A stretch of 58,602 nt of DNA, filler included, from Sphacelaria rigidula (taxonomy: Eukaryota), in the NCBI GenBank assembly GCA_964200075.2. It is 8 parts of 8 records of this genome, joined end to end, with 100 filler letters (N's around TTAATTAATTAA, not from the genome) between each part and the next. Parts side by side here need not be neighbours in the genome. Positions count along the whole stretch, not along the records: positions 29,354 to 36,591 come from CAXNAA020015819.1; 7 more parts are not named here. One strand, 5' to 3'. Shown here one piece after another: positions 1 to 58,602 of the stretch (the first letter of the stretch is position 1; every line of letters begins with the position of its first letter). The position numbers and the translations under genes were made by a program. The notes below the pieces were generated by a model. That model did not search any database, was not told the DNA's origin, and was given only the letters and a program-made list of their open reading frames with translations.

Positions 1-448
1 ACACAGTCACAGACACAGAAAATACAGACGTTGCTCAGCCAAGGCTCGACGTACCCCTACCACCTGCTGTGCAGCCATGACATACACAGCTCGTACACAA
101 GCCTGGCACAAGCCGAGAAAAGCCGTTCATGCACGTCCTGTACAGTACAGTACCTACTATCGTCATTACCCATCTGATCAGGGGGGTACCTACCCATCCA
201 AAATGGGGTACTCCCCCCCCACCCGTCGCTCAGAATGAGGTTTTCGGGAATTGGGGGCGGTGAATAACGTATTCCAGTCTGTAAGGCCCCTTGAGTAGTG
301 CTGTGGAATCTGAAGGGCTGCTTTTATTGCATTATGCCGCATAACTGTGCACAGCAGCAGTCGGTAATGTTTTGTGCCGCAGCCCCACGTACCGTCTACA
401 GCGTACTAGATCCTACAGTGTTGCACGTGTTGAGGGTCGCAGCTTCAC

Positions 449-600
449 TTGGGCCATTGTTACTGAGAATGCTCACTGGGCAACACGATCCGCCGGCATT
501 GAGTCCAGCACGTGTCGCGATCATCAGCGCAATATCAATTGGGCGATTGGTACTGAGAACTCTCACTATGCAACACGATCCGCTGACATTGAGTCGCGGG
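449..600. repeat. Two diverged tandem copies (90-bp period) next to the left LTR-like repeat
   Basis: TTGGGCCATTGTTACTGAGAATGCTCACTGGGCAACACGATCCGCC at 449 recurs as TTGGGCGATTGGTACTGAGAACTCTCACTATGCAACACGATCCGCT at 539. Confidence 0.7.
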
Positions 601-685
601 CAGTACATTGCTCTACCCTCTCCGGCAGGCGCCGAGATCTCCAGGACAAATGAAAGCTCATTCGCCGACCGTCGTGCGTGGCGTC

Positions 686-797
686 TATTTGATAAAGGGA
701 TGTTCCCGTAGGGGACGCGCTCTGGACAGGGGAATGTGTATACCTTATTCTTGTATTAAACTCTTATAACCTTCACTCACCACACATCAATCGTGTA
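686..797 (-). repeat. Short LTR-like direct repeat, copy 1 (partner at 5711-5822)
   Basis: About 110 bp near-identical to 5711-5820 (TATTTGATAAAGGGA...CACACATCAATCGTG). On the minus strand it is preceded by a purine-rich tract (GGATAAAAGGGATGG), a possible PPT. Confidence 0.7.
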
Positions 798-964
798 ACC
801 ATCCCTTTTATCCGCTCACCTGACGCGCTCCGCAGTAGAGGCCGAAAGGAAGCGGCGGGGCGCCGGGGCAAGAGTGCGCAAGGATTTGCAGTATCGGACT
901 GCGACTACTCCATCAACATAGCAATGAAGGAGGAGCGTCCGCCGCATGAACCTCACCTAGTGTA

Positions 965-1891
965 GTGCAATCTACTGCATCGGTATCCTCGCGTGATACA
1001 GTAAGGAAGCCCCCGGATGTTTTGTCTGCGAGTGGTACTATCGATCCATCCAGTAGATTTTCCACAGGATTGACTGCTGTTCCAGGTTTGTACTTGCCGA
1101 ATCTACTGCTGAGCCAGGAAGATGTGATTTTTACATGTGGTCCCCCAGAGTTTTCCCCTCGGATTCTAAGCCTTCAGGAATTGAGTAAGGAAGAGATTTT
1201 GGATTTGGCACTTGCAGTTATAGCACCCAGCCGCCGACTCTCCGCTGTCGGTAAGCACCAACAAACATTGAACATCAACTACTTTCACGTATCCCTCTAC
1301 CACGCTCATGAGACCATTCTCCGAGCGACCACCGCCCAATGGGGCATTACTCTCACAGAGCAGCTGGCGCCGTGCGCAGGATGTGTGGAGTCAAAAAGGC
1401 GACGCGCTGGGATCCCACATTTAAGTACTCGGTCACCCATGGTCCTCGGCATCGTCCACCTCGATCTCACAGGACCACATGAACGGACACTGGGCGGGTC
1501 ACTATATATGCTCGCCTGTGTGGATAGTAAGTCTCGCTCCATAATGTTTTGCGGTTTGGCGAGGAAGGCACACGCTTTGGCAAAAGTGAAGGGATACATG
1601 GCCGCCGTCAACGAGTTCGGTGTTCCTCGGTGCTTCCGCATCGACAACGGGGGTGAGTTCCGTTCGCAAGACTTCATCGATTTTTGTGACGAGGTACGGA
1701 TTCGTCGCGAGTGTACAGCGCCCGAAACCCCGAAGCAAAACGCTGCGGCCGAGAGCGCAATCTGGTGCATGATGAAGGCTGGTCACGCTGCGCGATGTGA
1801 AGCTCCGCGCCTCTTCCCCGCTGAGGTTTTCACGGCCATCCCCGGACTCGGTGGCACCTTGGATAGACTCTGGTTGGAGTCCGCGGTCTGA
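965..1891 (+). pseudogene. Ty1/copia GAG-pre-integrase plus integrase core (rve)
   Basis: HHCC zinc motif (FHVSLYHAH...CAGC), VHLDLTGP, FRIDNGGEF and TAPETPKQNAAAE match the copia DDE integrase; ends in a premature stop. Confidence 0.9.
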
Positions 1892-2035
1892 GGCGCAAAT
1901 GGCTTCAACCACTCCGCCACGATGGCCAACCCTGGGAGGATCCCGCCGTGCCAGGTCTTCACCGGCCGTGCCCCTCCTCTTCAGATCGTTCCCTTCCTCT
2001 AACCTGGAATGATGAGGAGCACATGACGTTCCAAG

Positions 2036-2227
2036 ATGGACCCGCAAGCCGTCAAGTGCTACTATCTCAACAACGGGTGCAACCACTCATCCTCAACAGT
2101 TAAGGTCATCAAAGGCTCCACCGGCGCCGTCTGCTATACCAACAACGTAGTCTGGATAGTGCCCCGCCTACCACTCCAACCATCAGCGCCGCTCGACGGA
2201 AAGGGGGGGGGGACACGACAACACTGA
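2036..2227 (+). pseudogene. Copia post-integrase SH3-like segment (frameshifted continuation)
   Basis: KMDPQAVKCYYL...VKVIK...VCYTNNVVW resembles the copia integrase C-terminal SH3-like region. Confidence 0.65.
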
Positions 2228-2231
2228 GACT

Positions 2232-4034
2232 TCACCTCCAGCCGACGGCGCCAAATTGCCGCCGCCACACCTCCATAACCCCCCTTCCGTCGAGCGGTAA
2301 CGGCGGTGTTCGCAGAAGCTGTACACGCGGAACAGGTCGCATTGAAGACACACCATTTGCTCGGTAACCAAGCTGGATACCAACACCTGATGTGTCAGAC
2401 GGAACGCTTGTAGCGGAGGCGGACCGAACAAAGAAACCGATGGGGGAAGACACAACGCCTTCGGCGGAATTATGGTGTGAGCCAATACTGGGGGGTGAAT
2501 GAAAACCCACTATTTCCTCACTCGGGGGCTGTGGGGCGCTGATAGTAGCACACGAAGACAGGGGGGTTGCACCGACAGGGGTACAAGATACAGTACTCCG
2601 GGGAGCACTGATAGTATCACTCGCAGACAAAACATCCGGGGGGTTCCTTACAGGAGCACGCGAAGACTCCGCCGCAGTAGATTGCGCAACAGCAGGCGGG
2701 GTTGCACCGACAGGGGTACAAGACACAGTACTCCGGGAAGCACTGATAGTATCACTCGCAGACAAAACATCCGGGGGGTTCCTTACAGGAGCACGCGAAG
2801 ACTCCGCCGCAGTAGATTGCGCAACAGCAGGCGGGGTTGCACCGACAGACGCACACGCAGACACAGTATTCGGGGGCCGACTACAAGATCCTACAGTCAC
2901 ATGGCGTGCATGATTCCCCGGGGAACATTCTACGATAGAATTCCGGAATTCAGATTCATCGCAACTAGTCCCGGCAGCTGCCGTTGAAGAATCTACGGTA
3001 GTACGTGAAGACTCTACAGTTTTGGGGAGATCTGACTCTTTATTGGTACGTGTATCTGACGTTACACTGGCTGGCGAGTCCACAGGAGGTGTATGTGACC
3101 GTACAATGTAGGGCGAAATCACAGTACTTGAGGGAGTCGAAACTACAGTACTCGAGGGATCAGACTTACTAACGTTGTACGGGCGAAGACGCTTCGCTAT
3201 CTTTGATGAAATTTCCGATTTGCGGTCAATTCGTAATCTGCCACTGAACAAATGTATTCCAGTGGAATTCAAAGCGATATCCTGCCGCTCCTGCATGTGG
3301 TGAAGGGAGAAAATATTAAACTTGACACCCTCCACGATGTAGACATCGGTCAACTGTATTCGGAAGTCACTTGGCGGGACTGAGACATCCAAAGATCTCA
3401 TGTGGAATGTCAAGTTCAAGTTACCTACTGCCTTCACAGGAAGTCTGGTCCCGTTACCCATCACGAAATATTCCATACCCTGAGGAGGGGGTCGTAAATC
3501 AAAAACGTCATCTACACTACCCGTGACATGAACCGTAGTACCTGTATCCGCGAGCCATTCCTCTGCATGATCATCTTTACCAGATACAGTACCACCACCC
3601 GGTACATCATACCTACGTGGATCGTAATCACAAAGCCGAAGCCGAGACTCGCCTGCGGGCATGGTATGCGCCATGAATAGCCGTGGATGTTCCCCAATAT
3701 GCGGATCGGGAGAGGCAGCAGATGTAGCGGGGGGGGCTTCCGGCTGTTGATGCTGCTGCTGTTGGTCGTGATGTGGATCTGCGGTGTGGTATTGTTGTTG
3801 ATGATGGCTGTTGTCCGGGCGAGGATAGTAGTAAGAGTAATGGTCTTGGCTCGGCGGGTGATACTGTTGAGAATGTTGCTGTTGGGGCTGTGTTCGGTAT
3901 GGCGACTGCTCATGACTCGGCATGTAATGGGCATATCCAGCATCACTGAAGCCGTCCCTGCCCAGTCGGGTAAAATCTCCGTCAGTGATCAGGAGCCCAC
4001 TCCACTGTACAAGGTTTGCACGCGAGTGAGACAA
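2232..4034 (-). pseudogene. Copia gag C-terminal low-complexity region plus aspartic protease plus S/T/P-rich repeat linker
   Basis: EEWLADTGTTVHVT...VMGNGTRLPVKAVGNL...LTDVYIVEGVKFNIFSL is a copia-type protease, preceded by a Q/H-rich segment. Confidence 0.85.
2562..2850 (-). repeat. In-frame 135-bp (45-aa) tandem repeat, about 2.2 copies
   Basis: VGATPPAVAQSTAAESSRAPVRNPPDVLSASDTISA[S/P]RSTVSCTP repeated; DNA units start near 2562, 2697 and 2832. Confidence 0.9.
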
Positions 4035-5458
4035 CCTAGAATATCGGGAGTCGCTGAAGTGGTGAGGACCGTTGGTGTGGTGGTTACGTTGGGGTGGTGT
4101 CCCCCGTGATGCGGGGCACGCTGGTCTCGGTTGGGATATCGATTGCCATGTCGGCTATCAACAGGACTGCGTCCGTCGCCTCGTGTGCGAAAGATCGTGC
4201 AATTGGGAACATTGCATGATGAGGGTTGAGAGGTTGGATTCGGGTTGTGGCCGTTGTGTGGGTCATGTGGGGATGTAAAATGTGAGCGGGAGTAAGGCCT
4301 TGGCGACGGTTCATGGTCATAGTGATGGTGTGAAGTAGAATTTCCAGTTGGGTCAGATCCACACTCCCGGCAGTGGTGGTTCCACCTGCCCCCCCTGCCT
4401 CCGCGTCGCCTACCCGATACGTCACAGTGGGATACATTTCGAGCTACAGCGGACAAGGCATGATTAGTCGGAGAGTCTATCCTGCTGCTCGACAGTTCCA
4501 ACTCTGCGTGTGCAGTTTTCACCGTTCGGTGAAGGGTCTCAGTATCGATATCTGGCATGGCGAGGAGAATTCCTCTCTGGATCTGATACTCCGATGACAG
4601 CCTGCGTGCGTAATGTCTGTTTGCATCAGACTCCGAAATTACATGACCAAAATGGTGTCTCTTCTGGCGGATCAAATTCGCCCTATTTTGGAACACCAAA
4701 GGGCTTTCGCCCGGGGACATCTGCAGGCATGACCATTCGTGCTCAAGACGCGCCTTCTAAGTGGTAGGCGAAACGGTATAGTACTGAACAAAATAATCCC
4801 AAGACTCACTAGGCGAACCAAGCATCGCAAAGTTTTCTACCATTACGGGAGCGGTGATTTTTCCGAGGAGTATATCGTGGGCACCTTGAGCTTCCTGTAC
4901 TACCCCGAACCCATGCTGCCTCATCAACTCTTCTTCTCTTCCATGAAACACTCGAATGGGGTCTTGAGCAAACAGAGCATCATAGCATTTCTCGGCACGA
5001 AAGTATTCGATCATCTGAACTTGAAACGCACGAAACTTGGACTTCAAATTTCCCCCTGCTTTTACTGTACCGTCCCATGGGTGGATGCTCGCATTGTTGC
5101 GTACTCTTACAAAGTTGGGTGGGACACGTTGCCCTCCCGTGAAGTTGTCGCTTCGGAACTCTGGAAAAAAACGTGGGTTGTTCTCCTGCTCGCGGTGTAC
5201 TGTACCCACCGTGGGATTACCTTGTGCGCCTGCGCCCAAATTCATATTCCCATCTCGTTCGTACTCCGCAATAGCATCGCGTTTTCCTGCCTCGATAAGC
5301 TCTATCTGTTTTTCTTCCATGATTCGTAGTGTTTCGGTCTGCTCTACCTCCATACGCCTGAGCTTTTCCGTTAACTCTTCAGTACTGTACTTCATGTTAG
5401 CCATGGATCGACTTGTATCGTCTACTGCTGTTACTTGTTGTTGAATTGTTTGTCTCAA
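3989..5458 (-). pseudogene. Copia gag (frameshifted: ORFs 4757-5458 and 3989-4720)
   Basis: FRAFQVQMIEYF...ESWDYF and MSPGESPLVF...RRLSSEYQIQRGILL fit the UBN2/Retrotran_gag_2-type copia gag pattern. Confidence 0.75.
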
Positions 5459-5710
5459 ACTTTCCGTGACCTCTCACTTGTTGACTCTCTTCCTCGTTGA
5501 GTCAAGCGCAATCAAATGCTGCTCTATTGTTCGAACTGTAACAAACGCTAACTGCGTAACTCTTTTTGAAGGCTCAAGCGCTAACTAGTGCTGCTGTATC
5601 TTGCCTCGAGCTGGCTCAAGCGCTATCAAGTGCTGCTAAAGTTTGCTCAAACTCGCCTCTTACTTCCCTGCTACTCCGGCTGCTGTCTACCCGTTTCAAA
5701 CTCGCTAGCG

Positions 5711-5822
5711 TATTTGATAAAGGGACGATCCCGTAGGGGACGCACTCTGGACAGGGGAATGTGTATACCTTCTTCTTGTATTTAACTCTTAAATCCTTCA
5801 CTCACCACACATCAATCGTGCA
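5711..5822 (-). repeat. Short LTR-like direct repeat, copy 2 (5' LTR of the minus-strand element)
   Basis: TG...CA bounded (5715-5822), near-identical to 686-797 and directly upstream of gag on the minus strand. Confidence 0.7.
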
Positions 5823-6107
5823 AGCTCCACCCGAGCTACTTTCTCCACCCGAAATGCAATGCCTAAAATGTACCCTAAAACACAACCGAGTACGGTAGGG
5901 AGGACCGCATATGGGTTCCCCCAATTGTTCCCACACCCAGTCATCCGTCAACGTACGCGATCCGATATCCATGATGCTTCGTCAATCTGCACCGCATGTA
6001 CCCGAATTAATCCAAGTTCACATGCACTATTATTGTTCAGCTCGACGATCGTCAATTAGCGTCAACTATTTGAAGAGAGCGACCAGGAATGTGTGAACCT
6101 ACGTTCC

Positions 6108-6199
6108 AGAGGTCCAGTACCTCAAACTCGAGGTTCCGGGTATATTTGAACGTAAATGACTGTGAAATATACAAGGAACCTCGAGTTTGAGACACCTCT
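6108..6199. other. Long stem-loop (inverted repeat)
   Basis: CTCAAACTCGAGGTTCC (6121-6137) pairs perfectly with GGAACCTCGAGTTTGAG (6175-6191); inner GTATATTT/AAATATAC and outer AGAGGT/ACCTCT extend the stem. Confidence 0.8.
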
Positions 6200-6918
6200 T
6201 CTAATTCCGAATCATTTCGACATCCGTTCTTTTCCCGAAAGGAATTCTCCACCCATCCTGACGTTCATAATCTCCGAGTAGAGGGGGGAATATAGAAATA
6301 TAGCGGATGGTGCTCTCACTTTCAAGACCAAAATATCGCCATATCGCGACCGGAGCGTGCATTAGCATCTATAGTTTATAATTACTGCGATTGTGATGCA
6401 GGTTCTCACGACCCATCCTCAACAATACCTGCTCCCGCAAAATTTCAAACCCCCTGCTCTCTCTTGCCGATACTGCTGAAATAGAACGGGGTGGTCTCCG
6501 CGACGCTAATTTTCTCGAATCTGCTTCTCGCTATGAACGTTTGATTCAGGGCAAATATGCAATTATTTCTGAGGGCAAGATGGCTGACACCATCACCATA
6601 GTTTTTCACGGTTCGGACGAATCATCGCCAGTTCGAATCACCGAATCAACGCTTTTTGCAGGTCTGGTTGCTCGAAAGAGAGAAAAATCTTGACCGCTGG
6701 TCGAAATGCTCTCCACGCAAATGTTGCGTCATTCCACGTGCCTGGGCAGCGCGTACCTGGGTTGCGATGCTGAAAAAAAAGCCTAGGGATTGATTCGTGC
6801 AGTACGAATCAATTACACTAAAACCAAGTAATATCCAGACGAATCGTTAACTAGTCCGACCCTTGTAATTTTTCGTTGGATTAGAGACCTTGACCACAGC
6901 GGGCGAATTATGACGATT

Positions 6919-7040
6919 GGTTTTGATTGATTGGTTGTCGCACTTTATGTAGGATGAAAACAAGTATCCCAATTACGGCGAGGGACCCATCGCCGGGGGG
7001 GAGGGGGAGGCGTCCCTACTTTTTGCTTGCTTTAGTCGTC
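6919..7040 (-). mobile_element. 3' end of a non-LTR retroelement with AAAGTGCGAC(AATC)n tail
   Basis: Minus strand reads ACGACTAAAGCAAGCAAAAAG..GACGCC, a C-rich run, then AAAGTGCGACAACCAATCAATCAA. Similar tails occur at 17245-17270 and 27923-27953. Confidence 0.65.
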
Positions 7041-7239
7041 CGGGAGGAGCGGGGCATTTTTCATGAGAGGTACCTCCCACGGTTGTGGTCATATGGCGCC
7101 GGATTGCACCGACACCAGAATAATGCACAGCCGACAACAAGCCGGCACACTAAGCCCCATCGATGCATACCCGAAAATGATCCGCATCGTCCACGTCTGA
7201 GAGTCGCCCACCGGGTACAAGGCATCCGGTTGTCGCCAG

Positions 7240-7339
7240 NNNNNNNNNNNNNNNNNNNNNNNNNNNNNNNNNNNNNNNNNNNNTTAATTAATTAANNNNN
7301 NNNNNNNNNNNNNNNNNNNNNNNNNNNNNNNNNNNNNNN
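7240..7339. other. Artificial contig-joining linker (N-TTAATTAATTAA-N)
   Basis: 100-bp N run with a six-frame stop cassette. Confidence 0.98.
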
Positions 7340-8759
7340 ACAAAGCCTAGGGATTGTTTCGTACGAGTCGAATCAGTTATACTAAAACCAAGTAATTTCC
7401 ACACGAATAGTTATTTGTCCGACCCTTGAAGTCTTGTTTCCGTTTTGGTTCACGTTAGGGCATAAAAGGAAAGCAGCTTGGGTGGGTTACCCGCAGCGTT
7501 GGAGCTGTGCTTTTAGCACCATTCCGCCTGCTGTATTTCGCGTTTCGTTATTGTTCCGTTGGATGTGCCGCAAAAAAGCAGGTCGAGCATACGCAGCAGT
7601 CGGTGTCATCATACCGTGTTGGATAAAAAGACGGCACAACGACACCTCCGTTAAATATTTTGCGCCACGTGCGATATCGAAAAATGTGGCACCTGTTTTT
7701 CACGGCGCGTTTGTTGGTCACCTGTGTCTGCCAACCGCTTCTTCCCTCGATCAACAGGAGGACGCAAAACGCAGAATCATCTTTGCTAAAACATTTCTTC
7801 GGTCGTAGGATATTGAGCTAAAGTTCATTTTGAAAGCCAATTTGTTACCCTGGGGGGGGCGCTTGTGTTTGGTGAATAAAAGTGGAGTCCGAGACATGGA
7901 GCCTAACTGGCAGCGACGTAAAACCCAAAAACAAAATCTAGAAAATAAACTATTCCCATGTTCTGGCGCGAAACACCCTCCAAGGAGTCAAATCCCGTTC
8001 ATCCCGAAGAAGAAAAAAACGTGCCGTGTGAACCCTTTTGAAAGGCCAAGGTTTTCGAGATATCTTTGCTTGCCAAGGAGGAAGCATTCATTCACACACG
8101 ATTTTTTTTTCTTCAAGATAAACATACAAGGCTCGCATTTGATCGGCGTCGGCTGGCCTCAAATCATACAGTGTACCAATTGGGTAGAGATGGACATTTC
8201 TTCTGCAGTATATACACGAATGGTCACAAAACATTATCCAATTCCACTCCTCCGCGATCCAAGTGATCGTTGCTAAAATATACTCTTTTCTTGCCCGTAT
8301 GGACTGCGACTAAAACACCCCAGCGGGATCCGCGGCCAACAACACAGCCATCAGCAGCGGCCCTCGCACCAGCACAGCAGCACCCTTTCCGAAATCTGCC
8401 GGCGGTGACGCGGAGCGGCCGTCGCCCGCCCAGATCGCGATCGCGTCGAAAGTAGCGTCGACCCGCTATTGCGACGTGCTCGGCAACGACAGGAGCTCTG
8501 GAGGAAAATTCGGTCGCCGCTATCACGGCCGCGGGGTCGAGGGGCGCGGGCAGGTGGGTGACGAGGGCCTGGCTTCTGTCCAAGCGCGGCAAAAAATGCA
8601 GGAAGACGTGTGCCTGGCCATGCTGATGTCGCAGCCGGCGGATTTCCTGAGGTGTGGCGACGACCGAGTACCTACTGTCGCGGTACCGCGGTATCCAACA
8701 TGTTGGATCCTACTGTACTGCTACCTTAGATGAAGCGCATTTGGGAAGGTGCGAAGTTT

Positions 8760-9560
8760 GAATGGACGAAACGCGGCACCCCCCGGCCCCCCCGGTCAGG
8801 GGGGGCAGGTCATTGAGTTGCGGGAGGTTCACTGTTATGAAAAATGGATGTAAACCCCTCGCAGTTCTCCCTACTGGATAGTTCGAGGGCTGGGGGATAT
8901 CTGCTCCGATACTAAATAAAAACCAGACCTAACCATGTAGTTTAGTTATGTTCACAACTTTTGAAGAAACCCAGCAAACAATCATCGTTTATGGTCCGCG
9001 ATATATTTGAGGGTTGAGAGGTGAACGTGTCCGTTCTAAAACGGTCGATAGTCTAACATGAAGCTCCTGTCGCGCGACCAGTGGGTAGTGCAACTAGCCC
9101 TTGCTGGTGCACGTTGTACTAGTGTGTAGCAATTGTGACATTATCTACTAGAATGTACACACCTCTTCGATTACCCGCTCCATATTACCGAAAGGAAATA
9201 ACACGATGAATCAAGAATGATCCACCATCAGTCATCAATAACTCAAGGTATGGGACCACTTACCCATGTTCACCCTGACTGGGGTGATCAATTCAACACT
9301 GCTACGATTGGGCAGCTACGGAGAGTGCTGCGAGACAAGATACCTGCACGAGGCCACCAGACGGACACTACACCATCTCCCGTTGTTTGTCCACTCTGCA
9401 CCTATCGACAATCACATTCCAACGCGGTTCGTCTGTCCGTGTATGTTATGACTACCATCAGACAAGGCTGCGTTTGTCTGGGCAGGGCTTCTGGTCTTGA
9501 GGGTCTACGGGTTCCACACATTCCTTTTGCCGATATATATCGAGAAGAAACCGACCAGGC
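8760..9560. repeat. Old dispersed repeat, copy A (homologous to about 11500-12300)
   Basis: Shared collinear anchors GGTCAGGGGGGGCA.GTCATT, GGCCACCAGACGGA and GGGTTCCACACATTCCTTT.GCCG. Confidence 0.65.
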
Positions 9561-9972
9561 GGTTGGCTGGTACTGAACAACGGAAGTAATAACTGTAGAC
9601 ATTATGCACTATGCTAGCATGGAAGCCAGACAACGTGTGAATGAATTGGGGAATGCGCGTGAGTCTGGAGTATGCGTGCGTTATACAATAATAGGCTCAC
9701 CTACAAGCAGGCAGGAAATCACGACATACAGGGAAACATGATGTTGCATGAAGCTAGGGGGGGTATCACCTGCGGCCACGTAAAATGCCATGTTGTGCTA
9801 TGCTTGCTTTCTAGCCGTGACAGGTCAAATCTTGTCGTGTAGACCTGAATGAGTAGAGTCACGGTGGATGCTAGGATTGCATGACTCTCTAGACTGCTTT
9901 ACTACATTTTTCCATGCAACAGCTGCTGCGTGCTTCCTGCTATGTGATGCAGCTGAAAAGAGCAACACCACA

Positions 9973-10082
9973 CATGGGTGGCCACTGGGATGCCTGCAAC
10001 CTCAAATTTGGACGTTACAGACCTTGTGCAACGTCTGTAGCGCCCGAATTTGAGGTTGCAGGCACCCCGGTGGCCACCCGTG
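9973..10082. other. Near-perfect 110-bp hairpin with almost no loop
   Basis: CATGGGTGGCCACTGGGATGCCTGCAACCTCAAATTTGGACGTTACAGAC pairs with GTCTGTAGCGCCCGAATTTGAGGTTGCAGGCACCCCGGTGGCCACCCGTG. Confidence 0.9.
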
Positions 10083-10989
10083 CACTATGCCGTCTTCACC
10101 CATCAAGCTTTTGCTTACTGCATTTACCACACGGGAGTTTTCATCACGTTTGCACACCAGAAACGGGAGGGTGTATACAGACAAGGTTGACAGTAAATAT
10201 CAGTTGAACTCTTACTAATTCGAGTATAATCTATCTTCGTGCGCCGCTGGACGGACTAACGTTAGACTTGTTCACAACTGACGCTGCTGTTGCTGTACGC
10301 TATGATTTGTGGAGTTTCATACAGCTGACTGAAATGGAACCACGGTACAATAATATATATGCTGCTCCACACATACTCAAACTCGACAAGGCCCGCTGAA
10401 TTCAAAATCGCTTGTGTCTCCACACATTGAGTTGCGATAACACCCTTGGGTTTTACGACATGCTACCGTTTTATCTATTGTGATGCTGTTACAATATGGC
10501 TGTGCGAGATGACGGTACTGACTGATTACGGCCTGCACCATCTCCTCGATGAAATCGTTCACTTTGTACTCAGTCTAACTGTGCATGAGTAATGTGCTTT
10601 CACTATGGGAACGAAACTGTTCCGAATCACCATCGAATATCCAATGTCGGACTATGAATGCGGAAGAACCTATGCCGTTTACTGTCTATTCGAGACTATA
10701 TACTGTGGGGACACATGAGGTAGTAATGGCCGTGTTGCCTGAGTGAAACTACTCAACGCGATATCAACCAGCAGATGGGAGGTAACGAACTGCCTGCGGA
10801 AAAGATACACAGGAGCTATCAAGATGTTGTCGGCTACAACTAGTAACGAGTACAGCATATACTTCTAGGAACGCGAACCACTTGCTAGAGAATCTCATGT
10901 ATGGCCACGGATGCAACGGTGAAAGAATGTCATTTTTACTCTCTATATACTTCACAAATTCACGAAAGTACTCGTGTGACCGTAGTGCC

Positions 10990-12300
10990 ATACTGGTTGT
11001 GCGTACATGCTACAAGGCACGATACCATGTGAGCCGATTTGTCGTGAACGGAAATTGCAAAGCTTGAATCAACATGGGGTATTTACCCTACCCCGGTCAG
11101 GGGAGGGGGCAGATCATTGATGCGATAATGTGTGTTATTATCATGGAAGTTGCATGTAACTTCAACGTCGTTCCCCCTGATTGATAGTTTTGCCTTTGCT
11201 GGATGGCTCCAAAGGGTGTGGGCGAGCCTAACATGCTTGAGAACTTCGGGGCTATGTGATGTCTGCTCCGATTTTGAAGAAATCAGACCCAACCATATAC
11301 TTTGACTATACTTCACGACCTTCAATATATGGGTGATCGTTTCCATGTGCACCTAATAACCGCATCTCATACATGGCCGTGTATACAACTGATAGAGAAT
11401 GGCATTATTACGCTGCCGTCCGCTAATGCACGAAAATCTGTTTGTGTAACCGTAATGTCAAACTGGTTGTGCATACATGCTACCAGGCACGGTACTATGT
11501 AAGCCGAATAGCCGTGAACAGAAATTGCGAGGCTTGAATGAACGAAACATAAGGTATTTACTCTACCACCTGGTCAGGGGGGGCAAGTCATTAATGCTCG
11601 AAATAAATGCTATTTTGTCATGGAAAATGGATGAAAGCTCTACGTGATTCCCCTGTTTGATCGTTTGCGCCCTCGGTAAATATCTTCAAAGAGTATAAAC
11701 GAGCCATGCATGCGTAAAACAAATGGAGAGTTCTGTCAAGTTGTTTTAATTCTGAGAGATCAAACCCAACCATCTACTTGTAGTTATATTTCGACTGTGA
11801 ATACGTGGGTGGTTTTTTACAGGTCCACTGCTGAACATATCATTATTTGATCAATATTACTCGTAGCGGTGGATCACAGGACTGCATAAAGCCTGCAACA
11901 GTTGCTCGTCAACAATTATTGTTGGTGCCCGCCTGCCAAATTTCATGTAGCTACTCATGAGTGTGATAATTAACTCAGATCCACAACGATTGAGCGGCTA
12001 TGAGGGAACTGCATGCTAATGTGTTTGCATTCGGCCACCAGACGGATGCTCCGTCAGTTCCCGTTGACCGTCTATACTCGTGCACGCTCCGACAATCAAT
12101 TCGAAATGACCGTCTACTTGTGCACGCTCTGACAATCCATTCGAAGATGACCGTCTACGTGCGTGCTCCGACGATCAATTCGAAGATGACCGTCTACCTG
12201 TGCGCGCTATGATCGTCCCGGGGGCAGGGCTACATTCTTCTGGTCCGGAGAATCCATGGGTTCCACACATTCCTTTGCCGGATTTACACCGGAAATAATC
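10990..12300. repeat. Diverged tandem duplication (~470-bp period) plus repeat copy B
   Basis: ACTGGTTGTGC.TACATGCTAC.AGGCACG.TAC.ATGT.AGCCGA at 10992 and 11462, each followed by the GGTCAGGGG motif. Confidence 0.7.
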
Positions 12301-12518
12301 TGATGGAAGTCGTTGACTTGTAATAAACGACTCGTGTGTTTATCGTGGAGACTATGCAAGTTGCCAACATACAAGCCGGGCATCGAATGGGTGGACGAGA
12401 AAGTCGTATGAACCACATATATACATATATGCTTGCACCATGCAGCGAACAAGCAGGATTTGATTGCATACAGGAAAATGGGCGAGGATGAAGGCTCAAG
12501 ATGTCAAGACCATGCTTA

Positions 12519-13040
12519 TCGAACGGTTGACAGGGGGCCAGGAGTTTCCCTTGTGCGTGCGAACAGGTTGACAGAGATCCAGGATTTCCCATGTGTTTTC
12601 GAGCAGGTTGACAGGGAGCCAGGATTGTCCATATGAATTCGAACAGGTTGACAGGGGAGCCAGGAGTTTCCCATGTGTTTTCGAACAGGTTGACAGGGGG
12701 CCAGGAGTTTCCCTTGTGCGTGCGAACAGGTTGACAGAGGTCCAGGATTTCCCATGTGTTTTCGAACAGGTTGACAGGGGGCCAAGAGTTTCCCTTGTGC
12801 GTGCGAACAGGTTGACAGAGATCCAGGACTTCCCATGTGTTTTCGAACAGGTTGACAGGGGGCCAGGAGTTGCCCATGTGGTTTCGAACAGGTTGACAGA
12901 GATCCAGGACTTCCCATGTGTTTTCGAGCAGGTTGACAGGGAGTCAGGATTTCCCATGTGGTTTCGAATAGGTTGATAGGGAAGCCAGGAGTTGCCCATG
13001 TGTTTTCGAACAGGTTGACAGGGGGCCAGGAGTTTCCCAT
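12519..13040. repeat. Minisatellite, 13 units of 40-42 bp with partial dimeric (81-bp) higher-order structure
   Basis: Consensus TCGAACAGGTTGACAGGGGGCCAGGAGTTTCCCATGTGTTT; variants GGGGGCCAGGAG and AGATCCAGGA(T/C) alternate; no spacers. Confidence 0.95.
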
Positions 13041-13369
13041 GCGTCTTAGAACAGCGCGAACGCCATTTTAGCCGAAGCGAGTAGGAACGATGCACGACAG
13101 CTGTGGGTACAGGCTGAAGTTTGGCACCACAGCAACAGTAGCCACCGCTCACCAGTAACGGTGTTGCTGGACACCGGGGCAGGGGGGGGGAGCTATGCAT
13201 CAAAGTAGTGGTGGAAGTCTTTGGTGATTTGGGGGAACATATCGGGCAAACTACAGCGGCAAGGAGCAAGATTTGTGAGGGGCAGCAAACCCTAGTGACA
13301 GCAGGACGCCGTCGATGAAGATTTTGGCGTTAGCTGAGATCACGACAGTTCTGCAACTGAACACATTGA

Positions 13370-13822
13370 CAGATAGGAAAGTGCAGAACGTTAAGATCAG
13401 GATCGTCCTCGGAGTGGGCCTATCGAGGGTTGTTTCATGACGGAGCCGAATCTCACTGGCTTTCAGAGGAGGAAGTTTTGGACAGTTTCACTGGGCTACA
13501 GTTGGACGTGTTTCATGCCTTGTGGGAACTATATAACCCGCAAACTAAACCACGCCCATCCGTTAACCCATCTCGAGCGGAAAGAGACTCTTTTGCTCGG
13601 GATGAAGCTTTGCGACTCATTCCTCGAGGGACCAGAATACGTAAACAGTTTGTGGACAACCAAGGTGAGCGGCAGGAGTTCGACGGGGAAGTGTTCGACT
13701 TCCGTCAGCCGTATGACCGTATCAAGGATGAGGATGGGGATTGGAAAGAGATGACGTCGTCGAATGTGCGGAAATATGCGGTGAAGGAACAGGGTACCGG
13801 AACCGCTTTAGGATCTAATTAA
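13370..13822 (+). pseudogene. Retrotransposon Pol C-terminus with a divergent chromodomain-like and a Tudor-like domain
   Basis: EWAYRGLFHDGAESHWLSEEEV (chromo-like) followed by GTRIRKQF...FDGEVFDF...Y.RI..EDGDWKEM (Tudor-like pattern). Confidence 0.6.
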
Positions 13823-14076
13823 TGGAGAAAAGGGATCGTTCTGCACGGTGTTCAAATTCCCTACGTGGTCTAACCCAGAGCGGTCAACAAGAGCAAGGAC
13901 GCCTCCGGACTGGAAGGGATCGTCCTGCACGTTGTTTAAATTCCCTGCGTGGTCTAACCCGGCAGAACGATTATCAAGAACGACGGCTACACCCCGACGC
14001 TGAGCACTCGGAAGAGGGACATGATAACGCGGCGATCCATCGTGTGAATCACGTCAGTCCCAGGGTTTTCAATCCT

Positions 14077-14091
14077 AGGACTGAGGGGGGG
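14077..14091 (+). promoter_or_regulatory. Polypurine tract (PPT)
   Basis: AGGACTGAGGGGGGG directly abuts the TGTTA LTR start. Confidence 0.75.
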
Positions 14092-14508
14092 TGTTACGGA
14101 TCGTGGCGTGATGCGGTGGAAAGGGTGACAGTACAATGATGGGCCGTTGATTCGGAACGAAGATACGCGCCCGGAGGGCTGATTGCGGGGACTGGCTAGT
14201 ACCCGCAGTCAGGGGTGAGGATGTTGAGTAATCCGTCAAGATACGGAGTACATAAAAATATGCCTCTTGAATCTGGTTGAATCCTCCAATTCTTTCTAAG
14301 AATCGGTGCAATGCTATGATGCCCTGGTGTTCAGAACTTCTCGAAAAGGCTCTGGCTATCAACACCAAGGAACGAAAGAACATCGAATCACCTGAAGCTG
14401 TGAACAAAGATATCCTGACGGTCGACGTGTACTGTACTGGGTTGGACTGTCTCCCCACGTGCTGTGAGCTTACGATTGTTACAAGAATAACGGTGAGACG
14501 GTTTAACA
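14092..14508 (+). repeat. 3' LTR (417 bp) of the gypsy remnant
   Basis: Inverted termini TGTTA...TAACA after the PPT; no partner LTR within this contig. Confidence 0.65.
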
Positions 14509-14577
14509 GCCGATCCTAATTTTCGGGGTTGAAACATAAAATGAGGTTGAAGTCCCATTTCTCCATTGCAGGGAAGA

Positions 14578-14677
14578 NNNNNNNNNNNNNNNNNNNNNNN
14601 NNNNNNNNNNNNNNNNNNNNNTTAATTAATTAANNNNNNNNNNNNNNNNNNNNNNNNNNNNNNNNNNNNNNNNNNNN
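14578..14677. other. Artificial contig-joining linker
   Basis: N44-TTAATTAATTAA-N44. Confidence 0.98.
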
Positions 14678-15059
14678 CCCCCGCGCCCCCCCACGAAAAG
14701 AGGGCGTGGGGAATTAACAAACAACTCGGCCCAGGAACAAAATAGTGCCCCCCCCCCCCCCCCCCCCCAAAGCGGGAAACACCTTATTTTAGGATATTTG
14801 GATTATCTGCGAGTCAGTATCACGCGCAAACGCGAAAGATAAACTAGGTCATATAGCTCGGGTGTGTGGGAAACGCACGCAAGAAACCGCAGTCCAATCC
14901 CCCGCTTCGTCGCCGAGATAGAAGCGTTGCGTGATCGGCACTTTTGGGTTGAGGATCAGTAGCGTCTTTCGAGGTCGAAGATGACAAATTCAAGACAAAA
15001 TCGGTGCGCGTATTTTATTTCCTGCCGCAAGCAAGTTGTGACGATACTGTATGCAGTTT

Positions 15060-15895
15060 GGTTGCGTGCCACCAGGCGTTGCTTTCTTCTGTGCGGCTGT
15101 GCACCAAGGGCAATTTCGCCTTTCAACGGCGAGTATCATTTCGAGTGTTGAATTACAGAGGAAGAGTTCACAGGAGAAAGATAAAGCTGGCGGCTACTTC
15201 GGGTTGGGGCTCCAGTGCCGAAGCCAAGGCGGCGATTCTAGTGCTCGTATGTGCACTGCCTTACACCTGCTGGCGACTGCGGTCATTTTTTTTGTAACTG
15301 TCTGTATATACTATTAATAATACAAGAATGAGATGCAAACTATCCGACGTCCGGTAAGCTTCGTTTTGGGCTGCGTGCAGTGTGTGGCGGCATTTCACTT
15401 TGTGGCGCGCCACCAGGTGCTGCTTCGTTCTGTACGGCTATGCACAGAGGGCAAATTCGCCTTTCAACAGCGAATACCCTTCATGCTTTGAGTTGCCGAG
15501 GGCGGAGTCACACATAAACTTCGGCTGTTGTGCCTGAGGATTCCAGCGGAGAAGCCAAGGCGCAAGAGCGATTTTATTTTGGACTACGCACTGAATGAAT
15601 TTGTATGACCAGGTCGGCACAGCCACGATGTTGCAAGTGACTGCCTGTACATACTGAAAATGACATGCAACCCATTCGGTTTGCGCCAACTTGCATCTTC
15701 GACCCCATGTCATTTTTTGGCCTCAATCAATGTCATGACATTTGCTTCGGTGGCGGTACGCCATGTGCTGCTCTGTTCTGTAGGGCTCTGTTCTGTGGGA
15801 ATGTGCACAAAGGACAACCTCATGTATCATGAGCGAATACCCTTTATCGCTCGACTTGTAGAGGACGAGTTCACAGATGAAATACGGCTGTAGGT
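15060..15895. repeat. Three highly diverged tandem copies (~345-bp period)
   Basis: CACCAGG.G.TGCTT..TTCTGT.CGGCT.TGCAC...GGGCAA.TTCGCCTTTCAAC at 15070 and 15411, with a weaker copy near 15760. Confidence 0.6.
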
Positions 15896-17244
15896 GGCAG
15901 ACGGTTTCGAGGCAGAACCCAAGGCGTTGAAGATGCTGATCTGAATAAAGTGAAACAGACCGTGCCCAAGCGGCTGACAAGATGGGGTTCCTTCCACTCA
16001 TGCCATGACCCTGACCCCATGGGGCCCACGAGAAATTCACTCTCCAATCCCGCAGTCACAGCTGTGTGTAGGACATGCAGCTCGCGGCCAATCCGCGCAG
16101 CATGAGCCTCTTGATCGTCACTATCATCAATATCGCTCTGTGTAGTTTTCACATGCGCGACGCTGCTCCTCATGATCTCCGAATTTCTGTACTTTCTTGT
16201 TCTAGCACTACTATGTCAGGCACGCCCTTCACTGTAGTTACGTTGGTGTGTGGCCGCCACAACAGCTGCTGTTTGTGTTAATGTCATGTTATCTTTGCAA
16301 TGATAGTAAACGTGAGATGGCAGCTCGGGGGCGTGTGCTTCCCGAGTGGTGAAGACAGAAGGACGATTCCTAGTGCAACGAGATTGTCCATCTGCTGATG
16401 TGGAGCGAGCTTTCCGGAGGAATAATATCACCTCAACACCGACCAATCCCAGGCTTGAATAAATGTACTAGAAATATAGTTCGTTTTGTGAGCCAGATCG
16501 TTATTTTCAGGTGACGCGTGTATTTTCCATTGATATCATTCGTTGGATAACAGGCCACGTGTGGCGAATATGGCGTTCAGCTTGCACTTTCCAGGAATTT
16601 AGTACCCCAAATCGGCCCCCATTCCTACCTGTAACTGTATGGGCTTCGAGTCCGGTGAAGAAGGGCAGCTCGAACGGCATGCAACACTTGCCAGCGTCCT
16701 CCCGGCCTTGGACCGTGCACAGCACGACCCACACATCACCCTGTCGTTCACGGGTGCTGTTTCATGGCCAGCACGATGGTGTAGGAATTGACATCGTTGC
16801 CTATGATCGAGACGTGGAGTATCGGTTTGTGCTGTTTGGTCATCGAAGATCCCCCCAACATTCTGCACAAAAACGAGTCATACACGCAGGATAACACCCC
16901 GGAGATTGATTATTGGGAGGATACTTGCACGATGCTACCTGCTCGCATACAGCGGCGATGATAGCAATGAGAAACATCACCCAGAATCGGCCTGTTCTTT
17001 AGTACAAAAGGGCATGCCCTGTCCAAGGGCGAGGTAACGAGGATGCAATTTTGGATGTGATGTCACCGGGGAAGTTCAGCACACGAACTCGCTTTGGACA
17101 TAGAAATAATATATTTCGATCTCGTTGCATGTTGCGCCGACCTCGGCCGATTTGATCGCCTCACTAATATAGGCTCCCAGATGACTTGAGGTCTTCATCA
17201 GTATCTTGGCTGTGTGTATCGAAGGACCATACCCGATGCTCCAC

Positions 17245-17500
17245 TTTGATTTGATTGATTATCGCACTTTGACTGACGCCCCAGGGATCTAGCCGGGGTC
17301 GCATGATAGACGTACCCAAGAAGAAAAAAACTGAAATACTCGTTGAAAAAAAAGAAGCAACGCGAAAAAAAGCAACATAACAACATGGTAGACTAGGACG
17401 TACAAAAAACAGAAAAGAAAATAACAAAGCATGAATGAAAAGGAAAGAAAAGACAGAAATAAATGACCGGGTCTCTGCCGCACGGCTTCAGCGTACAAGG
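17245..17500 (-). mobile_element. 3' end of a non-LTR retroelement with AAAGTGCGA(AATC)n tail
   Basis: Minus strand shows a T-rich 3' UTR then CAGTCAAAGTGCGATAATCAATCAAATCAAA; matches the end at 27917-27953. Confidence 0.65.
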
Positions 17501-18614
17501 TCTTGCGCAAAACCACACATATTCAGTCGTAGGAAAACATCGAACCCTACTCCACTATAAATGGTGAAGGTGTATTGTGGACCAATGTGTCGCTTACTCC
17601 CACCCCTAGAATCGTTCACAGGGCGGCAAAAAGCCAGAGGTGTCGATTTCTTACCCCCAATGTAACAGTCATCCCACATCTCCTCACAGGTGACGAACTG
17701 GGGGGGAATTTCTGATGGCGAAAAAAGTCGCAAACGAAGCGCAACGTTTGTCGCCGTAGGTACCGCAGAGTACGAGAATACGGTTTATTAAATCCTTAGG
17801 TGAGGTGGTACATCACCCTCTGAGCGGCACCCTCGGTTGACGAGTTTTCGAGTATTTTTCGCGTTTGTATCTGCAGTACTGTGAAGGGACACGTTGATTA
17901 CCACTCGGGTGACGATCGATCCGTGATGATGAGGTCCCAGGCCCGGATCATTCACCACCCGGAGGTCGTGTTCACCTCACTCTGCAGCAAAGCGGAGATA
18001 ATCTCCTATAAACGATGAACAGTACTTGGTTTTGCTGCTCTGTCAAACCGAGGAACGAATACGAAGTTGGTCGATACACAACAGGTGTTCGTGACAACGT
18101 TTTAGGCATGCTTTGCGACAAGGTAGCTCTGGCTTTGACGACTTGGAGCGTGGGCTTTATGTTGAGAAATTGATGCGTTTTTGACGGGGGGCGCGTTTGG
18201 TCGTGATGGTATGGTGCCTGCAACAAAGTTGGGAAGGCTGTGACGTGTGTGTCTGAAAACGTACGTCTCGGGCACTCTATAGACACGCTAGCATAGCTCC
18301 GGGCACACCCGAGGTATGGCCTCACCAGAACCAAGGGCGTGTTTCCGGCACAAGAACCACCTGCCATTGTAGTTGTGGGTTGCGCCATCGAGTTCTGACA
18401 GCAAGCGTGTTTGCGTCGGTGTGCGTAATTGTACGGCTCGGACGTTAGTTCATAAGGGTTGACTCCTCATCAACATTGAATCCGAAACATGGACAAGAGA
18501 TTTATTCGTGATGAATCACAAACTGGGGATGTGTACATTCCAAGTAGTGTTGAACGAATCAAGAGTGCAAAAAAATGTTATAATCGAAATTGCTCTGTGA
18601 ATCATCGGTAGGAA

Positions 18615-18857
18615 ACATCTACGCATGATTTATGCTGCATAAATGGAAGTTGGGGAACATGTACGCATGATTTACCTCGTATGAACGGAAGGCGGAAAGC
18701 ATGTATGATTCATGCTGCATGGATGGAGATTTAGAAACATGTTCGTTTGGGTCACCTCGTAGGAATAGAAGGTGATGGGTATGTACCCATGATTCATGCT
18801 TTATAAATGAAGGGGGAGATACATGTGCCTATCACTCATGCCGTATGAATAAAAGGT
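18615..18857. repeat. Degenerate ~41-bp minisatellite, about 6 units alternating A/B
   Basis: CATGTACGCATGATT(T/C)ATGCTGCATAAATGGAAG alternates with ...CACCTCGTA.GAA..GAAGG. Confidence 0.6.
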
Positions 18858-19247
18858 TTCGTGCTACTGCTGTCCGATGCACACATTGTACAGTGAGGTG
18901 CTGTCCTGTACTGTACTGTTGGCTATGCTTATCGGAGCCAAAACATGAAGTTTTTTTTAAACGTGTGTAGGATCTTCCAGATGGAAAATCGCACAAGCCA
19001 ATGACATGCGGAAGTTCCACCCGGTCGGTCGGCAAAGAAGCGCCAAAGGCCATCTGCACCCACGACACGCACACCTCCATGCTGCATTGCATCGCCCGTA
19101 CGGTCTGTTCATCCTTCATTTTCACGTCAAAACTGTGATACTGCAACACAGATGAGACACCCTCGGGGTGCCCGTCTGTATAGGTCGAGAGGAAGCCGAT
19201 CTCAAACACACACAGGACCGTACAGCATTGCGATGCTTTATATGTGC

Positions 19248-20515
19248 ATGTATCATTTGACATTTTTCACTGCTCTTGCCGAATTTTCTCTGGCATGAAG
19301 GCATTTCATCCCGCGCTTTCTTTTTCAGCGCACGAAGAAGGCGCAGCGGTACATTACCGTTCAGGTTTGGGTGTCATCTGATTCCTGTGGCACGTGCTCT
19401 GGCCGCCGAAAGTCGTTCAAACTGGCTTTTTTTCGTGGGGTGTCGATCCCGAACCACAAAAGCCTTTTCAAGATCATGGAAAACTTCAAACAGGGACCCG
19501 AACCACCGAATATCTGTTGAACATCATCGTTCGGATAGGATAACTTTTGGGGGGGTATTTTTACACCTCGATTTTCTTTGCGTTTTCGTTGATTTGGGAG
19601 CACGAAGACAGCGGTTAACCAGTGAATGTCACGAGAACATGAGAGTAAAGCAGTTGAAAATAATTGAACAGTGCCTTGGCCTTAGTCAGCAGCAAACACG
19701 AGACTAATGATCTGAGATGCCTTATTATTTAGTCTTGACGTGAAGCCTCCAACACCGTCATATCTGCGTAATGTGTGTCCCAGTGTTGCAAGCCCAACAG
19801 TCCTCATCGTTCTACGTCGTACCTAGAACAAGACCCATGGGTTCTGTCCATAGGAAACTTCTAACCAGAGGAAAGTTTCCTCGGGTGTCGGCTAGATTGC
19901 TGTAGGAGATTTTCTTGGTCTGTGTACCTTGGGAGCCACGAAGCTACGTTTACGCTCAAAGCTCAAAGCCAACGCACACGATGCCATCAATCGGGTGTCG
20001 GCTAGACCGCTCCAGGAGATTTGTTGAATTGTCTGTGAACCTTGGGAGTCAGAGTTATGTTTACTCCCAAGCTCAAAGCCAACGCACACGATGCCATTAA
20101 GCTCACATAATGTACGCACACGGTGCCATCAAGCCCACAGAATGTGAGGTTGACTGTACACCACACCACAAACTGTAAACAGGTGACCTAGACATAGTCC
20201 TGCATGCAGGGCTGCACCATCTGCAGAGGCATTAGCAATATGAAGTACTACAGATCCATCAAATGCTTTCCATGTGAACAATGTACGTGCAAAGCACTGG
20301 GATGTTCACTATCAGCTCTCGTGAGATTTGTCCTGTCCTCAACGCGCCGTCATAGCTTGATCGACAGAGTGCTCTGCTGTATCAGAGTGGCGAGAGCTCG
20401 TAACTCTCTGAGGATATCGTGCTATAATATACAGCAACAGCCTCGCGTATCCATATATTTTCGACTTGCGTCACCCCCGGGAGGCCCGTACCAACCTCCC
20501 GAAGGGTAACCTTGT
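19248..20515. repeat. Dispersed repeat, long form (short form at 22110-22425)
   Basis: 19248-19485 and 20452-20515 match the contiguous 22110-22425 sequence; the extra middle includes a ~110-bp tandem duplication (19882-20100). Confidence 0.75.
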
Positions 20516-21915
20516 CTTACAGTATGATTTTGTCTTCTCCCCCCCGTTGCGTTCATTCCGTTCGTCTATGGGTATCACCAAGGATCAGATTAAACCAAAC
20601 CCTTCAACAGCGTCATCCCTTCCTGCCTCCAGTTGTAAAATAAAGTCCTTGGACCGCCAAGGTAGGCCTTCATTTTTTCAAGTAAATATTACGCCCATGA
20701 AACACAACTGACCCATTCTGAGGGTAGCTGTCGTCTGTGTAAATGGACAAAGCCGAAGTGCACAGTACAACACAGTACAGCGCAGTGTTAGCTCCTCTGT
20801 GCCTCCCGCCGCATTCATCCATTCATCTGTGGGTATCGCCGAGTATAGGATTACTCCTTCGAAGAGCGTCACTTCTTCCCGCCCGCTTTAAAAGTGATGC
20901 TTGATCGCCAGGATGGTGTCTTGCCTTTTTTTTTCAAGTCAACAGCTCTGGAGACGGTTATCTCTCCTTAAAACTGTCTCTGAAGTTCAACTCTTCGACG
21001 TCCAATTGAATCATCTGGGTTGTGCATTCATTTTTCAAGTGAAAAGTATGCCAATACAGCATATGACCGACCCTGGGGTGAATGACACTTGTCTGTGTAT
21101 TCCCGACTTACAAGCTCAAGTCGCAGCGGGCGGATGCTGTAGAGGCGGTACGGCGAACATGACGGCCAATATAATCAACACAACAGACGAAGAGAAGAGC
21201 ATAACAGTCACCATGATGTTGTCTGTTCCAGTACGTATGTTCTTTACCTTGAGTTCCCTGTGCGGCTGTGTCCACAAGCGGCGGCGCCTTTCTCAACAGA
21301 AAATGTTAGAGCGCATCATACTTGCACATGTGCACGCACCGGAACATAGTTACTCCGCGACCGATTCAGACCTGCCCTCCGAGGTTCCCGCCGTGGTTCC
21401 TTCTGGCTGTAATTATTTTTCACTAACATCTATTGGGAACGGCGAGTTGCTCGCAACACTCCATTGAGGGATAGATTTTGCTCGCGCGGTTCTCTACGGT
21501 AACGGGCGCAATTCGAGAGCCGATTGTTGCGTTGGGTTCTTCAAACCCCAATGCATCATACTGCATCGGCCATTTCAGGGCACGTCCCGCGGTCACATCA
21601 GTGAGCCGCAAAATATTTCATGCGTCGGACGAGTCATTGCTCGTCCAAACGAGTGCACTCGTGGATGTTTTTTTTAAACACGATGAACATGACTAGTGTG
21701 CTCGAGTCTTCTTTTTTTTTCAACGAGCAATGACTCGTGTGCTCGCCTTATAAGTGTACTACTCAAGAGATACTTTCCGCCGCTTTAGTAGAACTCTGAT
21801 CTAATTTGACCTGTGTGGGGGGGGTGGGGGGTGGTGGGGGGGGTGTACCAATATTAATCTATGCCAAATTCTTAGCCCAATAGAGACCACAACCCGGCAG
21901 AACCCGCGTTGCGGC

Positions 21916-22015
21916 NNNNNNNNNNNNNNNNNNNNNNNNNNNNNNNNNNNNNNNNNNNNTTAATTAATTAANNNNNNNNNNNNNNNNNNNNNNNNNNNNN
22001 NNNNNNNNNNNNNNN
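21916..22015. other. Artificial contig-joining linker
   Basis: N44-TTAATTAATTAA-N44. Confidence 0.98.
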
Positions 22016-22109
22016 CGGTACCTATCTTGGTATTGCCTGTAGAGGTACTAACTTCAGGAGGCACGGTCGTGCAAGCGCTGTCAGTGCTTCAACGCGCAAT
22101 GTATATTAT

Positions 22110-22425
22110 GAACATGTATCATTTCACATTTTCACCGCTTTTTGCCGAGTTTCCTCCGGTGGCAAGGCATATTCTCCCACACGTCCTATTGCAGCGCACC
22201 GAGAAGGCTCAGCCGTACATTACCGTTCGGGTTTGGGCGCCATCTGATACCTGTGGCGCGTGTTCTGGCCACCGAAAGTCGCTCAAAGTGGCCCTTTTTC
22301 GCGCGGTGCCCATATCGAACCACAAAAGCCTTCCAGATCGTGGAAAACTGGACAAAATATATATTTTCGACTTGTGTCACCCCCGGGAGGCCCGTACCAA
22401 CCTTCCGAAGGGAACCTTGTATTCT
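22110..22425. repeat. Dispersed repeat, short form; abuts the truncated end of a copia element
   Basis: CGTACATTACCGTTCGGGTTTGGG and TCACCCCCGGGAGGCCCGTACCAACC are shared with 19248-20515. Confidence 0.75.
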
Positions 22426-22444
22426 GTATGCTTTGCTGTTGCCG

Positions 22445-23230
22445 CTATACCCCCAGAGTAATTCCGACCAGCCTTTTGGGCTCCAGCTCCCCGGTGTGCG
22501 TCTCGATATGAACAAAGGCCTTGGCTCCAAAGACCCGAAGGTGCATTCGGTTGGCCTCCTCGCCGAGTAGCTTTTTGTAAGGGGTCGCTATCCCGAGGGC
22601 TGAATGAGGCGACCGGTTGGCCACGTATGCCGCGGTGAACATCAATTTCTCCCCAAGAAATTTCGGCAGCGCACTGTCCTGGATGGAGCATTCACAGCAC
22701 GAATTCGGCCAGTGTTTACCTCGTCGCGCTCCGAGATGCCGACTTGCTCTGGCGTGTTGGTGCAAGCAAACTGGTGCCTGGTCGCCAGTATTTTTAACTT
22801 GCCTGGCGTGTATTCCCCACTTCGATTTCTGTTCGGACAATCACCCGAAACCGCACAGGAATACCCGTTTTCTTCACGTAGTCCACCATCGAGTCCACTG
22901 CCTCCTCCATCGTTGTGGTGAGGTAGACCTCCTTCCATCTGCTATTAATAGCGATGATCTTGCTCACGTACGTGTAACCCCCTATTGCTGCCCGCGTGAT
23001 TGCTCCCATCAAGTCGGTCTCAACCATCTCGACCGGCGTGGTGATGTTGTTTGTCACCGTCTTGGGGTGAGCCTGTTGGGCGCTCTTCCCAACAGCAGAG
23101 ACCTCACATCTTCCTATTGTCCCCGCCAACTCTATCTCGTTGCCGTTCTTCATCGCCAGTATTTGAAGAGCCCTTCCATTGAGGTGCCTTTTCCACCGGG
23201 CCACAGAGTAGCTGTCGTGCCGTCCGCCAA
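22445..23230 (-). pseudogene. Copia integrase (frameshifted)
   Basis: CEVSAVGKS..HPK...EMVETDLMG; NTPEQVGISER; AYVANRSPH...LRVFGAKAFVH. Confidence 0.85.
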
Positions 23231-23414
23231 CGCAAGTGCCCGTTGTCTTTGAACCAAATGAGGGATGGTGGTTGCCCTCTCAATTTCCAAGGTGATGATG
23301 TAGAGGTTTTCGCCGCGTAACTTCGGCGCGAATGTTGCTGATTCCAGGCGAGGTTGAGAGAGGTCGGAGATTGTGGTGACTTTATTTCGTGTAGCCTTGT
23401 TGACCGAGAACGGA

Positions 23415-23720
23415 TCAAGTCTGGGGCCGGGCAGTTGTAGGCACCGCAGGTGAATATGCTGCTGCTCTCCCTTTGGGTCGTTGATTGACCCTTTGATGAC
23501 GCTCGTTGTGACTCCATAAGCTCTGTTTTGCGACCTGTAACGATGGACATTGGTTTTTGCATTTCCTGGAGTCTTTCAGTCGTTCTTTTAAGCCAGAGTT
23601 CAGCTCGGTATCAGTACAATGAACACTCGCCCCGCTGTCGACCAGTAGCTCGACCCGACCACCAGCAGAGGCGTTCATGATCCATGCGCTTCCGCCGAGT
23701 GTCATCATAAATGCGTATCC
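23415..23720 (-). pseudogene. Copia aspartic protease
   Basis: GRVELLVDSGASVHCTD active-site motif. Confidence 0.8.
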
Positions 23721-24039
23721 CCCACCCCCGTCTTTCTTCTTACCCTCGCCGAACGGCCATAGGATCCTAAGCTGCTCTTGCCTCGGCTCCGTCTTCGGCT
23801 TTTCCTGCTCGATTGTCATGGACTGTCGAGTTTGATGCCATCGACAGGGGCGATGAAGTCAGAGGTTGCGCGGACGTTTTGATCCCCCTTAATGTTGCTG
23901 ACAGGCTGAATATTTGCCCAAGCTGGGTCGGCCAAGTCGAAGGTACCAGAGTTGTTGTCGGCGTTGTTATTTCTTTGCTTAGTCTGTTGTTGATACCTGC
24001 ACTCCGCATCGCCGTCGATCTTAGTTTGATGAAAAGAGC

Positions 24040-25210
24040 ATCACTTGTTGGTCAGACCCACTTTTTGTCGACGCTACTACTACCCTGCTTGTGACGCTGA
24101 TGATTTTGATGCGTTTGCTATGGCTGTTTGCGTGAACATGCACTTTTGAAAGTCCCAAACTTGTGGTAGCGGTAGCACTTGATGTCGATGCGAACTTCTG
24201 ACGTTTTCTCAGCTGCCATGGCCGTACCATGACCCCGAACTCCGCTGGACTTGGTGTTGTTGGCAACAATGTTCGTGAAGGTACGCGCCCCGGTGGTTTA
24301 ATGGTGCATTTATCGCCTTTAGGGTGAAGAGAACGAGGGTTCGATTTCCGATGGGTTGGGTTTTTTCTTCGTAGTATCTGATTTTCAACGTGGAAAGCGT
24401 GAGGACGTGAGTAGACACAGTAGTTGACTGAGCTTGTTTAACGTGAGTTGACGCGGTGCGGAAGTGCTGATAGTCATAACCCAATCCGCGAGACCAAAAT
24501 GCAAGTCGTGTACCGGGGAGAGATGGGTTGATCCCTTGAGACCACGGACTCGTCCCGAGCAAGGGGAGGGCTTGAAAGTGCGACAAACAAAAAAAAATAC
24601 AATAAAATACAATAAAAGATGATAAAAAATGTATGTTTTCACCATTGCCCTCAAATTCTCCACTCCAAACTCGAGATCGATCAGGTGGAAGGCTTTGACG
24701 TGCTCTTACCCCGATGGCATTGCTTTCAGCACCCACCTCTCGAACCTGTCGTCCGTGATCATCTTCCCCATCGCAAGCAGTCTCCTGCGATAGTCGTCCA
24801 TGAGATTGAAGTAAAGGTCCGGTCTCTGTCCAGGGACCATCGTCATCGTCGCCAGTTTGAAGTACAGAGCGGCCTTTACACCCTTGTCAGACGGGTTGTA
24901 GTTCTCGTCGACCGCTTTCCACGCGCCGATTCCGTCGCCTATTCCGCCTGAAGATGTTGAACCCTCGAACTCAGTCACCAGTATATCAGCATCGCCCGTA
25001 GCCGCGAAAACAAGTATACTCCACAGAACCTGATTAGCCTGCCGTATAGTGACCCGGTCGTTCTCAGCGAGGACGCGGAAATGTTTGTTGATAATCAGCT
25101 CGTGGATTTCCTTGTCCCCGAGGTTGAGACTACCTTCAGCTTTGATGACCACTCTCGAAGCAGCTCAGGATCTTTGCCGTCGAATCTAGCGAACTTGCCA
25201 AGCATGGCCA
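24040..25210 (-). pseudogene. Copia gag, interrupted by a SINE
   Basis: KFARFDGKDPELLREWSSKL; ORF 24706-25152; the Zn-knuckle remnant resumes beyond the SINE at ~24280. Confidence 0.8.
24285..24630 (+). mobile_element. tRNA-derived SINE, copy 1
   Basis: tRNA-like head with A box TGGTTTAATGG and B box GGTTCGATTT, a conserved body, AAAGTGCGAC and an A-rich tail; collinear with 38935-39255. Confidence 0.85.
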
Positions 25211-26074
25211 ACATCCTCCTTGTTATGCCGCTGGTGGCGATCGCAATAGTGTAGCCGCAATTGACGCTGTCTTGTGATGGCCCCACAATGTTGTCGTCTG
25301 TAGTCATGCGAAGAGCTACAAATGCTTTTTGCAGGCCAAGTTGATGCAAAAGGACCTGCTGTGTCGCCCGTCTCGCAATGCGCACTACAACAACAGTGCA
25401 TTACAGCAGTAGTGCCGTTTTCTAGGACTCGCAAGAGAGGTCTTGCTAATAGATCACCCGGTGGTGAATAAATTGCTAGAAAACAACGCAAGATATACAA
25501 GCCCCGACTAACTGTAGACGCATCACCAATGTATTCGCTATCCTCGACTGCTGCACAGCAACGCCAGATACAGACGCCGCGATTGACTGTCGACGCGCCT
25601 CCCATGTATTCGCCATGAGAGTCCTCTAGCTTGTGCCGTCCTTCGACCCGAAACTCTGAATGTTGAAGTTTTGAGGCCGGGTGAATTTACAGCTATCTGC
25701 CGCAACGCGCTCTATAACACTAGTGTCGTTCTTGGGCTCGCAAGAAGGATCTTGCTAGTAGATCGTCCGATAGTGGATGAATTGCTTGACTCGCAAGGGA
25801 GACAGCAACGCGAGGTACACGCGCCCCGACTAACTGTCGACGTGTTACCTGTGTGTTCGTAATGTTAGACTGCTCTAGCCGCGGACTAGCACTGCAGTCT
25901 GACTCGTCACACCCGCGTTCTCCGTGCCGACGCCCGTTGCTACTGTAGACTGGGCGGGAGCATATCGGTTCTCTAAGATTCCCAAAGACATCTCCTTCGA
26001 AGTCCTGCAATAGCTGTACGTCGCTTCGGAGCCCCCAAGGCTGTACGCCATATCGAAGCACTTGCGCCGTGCTT

Positions 26075-26091
26075 AATCGAGGCTCATAACC
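26075..26091 (-). promoter_or_regulatory. Primer-binding site complementary to the anticodon arm of initiator tRNA-Met (half-tRNA priming)
   Basis: Minus strand GGTTATGAGCCTCGATT, identical to the 17-mer at 49270-49286. Confidence 0.8.
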
Positions 26092-27435
26092 TCTTCAGGT
26101 ATCCACCGTGGGACATCAGCAGTTGGCGATAGAAGCAGACACAGGCTCCGTGAAGCAGCCACGCACAGGAACAGCTAAAAACTGTGGCGTCTGTACACCG
26201 CTGTAGAAAGAAAGTAATTATATCGTTACAAAGCCCCCCCCCCCTTGAGGGACTCATCAAACAAGGATAAAGCAACACAACCAAACCAAAGATCAGCTGA
26301 TTGTTGCTCTCCATGATCGTGATGAGTGAGAGTAACCATGGTGGGCTCGATCGCTGCTCACCGTGACGCTCACGTAACACTCTTTTTAAATCGAACCGGC
26401 CGACATTACTCCACTATTGTGCTCTGTGTAGCACCCCCTAAATTTTACTTGTACTTACGCTGGTTTGATTACTGCAGCTCACTACTGGTGGTTGACTCCG
26501 ACTGACAAGTCATTGTCTAGCAACGAGAACCACAAACCATGATGATGAGGTTTGCTCTGACATTCGGTTGCGCGTGCGGGAGAGCCGCAAGCGCGAAAGG
26601 TATCACGAATGTCTTCAACAAGTAATCACCTGAACTCTCTATTGCGATGACTTGCTTTGGATATCGACCTCTCGAATGTCTGCAAGTGGCATAACATGGC
26701 CGGGCAGCTTGACCCTACGCGTGACGGGGCTTCACAAGGCTCCGTCGGTTGTCGTCAAATGTTTGACTACGAGCTTCGTCTTGGAACAGTGTCTCCTACT
26801 GACAGTCCTGGGTATGAAGGGGGCGATGCGGGTTCCCAGATCGACCGGCATGCTTCTCGGATCAATCACGTATGCAGGGGATCACGAGTGGCATGCCCAC
26901 CAGGGAAAGCAGTGAGAATTTTGAACGTTCGGGCTGGTCAGTAGTTCCCTACGCTCCTGGATAGAGCATCTGTCAACGACTCCCTCGCAGTCAAGCTGTC
27001 CTCGATCAGTACAAGCGAACTGAACGCCTTGTCTTTCTTCATTGGCTTTGTATGCAGTGATTGCCATCGAGACTGTTAACCGAAACAGCAGCAGGGATCC
27101 GATTCCAGCAACAAACAAGAGGAGGCCACGCCATAGGCAACAAGTTGAGGATATAAACATTACTGAGTCGTGGTAACGATCTCACCAAGCTTCGGGCTGC
27201 CCTCGCCCAGCCGATGTTGTAGATCATGAAGTCGGGAATAAATGTCGTGTAGTTTTTGTGGTGAAAATTTTGGGTGAAGAGCCCTGTACAAGCACACCCA
27301 CCAAAACACCTATTCCTTGCGACCAAAGCCGTTCACGCTTCGTTTGTGTCAATATCGGACGCTGTTTGGTCTCACTTTATGGTACCGTGTTTGTTATTCT
27401 TTTTTTGGTTCTACCGTCCGCACCGTGCGAACCAG

Positions 27436-27721
27436 TGGTTCTGCTCCGCTGTTCGAATGTCACGCAGGCTGCTCCTGTGGGGCCACTTGTCCTCTGAGGA
27501 CAACCCAACCAGGTGGTGGTCGCAAAACCCCGCCAATTAGGTTGCGTCATATGGGCATGAAAGGATGGGGTGCCTATTCCACGGACCCAATAGAAGCGGG
27601 AGTTTTCGTGGCAGACTACACGGGGGAAGCCCTGACGGTGGAAGAGGCGAGGCGGCGAGTACCAGTGTATGATCGAGGCGGTTTGAACTATGTGTTGACG
27701 ACCCAGGAGTTTTTCCAAGGG
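27436..27721 (+). CDS. Pre-SET/SET lysine methyltransferase (SETMAR/SUV39-like), internal exon
   Basis: LFECHAGCSCGATCPLR (pre-SET end), KGWGAYS...I.AG.FV.DYTGE; CAG acceptor at 27433-27435 and GTAAG donor at 27722. Confidence 0.88.
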
Positions 27722-27759
27722 GTAAGCACGGCATGAGTTGTACTGCTTAGTTTTGGTAG

Positions 27760-27953
27760 TTCGGCAACTTGGACTATCTGGTTCCCGGCTGCGTCTCGTA
27801 CCCGACTTGCGGCGCAGAATGTTATTGTACGTTGTGTCATCAGATGAATGTTTCCGTCTTTTCTTATCCAGTCATTTCTGTCTTTGTACCCTTGTTTGTT
27901 TTGCCTTCTAGGAGGGTCAGTTAAAGTGCGACAATCAATCAATCAATCAAATC
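27760..27953 (+). mobile_element. Intronic non-LTR retroelement 3' end with AAAGTGCGAC(AATC)n tail
   Basis: T-rich UTR then AAAGTGCGACAATCAATCAATCAATCAAATC; the 5' boundary is approximate. Confidence 0.65.
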
Positions 27954-27999
27954 TTGTCCCCTTCCGTTGGCATTCCTGGTCCGCCCTTGGCCCCGTCAG

Positions 28000-28098
28000 G
28001 GAAAAGAAGTGTGGCAAACGATCGTTGATGCGACGACGTCGGGGAACGTGTCGAGGTTCTTCAATCACTCCTGTGATCCCACGCTCTCGGTATTCGTG
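28000..28098 (+). CDS. SET-domain methyltransferase, next exon (catalytic NHSC motif)
   Basis: IVDATTSGNVSRFFNHSCDP; phase-0 CAG|GGA acceptor and GTG|GTAAG donor, in frame with the previous exon. Confidence 0.9.
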
Positions 28099-29182
28099 GT
28101 AAGCGACCTAAACTTGGATGCTTTTTGTCAGGATAATCAGCGTCTGTCTACACGGCATTGTCACTGTACATACTCGGGGACAGACACTGCAGCGGTGCAG
28201 CTATTCCCACTTGGTTGTACAAACGGGGCTATCCTTGTGCAGGAACGTGACGCTCTTTTCGTCGGTCCGTTCGTTCGTTATAAAACTATCTTGGTTTCAC
28301 TATATCGCGGCATGTCTGAAACTTGTGGGCTTCAGACTGCGAGCGTGTAGCTCAAGTACTGTAGTTGCCCAGGACAGCCCGATTCAAGACTGACCCCATT
28401 CACCGTACTGCACTGTATGCAGACCACGTGTAGAGGTGAAGATATCTTCGCGCCCCCGCCACACACCGACATCCTAAAATCTCAGTTCGTGTGATGACAA
28501 AAAAATCCGGTTAGCAAAGCTGCGAGGCTTAAACTGCCACGATGAGTTGGGTATTTTATACAAGCTCTGCCCTCCAAAAGGGGGCTTGTGAGGTACAGCG
28601 TAGGAGAAACGATACTGAGCTCGGTGGCGGCTTGCCGCTTTACTTTCCTCTGTCTCATCGCTTGCAATGCACTGTCTGTATGCCTTCTATATATACGTCG
28701 AGGTCGAAGGGTTCTGCCGCCAATCACGTATGGCAAACCTGAGTTGGCAGGCCGGGAAAAACTTGTGGTTTGTCAACGCTACAACACACGTGCTTTGGCA
28801 ATCAAGTAATTTCGGCGGTGAGTTGGTTTGACTTTTCAAACCCTGCTGCCCGAAGGATGCTGGAAGCATTCAGAGTCGTGGACGGAGGGCACTGGTCTCG
28901 GTGGTGGCGGTGGCTTGCTGCACTGCCTACTGTTGTCCCGTACTGTACCTCACACGGTGTGCGTACAGCAGCATCTCGAAGGTCAAGCATTTTCCCGCCA
29001 AATATACACAACACGAAACCTAATTTAAAAGGATGACCAAATCTCAGTATGGCAAAGCTGCGAAGGTGGGACTACGGCGGTGAGCTGGTTTGACTGCGCA
29101 GAGTACGTTGTCGATACGGGAGCTGGGGGCGTCCAGAGTTGGGTGTACTCATGATCATGCATGCATGTATGCGTCCAGAGTT

Positions 29183-29253
29183 GGGGGGGCGTACTCATTT
29201 GTCGCTTGCCTTAGTCGTTTGACCATTGACCACGCATCCCTTTCGAGACGGAG
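29183..29253 (-). mobile_element. LINE 3'-terminal fragment (cut by the contig end)
   Basis: Matches 29636-29710 and 43873-43918. Confidence 0.7.
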
Positions 29254-29353
29254 NNNNNNNNNNNNNNNNNNNNNNNNNNNNNNNNNNNNNNNNNNNNTTA
29301 ATTAATTAANNNNNNNNNNNNNNNNNNNNNNNNNNNNNNNNNNNNNNNNNNNN
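29254..29353. other. Artificial contig-joining linker
   Basis: N44-TTAATTAATTAA-N44. Confidence 0.98.
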
Positions 29354-29434
29354 GGGTGTGCGGACTGCAGTGTCGAGTTGTGGGGGGGTTGGTTTGCCCG
29401 GGGCCTCGGTGCGGAAAAGCCCTATAATGTAATC

Positions 29435-29635
29435 ATCGGTCGTCAAACTGATTCATCATCAGCCAGGTTGGGCGAAGCAGGAGGTTCGAATCTCGACACC
29501 AACGGGGTTTCTTATCACTGGTCCACGTCGTGAGAAGCGGGAGAACTCAAGTCAGCAAAGGAGATGACGACAGTCGATCGTTGGGAGTGCTGATCGAATG
29601 CTCGAAACTATGTTGCAAGGAAGATGAAAGGGATG
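29435..29635 (+). mobile_element. Diverged tRNA-SINE head and body fused tail-to-tail to a LINE fragment
   Basis: B box GGTTCGAATC at 29483; body motifs CGTGAGAAGCGGGAGAAC and GGAGTGCTG...CTCGA.AC.AT..TGCAAGG align to the SINE at 38935. Confidence 0.65.
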
Positions 29636-29957
29636 GGGGGGGGGGGCATACTCATTCGTTGCTTGCCTCAGTCGTTCTACCATTGACCACGCATCCCTTT
29701 CGAGACGGAGCACCGTTCCTACTCCTAATAGAGCCACCTTCAACCTTCCGGCGCTCATCACGCTTCTTCCATACATTGCACGAAAACCTTCTACATATCT
29801 TATCTCCGACCTGTTTCGCCGTCTCTGGCCATCATTCATTTCCTAGTATAGCTATCGTTTTCTCCCTACTGTCGAATGCATCAAACGGTTTCATGCCATC
29901 TTCGTTCACGTCCCGCATTCCTCCCTCTAGCACGTTCCGCTCCCCCTTGTAAAGTTC
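29636..29957 (-). mobile_element. LINE ORF2 C-terminal fragment plus start of the 3' UTR
   Basis: ELYKGERNVLEGGMR...TIAILGNE*WP...RRFSCNVWKKR fits the post-zinc-finger C-terminus of non-LTR ORF2 proteins. Confidence 0.7.
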
Positions 29958-30130
29958 CGCGGGAAGGGGGGGCTACAGGTATGGTCAGAACAAAAAACGC
30001 AATGACTATCATCATCGAGGCAGTGCGTGCATCATGTTCGGAACAGATTCCTGTGTTGTACAGCACGTTTTTTGCTTCGCAGGATCAAGCGCCGTAACTG
30101 CACCACGTATTTCCAGCTACAGCAACATAC

Positions 30131-30323
30131 CCTTCGGAAACCATTTTCGTCGCCGCGTCCAAGTTGTCCAGGTTGACAGAGACGTATGTGTAGCGGCTGT
30201 GCGTCGCTGCATCTCCGGGAGGCCCGCAAACACTAGCGTCAGCGTGTTGTTTCGAAGCGAAAGCCAACGCCTCAAGGGCGTCAAGGGCAGCGGGACATCG
30301 CACGCAACGTGTGGTCCAGAAAT
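30131..30323 (-). CDS. Double-thioredoxin protein, exon with the second Trx active site (DFWTTRCVRC)
   Basis: Phase-1 CAG|AT acceptor and GG|GTATG donor; DFWTTRCVRCPAALDAL...YVSVNLD. Downstream exons are not found in this contig. Confidence 0.88.
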
Positions 30324-30725
30324 CTGTCACAAACGGGGGGGACATTCGATTACGGGGGCGGGCGATTTTGTTGTACTTTGCTCACACATGCTCGATGTAG
30401 CGGGGGAAAATGTCAATGAGCGAGGCTGGAGCGGGGTGAGAGTGGCGTGATCCTCCTGTATGACATGTCGAAACTAACGAAGTGAGAGATGTCACTCAAC
30501 ATGTCACGCCAACGAACCAATAACGGCGACATTTAGACCCGAAAAGCCTGCGGGCACTCGTTCTACTCGTCGAAAAACGATAAGCCAATTTGAGACTGCG
30601 TGCAACACGTGTACACCGGCACCGGTGCTTCCGAAACTGCGAGCACGGAGGCTCCCGTAGAACCCATGTTACTGTAGTGTATGTAGATTTCCAGTGTACG
30701 AATGCGTAGTTTATGAAACACGCAC

Positions 30726-31374
30726 CAAGGACAGCAGGTCCGCCGCCTGTGACGTCGTCCAAGCTCTTCCGCTCACCACCATCCATACACACAACCTCAA
30801 GCGACGGCATTACATCACCATCACCCAGTGATTCCCCTACGGCGGCAGCAGCGGCATCACCGTCTCGGTTCCCTGCGGTGGTACCATCACCCGCTACCAC
30901 CTCCCCCTGCCGTGTTTCTCCGCCACTAGCAGCCGCCGCGCCATCAACCGTCGGTGTCGTCTTCTTGCGGACAAGCTTGCACACGCCGCCCTCGCATTGC
31001 ATCACATTGCCAGTGGGACCCGGGCTACCAGCGGTAACGGCTGAAGCGGCCGGGACTGAAGCAACAGTAGGTTTCTTGCGAACCAGGGTGCACACTCCAC
31101 CTTCGCACTCCTGCCCACCCGATGCAGGGGCGGGGGCAGGATCAGTCGCGGGCTTTTTCCGGACAAGCTTGCACACTCCCCCTTCGCAATCCTGTCCACC
31201 GGAGGTCGGGGCGACGGGGCTGGGAACAGTCGGCGGAGGAGATGCCGGCTTCACATTCGCGACCCCGCTGTCGTTTTCCTTCTCCCCGTCCTCCTGCAGT
31301 AGAACGTCGTCGAGTTGGTTCAGTGACTTGAGCGGCAGGGCCTTGGCGTTGCCGTGACGCAAGACGGTTCCGTT
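30726..31374 (-). CDS. Double-thioredoxin protein, linker exon with three CEGGVCxLVRKK motifs and the start of Trx domain 2
   Basis: CAG|AAC acceptor (phase 0) and G|GTGCG donor (phase 1); open frame NGTVLRHGNAK...MPSLEVVCMDGGERKSLDDVTGGGPAVL. Confidence 0.88.
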
Positions 31375-31787
31375 CTGAGCGTTTGCGGAGCAATAGGATT
31401 AAACAAGCGTAGGGGATCGGAACACCATCAGCAGCTTTTGTTGAGACGCAGCATATACACGAAAACACCAGTGTCACATGTATAGGAAGTGGTTCGCCCT
31501 AGCTACGGCTCGGGGAACATAGAATTGTACTGGCAAGTAGCAACGGTTTGCTGTGACATCGAGAACAGTGGCCACGCGCAATCGATTGGTGAAATCACGA
31601 TTGTCGCGAGCATCTCACAAAAAAATGAGTTCGACGCAGTGTAGGAAGCGTATGACGCCTGCCAGTGCACTACCCTCGTCGCACCCTCAAGGCATACAAA
31701 ATCTAAATCGCGGATTCCGTCTGTGTTTCGTCGTTAGTCCTGAGCTGACAATGCTTTAGTAAAAGCACACACTGGCTCTGAACACAC

Positions 31788-31881
31788 CTGGTCTACGACG
31801 ACGTAGAAGGGCACTGTCTTCATGCCGAGTAACGTTTTGGCGTTCTCCTTCACGTCCTCCTCCAGGTGTGCGTGCGTCAGT
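31788..31881 (-). CDS. Double-thioredoxin protein, exon with the cis-proline loop of Trx domain 1
   Basis: LTHAHLEEDVKENAKTLLGMKTVPFYVVVDQ; phase-2 acceptor and phase-0 donor are compatible with the neighbouring exons. Confidence 0.88.
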
Positions 31882-32459
31882 CTGCGATTTGTAGTACCCA
31901 CACGACAGCATGCGACCGAAGGACATCCGCCCGACAAATACTGAAAGGTTCAGTTCGTCGACCACAGTGCATTTCAAGCCTCGAGTGTACTGTGTTTGTG
32001 GGGGTAGAGTAGCAGCAGGAACGAACGAAGTGAACTGATGTGGGGCAGCGGTAGCAGCACTTCCAGTATAACCCCAACAATGGGCCGAGCTATTCATCAG
32101 TAAAATACCCTACGCCGAACTTCTCTCAACTCCTCAGTTGGATGGAAAAACATGGAACATCACGCAAAATTCCTCGAGAACTTGTCTTTCGTTCCGCATG
32201 CCGGGGTCTCCGGATGGAAACACCTTCGTAGAAGAAGCAGAGTAACTAGCGGACTAGAAAAATGCGTGCAAAATACAGTGGTCACTACGCGACCATGTGT
32301 CAGTGTACGTCACCTAAAATATCAGGGTGAGCACCAGGTACTTGTATACATGTTATGGATCAAGAAAAAAAATATCCAAGATGAGTTCCCAACAACCAAA
32401 ACAATGACATTCCTTCCTGGTGTCTTTCCACACAAGCAAGCAACAATCGCCACCCTCAC

Positions 32460-32622
32460 CGGGTCCATCTACCCTCCGACGCCGCTTTCTCCAGCAGCGC
32501 CTTGGCAGCGTCGGCATCATCAATGTTGACGCTTATGAATCTTACCGAAGGCCGCTGCTCCGCCATCGTGTCAAGGCTGTCGAGAGCCGCCGGGCAATTG
32601 GTGCAGCGGGTCGTCCAGAAGT
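32460..32622 (-). CDS. Double-thioredoxin protein, exon with the first Trx active site (DFWTTRCTNC)
   Basis: CAG|AC acceptor and CG|GTGAG donor; DFWTTRCTNCPAALDSL...FISVNID is TlpA/redoxin-like. The start exon is not identified. Confidence 0.9.
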
Positions 32623-33265
32623 CTGTTATCAAAACCCCCGGGCGCGCGAAAGGAAGAACGAGGCGGAGTATGTATGGAGGGGTCACACTATAGTTAGATC
32701 CATCCCGAACGATGGAACACACGACACATTCCCCCCCAAAACTATTTTTGATATTTTTTCATGCACGATTTCCAGATTTGGAAGTCGCCCGACTTGTTTT
32801 CCAACGGGATAAAACTTCCAAGTCCGATTTTGAAAGAGGACACCCCCAAAAACAACAATGCTGCTGCTTGTTTCGCGAACACAGCCCCCAACCACGGCTG
32901 CTCCTCACTGTAGGTGTGACCTTGCTGTTCTTGAGCATGGCATACTTATCATGATATATACTTTCTCTGTCCCATAAGCAAAGGTCCTTATGGGGGGCAG
33001 ATCATATCTTGCCAATGGAGTTGCCTACGATGCTAAAGTTAACTCTGTTGAAAAGCTATCGATGCGGTGGTGCTCATGAAAAAAATCGACTCGAACTTAC
33101 TCAGAATTGGTATGGGTCAAAAAGTGGGAAACTTGGCGGGTTTTGGGGAACTTTTCCTGTAGATGGGCGATAACGACTTTGGTGTGGAGCACACCAGGAT
33201 ATCGGCGCGGCAGAAGGCAGGAACGTTCGAACGAGTGGTGAAATATGAGGAGGGCCGCTTTTACG

Positions 33266-35048
33266 AAGGCCTGGGACTATCTAGCACCAGTAACCTTTTG
33301 CGAAACGCTTCACGTAACATGTGACGTATTATATACGTTACACGTTACAACTAACGTTACACGTCACAATTGACGCTACACGTCACAATCAACGTCACAT
33401 GTCACATGATTATTCGTTTGTGACGTGTGAATGAACGTCACAACCGTCACACGCTCAACTTGTACCACAATTAGTGTGGGACAAGCGTATGTGATACTCG
33501 CATGATATGATACATGGGTTTAAGAAGAGTGTACATACGTCATCATAATACGCACGCGATGTAAGCGCAAGTTCAGCGCCACGGCAGCATGCACTGCCAC
33601 AACACACCCAATCATAGAACATATAACAAGCGAATATCGGAATCCGAAAGCACGAGTTTCGAATTTCCGAATTTCAAATATCCAACTTCGATAGCACAGA
33701 CGGGTCTCTAAGAAATCGCGCCCATCTTGTCTACATGTGCGGGAGCGACGTGTAACGTAACAATGAGCGCGGCCCAGGATACCGTAACGATGAGCGCAGC
33801 TCAGGGTTCCCCTTCCACGGTAGAGAGAGAGGGTGCTGCAAGAGAGGGTCGCAAAGCAAGCGGGGCTTTGTACCTCCCTAGAAAATATATCTTCTGCATT
33901 CACGCCCTGTTGAGAGAGTAAATAATTATAACAACAAAGAATCGGATTGCTATGTGTCGGGTGCCCTACGGAATGCCAACCGACCACCAGGTATCACCAA
34001 CGTATGATCTGTATGTACTTGCGTTTGTATGTGTACATCATGGCCTGCGCGCATCTTGGTATCTCACTTTCTGATTTTAACACGGGATCTTACAAATTGG
34101 GGATGGATCTTTTATTGGGGATGAGAAACCCGGCGGATTAAAATCTTCCTAATCACACCAAATCTTCGAAATACGGTTCCATTTCTTCACCTACTAATAG
34201 CTATTGACAACTGCTACACGCCATAGAAAGTTGGATTTCGATCACCGAAAGTTTGGGGTCCTAGGTAAAGAACCAATTTTGGGGAATTCTGGGTGTCCGA
34301 ACGGACGCCAAAATGGTTCCGAAATTGGTTTTTCACCTAAGACCCTGACATTTCGGTGATCGAAATCAAAATTTCTGTGGCGTGTAGCAGTTGTCAATAG
34401 CTACCAGTAGGTGAAGAAATGGAACAATATTTCGAAGATTTGGTGTGGATAGGAAGATTTTCATCCGCCGGGTTTCTCATCCCCAATAAAAGATCCATCC
34501 TCAATTTGTAAGGTCGCGTGTTTTATCGTGCATCAAAAACGAACTCATGTATTTCTTTGAAATTGCAACGTGTGAGTCAAGGACGCATGAGCGATACACT
34601 AGCTGAAACGCCTTCTTACATGTCAACATAGCGAGCAGAACGCGCTTCATGCTCGAACAAGGCAGCCACCGTGAACCTCCCGTACCAAGTTGCGGTACAT
34701 GAAACCTTACAACATCTTACGTAGCGTTCATTTGCCCTCAACACGGTCGAAGTGTAATGTTTCATTTTACGTTACACGTCACAGACGTAACGTTTTAGAA
34801 TACGTTACACGTCACATTATTATACGTTTGTGACGTGTAACGTTTCTTGTGAGGTGTAACGTTCCAAAATACGTTACTGTGACGTCACGTAACGTATCAC
34901 TTCTTTATTCGTCACAAGTGTGACGTAACGTAACGTACCCGTACAAAATGTGACGTAGCGTAACGTATAATTTTTCATACGTCACATTTGTGACGTAACG
35001 TGTAACGTGTAACGTAAAGAGCGCTGGAAATTAGGCCTTTTCCAGGCC
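33266..35048. mobile_element. Non-autonomous DNA transposon with dense subterminal ACGTTAC/TGTGACGT repeats
   Basis: Motif clusters at 33310-33450 and 34770-35015; short AGGCCT/GGCCTGG inverted ends. Confidence 0.55.
34079..34522. mobile_element. Foldback element: ~445-bp palindrome with a 2-3 nt loop
   Basis: Arms of ~220 bp (e.g. GGATGGATCTTTTATTGGGGATGAGAAACCCGGCGGAT and its reverse complement at ~34464-34501); centre GTCCG-AA-CGGAC. Confidence 0.92.
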
Positions 35049-35654
35049 GACTGCTTTGTTTTCTACTGTTCATGCATGCAGGGTGGTGCGTGCAATATAC
35101 GTGTAAAATGTACGGGTTCCAACTAAAAAAACACCGGAGATGAAAAAATATATAACGCCCAAGGCGTGGGACACCGTTAAGCGTCTATGTAATCATGAGG
35201 AACTTTACTTATGGGACAGAAGAAGTATATATATTTACATATATCGGGCGCTTGTACTGCTGCCATGATAAAGTGATATAGAACGTGTGATGTAGCAGAT
35301 GGGCGAAAGCTATCTACCCTTTCACCCCTGGACTCCTCGTTGCAAGCTAAACGAACGGGCCTTTTGGGGGGGGGAGGGGGGGGGGGTGTACTCATGGTCA
35401 TCCCTACAAAGCCGGGACGGGGCACCCCGGGTGCTCGCCGGACCAGGCCCACAACAAATCACCAAGCGCGAAGCGCTGTGATGTGTTCGGCGAGTCGCAT
35501 GAAGGGTGACCTTTTCCTCCGGATCACACGTCAGTGCCCTTTCCGCAGTATCTCTCTCTTGGTGCCGAGGGGTTACGGTGTTGCTGTCAGCACCGGGTTC
35601 AGAAAGTGAGTTTGTGCGGGTGTGCGCTACATATTGCGCGGCGATCCCCCAGGA

Positions 35655-36457
35655 CCATATTTTATGGGAGTCACCAATCTCGATTTTTTCGAGCGATTGG
35701 AGAAAAAAACGGGGACCGCATATTATGGACACCGATTTGGTCCGAATCGGGGGCAAAAAAATCGGAGGAAATCGTCCCGAGATCGTGACTCTTCCCGATT
35801 TTTTTGAGGTGACGTACGTGCATTGACGTACAATGGTGAAGTACGAGGTATTTGACATTTTGCAACGGCAGCAAAAAACACTCTCGTGACAGCGTAGGAC
35901 GTGCCTGCCCGCGCCAGCTGCTGAAGCAACTTCGCACGGGGTTTGACAAGTGGATAATAAGTGCTGACGCCGTACGCCTGCGGCAATGGAAAAATTTCAT
36001 GCTGCGCTGCGCTGCGCTGCCATATGTATCATCACTCTAACGAACCACGGTACTCTCCAAGTTGTTGTCGCTGTACTTGAGGGGGTGATGTACGGCACTG
36101 CACTACTGAAAACTTCAGGTGTTTTTTCATCTCGGTACTCATCACCCCCCTCGAGTGGCGGTCGTATGTCCTCTCGCCCTCATGGCTTCTGGTCGCGCAC
36201 TATTTGTTCACTGTTCTCGCAATACCGGCTGTGCCATCATGTACCGCCACACGGCATTATCATGTACTGTACTGATGGAGTGTCCTGCACTGTATAGCTT
36301 AGGGTACCAGGCTACGAACGACACTGTACTCGAAGGATTATTCACCGTCTGCCTGCTCTTCGGCTTCACGCACGGGGACGCAGTACCACACTCATGCAGA
36401 AGATGACCGTCTGCGTACAGAACCGTTTCACAAATCTGTGACACTGTCTGTCTGTAC
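35655..36457 (+). repeat. Dispersed ~800-bp non-coding repeat, copy 1 (partner at 56540-57316)
   Basis: Collinear matches such as GACGTACGTGCATTGACGTACAA, CCAGCTGCTGAAGCAACTT.GCACGGGGTTTGACAAG and TTTCACAAATCTGTGA. Confidence 0.9.
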
Positions 36458-36591
36458 AAGGGCGCACAAAAAAATATTTCTTGGACCCACACCCCTTTTT
36501 TTACATTTGGGACCGATTAGGGGGTGGGGGTGGGGGGGGGGGGGGATCTGCTGTTTCCATACTAAATCCTATAAAACAACTCAAGGACAAG

Positions 36592-36691
36592 NNNNNNNNN
36601 NNNNNNNNNNNNNNNNNNNNNNNNNNNNNNNNNNNTTAATTAATTAANNNNNNNNNNNNNNNNNNNNNNNNNNNNNNNNNNNNNNNNNNNN
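36592..36691. other. Artificial contig-joining linker
   Basis: N44-TTAATTAATTAA-N44. Confidence 0.98.
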
Positions 36692-38340
36692 AAATGCTTT
36701 GTGCGGTATCTCACCAACCAGACCGCCGAAGTCCTGGAATGGGGGTACTGTACAGTAGCTGCATGCACAGGACGTGTGCTCAAGAAAAAAGAAGCAAAAC
36801 AAGTTGCCTGTTAGGAACGCTAGAGCATCCACTCTAAATCTGAAACTACGTTCTGAATCTCACGAATATAGTGTGTCATGAACCTCGCCGTTTCTTGTAG
36901 CAAAACACACACACACACCTATCGAAGGATCACGCGGAATATTTCCGTTTCGTTAAAGTTCCCTGGAGGAAGACCAAGACCAATATAATTGAAACCGGTG
37001 ACATTATGGGGCTACATGACAACCGCGGGTCCTTGTGCCGTAGTTATTTTGAACATTAACCGAGCAACTAGATATTAGTGATTCGAGAACATGCTTCAGG
37101 TCACCGAAGTGTCAGTTTCATAGCAGACAGAGTGCGGTTGGACCTTCAACACCCGTTCGACCGAGTTCAATTCTTCACAGCGCCACAGAGGCTTCGCGTA
37201 CTCTTGAGCGAGCAAGGGCGTAGATTTTGTTTTTGGTAGGATAGTCAGGGTAGGATGTCCGAAGTGTAGTCTTGTGCATGGTGGAGAACCGCCCCCACCT
37301 TGGTGAAAATCACATTTGGGTCATACCTAGCGTCGGCGTAAGTGCAGGAATTTCGAGAGGCGGCAAAACGCTTCACGAGCCGGTTTTCACGATGCTTTGA
37401 GATCTCCCTTTGACTACGCGGCGTTCGTAGGATAATCACGGGATTTTCCATAGCTTTTGTACTAGTAGGCAAACGTGTACTAACGCGAAATGAGGAACAT
37501 CAGCAATGTGAGCGTATATTCCAAATCCATACTGAAATCAAGTGAGAATATCTCCGCCGTTCGTTCGTGAAGCTGTTAATGGGGTGCAGATCACATCTCC
37601 CCAACGGAGGTGCCTACATTGCTATCGTTAGGCTCATCGAAATATATCGAGTTATGGAAACCGTCATGAAAAAACATATATCAAAGTCATACCTATTGAA
37701 AATATTCAGGACGAAATCACCCATACTTCCTGAATATTCGGGGAAGTACTGCCGAGAATATTCTGATAATTGCCCGCTTTTTGCGAGAACTTCGGTGTTT
37801 AATCGCCCACTACCTGCCACAACCCGATGGACTCTACCGCGAACGCCCCCTCACGTCGTAAACGGAACACCGAAGTATCATCGGCCGCCACTACGCTCTG
37901 GCGGTGGAAAGAGCGTTGGCCATTCCGCCGGTGAACTCAAGGCTGCCAAAGGGCGTTTTACGTCTACTCACCGAACGTTACGGTATCCTTCCCGAGTACC
38001 CGACAAAACTATGGAAAAATGGAAAAACTCAGACAAAAGACACCGGAGAGCTCGACCTCTCAAAACACACATCGGAGTGGGCGATCGTCTCTTCTCACTC
38101 CGATATAGGCATTGTTCTCTTACGTGTTATTTTTACGCCACCCCCCACAAACACGGAATAGAGGCGAGAATGGCCATTTTCGGGCCGACTGATCTTTTTG
38201 GCCGCCACGGAGGGTACTACGCGAACAAAAAATAGGGGGGGGGTGGGGGGTTGACTAAAAAAACGCCAAATATATATTAAAAAAAGAAGCGTAATCACAT
38301 ATCCCACCAGACACGGGTAAGGGCTCGTGAAAACACAATC

Positions 38341-38367
38341 AACTTTACTTATGGGACAGAGGAAGTA
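38341..38367. repeat. Right TIR of the same Stowaway-like family
   Basis: AACTTTACTTATGGGACAGAGGAAG|TA matches 35201-35227. Confidence 0.7.
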
Positions 38368-38934
38368 GATAAAGACTGCGTTTCCGCCGACAAAAACGGT
38401 CCTTAGCAAGAAATCAGACAGACCTTTCAGCATCAGGTCAGAAATAGCGTTCAACACATCGAGCCCATATTGGGGCTGATACTAACCCCTGACATATTCA
38501 CATATAACTCCATCATAATTCGCGTTAGGCTGACAAACACGGTGTTGAGACTGAACCCAAAACAACAGTGTTTCTCTTTGACGGACGCGTGTTGCCACGG
38601 CACCGAAATAATTCTTGTCCTACAATCAGCTGGTCCATTCCGTTCGTCTGCGCCTGTCGAAAAGTTTATCTGCCCCTTCGTAGGTAGTCGTTTCAAGACC
38701 TAGAGGTTCATCATCTTCGCATTGAGTTCTCCGAGCATACCTGACCACTAGCAGAGAGCGCCAACAGCATGGCACATGCAGTCGCCAGCGAGATGCACGA
38801 CGCCGTCGAAGCAATGATCTTAACACGGCGACGGGGCACCATGATACATATAGTCTGCAGGGAGACTCACTTGCTCTACTTGAGCGTCAGTTGTCTACGC
38901 AAAGCTTCGAGTAAAGATATATGCACAGCATTAA

Positions 38935-39255
38935 CGCCCCGGTGATGTAATGGTCCGACTGTCGCCATTAGGGTGAAGAGAACGAGGGTTCGAATCTAGA
39001 TGCATTGGGTTTTATTTTCGTAGTATCCGATTTTCACCGTGGGAAGCGTGAGAACGCGAGTAAGCAAAAGTAGTTGTCTGAGTTTGTTTGCCGTGAGTTG
39101 ACGGGGTGCCGGAGTGCTGGCCCGATACTCGAGACGATAATGCAAGGCGTGTGCAGGGGAGAGATAAGTTGATCCCTTGAGACCACGGACTCGTCCCGAG
39201 GAGGGGGAGGGGTTCAAAGTACGACGAATAAATAAGGTCAAAAATATAACTAGAA
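38935..39255 (+). mobile_element. tRNA-derived SINE, copy 2
   Basis: CGCCCCGGTGATGTAATGGT...GGTTCGAATC head; GTTGATCCCTTGAGACCACGGACTCGTCCCGAG identical to copy 1; AAAGTACGAC plus A-rich tail. Confidence 0.85.
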
Positions 39256-39704
39256 TTAATAATCACAGGTAGTTTTTTGGGTGAAACAGAGGGGTCCTAA
39301 CAATTCGAACCTCAGAAACGTTTCGTGCGCCCCTACCGTAGCACCACTTATTTTCATGCTGCACGAGTCACGGCGAAAACGTATGAAAGGATCGCGCTGT
39401 GTGAATCTCAACTGTGAAAAGTGTACGCTTGGAGTAGAACCGCATGAATCACGAGTCCAAAACACATACGAATCAAATTAAGGCTCCTGGGAATCGCATG
39501 TTTGATCCGTGCAAAAACAAGCTGAGTATGGATGAATTTTGATTCACGTCGTCCGGCATGTGAGATATCGTCACGTGGGCGCGTCGCTACTCTGAGATTT
39601 GCAATCTCGCTGAAACCTCGAAGTGGAGCGGCATGTACAGACCAGACAAAAATTCTTGCAATAGGCCACACATTCCGACTCTAACAGGAAGGGGATAAGT
39701 TATG

Positions 39705-39900
39705 TAAAACGTTCTTGTGTATGTAGTGTATGGAAGAAACGCAATGAGCACCCGAACGCTGGAGGTGTATCTATTAGGAGTAGGAACGGTACTCCGCCTC
39801 GGAAGGGATGCGCGGTCAATGGTCAAACGACTAAGGCAAGCAATAAATGAGTGCGCTCCCCTCCCGCTCCCCTGCCCCCGCAGTCTCAAGGGCCAACCTA
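39705..39900 (+). mobile_element. LINE 3' fragment followed by a short antisense SINE-body match
   Basis: Reverse complement of 29640-29790, then a C-rich run and GTCTCAAGGG.CAACC (antisense of the SINE's GGTTGATCCCTTGAGAC). Confidence 0.7.
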
Positions 39901-40077
39901 CCGACGCAGCCACCAGCCATGACAACATCACCATGCGTGCGCTTCAATACATGCCATCGACATTTTCTCACCCGACATGAGCGTGCAACCACAGTCAGAC
40001 CATGCAGTACACACGGCAGGTCGGTGGTTTCACTCGCTGACTTACCCACGTATTATCGCTAGGCTATCGCTACATTG

Positions 40078-42960
40078 CTATCGCACCGCGCTGGTGATGC
40101 TATGCAAGGACATGATTACGGCATTGTACACTTTTGTTATTCGGGCCCCCGCGTCAGGGTCCTTCGTTGAGGCCTTCAGGTGCGCTACACTCGCCCTCCA
40201 TTCGTTGCCCTTCCCACAAGCTTGAATAGCAGACACGTGGCTCCCCACATCGGGGCAAATGCCGATGCTGGACATCTCCCTCAGAAGAGATAGCGCTTCT
40301 TGCCATTTTCCAGTCCTTGCACAGGCGGCTATGGCCGAGTTATAGGTCTCCAGGATCGGCGTCACACCTTCACCCGACATTTGCCTCAGAAGCGAAAGTG
40401 CCTTCTCCCATTGCTCAGCGCTTCCGCAAGCTCTGATAGCTGCGGTATAGGCCCGGATATCGGGCTTGACACCCTTCTCCCCCATCTCTGTCAAAAGCGA
40501 GAGCGCCTCTTGCCACCGCCCACCGATTCCGCAAGCTGTGATGACCGAGCTGTAGCTCCGCGCATCAGGATAAACGCCCTTTTGCGGCATGCCCTTCAGT
40601 AGTGATAACGCCTGCTTCCACTTCCCACTCTCCCCGCTCGCTATGAGGACCCCGTTGTAGCTCACGATATCAGGTGAAATACCCGTGTTGGACATCTCCT
40701 CCAAAAGAGAATACGCCTCCTCCCACTTCCCACCTACCGCACACGCGGTGATAGCCGAGTTATACGTCACAACAGTCGGCGTGATTCCCTCGCGCTGCAT
40801 TTCCCTGAAAAGAGACAATGCTTCCTTCCACCGCCCATCGTGCCAGAATGACTTGAGAGCAGAGTGGTAGCTGATCGAATTTGGGGTAATGCCCTTCTTG
40901 GGCATCTCCGCCAAAACGGACAACGCTTCCTTCCATCGGCCAGCCTCTGCGCATGCCTCGATGGTCGCGCTGTAAGGCATCACGTCTGGAGCGATACCCT
41001 CTGCTTCCATCTCTTTCAGGAGGGACAGAGATCTTTCCCAGCAGTGTACGGCACCCTTCGCACAAGCCTTGAGAGCTGAGGAGTAGCTGCTGATATCTGG
41101 CGCGACGTCTTCGCTTCTCCGCATTTCTTCCAAAAGAGATAATGCTTCCCCCCACTTTCCACTTGCTGCGCACGCAGCGATAGCCGAGTTATAGCTCACG
41201 GCATCAGGAGAGACACCCACCTCTTGCATCTCCCTGAAAAGAAATGTCGCCGTCTCCCACTGGCCACCGTCTCCACAGGCCTTGATGACTGAGCTGTAGC
41301 ACACCGCATTCGGTGAAACGGTCCCGTCCGCCTGCATCTCCCTCATGAGAGACAAGGCCTGTTCCCATTGGCCACAATTTCCGCACGCCTTGATGGCCGA
41401 GCTGAAGCTCACCACGTTCGGGGAGACACCCACCTCTTGCATCTCCCTCAGGAGCGATACCGCCTGCTCCCACTGTCTACCTTTTGCACAGGCTGCAATA
41501 GCTGAGCTGTAAGCCCAGGCGTTCGGGGTGACGCCATTGCTCCGCATCTCCCCTAAAACAGCCAACGCCGACTCCCATTGTGCACAGCTCCCACAAGCGC
41601 TGATTACCGAAACGTAGGAATACATGTCCGGGGAATTCCCACTGCTCCGCATATTTTCCAAGAGAGTCAACGCTTGTTCCCACTGCCCGTTGTCCCCACA
41701 TGCCTTGATGGCCACGTTGTAGCTCTGAGTATTGGGAGCAACGCCCTTTTCGGGCATTTCCCGCAAAAGCAACAGTGCCTGCTCCCATTGCCCACCGATT
41801 CCACAAGCCTGGATAGCGAAGGTGTAGCTCGCCGTATTCGGAAAAGTACCCCCCTCCCGCATATCTCTCAATAGCGATAAGGCTTGCTCCCACCGTCTAC
41901 CCTTGCCGCAGGCGGTAATGGCCCAGTTGTAGCTCACGACAGTGGGAGTAATTGCTTTGCTAGCCATCTCGCTCAACAGAGACAGCGCCTGCTCCCACTG
42001 CCCACTTACCCCACACGCCGCAAGAGCTGAGTTATAGGCACCAAGGGTCAGCGTGAGGCGTTGACCCTGCATTTCCCTCAGAAGCGACAACGCCTTCTCC
42101 CATTGCCTGGCGTTCCTGCAGGCGTTGATGGCTGCGACATAGCTCCGGCCATCTGGATCAATGCCTTTCCCTCGCATTTCCCTCAAAAGTGACAGCGCTT
42201 TCTGCCACTGGCGTCCATCTCCACACGCCTTGATGGCAGCGGCGTAAATCTTTGCGTCCCCAGCGATTCCGCCATGTCGCATTTCTGACAAAAGCGACAC
42301 AGCCCGTTCCCACTGCCGGCCGTTCCCGCACGCCTTGATAGCGGAGAGATAGGTCAAGGCATCTGGGGCGACCCCCTCTGCCTGCATAGCTCTCAACAAA
42401 GACATCGCCGGCTCCGCCTCACAACCCCTGGCGCAAGCGTTGATCGCCGCGGTGTAAGTCACGACATTGGGATACACCCCTCTTTGTCTCATCTGTGCTA
42501 TGACCTCGACAGCGATCTCCCACCTGCCGCACTTTCCAGCAGCGGCAATTGCAGCATTGTAGACGTACACGTTCATCACAGAGCTCGCGTTGTGGTGAGA
42601 CAGTGCTTCCTCTAATATGCTCGACGCCACCTTCCAGTCTCGCTCGGTCCCGGCCCGCCGTAACCGGCGCACGTATTTCTGCGAAATCGATTGAGACTCA
42701 CTCCGTTTTTGACCTCCGTCCCCCACTCCGGCGTCCGCCGAACGCCCATCCTCACTACTGGCTTGGTTTTCGACAAGCGGACCAGCCTCACCTCTCAGCT
42801 GCTTTTGGTCGTGCAGCCAACACTGATCTGAAACTCTGTCTGCAGTGAACGAGGATCCGATTTTGGAGACAAGAAAACGGATAGAGTGCTGTGTGCGTGA
42901 TGCACGCCTCGCCGTGCTGATCGAGGCCTTCACGCCATTGCCAAGACGGTGAAGGGCCAT
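40078..42960 (-). CDS. P-class pentatricopeptide repeat (PPR) protein, ~960 aa, probably organelle-targeted
   Basis: 22 canonical ~35-aa repeats (xxxYNxAIxACGxxGQWEQALSLLxEMxxxGVxPD/N) plus degenerate flanking repeats in one open frame. The ATG at 42960 starts an R/S-rich leader; the ORF is open to 43065. Confidence 0.95.
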   Translation of the reverse strand: MALHRLGNGVKASISTARRASRTQHSIRFLVSKIGSSFTADRVSDQCWLHDQKQLRGEAGPLVENQASSEDGRSADAGVGDGGQKRSESQSISQKYVRRLRRAGTERDWKVASSILEEALSHHNASSVMNVYVYNAAIAAAGKCGRWEIAVEVIAQMRQRGVYPNVVTYTAAINACARGCEAEPAMSLLRAMQAEGVAPDALTYLSAIKACGNGRQWERAVSLLSEMRHGGIAGDAKIYAAAIKACGDGRQWQKALSLLREMRGKGIDPDGRSYVAAINACRNARQWEKALSLLREMQGQRLTLTLGAYNSALAACGVSGQWEQALSLLSEMASKAITPTVVSYNWAITACGKGRRWEQALSLLRDMREGGTFPNTASYTFAIQACGIGGQWEQALLLLREMPEKGVAPNTQSYNVAIKACGDNGQWEQALTLLENMRSSGNSPDMYSYVSVISACGSCAQWESALAVLGEMRSNGVTPNAWAYSSAIAACAKGRQWEQAVSLLREMQEVGVSPNVVSFSSAIKACGNCGQWEQALSLMREMQADGTVSPNAVCYSSVIKACGDGGQWETATFLFREMQEVGVSPDAVSYNSAIAACAASGKWGEALSLLEEMRRSEDVAPDISSYSSALKACAKGAVHCWERSLSLLKEMEAEGIAPDVMPYSATIEACAEAGRWKEALSVLAEMPKKGITPNSISYHSALKSFWHDGRWKEALSLFREMQREGITPTVVTYNSAITACAVGGKWEEAYSLLEEMSNTGISPDIVSYNGVLIASGESGKWKQALSLLKGMPQKGVYPDARSYSSVITACGIGGRWQEALSLLTEMGEKGVKPDIRAYTAAIRACGSAEQWEKALSLLRQMSGEGVTPILETYNSAIAACARTGKWQEALSLLREMSSIGICPDVGSHVSAIQACGKGNEWRASVAHLKASTKDPDAGARITKVYNAVIMSLHSITSAVR

Positions 42961-43699
42961 GAGTCCCAACCCAAGAAGCAGCACTCTGCATGGCGGGAGG
43001 GCGGGAGGACGAGAGGGGCAAGTGGTCAAAGATACCGTTGGGAGGAAGACGGGGTGTAAATACATGTCAGAGTGTCAAAATATGGTTACGCTCCTGTCTT
43101 ACAGGCTTGTCGGCAGAAACAAGCGTATCACCGTGTCTAGACCACGGCGATCACCATGCCACGGCGAGGGTCATTTGGCTCTAAAATGGGCTAGCGCAGT
43201 AGGTGACCAGGCAATGGTGCTATGCTGAGGAGGAAGTGTTGTGCCGACGGGTAATAATATCTCGCCTGGTATCATAGTCATACTGTACATAAGTACACAA
43301 AGGCACATGCACACATGATGGCAATGCAGGAGACAACTCAAGAATCAGCATGGCGACGATTCCTAGCATCTGGGAGCGGGGCTGGGCATCAATACAATAT
43401 GAAGAGTGACGCTCGCTGTCCCAAGGTGCAGGAGTTGCCGGGCGTGTTGCCACAACCAACATCTGTCGATGAAGGGTACAACGAAAGTAATCACGGTGTA
43501 CGGCGGAACATGAAAACGCTCTGCAGCTTTTCCTTTGTTTCTCCAATGCAACACTCACATGTTGCCGCCGCATCCCGGTGGTCCAATCGTACTGGTGACC
43601 CCGCAACGTCGGCAAGAACGTGGCTTCCACTATCACCAGATGCGTTTAGTTTGACTTTTTTCCCCCCCCGCAAACAATTCGATTTCCGTGGTTGCAACT

Positions 43700-43918
43700 T
43701 CAGGGTGTGATTCGCAAGAAGAGGTTGTTTGACTGAGTATGCTTGACGAGAGTCAACACGGTGCGGGGAGTGTTGGTCAATCCGTTATACGAAAAATGAA
43801 AGGCTTACACCAGCGGAGAGATGGGTTGACCTCTGGAGACCACGGACTCGTGCCGACGTAGAGGGAGGGGATGGGGGGGCGTACTCATTTGTTGCTTGCC
43901 TTAGTCGTTTGACCATTG
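43700..43918 (+). mobile_element. SINE-body homolog fused to an antisense LINE 3' end
   Basis: GGAGAGATGGGTTGACCTCTGGAGACCACGGACTCGT (SINE body), then a G-run and GCGTACTCATTTGTTGCTTGCCTTAGTCGTTTGACCATTG (LINE antisense). Confidence 0.7.
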
Positions 43919-43928
43919 GGGGCGGGGG

Positions 43929-44028
43929 NNNNNNNNNNNNNNNNNNNNNNNNNNNNNNNNNNNNNNNNNNNNTTAATTAATTAANNNNNNNNNNNNNNNN
44001 NNNNNNNNNNNNNNNNNNNNNNNNNNNN
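43929..44028. other. Artificial contig-joining linker
   Basis: N44-TTAATTAATTAA-N44. Confidence 0.98.
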
Positions 44029-44164
44029 CTGCACAACAACTCCAATCGTTTCCTATTGCCCCGCATAATGTCCCGCTTGTTACTCAGTGAACAAGCTTCC
44101 GTATTTTAGCTTGATGCTACTGAACATTGACTCACATATGTTATGCAACATGAAAATTTTGACG
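44029..44164 (-). repeat. 3' LTR (truncated by the contig start)
   Basis: Near-identical to the outer 136 bp of 49287-49915. Confidence 0.9.
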
Positions 44165-44311
44165 CTCCCCCTCAATGGAAGTAGATGTCAGGAGAGATAG
44201 AGAAATCCGGACGGATGAATATTCTAGGCCCACTTGTGGAAACGCATGCTTCCATTTCTGTACATTCCCTTCAATGTACACTTGGATTTCTAGTCGTGAT
44301 CCACCCACACG

Positions 44312-45849
44312 CTAGAAAGTACGCATCAGACCAGCTCCCTCGTTCGCGTCTTTATTTGAAGTCCGAAAGGTCTTGATTACGTGCAGCAGGTGCAAGTGAC
44401 GTTGTTTGCCCAAGTATTTCGTCCCAATGTCGGCGATGTTGTTCTTGGTGTCCACGTGATGAAGGGGAATCCTTCGCATCTTAATGAGTTCGCGAATGAA
44501 GAAGTAGCGCAATGCCACATGCTTGGTCCGTCCACTGTAGGTGCTGTTACCGGCAACGTGGAGTGTTGAGGTGTTGTCGATGTAAACCGTAACACTGTGA
44601 AATGCCTCGCCGAATCCCAGCTCCATCATTATGCTGGAACAAAACATAGCCTCTTTCGTTGCTAGCGCTGCCACCACAAGCTCAGCTTCCATTGTCGACT
44701 GAGCAGTTAGACCCTGTATTCTGACTTTGAAACTCACCGGAGCGTTCGAAAGCATGACGGTATACGAGGACATCGATTTCCCGGTATCCGGATTGTTCCC
44801 CCAGCTGGCGTCCGAAAACAGCGTGAGCTGAAATCCTCCCTTCCGGTACGTCATATCGAAACTAGCACTCCCCGCGCGGTAACGTAGAAGATGTTTCGCA
44901 GCACCCATCTGTGCTTTTGATGGTCTTGACACCGCTCTCGCAAGCTGGTTGACATCAAACTGGATATCATACCGGGTCGCTTGTGCTAGATACATGAACG
45001 AGTCGGTGATCGCCTGGTATCGCTGTGTTGCCGCCGGATCCAGAAGCTGCTCTTCCGGTTGATTTAATGACAGCTCTGCTCCAGTTCCTGGCGTGCTCAG
45101 CGGATTGCAGTCCCTCATGCCGTACTTCTCCAGGATCGATTTGGTGTAGTTCTCCTGGCTGATAGTGAGCGTCCCATTCTTGCGGTCTCGGGTGACTCTC
45201 ATTCCGAGTACAAGTGACACGTCTCCCATGTCCGTCATTTTGAAGCGGACCGTGAGTTTTTTTTTTTGAGAGTCTGAAGTACTGCCACGTCCCCTCCAAT
45301 AAGGAGCACATCGTCCACGTAGAGGGTGAGAAGTGCGACAACCTTCCTCTTTCCGAGAGCGGTGCTGACGGTGTCGCCCCGGGAGTCATCGGCCGTGATG
45401 TCGTCTTTGTCGTCGTTGTCAGTGAAGATGTAGATGCAGGGGTCTGAAGCGAGAGAGGTGAAACCGACCTCCCCCAGAAATTTGTCCATCGTGTTCCACC
45501 AATTCAGTGGCAACTGGCGAAGGCCATTTAACGACTTCCGGAGCTTCATCACGAGAGGAACTCTCGTCACGGGATCGTTCTCCTCATAGCCCGGGGCCAT
45601 CTTGACGTAAACTTCCTCTTCAACGAGCGCGTTTAGAAGTGCCGTCTGCACGTCCAGCTGCCACATTTCCCAGTCCATCTCCGCGGCCGCTGCATGCACC
45701 ATACGGATGCTCTGTAGCCTACAGACGGGAGCGAAGGTGCCGCCGCAGTCGATGCCCGGTACTTGTCCCCATCCTTGGACGACGAGTCTTCCCTTGTATG
45801 TGTTGTCGGCTTTTACCTTATACACCCACCTGGATCCGATGGCTTTCAT
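44312..45849 (-). pseudogene. Copia reverse transcriptase (RVT_2) plus RNase H, frameshifted at a poly-A run near 45260
   Basis: SRWVYKVK...YKGRLVVQG, QLDVQTA, LYVDDVLL; FSDASW, STMEAE, IDNTS, RTKHVALRYFFIRE, NIADIGTK. Confidence 0.95.
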
Positions 45850-46626
45850 CCCTGCAGGAATCGCCGTGAAGGGTACAAGCGTGAAGACATTATTGGAACG
45901 GAGGCTTTCTATTTCTTTGTCTGATGCTGTCTTCTACTGCTCCGCCTCTGGCAGTCGCATTGCCTCTTGAAAGGTGTTCGGCACTATGACCACTTTCTCC
46001 CATCCGAACAACTTCGAATTTGGGTGTTTGTGGCAGAGTACGCATACTCCAGAAAGGAAACTCCATCCTCGTGAGCGATGTCTTGCATATTTGCCTTGGC
46101 GTAGAAACTGGCCAAAGTCTCCAGGCGCTTCAGCTCGCGGGCTTGAGCGCTTCTCGTGCTTGCGCCGGAGATGACGTATATCGGGGCTTGTGGGTTAGCT
46201 CGCGTGCTGACACGCGAAGAACCCACTGTAGGTGACGGTGTTGTAGCTGGAGGTGAACCTTCAGTGACTCCCCTTCCTTGGGAGGCTCCAGTGGGCACCT
46301 TTCCCGATGAAGATCGGACGAGGTCGTTAACACTGTCCGTTGTTTCGCGTAAGATCTCCGAGCAGTTGGAATTTTTCCACTTTTCGAAGAGCTTCCAGGC
46401 TCTTGGTGCCGACGTGACCAAGTCGACGATCCCAGAGGTTTCGCGCTGGCGTTGACGTGCATAGTCACTCCAGGTTGCTGCTCTGCGTGGCCGCTCAGCT
46501 CCATGCGGAACGTGTAGAGGTCTTGGTCATGGATCAATTGTTCCAGGGGAAGCACGAACGGTAGGTTCTCCAGTTAGGGATGATATTGATCGAAGATGGC
46601 GATGATGCCTTGCTTGGTCGCCACTT

Positions 46627-47052
46627 TCACGGAGAATATATGACGCCCGAGTCCGGGGACGACGAAGCAAGAGAGGACGACATGGTACGCCTTCTTTTTT
46701 CTGTAGGTGACTGTACCATGAATGGTGGCAGTTGCAACTGCTTCAACTTCATTGTGTCCCCTGTTACAATTTTGAACGGTCGTTCGAGGGCCGTGTACTC
46801 ACTTGCCCGAGCTAAAACACCCGACTCGAGATTGGTGTCCAAGTAGTGACCGGTCGCGCCACTGTCCACCAGCCAGGTTACAGAGTTGGTGTCGTTTGCT
46901 GTCCGAGTCGTCGGTGCCGCCGCCATGAAAGCTGATCCAGTATCCCCACCGAAGGCACCGAAGTGGTCGAATATGTTTTCTGAGAGTCCAGCATGCTGTG
47001 GTGGGGTGGACGCGCCGAAGGAAAGCACTGGAGGAGCCGATTCCGTCATCAC
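46627..47052 (-). pseudogene. Copia aspartic protease
   Basis: VTWLVDSGATGHYLD. Confidence 0.85.
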
Positions 47053-47141
47053 AGTTCGCTGGGGTCCTCCGACTGTTCCGGACGAATTGCTGTTTGCAGT
47101 CGTCGCCGCGGCAGGCTGCGGGATAAAAGACCCGGGAATGC

Positions 47142-48082
47142 TTACATTGGCGATGTTGGCGCTTCAATTCCTTGCTGCTTTTTTTGTTGTACCTTGCACT
47201 CAGCGTCGCTGTATGTTGTTGTTCCATGATACGAGCACCATTTTGATGCTTCATTACTTCCCTTCTTCTTATCTGTTTTTTGACGTCTCTGGGTCGGATT
47301 ACTCGGCCGTATCCGACTTCGCTTGTTGTTCGGGCATTCACGTTGATAGTGCCCAAACCCATTGCAAAGGTGACACTGAACACCAGATGTCGTAACCTGC
47401 ATAGCCGCTCCAGGTCCGGCCACGGTTGGTGCAGTTGACGAACCAAAATTCCGATCATTGTACGCGTTGCACATTGCGGTGCGAATGTTGTCAAGGCCGA
47501 AGTCGCGCTCGGTGTAGCATTTCGTGCGCACGAAGTCATACTCGGGGGTTATCGCGTTGAGGATAATGTCCTCGTAGCGATCGTCGTGCATTTTATCCCC
47601 GAGACCCTCCAGACGCAGACGAATTTCGTCCATATCTTGGAAGAAATGTTCGGGGTCCTCGCCCGGTTTCATCGTGCGGCTCACCAGCTGAGCGTGAACT
47701 GCCCGTCTAGCCGCTTTGGTGTTGCCATCGATCTTCTCGACCAGGGTCTTCCACGCACCTTGCCCATCGCCGACCCGTGGGTCATCGAGATCTTCATCCT
47801 CTGTGTACAAGAACCGCCGGATGATCGCAGCTGCTGGTCCGATCGAAAGGACCAACAGCGAAAACAGGTCGCTGTTCTTTCCGTCCCATTCGCGGCTTGC
47901 TGGTTCGTCAGTAGGCCTTCGTTGGCCTTTGAGAACGGCGAACATCGGCTTGTCAACGATAGAGATTGCTACTCGCAGCTGATCTTTCCACGCAATAAAG
48001 GTGCTCTTATCCTCCGAAAATTTAGGTACCCGTTTGAATACAGCCGCTATGCGGTCGGAACTGGTGGCGGTGTAACTCATCA
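47142..48082 (-). pseudogene. Copia gag with CCHC zinc knuckle
   Basis: FIAWKDQL...GQGAWKTL...MKPGEDPEHFF...CHLCNGFGHYQREC. Confidence 0.92.
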
Positions 48083-48094
48083 TGCAGAGAGAAA

Positions 48095-49110
48095 ATGAAC
48101 TACGCAAGACTGTACGCTTCGAGGCTCATCAATGCTCGACACCTAAGTGCGAATTCCCTGACTGTGCCGCCTTCCTGCGCGTACAGGTTTTCGCTGTACC
48201 TCGTACAGACTACAGCTCGCGCAGGGTTCGTCCGCAGGGATGATAAACTACGCAAGGCTGTACGCCTCGAGACTCATCAGTGCTCGATGCGTAAGTGCGA
48301 ATTCCCTGACTGTGCTGCCTTCCTGCGCGTACAGGTTTTCACTGCACCTCGTACAGACTACAGCTCGTGCAGGGTTCGTCTGCAGGGATGATAAACTACG
48401 CAAGGCTGTACGCTTCGAGGCTTACCGATGCTCGACGCGTAAGTGCGAATTCCCCAACTGTGCCGCCTCCCTGCGCGCACGGGTTTTCACTGTAGCTTGT
48501 GCAGACTGCAGCTCGTGCAGGGTTCGTCCGCAGGGATGATAAACTATGCAAGGCTGTACGCTTTGAGGCTTACCGATGCTCGACACCTAAGTGCGAATTC
48601 CCTGACTGTGCCGCCTTCCTGCGCGTACAGGTTTTCACTGTAGCTTGTGCAGACTGCAGCTCGCGCAGGGTTCGTCCGCAAAGATGATAAACTACGCAAG
48701 GCTGTACGCTTTGAGGCTCATCAATGCTCGACACCTAAGTGCGAATTCCCTGACTGTGCCGCCTTCCTGCGCGTACAGGTTTTCACTGCACCTTGTACAG
48801 ACTACAGCTCGTGCAGGGTTCGTCCGCAGGGATGATAAACTACGCAAGGCTGTACGCTTCGAGGCTTACCGATACTCGACGCGTAAGTGCGAATTCCCTG
48901 ACTGTGCCGCCTTCCTGCGCGTCCATGTTTTCACTGCACCTTGTGCAGACTACAGATCGTGCAGGGTTCGTCCGCAGGGATGATAAACTACGCAAGGCTG
49001 TACGCTTCGAGGCTTACCGATGGTCGACGCGTAAATGCGAATTCCCTGACTGTGCCGCCTTCCTGCGCGCACGGGTTTAAACTGTAGCTTGTACAGACTG
49101 CAGCTTTGAC
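48095..49110. repeat. 148-bp tandem array (~6.8 units) in the copia 5' leader
   Basis: ATGATAAACTACGCAAGGCTGTACGC recurs at 48240, 48388, 48536, 48684, 48832 and 48980. Confidence 0.97.
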
Positions 49111-49269
49111 TCCAGATGCGTAGAGTACAATCCGCGGTTGTCTCAACTCACTTGTAGTGTCGTGTTGTCCCAGGTATTCAGCTCCTATGTAGAACTCTGT
49201 AGAACTAGTCGAAGACGTCTCCCCGGCAAGCTCTCCTTTAGAAGCTCTCGGTATTTGCGCCTCGCAGAC

Positions 49270-49286
49270 AATCGAGGCTCATAACC
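49270..49286 (-). promoter_or_regulatory. Primer-binding site (half-tRNAi-Met type)
   Basis: LTR end ...CAACA is followed directly by GGTTATGAGCCTCGATT on the minus strand. Confidence 0.88.
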
Positions 49287-49915
49287 TGTTGAGGAATATG
49301 GTAGTCGTGGAGACCGTTGTACTCCTCTTGGCAGGAGACTGCAGATGTTGGCACAGGCAGCTTTATGCTGACCGCATCTCAGGAGTGAACACCGCAGGTG
49401 TCTGAACACGAATGTATATTAATTACAATATTACTTGTCAATGTAGCAGATCCCAAACAAAAAGACAAAGTGTCCCACACGGGAAAAAACCTCAAGAAGA
49501 GAAGTGAAGAGAAGTGAAGAGAAGTGATGAAGTTGGAGACCATGTGGGACGGTCACAACGAAGATCGCTACGCTACTTTGCTACCTGCTCGAACAATCAA
49601 TCGATGTTCCCGTATCAGGAATCTTTCTCGAGAACTCTCACTGACGCATGCTCCGCCAAATCTAGAAAACGTATCCAACTCCGCCAAATCTATTCAACTG
49701 GCGAGTTCTTGACTGGCCTGCGACTACTAGTCAATGATATCTTTCCAGAACAACCTTCACACGACAGGATTCTCGAAGGCTGCACAACAACTCCAATCGT
49801 TTCCTATTGCCCCGCATAATGTCCCGCTTGTTACTCAGTGAACAAGCTTCCGTATTTTAGCTTGATGCTACTGAACATTGACTCACATATGTTATGCAAC
49901 ATGAAATTCTTGACA
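49287..49915 (-). repeat. 5' LTR (629 bp)
   Basis: TGT...ACA termini, adjacent PBS, match to 44029-44164. Confidence 0.9.
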
Positions 49916-51265
49916 CATACTACATAATGTTTGAATGTTTACATGATGAGCCACTCGGCAGGCAGTATATAACTCGTGTCTGTCCCTGTAAGTGGCGATT
50001 CCAGCAAATGGAGCGACTCATTGTAGGCTGCCATCCACTTGCAATTCGTGATGATTATTGGTACCTCCAATAAAAAATAGATTATATGTACGGTTCAGGC
50101 CGAAGAATCGTAGCAGGATGCAGCTCATCCTTCACGCGACTCGCGGAACACTCACGGCGCTTTGCGCTTGGTGATTGGTTGCAAGCCTAATCCGGCGCAC
50201 CCAGGCATGTTCCGCCCCGGCTTTGTACCGGCGCGCGAGCACAAGGACCATGCCAAGCCATCTCCAACACAGACAGTGCCAATAAGAAAGGTCGCGACAG
50301 CCCCGCCCCTCCAGACCAGCCCGAAAACTGTCACGAAGAAAATGGCCTTACAGCGCTTGATGAATGGTTTCAGACTGCATGAAGCGCCTCATATGGCCGA
50401 CATTGGCGAATACGACCCCAAGCGTGGGAGTTTCGAACTACTTGGTGTTCTCCGCTGTTTATTTCATTTTTGTCTCCTGAAACCAACCACCTTCCTTGGG
50501 GGGGGCTATCGCGGCATCCCTCCAGCGACGAATGATGTGGGTGTGCTGAGAAAGAGGGGGAAACCAGTTTGATCACAATGGGAAATGCTAGGCGAAAGAT
50601 CTCCCAAAACTCATGCAGGTGCACCCTTTACAGAGGCCACCCAACAAACCTCACAGTGGAACGAACACTCCACACGAAAACGGAATGCAAAAAATAGACA
50701 GCCCAATCTCCTGTCGGGGAAGGGGAGGGGATCTGGGGAAAATAAGTGGAAACTCAGGAGGGAATTTGGACAAACATGCACAGCCTTTGTAGCGAACAAA
50801 CGCAACTGTGACGTAAAGCTAAAGACCAAAAATAGTCCATTCATAATCGAAAAGCGAGGAGCACTTCCCACGCAGAGATGTACGTGCTCGAGAAGGAAGC
50901 GTAGTATGGGGGGGCTGTACGAGTAGCGTTTTTCGCGAGTTCATCTCCATGTATCATCACGGTTGACGGCGGAGGAGTCAATCATGCACACAATAATAGC
51001 AGAGGCCTACGAAGGGACCGGTAGCCATCTTGAAGATAAGCAGGTTCACGACTATCTCACCGCACTCTAGAAGAAAGAATAACAGGGCATGCGAAGAAAT
51101 GGGGAAACGATTCGTATTATGTAAGGCGGGTTATTATCGAACGGGATTGTCCCCTTTTCGAAAATCTCCTTTTGAAAAAATGAACACTGACTAACAGCCG
51201 ATTTCAAATTTTGGGGTTCATACAAAATATGGGGTTGAAGTGGCATATCTGTCTTGCACGAAAGA

Positions 51266-51365
51266 NNNNNNNNNNNNNNNNNNNNNNNNNNNNNNNNNNN
51301 NNNNNNNNNTTAATTAATTAANNNNNNNNNNNNNNNNNNNNNNNNNNNNNNNNNNNNNNNNNNNN
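51266..51365. other. Artificial contig-joining linker
   Basis: N44-TTAATTAATTAA-N44. Confidence 0.98.
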
Positions 51366-53121
51366 GTCACGAGTGCCACTCGTGCTCGTCCGACGTATGC
51401 ACAGTTTGCACGTGACGCCTGCATCTGTGATTGCTGCAGGGTTACAAGGTATCCACAAAATTGCTATTGCGTACTGTGCGGAAGCATATGTTTGTCGAAC
51501 GACTGGATTTTACGGAGAGTGCACGAACTCTTCCCGAGGTGGGACCATCCGCCAAGTTCCGTAGTCGGATAGACATCTGCACGGGATCGACGAAATAGGC
51601 ATTGCTTCGACCTATGTTTGTGTCATATCCATAAAGGGAGGTCGAAACAGAAGAAAAGTGAAACAAACGCAAAACCGGACCAACACAGCAACACAACGTC
51701 AAGGAAGATCGATGGTGCACGGTAGCTCATCAATCTAGAGGGCGATACAACTATGGCAGCAAAGATCACATTCTGCGGCGTTTAGCGATGACAGAAGTGT
51801 AGAAGATGCTCTGCATGCATCCTGTTCGTAACCGCACCAGACTGCCGTACTGGATACTCCTTGCAGGATAAGGGCTGGGCACGCGAATTTAGGAAAGAAC
51901 AAGGGTTCTAACCACAGTCTCGTGGTCGAGAGGTCGGTGATTTCACGGTAACTGCCCCCCCAACAAAACGGCAATTGCCTACAGTACCTAGGCGACGGCG
52001 ACAGAATCCCTACAGGCGGTATAATTGTGATGCCCCAACGGAACGGTCTAGGCTGCTTCTTGTGGGAACGGAAAAACCATTGCAACAATGCATGTTTTGG
52101 CGAATCAGCGCCGATTCTTGCCTGAATACGGGGCTCGGTGGATTTGCCTCACCTTCGTTAGAAAGACATACCTCCTCTTCCGGAAATTCTAGAGCGTGTT
52201 TTCTCCCGTGTGGCCAATTTTACTTTTGGCCGGGCCAGCGATGATTCAAATAGCCTGAAAAATATCGCATTGTAATGAGCTGTGTGTGTGTGTGTGTGTT
52301 TATGGGAAAACTCGAAGGGTTTCTTGGGGTTGTACGAGATCGTAGTCCCACTACAAGTCGAACTGGGCGTGCGAAGATAGGCGAAGTGCGTCCAAATTAT
52401 CCCGGAGAATACGAGAAGTCTTTCAAGGTATGATTTGCCAAGCCCCAAATTTCACCAAAAATTGGCACTAGATCGAAAAAAATGTTTTTTTTTTCAAGTC
52501 TTTACACTGTTGTGTACAAATGAAAACCGGCCCAAGGTCGCCTGCAATGGGGATGTGCAGATTTTCGTCGACAGGATTTTTCTCTCATGGATCCCCTCGG
52601 CCCACACTGCGGTTTATTATGTTGTTATGGCGGTGTGCCATGGCCAACATCCCTGCAGCCCACAAGTCCCCCACACGGCGACGATCGAAGTCACCTCTCG
52701 CATGATGCATCGACACACTTCCCGGAGCAGCGCACGAAGTCTTGGGCATGGCGTGAATTGTTGCAGTCATGCAGCTCGCCGGGGTGACGGAGGTCAAGTA
52801 CCCCCGTCCTTCGTGACCCGGCTGGATATTTCTCAAGAGCAGCATGATGACCACAGTCGGAGCCGTGCGGCGAGATTTGATGTGTATCTCCGGAGAGTAA
52901 GTGTGTCGGTACACGGTGTGAGAGAACTGACTTCAACCGTCGCCGTGTGCGGCAAGTTGCGGGCTGCGAAAATGTTGACTATGTGGTACAGCGACAAGAA
53001 ATCTCACGACAAAATCGACATCTGGGTCAATCGGGATTTTAATGAGACAATTGTATCGACGAAAATCTTCATATCCTGTATCATCAATAGATGGTCTCAC
53101 GATCAGTATTTATGGGGAAAT

Positions 53122-53509
53122 ATCTGCAGTTGTACAAAATCTGGGGATTTCGGCCTCTTTGCAGAGGGCTACATCCCACAGCCCGTTTGGCAATAGTTTT
53201 CGGCTAGCTGTGAGGAAACCACAACAATGCTAGATTCTCTGCACGTTGACTTTTGGTGTTTCACCTTGTTGCTCAAATTGAGACAAGTCCGAAATATTAT
53301 TCGGGAGGGACATTTTCCGATCGCAGACTGTTTTCTCTATACATCTATTCGGGGTTGTCTCAACTTGAGTAGAAAGATTAAACACCAAAAGTCAACGTCC
53401 AGAGAATTGGAGAATTGGCCCGGCTTTTTTTCATAGCTGACCGAGAAACATTCCCCGAGAGATTAGTGTCCAAAATAGGCTGAAATCTCCAGATTCGTAT
53501 GATGCAGAT
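53122..53509. mobile_element. Diverged foldback/MITE (~170-bp arms)
   Basis: ACGTTGACTTTTGGTGTTT / AAACACCAAAAGTCAACGT, CTCAA.TTGAGACAA / TTGTCTCAA.TTGAG and terminal ATCTGCA / TGCAGAT. Confidence 0.8.
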
Positions 53510-55467
53510 CTACCGTCGAAAAATTGTATGAGCAGGAGACACAGGGGCAAAAAAGCATAGCAAACCAAAACAAAAATGAAGGCAGGTAAATGATGCATGA
53601 CAACCTCTCATTGTCCGGACATGCTTCGTCCACGACCGCATAGATGACATTCCGCTGCGTTTGGCCGACGATATGAGCGCGAAAAACACGCTAGGCGTAC
53701 CCTGTTTTCCACCTCGCAAGAACCTCGTGCCCGATTGCCTTGCCCCCCCCCCCCCCTGCACCCTTCACCACAAGGAAGTTGCTTCGTGCAATCAAAAGCG
53801 AAGGTATTTCTTGCAGGCTGCCAACAGTCCATCCCCCGTCGCTCATCACCCAACGCTCATCCAACCGCGATACGCCTTGCTTTCGAGTACCGAGTACTGT
53901 ATTTCATGCCATGAGACTAATGTTATACCGTCCACTTTTAGAAGTGCTCCACTACCACGGGATGCACGGGCGCAGACTCCTGGAATGATGCCCTGCAAGT
54001 CTGCTTGTAGCACTCGAGGCGCTTTGGTTGTACGTGCCATCCCGTTCAGATACTGAGCACTGTGATAACATGCCTGTACGGCACGACATATGTTACGATC
54101 GCGGGTTCCCATAATGCCATGGGGTAGAGCGAAAACATGGGGGCGGGAGGCCGGGAGAGGAAGAGAGAGGACGGGGTCGCGACTCATTGTGTTCTCTGCG
54201 GCACAAGACGCGCATTAATCGGCACCTCCTTATTGCAGTACAGTACACAAGACCGGGGGTGCTATCTTCGGTATGTTTAAAAAATATTAAACGCGGTCCG
54301 TGTTGGATTTAACTCGACTCATGCACACAGTATATATACACCACTTAACTCTCGGGTCACTCGTTGCATAGCTACAGTTCTACAGCTCTCACTGTTCGTG
54401 TGCAATGAAAACAACTCCGTACATCCTGCTACTGCGTTTCGTTAGCACGAAGTCGGGACCTCTACTGCATTGGAGTACTGTGCTGTCTGCGGTGTTTCGA
54501 GTGAATCATGTCAGGAGGATCCAACGGTATGGCGAACACTTCAGGTGAGATAAAGATACAAGCCGCAAGACAGTGCATTAGTACTGTATAGGGGTACAGC
54601 ACAAGGTGCCATATGCCAGTACTTATTGAGCTAACATAAGACCACCGCAGAACAGGAGGTACGATGCACCTCTCCGTCAGCCTCTGCAGCTAATGCACTG
54701 TAACTGCGCTGACCAGCACTGACTGTCTTGCGCTTACTATTATACATACTTCATTGACCTATACTACGCTCTGGTGAACTGAGTATCCTGCTGCTGTAGC
54801 GTTCCATGCCCAACTGTTTCGAAAGCGATTGCCGTTGAATCATCCCGCGCTGACACCTGCTCCGTGGTTATTGCTGCAACAGCTCCTGCATTTAACTTAC
54901 GACACAGGCGGGGGTGGTATGCGCGGGCCGCTGACTCTCTCTCTTGACTGATGGACACATCATCAGGGAAGGGTTCCGCCGTCTGTCGGCAGCTGCAGTA
55001 CGAGTCGGCCAACGGCTGCAGCAGCTTGGGCTGCATACCCTCGGCTGCAAAAGGGGCAGTTTTCTGCCACCGTAGCTACGGCTACACAGCATGTGCGTCA
55101 CCGTTTGCTACGGACATCATCACCGCCGCTTTCAATATCTCTGCATTCGGCTACGCGGAATTGACGACGAGGGTGCCCTCTATCGGCCGCGGGGTTATGC
55201 CAACTTTTTGCTGTGACGTGTGGGATCTAAACATAACTTGGGTTGAGTGCAGGCTGCACGTACTCAGCTTGGAAACTATGGGAATTGGCGCGGAACTAAA
55301 TCCAGGTATAGCAATGGTGAACTTAAAGTTACGCCTTTCCGAGACAAACATCGACTAACCCCGAAGTGTCGCGGGAATATGGACCGAACTCTAAGGCCCC
55401 ATCTTCAAAAAATAAAAAATGAAAATGAGCTTGTGAAAATGAGAACAAAATTGGCGGTTCGATTTTC

Positions 55468-55585
55468 TTAATCCTTTGACCGATAGAGGTGGTCCACTTG
55501 TGGAAAGGGCATTATTTTCAATTATTTCCAAGTAAAAGTGATCCCGATTCCACGAATGGACCACCTCCAGAGGTCAAAAGGTTAA
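55468..55585. mobile_element. TTAA-flanked 110-bp piggyBac-type MITE
   Basis: TTAA|TCCTTTGACC...GAGGTGGTCCA...TGGACCACCTC...GGTCAAAAGG|TTAA. Confidence 0.8.
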
Positions 55586-56230
55586 CCTTGTGATCGGTGG
55601 AGGGCTGCTGTTCCATAAGCATCGCCCTTGGAACCACTCTTATGAAAAATAATCATCTTGGAAACAGTTCTAGAACGGGCCAACAGTCCGATGGTACTGC
55701 GAAAGGGACCGATAGATTCTTGTCCAGAAGCAGCCGTGTTGCAAGTGGCAGCGGGAAATTTGCATGTGACGCATTGATCCCTTTGCATGTTGTCACGGTA
55801 TAATTTCCTGCTGTATGCCCTCGACAGGAAAGGCGCATGAATTTTCGTGATTTTGAGGTCGTGAACCGTCCGCGTCCTGGGCAATATAGGACCAATAGTT
55901 GCTGATAACCGTGGCAACAGGTCTACACTTCACGCAGTGCATTTTTCGTCTATTGCAACCATTTATTTACCATGTATTTTCAAGGGTATCGAGCCGTCAT
56001 AATTATTCTCATTATATCAGTGTTATTCTCATCATTTTTTCTCGACAAGACCCAACCTGAACCCCGGCGCGCCCCCTTTGGACCCAAAAGGGATAAGAAG
56101 GTCTCTAACAACAGCAGCACACATGTTTGAACTTTCCTACCTGCTAGGTACTGAATTGAAATGTATTAAGGAGAGGTTTGGTAGGGTATGTACCTTTGAC
56201 TACCCGAGTTAAATACACGAGTATTTCCTC

Positions 56231-56512
56231 TACCCAAGATTTGGGTAGATTGGGTACGGCCTCAAATACTCTACACAATTTTTGGGTAGATTGGGTACGA
56301 CATCAAATACTCTGCCCATATTTGGGGTAGATCGGGTAAGACCTCCAATATTCTACCCAAATTTCGGTAAGCACTTTCAGCAATACCTCGGTATAGCGTA
56401 TCACCTGGGTATGACCTCAATACTCCACCCAAAATTTGGTCAAGTCGGGTACAACCTATAATATTCTGCCCAAATTTCGGGTAGATCGGGTACGATTTCA
56501 ATACTGTACCCA
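56231..56512. repeat. Degenerate ~41-bp tandem repeat with internal palindrome TACCCAAATTTGGGTA
   Basis: Units of TACCCAA.TTTGGGTAGAT.GGGTACGAC.TC.AATA.TC recur about 6 times. Confidence 0.75.
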
Positions 56513-56539
56513 AACATTGCGTAATGCCGTGTCTTAGAC

Positions 56540-57316
56540 CCACTTTTATGGCAGGCAGGAATCTCGATTTTTTCGAAATCGGAGGCGGAAAAAATCGGGG
56601 AACACATTTTATGGACGCGGATCTGGACCAAATCGGGGGGGGGGGAGTTGGGGGGTCACGATCTCGGAACGGTTTCCCCCGATTAAAAAAAAAATCGGGG
56701 AAAATCATTTCGAGATCGTGACTGCCCCCGATTTTTCGAGGAGACGTACGTGCATTGACGTACAACGCCAGAGTACGAGGCGTTTGATACTTTGGCAACG
56801 GCAGCAGAAGACAGTCTCGGGGCAGCACAGGGCGTGCCTCCTGTCCGCCCCAGCTGCTGAAGCAACTTTGCACGGGGTTTGACAAGCGGATAATAAGTGT
56901 TGATGCCGTACCCTGCGGCGATGGTAAGACTTTATGCTGCGCTGCGCTGCCATATGCATCACTATAACGAACGCTGCTGTACTCTCCTAGCTGTCGCTGT
57001 ACTTACGGGGTGATGTACGGCGCTGCACTACTGAACTCTGGTCGCGCACTGTTTGTTCTCCGTTCTTGCAATACCGGCTGTGCCATGATGTACTACCACA
57101 GGGCATTATCATGTACTGTACTGGTCTAGTGTCCTGCACTACCCTAGGGTACCATGGTAAGACACTTCACTCGAAGGATTGCTCATCGCCTGCCTACGCT
57201 TCGACTTCATGCACGAGCGACTTCATGCACGAGGACGCACTACCACGCTCATGCAGAAAATGACCCTCTGTGTACAGAACCATTTCACAAATCTGTGATA
57301 CTGTACTGTCTGTACC
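56540..57316 (+). repeat. Dispersed ~800-bp non-coding repeat, copy 2
   Basis: Collinear with 35655-36457, with one internal deletion. Confidence 0.9.
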
Positions 57317-57584
57317 ATTAAACGGTCACCCCGATTTTGAGTCCACGAATTTGAGTCTCTCCGATTTGGCTAAAAATCGAGATTTGTTGCCATAAAAGTG
57401 GGTCTGAACACATCATTTTTCGATCGAAAAAAAAGTGCGGTGGCTTGGCGGTGGAAAAAAATTAAACGAAGGCGTTCGTTTCTCGCGAGTTGGGTCCAAC
57501 CGAATTTGCAAGCTTTCGATCGAAAAAAGACAGACAGAGAAATTCGTGAAGCGGTACTCGTTCTCTTGTCTACATACCGTGTGC

Positions 57585-57587
<3 letters not shown>

Positions 57588-57651
<64 letters not shown>
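57588..57651. repeat. (TG)32 microsatellite followed by a short (GC)n run
   Basis: Read directly. Confidence 0.97.
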
Positions 57652-57653
<2 letters not shown>

Positions 57654-58602
57654 GGCGCGCGCGCGCGTGCGTGTGGGCGTGCGTGTTTCGTGCAGTGGGA
57701 TGTGAAAGAGAAGCGGGCCATGTGCAGTGCAGTTGTGCAATACATGTTTTCCTCGTATTTTTGTCCAGAGGCCGCTCTCAAGATCTCTGACCCAAACGAA
57801 TCCGAAAAGTGGGCTGGGCTCCTCTCGGTGGGATGATACAAAGTGCCCGAGACGTGTCGTGGCGATTTTCCCTGTTTGGGGATCAAAAACCTTGTCAAAT
57901 GTCCTAAAAGTGGAAAATACAAGCCAAACAAAATACGAACCGGAAGAAACGGCCTACAGGCTGGTTCACTCTCATCACCCAAAACACACTCATCGGCAAA
58001 ACTTCTCGCCGTTTTGAGGAATTAGACTCTGAAATTTTGCACGAGATTTTTATGGGTCATTATGCAACTTTGCAGGATTTTTATTTTTTTTTACTTTTTG
58101 ATCGTTTTTCCGGGGTCCCAGCTTTGGGGGAAACCTCGACTCAATCGGACCCCCGTAAAACGGTAACAAAAACAGTAATAAAAACCCGTTTCTGCAGTCA
58201 TGTCCCAAAGCACAGTTGTGCAAAATTTCAGCGTCTAACTCCTTATAACTGCGTGAAGTTTTTGGTTTTTGTGCGATGAAGTTTGCCGTACCGCGGTGAA
58301 ACCGTAAACTACTTGATTATAGTACCAAAACGGCGTTTTTCGGCCTTCTTCGACGTGAACATGGAAATTCAAGCATCAGTTGATCGAGTTTTGCGACGAA
58401 AATTTGTGGAGCCTATCCTTGGGTTATGCGGAGGCAGATGACTCGCGAAAAACTGAAAAAATACATCGTAGGGCCGCATTTCCGGGGTCCCAGAATGGAG
58501 ACTACTGCGAAAAACGACTTCGATCCCGTCGGACCCCCGAAAAACGGTGAAAAACTCAAGAAGAGCAAAAAACACCGTCCGCAGAAAGTTGCGTAATGAT
58601 AC

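Follow-up and report, generated by a model that had tools for sequence, protein, structure and literature searches.

The dead 3′ end of a Ty3/Gypsy retrotransposon in Sphacelaria rigidula, with relatives whose Pol is predicted to end in a chromodomain fold followed by a Tudor-like barrel

Positions 13324-14508 of the analysed DNA are the 5′-truncated, dead 3′ end of a Ty3/Gypsy LTR retrotransposon. The term window is used here for the whole stretch of Sphacelaria rigidula DNA, which has 58,602 nucleotides including filler. The segment comprises the final ~165 codons of Pol, the stop codon, a purine run and, in all likelihood, the 3′ LTR. In intact relatives, sequence matches and structural models predict a Pol end that runs from the integrase zinc finger, the DDE core and an SH3-like integrase C-terminal domain to a chromodomain fold, which is followed by a helical linker and a PTM/DIR17-like Tudor barrel. 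The best explanation as a whole, which is considered very probable, is the dead tail of a Ty3/Gypsy element whose relatives carry the chromodomain fold and the Tudor in Pol, where the two domains would serve, by analogy, in chromatin tethering. The window copy itself is incapable of tethering integration, because it lacks reverse transcriptase (RT) and integrase, carries a frameshift in its chromo-like part and has aspartate in place of two conserved Tudor tyrosines.

Table 1. Features of the element and of its flanks, in window coordinates
Feature	Position	Strand	Basis and remarks
40/81-nt satellite array	12519..13054	.	Tandem Repeats Finder: period 40 x 13.2 copies, period 81 x 6.4 copies
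First-strand remnant of the chromo-like domain (..LTDRKV)	13324..13392	+	frame differs from that of the main ORF
Chromo-like domain, strands 2-3 and C-terminal helix, ORF residues 1-58	13370..13543	+	holds WAYRGLFHDGAESHWLSEEE
Linker, one long helix, ORF residues 59-84	13544..13621	+	AF2 H69-83, block pLDDT 73-93
Tudor-like SH3-type barrel, ORF residues 85-137, GTRIRKQF...DGDWKEM	13622..13780	+	AF2; PF21743 in relatives
Stop codon TAA, end of the Pol frame	13820..13822	+	direct reading
Candidate polypurine tract GGAGAAAAGGGA	13824..13835	+	direct reading; just after the stop
47-nt direct repeat in or at the candidate LTR	13830-13876 and 13914-13960		direct-repeat search
Candidate 3′ LTR, limits approximate	13836..14508	+	cover in contigs; loose ends
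Start of another, far more abundant repeat	14484..14577	.	reaches the end of the piece

The window consists of eight pieces of ~7.24 kb joined by spacers of the form N44-TTAATTAATTAA-N44, and the studied feature falls within the piece 7340-14577. The stop-to-stop frame at 13370-13822 on the plus strand encodes 150 amino acids. There are 78 stop-to-stop frames of at least 130 aa in the window, and length alone carries little weight. The frame is a true homologous sequence and not a chance one, because a phmmer search of 1.84 billion representatives matched it to 257 proteins at E<=1e-3. Of these, 93 reach E<=1e-10 and 3 reach E<=1e-30, and the top match, P0001, has E 2.5e-60 with 71% identity. 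The cassette formed by the chromo-like domain and the Tudor is old and widespread; it comprises no fewer than 257 clusters (50% identity) with deep sub-branches, one of which bears an additional C-terminal extension. The majority of the database relatives are shorter than 350 aa and have no retroelement domain, and the cassette stays in frame even in internal-deletion derivatives. In the linker, the A and L of the ..EAL.. motif are almost invariant among relatives.

The relatives place the module at the end of a Ty3/Gypsy polyprotein. In P0005, Integrase_H2C2 (126-181) and rve (196-292) precede the module (532-655), and P0047 has the same domain order; P0076 carries Integrase_H2C2 (457-510) and rve before the module (862-988). 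The Ty3/Gypsy Pol order together with the module in one polyprotein is seen in P0020 (RVT_1 125-285, RT_RNaseH_2 359-410, Integrase_H2C2 804-844, module 1023-1129) and is absent from the window. Retroelement families occur in nine of the 20 long relatives examined, and these nine are all the ones with any other recognisable family; a single weak PcrA_UvrD_tudor match is the one host-type domain among the 20. SH3_Tf2-1 matches in P0114 and P0118 mark an SH3-like integrase domain upstream of the module. The profile built from the relatives aligns with residues 1280-1450 of Ty3 Gag-Pol (7q5b_A), the C-terminal part of the integrase, at E 1.1e-13 and with residues 232-378 of the PFV integrase at E 4e-4. 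Both integrases thus align to the region of the relatives just upstream of the module, which is missing from the window. Ty3 targets Pol III genes by way of its integrase and is not known to bear a chromo or Tudor extension. The in-frame linkage of module and integrase rests on predicted proteins, since no DNA loci of relatives were confirmed: a scan of metagenome DNA for loci resembling P0001 yielded 79 pattern matches, of which none was confirmed, and the conserved motif YWRVRY(E/D)DGDWE, searched as a degenerate pattern, turned up at no metagenome locus. A search by word index for longer relatives returned two proteins only.

Within the 7.2-kb piece, a Pfam scan of 75 frames of at least 40 aa gave no match to RT, RNase H, integrase or protease. 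When nine long relatives were compared with the whole window, the match was confined to 13373-13816, and tblastn with P0001 and nine long relatives matched nothing 5′ of 13324. The most upstream match pairs residues 146-173 of P0001 with 13324-13431 in frame 3 (E 0.075), with seven extra residues and a change of frame relative to 13370-13822; homology can be traced no further 5′ than this first-strand remnant. The frame at 13050-13208 contains a protease-like ..LLDTGAGGGSYAS.., which was left out of the element, as it matched a single relative, at E 7.6, and no Pfam family. The Gypsy-like Pol proposed by an earlier reading of the DNA made from sequence alone therefore stands for the relatives, where the module lies C-terminal to a Gypsy integrase (P0005, P0047, P0076 and P0020), and not for the window piece, which has no Pol domains apart from the last ~165 codons. 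That sequence-only reading quoted WAYRGLFHDGAESHWLSEEE and GTRIRKQF...FDGEVFDF...YDRIKDEDGDWKEM from the frame at 13370-13822, and both strings are there; the gap between QF and FDG, given as eight residues, is nine.

The first half of the module is predicted to have the chromodomain fold. In the AF2 model of the window ORF (pLDDT 88.3), the chromo-like part forms E2-10, E13-21, H33-36 and H42-55, and the structural matches that cover residues 1-58 are chromodomains only (eEF3 Z 4.9, Chd1 Z 4.8, Oxpecker Z 4.7). The intact version of the domain, modelled alone (pLDDT 90.4, pTM 0.77), shows E10-18, E24-31, a short third strand and H52-65, that is, a three-stranded antiparallel sheet packed on a C-terminal helix. 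Among the best 50 structural matches listed for it, numbers 1-37 are chromodomain or chromoshadow entries, headed by Oxpecker (Z 6.5, 2.5 A, 59/61 residues) and followed by matches at Z 6.0, 6.0 and 5.8; in eEF3, New1, GEN1 and ZMET2, the part aligned to the chromo-like model is presumably their chromodomain. All structural Z values in this work, for both halves of the module, are below 8, a range that the comparison tool rates as common. The sequence itself is far diverged: Pfam Chromo (PF00385) matched none of 45 aligned members at E<=1, and the CDYL2 chromodomain reached the profile of the relatives at E 0.86 only. Foldseek against the PDB gave nothing at E<=1e-3 for the chromo-like model, the best match being the MPP8 chromodomain (0.21). 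In the ESM Atlas, the nearest named clusters are Chromo, with feature scores of 0.81-0.83, under the 0.9 level used for leads. At the candidate cage positions (P0001 numbering), an aromatic residue is present in 42/74 members at 157, 84/87 at 174, 82/90 at 176 and 59/101 at 180, and the position of W188 is aromatic in 100 of the 112 members.

The second half is assigned, on family matches in relatives, to the PTM/DIR17-like Tudors (PF21743). P0001 matches this family over residues 245-293 with 29.8 bits against a cut-off of 27.2. At E<=0.01 the family is found in 12 of the 20 long relatives, P0001 being the only one of these 20 above the Pfam cut-off, and at E<=1 in 33/45 aligned members (best 1.6e-07); it is the sole Pfam family on this half, apart from Tudor_3 in a further 3/45. 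The window's own frame has no Tudor or Chromo Pfam match at E<=10, and its missing PF21743 match fits its two changes from Tyr to Asp. Positions conserved in the barrel (P0001 numbering) are F252 (79/131), Y269 (97/113), W274 (92/100), Y278 (75/96), D280 (78/95) and W283 (74/88). The AF2 barrel of the window ORF consists of strands E89-95, E101-112, E115-120 and E125-129 and helix H130-136, with pLDDT 93-98. Its Tudor matches, over ORF residues 78-140, lie between Z 4.6 and 5.1 and include PHF19 (Z 5.1, 2.9 A, 54 aligned), SMN (Z 4.8), 53BP1 (Z 4.7, 26% identity), RBBP1, LBR and ERCC6L2. The fold of the barrel alone does not specify a Tudor, because barrels of other kinds equal or exceed the Tudor scores: a designed SH3 (Z 6.0), the Spt5 KOW (5.5) and the C-terminal domain of BirA (5.3). 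When the window ORF model was compared with the PDB by Foldseek, no entry reached E<=1e-3 and the best match was a SETDB1 Tudor (0.085); the module-only profile found no solved relative among PDB sequences (best E 0.23, unrelated enzymes). Atlas clusters with PF21743 are structurally nearest to P0001 residues 223-303 and count as leads only; the Atlas structure matches include PF21743 and rve+PF21743 clusters, all below the bar for naming. Of the two domain calls made by eye in the sequence-only reading, the chromo-like one is borne out by the predicted fold and its 37 leading structural matches, notwithstanding the 0/45 for Pfam Chromo, and the Tudor one holds through the relatives and not through any Pfam match of the window's own frame. 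The AlphaFold prediction suggested there for the 13370-13822 translation returned an SH3-type barrel, and neither of the outcomes named as contrary, the lack of a Tudor fold or an ORF outside Pol in relatives, was observed.

The decay noticed in that reading is evident in the 5′ frameshift, in Y116D and Y120D and in the loss of RT and integrase. Both substitutions fall on conserved tyrosines and leave the window Tudor degenerate; the window has G at 13715 and 13727, where nearly all contigs of four public sequencing runs have T and hence Tyr codons. The element is represented in these four runs by thousands of diverged contig pieces. One of four small-share runs guessed to be RNA yielded a contig of 420 nt that spans 13406-13762. 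The copy is placed between a satellite and another abundant repeat. The satellite has very high cover in contigs of the public runs; it is outside the element and marks the extent of the foreign flank. On the other side, the summed word depth at 14484-14577 jumps in three of the four runs (X1-X3), where it reaches 0.4-1.8 million.

The region 13836-14508 is most likely the 3′ LTR. The candidate polypurine tract sits between the stop codon and the rise in contig cover, which is ~5x higher in the bin 13848-13900 than in the bin 13795-13847, and loose contig ends cluster at 14499 and 14504. No second LTR copy was found in the piece or in the whole window. The LTR call rests on contig cover, because there is one candidate LTR only and no target-site duplication is readable in this 5′-truncated copy. 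The pair TG(13933)...CA(14570) delimits 638 nt, near the 636 bp of a published LTR; it was dropped as a boundary since the cover rises at ~13848 and shifts again at ~14484-14504.

The closest described system is Gypsy-10_Ec32 (Repbase Gypsy-10_ES), a Tudor-bearing Gypsy lineage of Ectocarpus published in 2025 (PMC12477816), and the idea of a Tudor-bearing Gypsy element is thus already in print. According to the accessible part of that paper, the element has a C-terminal Tudor, 11,528 bp and 636-bp LTRs; it is given with 87 copies, one full-length copy and "many deletion derivatives", with diverged short fragments of, for example, 570-1,096 bp at 15-19% divergence, and the lineage has a homologue in a yellow-green alga (PMC12477816). 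The window element resembles it in having a Gypsy Pol with C-terminal Tudor in a brown alga, the short fragments are of the same scale as the ~1.2-kb window remnant, and the LTRs are alike in size, the window candidate having ~670 bp including an 84-nt internal duplication. They differ in that the description, in its accessible part, names only the Tudor, whereas here a chromodomain fold is placed directly before it. Compared by this published description, the window copy is most likely a member or a sister of the Gypsy-10_Ec32 lineage.

A chromodomain, here predicted from the fold, is also common to the window element and to the chromoviruses and chromodomain Ty3/Gypsy elements (MAGGY, Tf1 and plant CRM; Chronos of oomycetes). 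Gao and colleagues are said to have described, in 2008, a chromodomain that directs chromovirus integration to marked chromatin. The MAGGY chromodomain directs integration to H3K9me chromatin, as cited in the accessible text of 10.1101/2021.11.30.470311. Unlike in chromoviruses, the chromo-like domain is here too diverged for Pfam Chromo (0/45) and is followed by a second domain, the Tudor. The chromodomain lineages of Ectocarpus are described as unrelated to chromoviruses or Chronos in the accessible part of PMC12477816. PF21743, which the ESM Atlas has in streptophyte and diatom clusters, is otherwise a family of host proteins, whereas here it belongs to the polyprotein of a retrotransposon. 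The chromatin background given in the sequence-only reading agrees with the accessible part of PMC13076208: brown algae have no H3K27 methylation, H3K9 methylation is unseen in most species, and H3K79me2 and H4K20me3 are linked to repression.

By analogy with chromoviruses, the reader cassette would tie the integrase-cDNA complex to nucleosomes with some methylated histone residue, and such tethering would bias the landing sites of new copies. In brown algae, the repression-linked H4K20me3 and H3K79me2 are the obvious candidate marks; among Tudors of other families, readers of H3K36me3 or H3K4me3 are known. The diverged chromodomain and the Tudor may form a two-reader cassette for a combination of marks on one nucleosome, steering integration, in organisms that have no H3K27 methylation and little H3K9 methylation, into a lineage-specific repressive chromatin with H4K20me3 and/or H3K79me2, a proposal that is tentative and rather doubtful. 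It is plausible, although still short of an even prospect, that only the Tudor reads histones and that the chromo-like domain is a structural adaptor or one that binds protein or nucleic acid, of the chromoshadow, cpSRP43 or eEF3 type. The failure of Pfam Chromo in all 45 members, the chromoshadow and cpSRP43 entries among the structural matches (Z 4.6-5.0), the aromatic residue in just 42/74 at the first candidate cage position and 59/101 at another, and the mention of the Tudor alone in the accessible lineage description (PMC12477816) all point to an adaptor. They are set against best structural matches that are methyl-lysine-binding chromodomains (Oxpecker, Chp1, SUV39H1 and HP1, Z 5.8-6.5) and against the aromatic W174 (84/87), Y176 (82/90) and W188 (100/112), which may belong to the core or the cage either way.

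The reading function of the Tudor can itself be disputed, as the C-terminal barrel could be a second SH3-like domain of the integrase type, with DNA, RNA or a host protein (one carrying methyl-arginine, for example) as its ligand. This is improbable: although the structural matches do not split Tudor from KOW, SH3 and BirA-type barrels and most relatives fall below the PF21743 cut-off (only P0001 passes among the 20 long ones), the family matches (PF21743 in 33/45, best 1.6e-07, and Tudor_3 in a further 3/45) favour a Tudor, the pattern of aromatics and aspartate at ..Y.DGDWEE.. persists across deep branches, and an SH3-like integrase domain is already present upstream (P0114 and P0118; Ty3 alignment). 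It is very improbable that the frame derives instead from a host gene for a domesticated reader protein. The many relatives below 350 aa with no retroelement domain and the host-protein nature of PF21743 elsewhere would agree with a host gene; the retroelement families in 9/20 long relatives, beside one weak PcrA_UvrD_tudor match of host type, speak against it. So does the copy itself, which has no start codon context, is frameshifted, carries two private Tyr-to-Asp changes and lies between satellite and abundant repeat as one of thousands of diverged pieces.

As a dead fragment, the window copy has no functional weight, and the meaning of the finding lies in the family. Reader domains fused to integrases are among the clearest examples of transposons that select their insertion sites according to the state of the chromatin. 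Since the usual heterochromatin marks are missing in brown algae, an integrase Tudor may be a natural probe of the chromatin that is "safe" for insertion, a point made in print in 2025 for Gypsy-10_Ec32 (in the accessible part of PMC12477816). The present analysis adds the predicted chromodomain fold directly before the Tudor, the occurrence of the cassette in hundreds of diverged proteins, in which further recognisable domains, where present, are those of retroelements, and the identity of the conserved aromatic residues. If the tentative two-reader proposal is true, this cassette would be the first described case of a transposon integrase with a bivalent reader.

The frame 13370-13822 (+) runs from stop to stop over 150 aa and contains both the chromo-like and the Tudor-like strings quoted in the sequence-only reading, with nine residues, not eight, between ..RKQF and FDGE... 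Its length is unremarkable alone, as 78 frames of at least 130 aa occur in the window. A phmmer search of 1.84 billion representative proteins returned 257 relatives at E<=1e-3, 93 at <=1e-10 and three at <=1e-30. The best relative (P0001, 312 aa) is 71% identical (E 2.5e-60), query residues 7-149 corresponding to P0001 165-307. Judged by this homology, the frame is a real, conserved protein sequence. The string TTAATTAATTAA, flanked on each side by 44 Ns, recurs every ~7,338 bases, so that the window consists of eight ~7.24-kb pieces joined by spacers and not of one genome stretch, and features of different pieces are not genomic neighbours. The remnant sits in the piece 7340-14577.

Coordinates of the features in the window
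Feature	Position	Strand	Remarks
N44-TTAATTAATTAA-N44 spacers	7240-7339, 14578-14677, 21916-22015, 29254-29353, 36592-36691, 43929-44028, 51266-51365		
40/81-nt satellite array	12519-13054		13.2 and 6.4 copies; very abundant in run contigs
Stop TAA	13820-13822	+	
Candidate PPT GGAGAAAAGGGA	13824-13835		directly after TAA
47-nt direct repeat	13830-13876 and 13914-13960		
Pentatricopeptide-repeat protein frame	40081-43074	-	998 aa, uninterrupted; PPR_2 E 6.8e-165, 17 stretches
135-nt direct repeats, 99% identical	44029-44163 and 49780-49914		flank Copia-type element
Copia-type element	44315-48125	-	two frames with RVT_2 (8e-43, 6.9e-09); Retrotran_gag_2 6e-10
148-nt tandem array	48088-49127		inside the repeat-bounded span of the Copia-type element

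The Pfam scan covered the 20 longest relatives, nine of which carry retroelement families. In P0005, Integrase_H2C2 (126-181) and rve (196-292) precede the module of chromo-like domain, helical linker and Tudor (532-655), an order shared by P0047 and P0076. P0020 contains RVT_1 (125-285), RT_RNaseH_2 (359-410), Integrase_H2C2 (804-844) and the module (1023-1129). RVT_1 is present in P0121, and sub-threshold rve and/or SH3_Tf2-1 matches occur in P0114, P0118, P0052 and P0098. In a profile search with a 45-member alignment of relatives (A1), Ty3 Gag-Pol matched over its C-terminal integrase region (7q5b_A, E 1.1e-13), and PFV integrase matched at E 4e-4. That the frame is a fragment of a host gene is unlikely; among these 20 proteins the sole host-type family was one weak PcrA_UvrD_tudor match. 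By its relatives, the frame belongs to the C-terminal end of a Gypsy-type Pol. The proposed Pol is borne out by the integrase or RT ahead of the module in those proteins, while the window itself holds the tail only.

In P0010 (496 aa) the first RT-domain residues run in frame straight into the chromo-like and Tudor module. Compared with P0020, it is a derivative that has lost internal sequence but retained the reader cassette, in agreement with the "many deletion derivatives" in the published lineage table (PMC12477816). P0114 (~560-707) and P0118 (~460-603), of one sub-branch, extend ~150 residues beyond the Tudor. This stretch contains a ..KFGTGW..G.L.. motif, has no Pfam match and may be a third small domain.

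No Pfam Tudor family matched the window frame itself. The PTM/DIR17-like Tudor family PF21743 was found in P0001 (29.8 bits, curated cut-off 27.2), at E<=0.01 in 12 of the 20 longest relatives and at E<=1 in 33 of the 45 A1 members (best 1.6e-07); Tudor_3 was touched in 3/45. The AlphaFold2 model of the window frame with A1 (mean pLDDT 88.3, pTM 0.56) resolves residues 89-136 into four strands plus a short helix (pLDDT 93-98). Foldseek found nothing in the PDB at E<=1e-3, and Tudor proteins head the sub-significant list (SETDB1 0.085, Spindlin1, SGF29, 53BP1). In a wide structural search, the Tudor rows have Z 4.6-5.1, below 8 as are all Z values reported here, a range where matches can be common: PHF19 (5.1, 2.9 A, 54 aligned), SMN and RBBP1 (both 4.8), 53BP1 (4.7, 26% identity), LBR and ERCC6L2 (both 4.6). 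Non-Tudor SH3-type barrels equal or beat them (designed SH3 6.0, Spt5 KOW 5.5, BirA 5.3); the fold therefore shows a barrel, and the Tudor assignment comes from the Pfam profile. The ..PYWRVRY.DGDWEE.. neighbourhood is strongly conserved across 151 relatives (P0001 numbering: W274 92/100, Y278 75/96, D280 78/95, W283 74/88, Y269 97/113, F252 79/131).

Pfam Chromo matched none of the 45 A1 members at E<=1. The sole structural rows covering residues 1-58 of the two-domain model were chromodomains (eEF3 4.9, Chd1 4.8, Oxpecker 4.7), and for this reason the intact chromo-like part, a 73-residue P0001 stretch aligned with 58 relatives (A2), was folded alone. The model (pLDDT 90.4, pTM 0.77) has two long strands, a short third one and a C-terminal helix. 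Foldseek gave no significant E-value for it; the MPP8 chromodomain came top (0.21), and CHD6 chromodomain 2 reached TM 0.57/0.61. In the wide search, rows 1-37 of the best 50 of 228 chains (Z>=2) are all chromodomain or chromoshadow, headed by Oxpecker (Z 6.5, 2.5 A, 59/61 residues), Chp1 and SUV39H1 (both 6.0) and HP1 (5.8), followed by Chd1, Rhino, CBX7, CHD4 and cpSRP43. The aligned parts of eEF3, New1, GEN1 and ZMET2 are presumably their chromodomains. The fold is called a chromodomain because the list is uniform and the whole domain is covered. Both by-eye domain calls hold, the Tudor through PF21743 in relatives and the modelled barrel, the chromodomain through these matches. Aromatic residues occupy W174 in 84/87 members, Y176 in 82/90, Y/F180 in 59/101 and W188 in 100/112 (P0001 numbering), and Y157 in just 42/74; the domain may have a diverged or incomplete aromatic cage.

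The copy in the window is dead, in line with the decay already noted: it is truncated at the 5' end, frameshifted and lacks two conserved tyrosines. None of the 75 frames of at least 40 aa in 7386-14570 matched RT, RNase H, integrase or protease, and nine long relatives compared with the whole window (tblastn) matched only 13373-13816. At loose settings a match in a different frame (..LTDRKV, E 0.075) extends the homology to 13324, with seven additional residues and a frame change; ~270 matchless bases and then the satellite lie upstream. The frame 13050-13208 (+) contains ..VLLDTGAGGGSYAS.., resembling the retropepsin active-site motif; it matched no Pfam family and a single relative at E 7.6. 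The window has GAC (13715-13717) and GAT (13727-13729) at the tyrosine positions, one of them equivalent to Y278. Logan contigs of four sequencing runs (X1, X2, X3, X6) were mapped onto 13000-14577. Nearly all have T at 13715 (X1, 11 contigs with 2369.7 of the 2422.5 depth; X2, 12 contigs; X3, 14; X6, 1), and T at 13727 takes all depth (12, 11, 7 and 1 contigs, respectively). Both give Tyr codons, matching P0001 and the family consensus.

A 3' LTR at ~13836-14508, as proposed, fits the observations. The purine run follows the stop, and summed contig depth, a poor measure, is about five times higher in bin 13848-13900 than in bin 13795-13847 and stays high until ~14270. Loose contig ends cluster at 14499 and 14504, and a different repeat (depth 0.4-1.8 million) starts at 14484. 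Against the proposal, the window holds no second LTR copy. Elsewhere, piece 1 carries retroelement remnants on opposite strands, 950-1888 (+) and 2235-4154 (-), with matches to an rve integrase core at E 1.6e-09 and to a beta-barrel domain of Pol at 5.3e-07. The pentatricopeptide-repeat frame is apparently an intact host gene, intron-free over its span.

In substance, the Tudor-Gypsy reading is already known. The text of PMC12477816 (Genome Biol 2025) describes four Ectocarpus Gypsy lineages, all with chromatin-reader domains and three with C-terminal chromodomains. Copies of its Tudor-bearing lineage, Gypsy-10_Ec32, include 570-1,096 bp fragments at 15-19% divergence, and the window remnant, likened by description, agrees with this picture of diverged short fragments. 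No other report of a Tudor on a transposon was found in the literature searched. The passages covered name no chromodomain-like domain for this Tudor-bearing lineage; Fig. 1C or Fig. S1B of PMC12477816 may show one.

In the relatives, integrase is followed by the chromo-like domain, a helix and the Tudor. By analogy with chromodomain-bearing Gypsy elements, of which MAGGY and H3K9me are the precedent cited in the text of 10.1101/2021.11.30.470311, the cassette would tether the intasome to marked nucleosomes, and this tethering would bias integration. The background on brown-algal histone marks agrees with passages of PMC13076208. Alternatively, the Tudor alone would read histones, or the C-terminal barrel would bind something other than histones. 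Integration targeting is a reasonable, if putative, interpretation. The copy studied here is a dead fragment; the modest additions, namely the chromo-like domain ahead of the Tudor, the database breadth of the cassette and a set of conserved aromatic positions, are of interest to researchers on the Tudor-bearing element.

What the first reader, a model, noticed from the sequence alone, without database searches (positions are those of the whole stretch)
30131..32622. Trx-(CEGGVC)3-Trx: candidate self-contained multi-dithiol redox relay protein
Seen: four phase-compatible exons encode two TlpA-like thioredoxin domains (WTTRCTNC, WTTRCVRC) joined by a P/A/G-rich linker with three copies of CEGGVCxLVRKK (~30960-31195). 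Established: CxxxxC tails such as CESGAC (E. coli NrdA) and CEGGAC (Lactobacillus class II RNR) are swinging dithiols that take electrons from thioredoxin and deliver them to buried active sites. Inference: three tethered shuttle arms between two Trx domains could form an intramolecular relay or a metal/Fe-S binding array. I do not recognise this architecture.
Basis: partly seen in the sequence, partly recalled or inferred. Interest (0 to 1): 0.75.

Follow-up and report, generated by a model that had tools for sequence, protein, structure and literature searches.

The report
Algal thioredoxin mimicking ribonucleotide reductase tails
This brown-algal gene makes a thioredoxin-type protein whose relatives end in a copy of the docking tail of the DNA-precursor enzyme's small subunit and carry copies of its large subunit's electron-shuttle tail, so it is probably an undescribed, dedicated helper or regulator of ribonucleotide reductase in algae and related protists.

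Summary
Four exons (30131-32622, minus strand) are joined in three RNA-type assemblies. They give a 365-aa stop-free Trx-(CEGGVC)3-Trx frame. Eight brown-algal orthologs keep 2-4 arms.

The two complete orthologs end in FTMD[DE]DF, like the C-terminal peptide by which the ribonucleotide reductase (RNR) small subunit R2 docks on R1; this genome's R2s end FRLDADF and FTLEADF. The tail is family-wide: 89 of 150 deep-search hits and 49 of 55 metagenome loci, both selected on the Trx domain alone. The arms match R1 shuttle tails (E. coli CESGACKI; algal R1 CDGDVCLSC). A eukaryotic Trx::R2 fusion cluster ranks second in a structure search.

Best reading (0.6): a cytosolic RNR-targeted redoxin that docks in R1's R2-tail cleft and re-reduces R1, with the arms as lineage-specific extra shuttles. 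Binding and activity are not shown. The window gene's own last exon is off the contig, so its tail is inferred from orthologs. No description was found in four literature searches.

The parts
32460..32622 (-). Exon: first half of Trx domain 1 (D-FWTTRCTNCP ... EGRWT); the 5' exon(s) upstream were not found on this contig
   Evidence: 69-77% identical to brown-algal proteins
32594..32617 (-). Trx1 active site WTTRCTNC (CxxC)
   Evidence: both Cys invariant in alignments
31788..31881 (-). Exon: second half of Trx1, with the VPFYVV segment (the cis-proline position of the Trx fold, inferred)
   Evidence: the Pro is invariant in 51 family members
30726..31374 (-). Exon: end of Trx1, G/A/V/P-rich disordered linker with three arms, start of Trx2
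31153..31188 (-). Arm 1 CEGGVCKLVRKK (R1-tail-like CX4C)
31072..31107 (-). Arm 2 CEGGVCTLVRKK
30961..30996 (-). Arm 3 CEGGVCKLVRKK
30131..30323 (-). Exon: first half of Trx domain 2; the rest of Trx2 and the expected R2-like tail lie in 3' exon(s) off this contig
   Evidence: missing part inferred from orthologs P0002 and P0003
30295..30318 (-). Trx2 active site WTTRCVRC (CxxC)
29354..36591 (.). The contig that holds the gene (G000:C15819), bounded by N-spacers

Best explanation
The gene is the brown-algal member of a protist family of cytosolic TlpA-like thioredoxins that is targeted to class Ia ribonucleotide reductase (RNR). SHOWN: two CxxC Trx domains; 2-4 CX4C arms in a flexible linker; in complete orthologs a C-terminal F-x-[LM]-D-[ED]-D-F tail that copies the end of the R2 subunit. 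INFERRED: (1) the tail binds the R2-tail cleft of R1; (2) the tethered Trx CxxC re-reduces R1's own C-terminal cysteine pair, as Trx, Grx and NrdH do, but with a built-in address; (3) in one group of ochrophytes the added arms, which copy the R1 shuttle tail, act as spare dithiol shuttles, charged by the Trx domains or by ordinary redoxins and passing electrons to R1's tail or its buried active-site disulfide. Step 3 is the least certain, and electrons may instead flow from arm to Trx as in FrnE. The family may have arisen from a Trx::R2 fusion that lost the di-iron core and kept the tail (inference).
For: Tail. P0002 and P0003 end FTMDDDF and FTMDEDF. Of 150 hits found with a Trx-only profile, 106 end [DEN]F, 62 match an R2-like 7-mer and 27 a one-residue-longer form, 89 together; many of the other 44 are visibly cut gene models. 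69 of 150 termini exceed the 99.9th percentile of internal 7-mers when scored against four R2 tails, against 0 of 42 control termini. 49 of 55 metagenome loci picked by the active-site motif have an acidic-F-stop tail (27 distinct), against 14 of 550 control windows. This genome's R2s end FRLDADF, FTLEADF and FTVDADF. A genome-wide pattern for the tail gives 7 hits against 2 control, and 4 of the 7 are R2-type ends. The R2 heptapeptide FTLDADF binds conserved sites on eukaryotic R1 (PMC9221315, passages). Arms. Consensus x-C-x-G-[GD]-V-C-[PK]-L against E. coli NrdA CESGACKI and algal R1 tails such as CDGDVCLSCQG (Tribonema P0205). 6 of 19 complete R1 tails have CX4CX2C. P0132 ends in an arm in place of the tail, and P0119 runs an arm straight into the tail. 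Fusion. Row 2 of the Atlas structure search with P0158 is a 52-member eukaryotic cluster, 482 aa, with R2 in 100% and AhpC-TSA/Trx in 63%/60% of members; its score of 938 is above all generic TlpA rows (660-842). Tail-less member P0081 has EEYLLAENPVR after its linker, the best match to the R2 start among 25,673 windows. Precedent: Grx fused to NrdB is an efficient RNR reductant (PMC6187632, passages). Location: median 36 aa from Met to the active site in 132 proteins, which leaves little room for an export signal.
Against: No binding or activity data. The window gene's own tail was not seen. The sequences of the fusion cluster could not be fetched, the Atlas marks the aligned part 'name no family', and its TM by query is 0.49. 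An R2 profile did not detect P0081, so that link rests on 11 residues. No RNR gene lies in the 55 metagenome loci (342 kb). R1s here keep their own CxxC tail, so arms are not needed as a replacement, and 140 of 150 family members lack them. In B. subtilis RNR both clefts hold beta tails (PMC11903788, passages), and the free peptide inhibits, so a tail-bearing protein must compete with R2. CX4C tails also occur outside RNR (FrnE). 28 of 150 hits end in the CIA tripeptide consensus. The tail motif was recognised after seeing the sequences.
Confidence: 0.6

Rival explanations
1. Redox-controlled RNR inhibitor or decoy: the tail occupies R1's R2 cleft and blocks assembly of the active complex, while the Trx domains and arms sense redox state, or the arms plug the active site. 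Same partner, opposite sign.
For: The isolated R2 heptapeptide inhibits mammalian RNR, IC50 about 20 uM (PMC9221315). Beta tails fill both clefts in a bacterial enzyme. The 8-mer variant (27 of 150) resembles the end of yeast Sml1 (recalled; one search gave no support).
Against: Both catalytic cysteines and the proline are invariant. The probable fusion to R2 fits a helper better than an inhibitor, as with Grx::NrdB.
Confidence: 0.17
2. One reading: a general disulfide reductase with an internal relay. The arms recharge the Trx sites as FrnE's CX4C tail does, and the acidic-Phe tail binds something other than R1.
For: FrnE has CxxC plus a C-terminal CX4C that regenerates the active site (PMC8945050, passages). 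Arms and Trx are on one chain. No RNR gene is nearby.
Against: It does not explain the seven-position match to R2 tails across the family, the Trx::R2 cluster, or the likeness of the arms to algal R1 tails.
Confidence: 0.12
3. CIA-targeted Fe-S or metal protein: the tail is a CIA-targeting tripeptide and the arms bind clusters or metal.
For: 28 of 150 hits end [LIM]-[DES]-[WF], mostly in the diatom-containing group. Six extra cysteines lie in the linker.
Against: The orthologs of this gene end D/E-D-F, without the aliphatic residue that the Phe-ended Pri1 signal needed (10.64898/2026.04.06.716496, section 7). The LDF/MDF group has no arms in the tree. Arm number varies from 1 to 4.
Confidence: 0.07
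4. The tail is a relic of an old Trx::R2 fusion with no present role, and the arms are linker repeats of no special function.
For: The fusion cluster offers a source for the tail. Some members lack it (for example P0103, P0107, P0123, P0147).
Against: F(-7), D(-4), D(-2) and F(-1) are kept across clusters under 50% identical while the linker before them is free. Arm cysteines are kept while the linkers diverge.
Confidence: 0.04

Closest known systems
Grx::NrdB fusions (Facklamia ignava, Francisella, viruses; PMC6187632)
   Same: A redoxin brought to R1 by being tied to R2 sequence; shown there to reduce RNR.
   Different: Here the redoxin is TlpA-like, has no di-iron R2 core (only the docking tail), and carries R1-like CX4C arms.
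Trx, Grx and NrdH reductants of class I RNR (PMC4078304, PMC11903788)
   Same: Trx fold with CxxC; proposed target is R1's C-terminal cysteine pair.
   Different: They are not reported, in the passages read, to carry an R2-like tail. B. subtilis TrxA uses an aromatic patch that eukaryotic R1 is predicted not to share.
R2 C-terminal peptide P7 (FTLDADF) and Sml1-type R1 inhibitors
   Same: A C-terminal F-x-x-D-x-D-F peptide that fits the R1 cleft. The Sml1 likeness is recalled.
   Different: Attached to catalytic-looking Trx domains rather than to R2 or to a small disordered inhibitor.
FrnE (Deinococcus DR_0659; PMC8945050)
   Same: Trx-fold CxxC plus a flexible CX4C segment in one chain; cytoplasmic reductase.
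   Different: DsbA-type fold with one terminal CX4C and no docking tail. Here: TlpA-type, 2-4 internal arms, R2-like tail.
TlpA/ResA/DsbE (Mtb DsbE 1LU4, DsbF 3IOS, TlpA 1JFU)
   Same: Closest solved folds and sequences; W-x-x-x-C-x-x-C motif.
   Different: All NCBIfam scores are far below cut-off; short N-terminus; eukaryotic; tail and arms.

Membership tests
Thioredoxin superfamily, TlpA/ResA-like | Trx fold with the TlpA-type extension | tested here: met
   Pfam Thioredoxin_8, AhpC-TSA and Redoxin above cut-off in orthologs; Foldseek to DsbF, DsbE, ResA at E about 2e-5 to 1e-4; relative P0158 folds with pLDDT mostly above 90 over residues 1-140
Thioredoxin superfamily, TlpA/ResA-like | CxxC and the proline facing it | tested here: met
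   C41, C44 and P110 invariant in 51 rows; present in the window for Trx1, CxxC only for Trx2
Named bacterial families TlpA, ResA, DsbE, TrxA | Curated HMM cut-off | tested here: not met
   Best scores 29 bits or less against cut-offs of 97 and above, for 8 proteins
RNR reductant (Trx/Grx/NrdH kind) | Reduces R1 and supports turnover | not testable with these tools
   Needs an enzyme assay
R1-binding R2-tail motif | F-x-hydrophobic-D-x-D-F at the very C-terminus | tested here: met
   2 of 2 complete brown-algal orthologs; 62 of 150 for the 7-mer (45 strict) plus 27 for the 8-mer
R1-binding R2-tail motif | Tail present in the window's own gene | tested here: inconclusive
   3' exon not on the contig and not found in G000; the transcript continues 581-726 nt
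R1-binding R2-tail motif | Physical binding to R1 | not testable with these tools
   Needs a binding assay
Redoxin::NrdB fusion | R2 di-iron (PF00268) domain in the same chain | tested here: not met
   No PF00268 in orthologs or in 40 longer or tail-less hits. A fused cluster exists elsewhere
FrnE | DsbA-type domain with one C-terminal CX4C | tested here: not met
   No DsbA match listed; arms are internal and repeated
CIA client with TCR motif | [LIM]-[DES]-[WF] C-terminus | tested here: not met
   Orthologs end D/E-D-F; met in only 28 of 150 relatives

The most novel reading that the evidence does not exclude
A third, accessory component of eukaryotic class Ia RNR that mimics both subunits' tails. 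It docks in the R2 cleft while R2 is away, and feeds electrons from its own Trx domains through its R1-like arms straight into the active-site disulfide, bypassing R1's tail. It derives from a Trx::R2 fusion that lost its radical core.
Probability: 0.25. Interest if true: 0.92.

Novelty: new variant of a known kind. Interest (0 to 1): 0.78.

Why it matters
How eukaryotic RNR is re-reduced, and how reductant access is timed against R2 binding, is open: a 2025 cryo-EM study states that eukaryotes likely use another mechanism than the TrxA docking it found (PMC11903788). A redoxin addressed to R1 by a copied R2 tail gives a concrete, testable answer for stramenopiles (brown algae, diatoms, oomycetes) and probably haptophytes. 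It would be a new mode of RNR activation or control. It also gives a function hypothesis for a widespread unnamed protist Trx family (152 clusters at E up to 1e-10).

Tried and rejected
Complex prediction of Tribonema R1 (P0205, residues 90-775) with family member P0158: no verdict, score 0.11 against a mark of 0.34, alignments not used, controls not folded; not evidence either way.

No run was on record as RNA. X1-X3 are guessed RNA and were used only for the exon joins.

The 5' and 3' exons were not found in G000 with P0003, with the P0002 C-terminal stretch, or with a tail pattern. No clear paralog was found with P0066: two matches in this gene and one at E 0.7.

No family member in IMG/VR or beside 21 viral R2 genes. 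In GTDB there was one hit, an ordinary bacterial TlpA. No RNR neighbour in 55 metagenome loci. An R2 profile found no R2 piece in 187 family proteins. The host R2 first exon has a long extension but no Trx. A PDB search with the arm region gave only low-complexity chance hits. The full-length AlphaFold model of P0003 is poor (mean pLDDT 48) and was used only for domain layout. The tree is the quick version with 70 of 132 inner branches unresolved; no order of events is claimed from it.

Literature searches for the family found nothing relevant: (116 returned two papers with CEGGVC whose titles are unrelated; listing only). Earlier scan findings held nothing on this protein. A gene-model artefact was rejected.

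Full report
Setting. The window is a chain of contigs of about 7.2 kb separated by N-spacers. The finding lies on G000:C15819 (window 29354-36591), minus strand. The closest proteins are brown-algal, 69-77% identical over the first exon; all 12 hits with a named organism are brown algae. The host is therefore taken to be a brown alga (inference).

Observation. The four exons are 32460-32622, 31788-31881, 30726-31374 and 30131-30323, with canonical splice sites. They give 365 codons without a stop, with WTTRCTNC, three CEGGVC[KT]LVRKK and WTTRCVRC. In three runs of guessed RNA type from one study, a single contig each skips the introns with no differing letter, whereas a fourth run's contig is continuous over 29906-33005. 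The same contigs carry about 305 nt more at the 5' end and 581-726 nt more at the 3' end. The arm pattern has 5 genome-wide hits against 1 control, 3 of them in this gene. Eight orthologs with the linker have 2, 2, 4, 3, 3, 3, 3 and 3 arms, with both cysteines kept while the linkers diverge. AlphaFold gives two Trx domains and a disordered linker with the arms as short hairpins, at low confidence. The one-domain relative P0158 folds confidently over its Trx domain. The nearest solved relatives are DsbE, DsbF, ResA and TlpA, but no curated family cut-off is reached.

The missed clue: an R2-like tail. The two complete orthologs end FTMDDDF (P0002) and FTMDEDF (P0003). The R2 subunit of class Ia RNR docks on R1 by such a peptide: FTLDADF inhibits the mammalian enzyme and binds two sites conserved in eukaryotic R1 (PMC9221315, passages). 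This genome's R2 genes end EDRRNFRLDADF, EFTLEADF and LFTVDADF. A deep search with a profile of the Trx domain only gave 457 hits at E up to 0.001, of which the best 150 were returned. Of those 150, 106 end [DEN]F, 62 match a 7-residue R2-like pattern (45 strictly) and 27 a form one residue longer. The consensus is [RN]-[VA]-F-x-L-D-E-D-F. Scored against four R2 tails, 69 of 150 termini exceed the 99.9th percentile of internal 7-mers, against 0 of 42 control termini. Independently, 49 of 55 metagenome loci chosen by the active-site pattern have an acidic-Phe-stop tail within 900 nt (27 distinct tails; 3 of the 6 misses have 207 nt or less left on the contig), against 14 of 550 control windows. 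Genome-wide the tail pattern has 7 hits against 2 controls; 4 are R2-type ends. Of 30 representatives looked up, 9 had an organism name, all stramenopiles: xanthophytes, Phaeothamnion, Chrysoparadoxa, Nannochloropsis, Fibrocapsa, diatoms and Achlya. The top Atlas cluster is eukaryotic, commonest Haptophyta, on 4 records. No member was found in IMG/VR or GTDB.

The arms copy R1 tails. R1's active-site disulfide is re-reduced by a cysteine pair on R1's flexible C-terminus, which Trx or Grx recharge; Trx cannot reach the site directly (PMC4078304, passages). Most class I tails are CXXC and a minority, including E. coli, CXXXXC (PMC9669993, passages; PMC9531940, passages). E. coli NrdA ends CESGACKI; the arms read CEGGVCKL. 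One algal R1 type ends C-x-[GD]-[DE]-V-C-[LI]-S-C, for example Tribonema CDGDVCLSCQG; 6 of 19 complete R1 tails's hits have this CX4CX2C form. This matches arm variants such as CDGDVCRL and CVGDVCKL. The host's two long-intron R1 genes end EIVGEVCISCQG and EAGECLTCSA, so R1 keeps its own pair. Arms occur in 10 of 150 hits (11 regex matches, one dropped as a doubtful N-terminal stretch), all in one weakly supported group (support 86) that holds the brown-algal, xanthophyte, Phaeothamnion and Nannochloropsis sequences. P0119 runs an arm straight into the tail, and P0132 ends in an arm instead of a tail.

A fusion link. The Atlas structure search with P0158 ranks, second of 10 rows, a 52-member eukaryotic cluster of 482 aa with the R2 domain in all members and AhpC-TSA or Trx in about 60%. 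Its score of 938 is above the generic TlpA rows (660-842), though the aligned part is flagged as not nameable and TM by query is 0.49. I could not fetch these sequences. A tail-less group (P0081, P0088, P0098; support 99) may be cut models of such fusions: P0081 has EEYLLAENPVR after its linker, the best of 25,673 windows against the R2 start, but an R2 profile missed it. Redoxin::R2 fusions are known for Grx and work as RNR reductants (PMC6187632, passages). Grx-like fusions also appear on contig C4 of this assembly and in 9 of 21 viral R2 loci.

Mechanism. Shown: the anatomy and the conservation. Inferred, in falling order of confidence: the tail binds R1's R2-tail cleft; the tethered Trx reduces R1's C-terminal pair; the arms serve as spare shuttles into the tail or the active site. 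In B. subtilis RNR, catalysis and re-reduction are segregated on the two halves and eukaryotes are predicted to dock their reductant otherwise, but beta tails fill both clefts there (PMC11903788, passages). A tail-bearing redoxin must therefore compete with R2, which keeps an inhibitor or timing role open (0.17). The CIA tripeptide fits 28 of 150 relatives, not this gene's orthologs: the Phe-ended Pri1 signal needed an aliphatic residue two places before the end (10.64898/2026.04.06.716496, abstract and section 7; 10.1101/2023.05.19.541488, listing only) (0.07). No RNR gene lies within the 55 metagenome loci, which says little for eukaryotes.

Novelty. Four searches of open PubMed Central and bioRxiv full text found no description of this family, its tail or the fusion. 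Subscription papers and supplementary files were not seen and could hold a mention. It works like a dedicated RNR redoxin or a Grx::NrdB fusion, but it is not a member of either as defined: no R2 core, and no activity shown.

New variant of a known kind, interest 0.78; categorically new if the arms reduce the active site in trans (probability 0.25).

Noticed in passing
window 7240-7339, 14578-14677, 21916-22015, 29254-29353, 36592-36691, 43929-44028, 51266-51365: The window is eight unrelated contigs joined by N-spacers around a 12-base insert; neighbours across spacers are not linked.
   Followed up: yes
L028:1571-2797 minus (G000:C4): Intronless R2 with an N-terminal glutaredoxin-like domain, close to an intronless R1, on a 56-kb gene-dense contig that looks viral; similar Grx-like::R2 fusions in 9 of 21 IMG/VR loci.
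   Followed up: partly
L036:618-730 minus (G000:C4111, about 2617-2730): A plausible terminal exon, behind a good acceptor, ending GYFTLDEDF-stop; it is not R2 and no Trx exon was found within 9 kb upstream. It may be another protein with an R2-like tail, or chance.
   Followed up: partly
L032:1480-1524 (G000:C8330): Short frame ending FAVDDDF-stop; gene not identified.
   Followed up: no
L025 and L026 (G000:C15376, C723); P0188, P0191, P0194, P0199, P0205, P0207: Two long-intron R1 genes with different tails. Relatives of one have a three-cysteine tail CX4CX2C, whose first cysteine is absent in the brown-algal sequences seen.
   Followed up: partly
G000:C958, C9505, C3117: Further R1 and R2 genes with closely spaced exons; C9505 and C3117 share a near-identical R2 end. 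They may come from another eukaryote in the assembly.
   Followed up: no
P0015-P0135 group in the tree: The diatom-containing group often has a longer tail, I-D-D-[LM]-D-F, which fits the CIA tripeptide consensus; a possible change of partner.
   Followed up: partly
P0024, P0053, P0103/P0107/P0123/P0147: Other layouts: an Achlya protein with several Trx repeats and one tail; a classical Trx fused in front of the family domain; a small group with FWN[ETA]RC and no tail.
   Followed up: no
window 29596-30079 and 33952-36591: High-copy repeats, with depth up to a million-fold, flank the gene on both sides.
   Followed up: no
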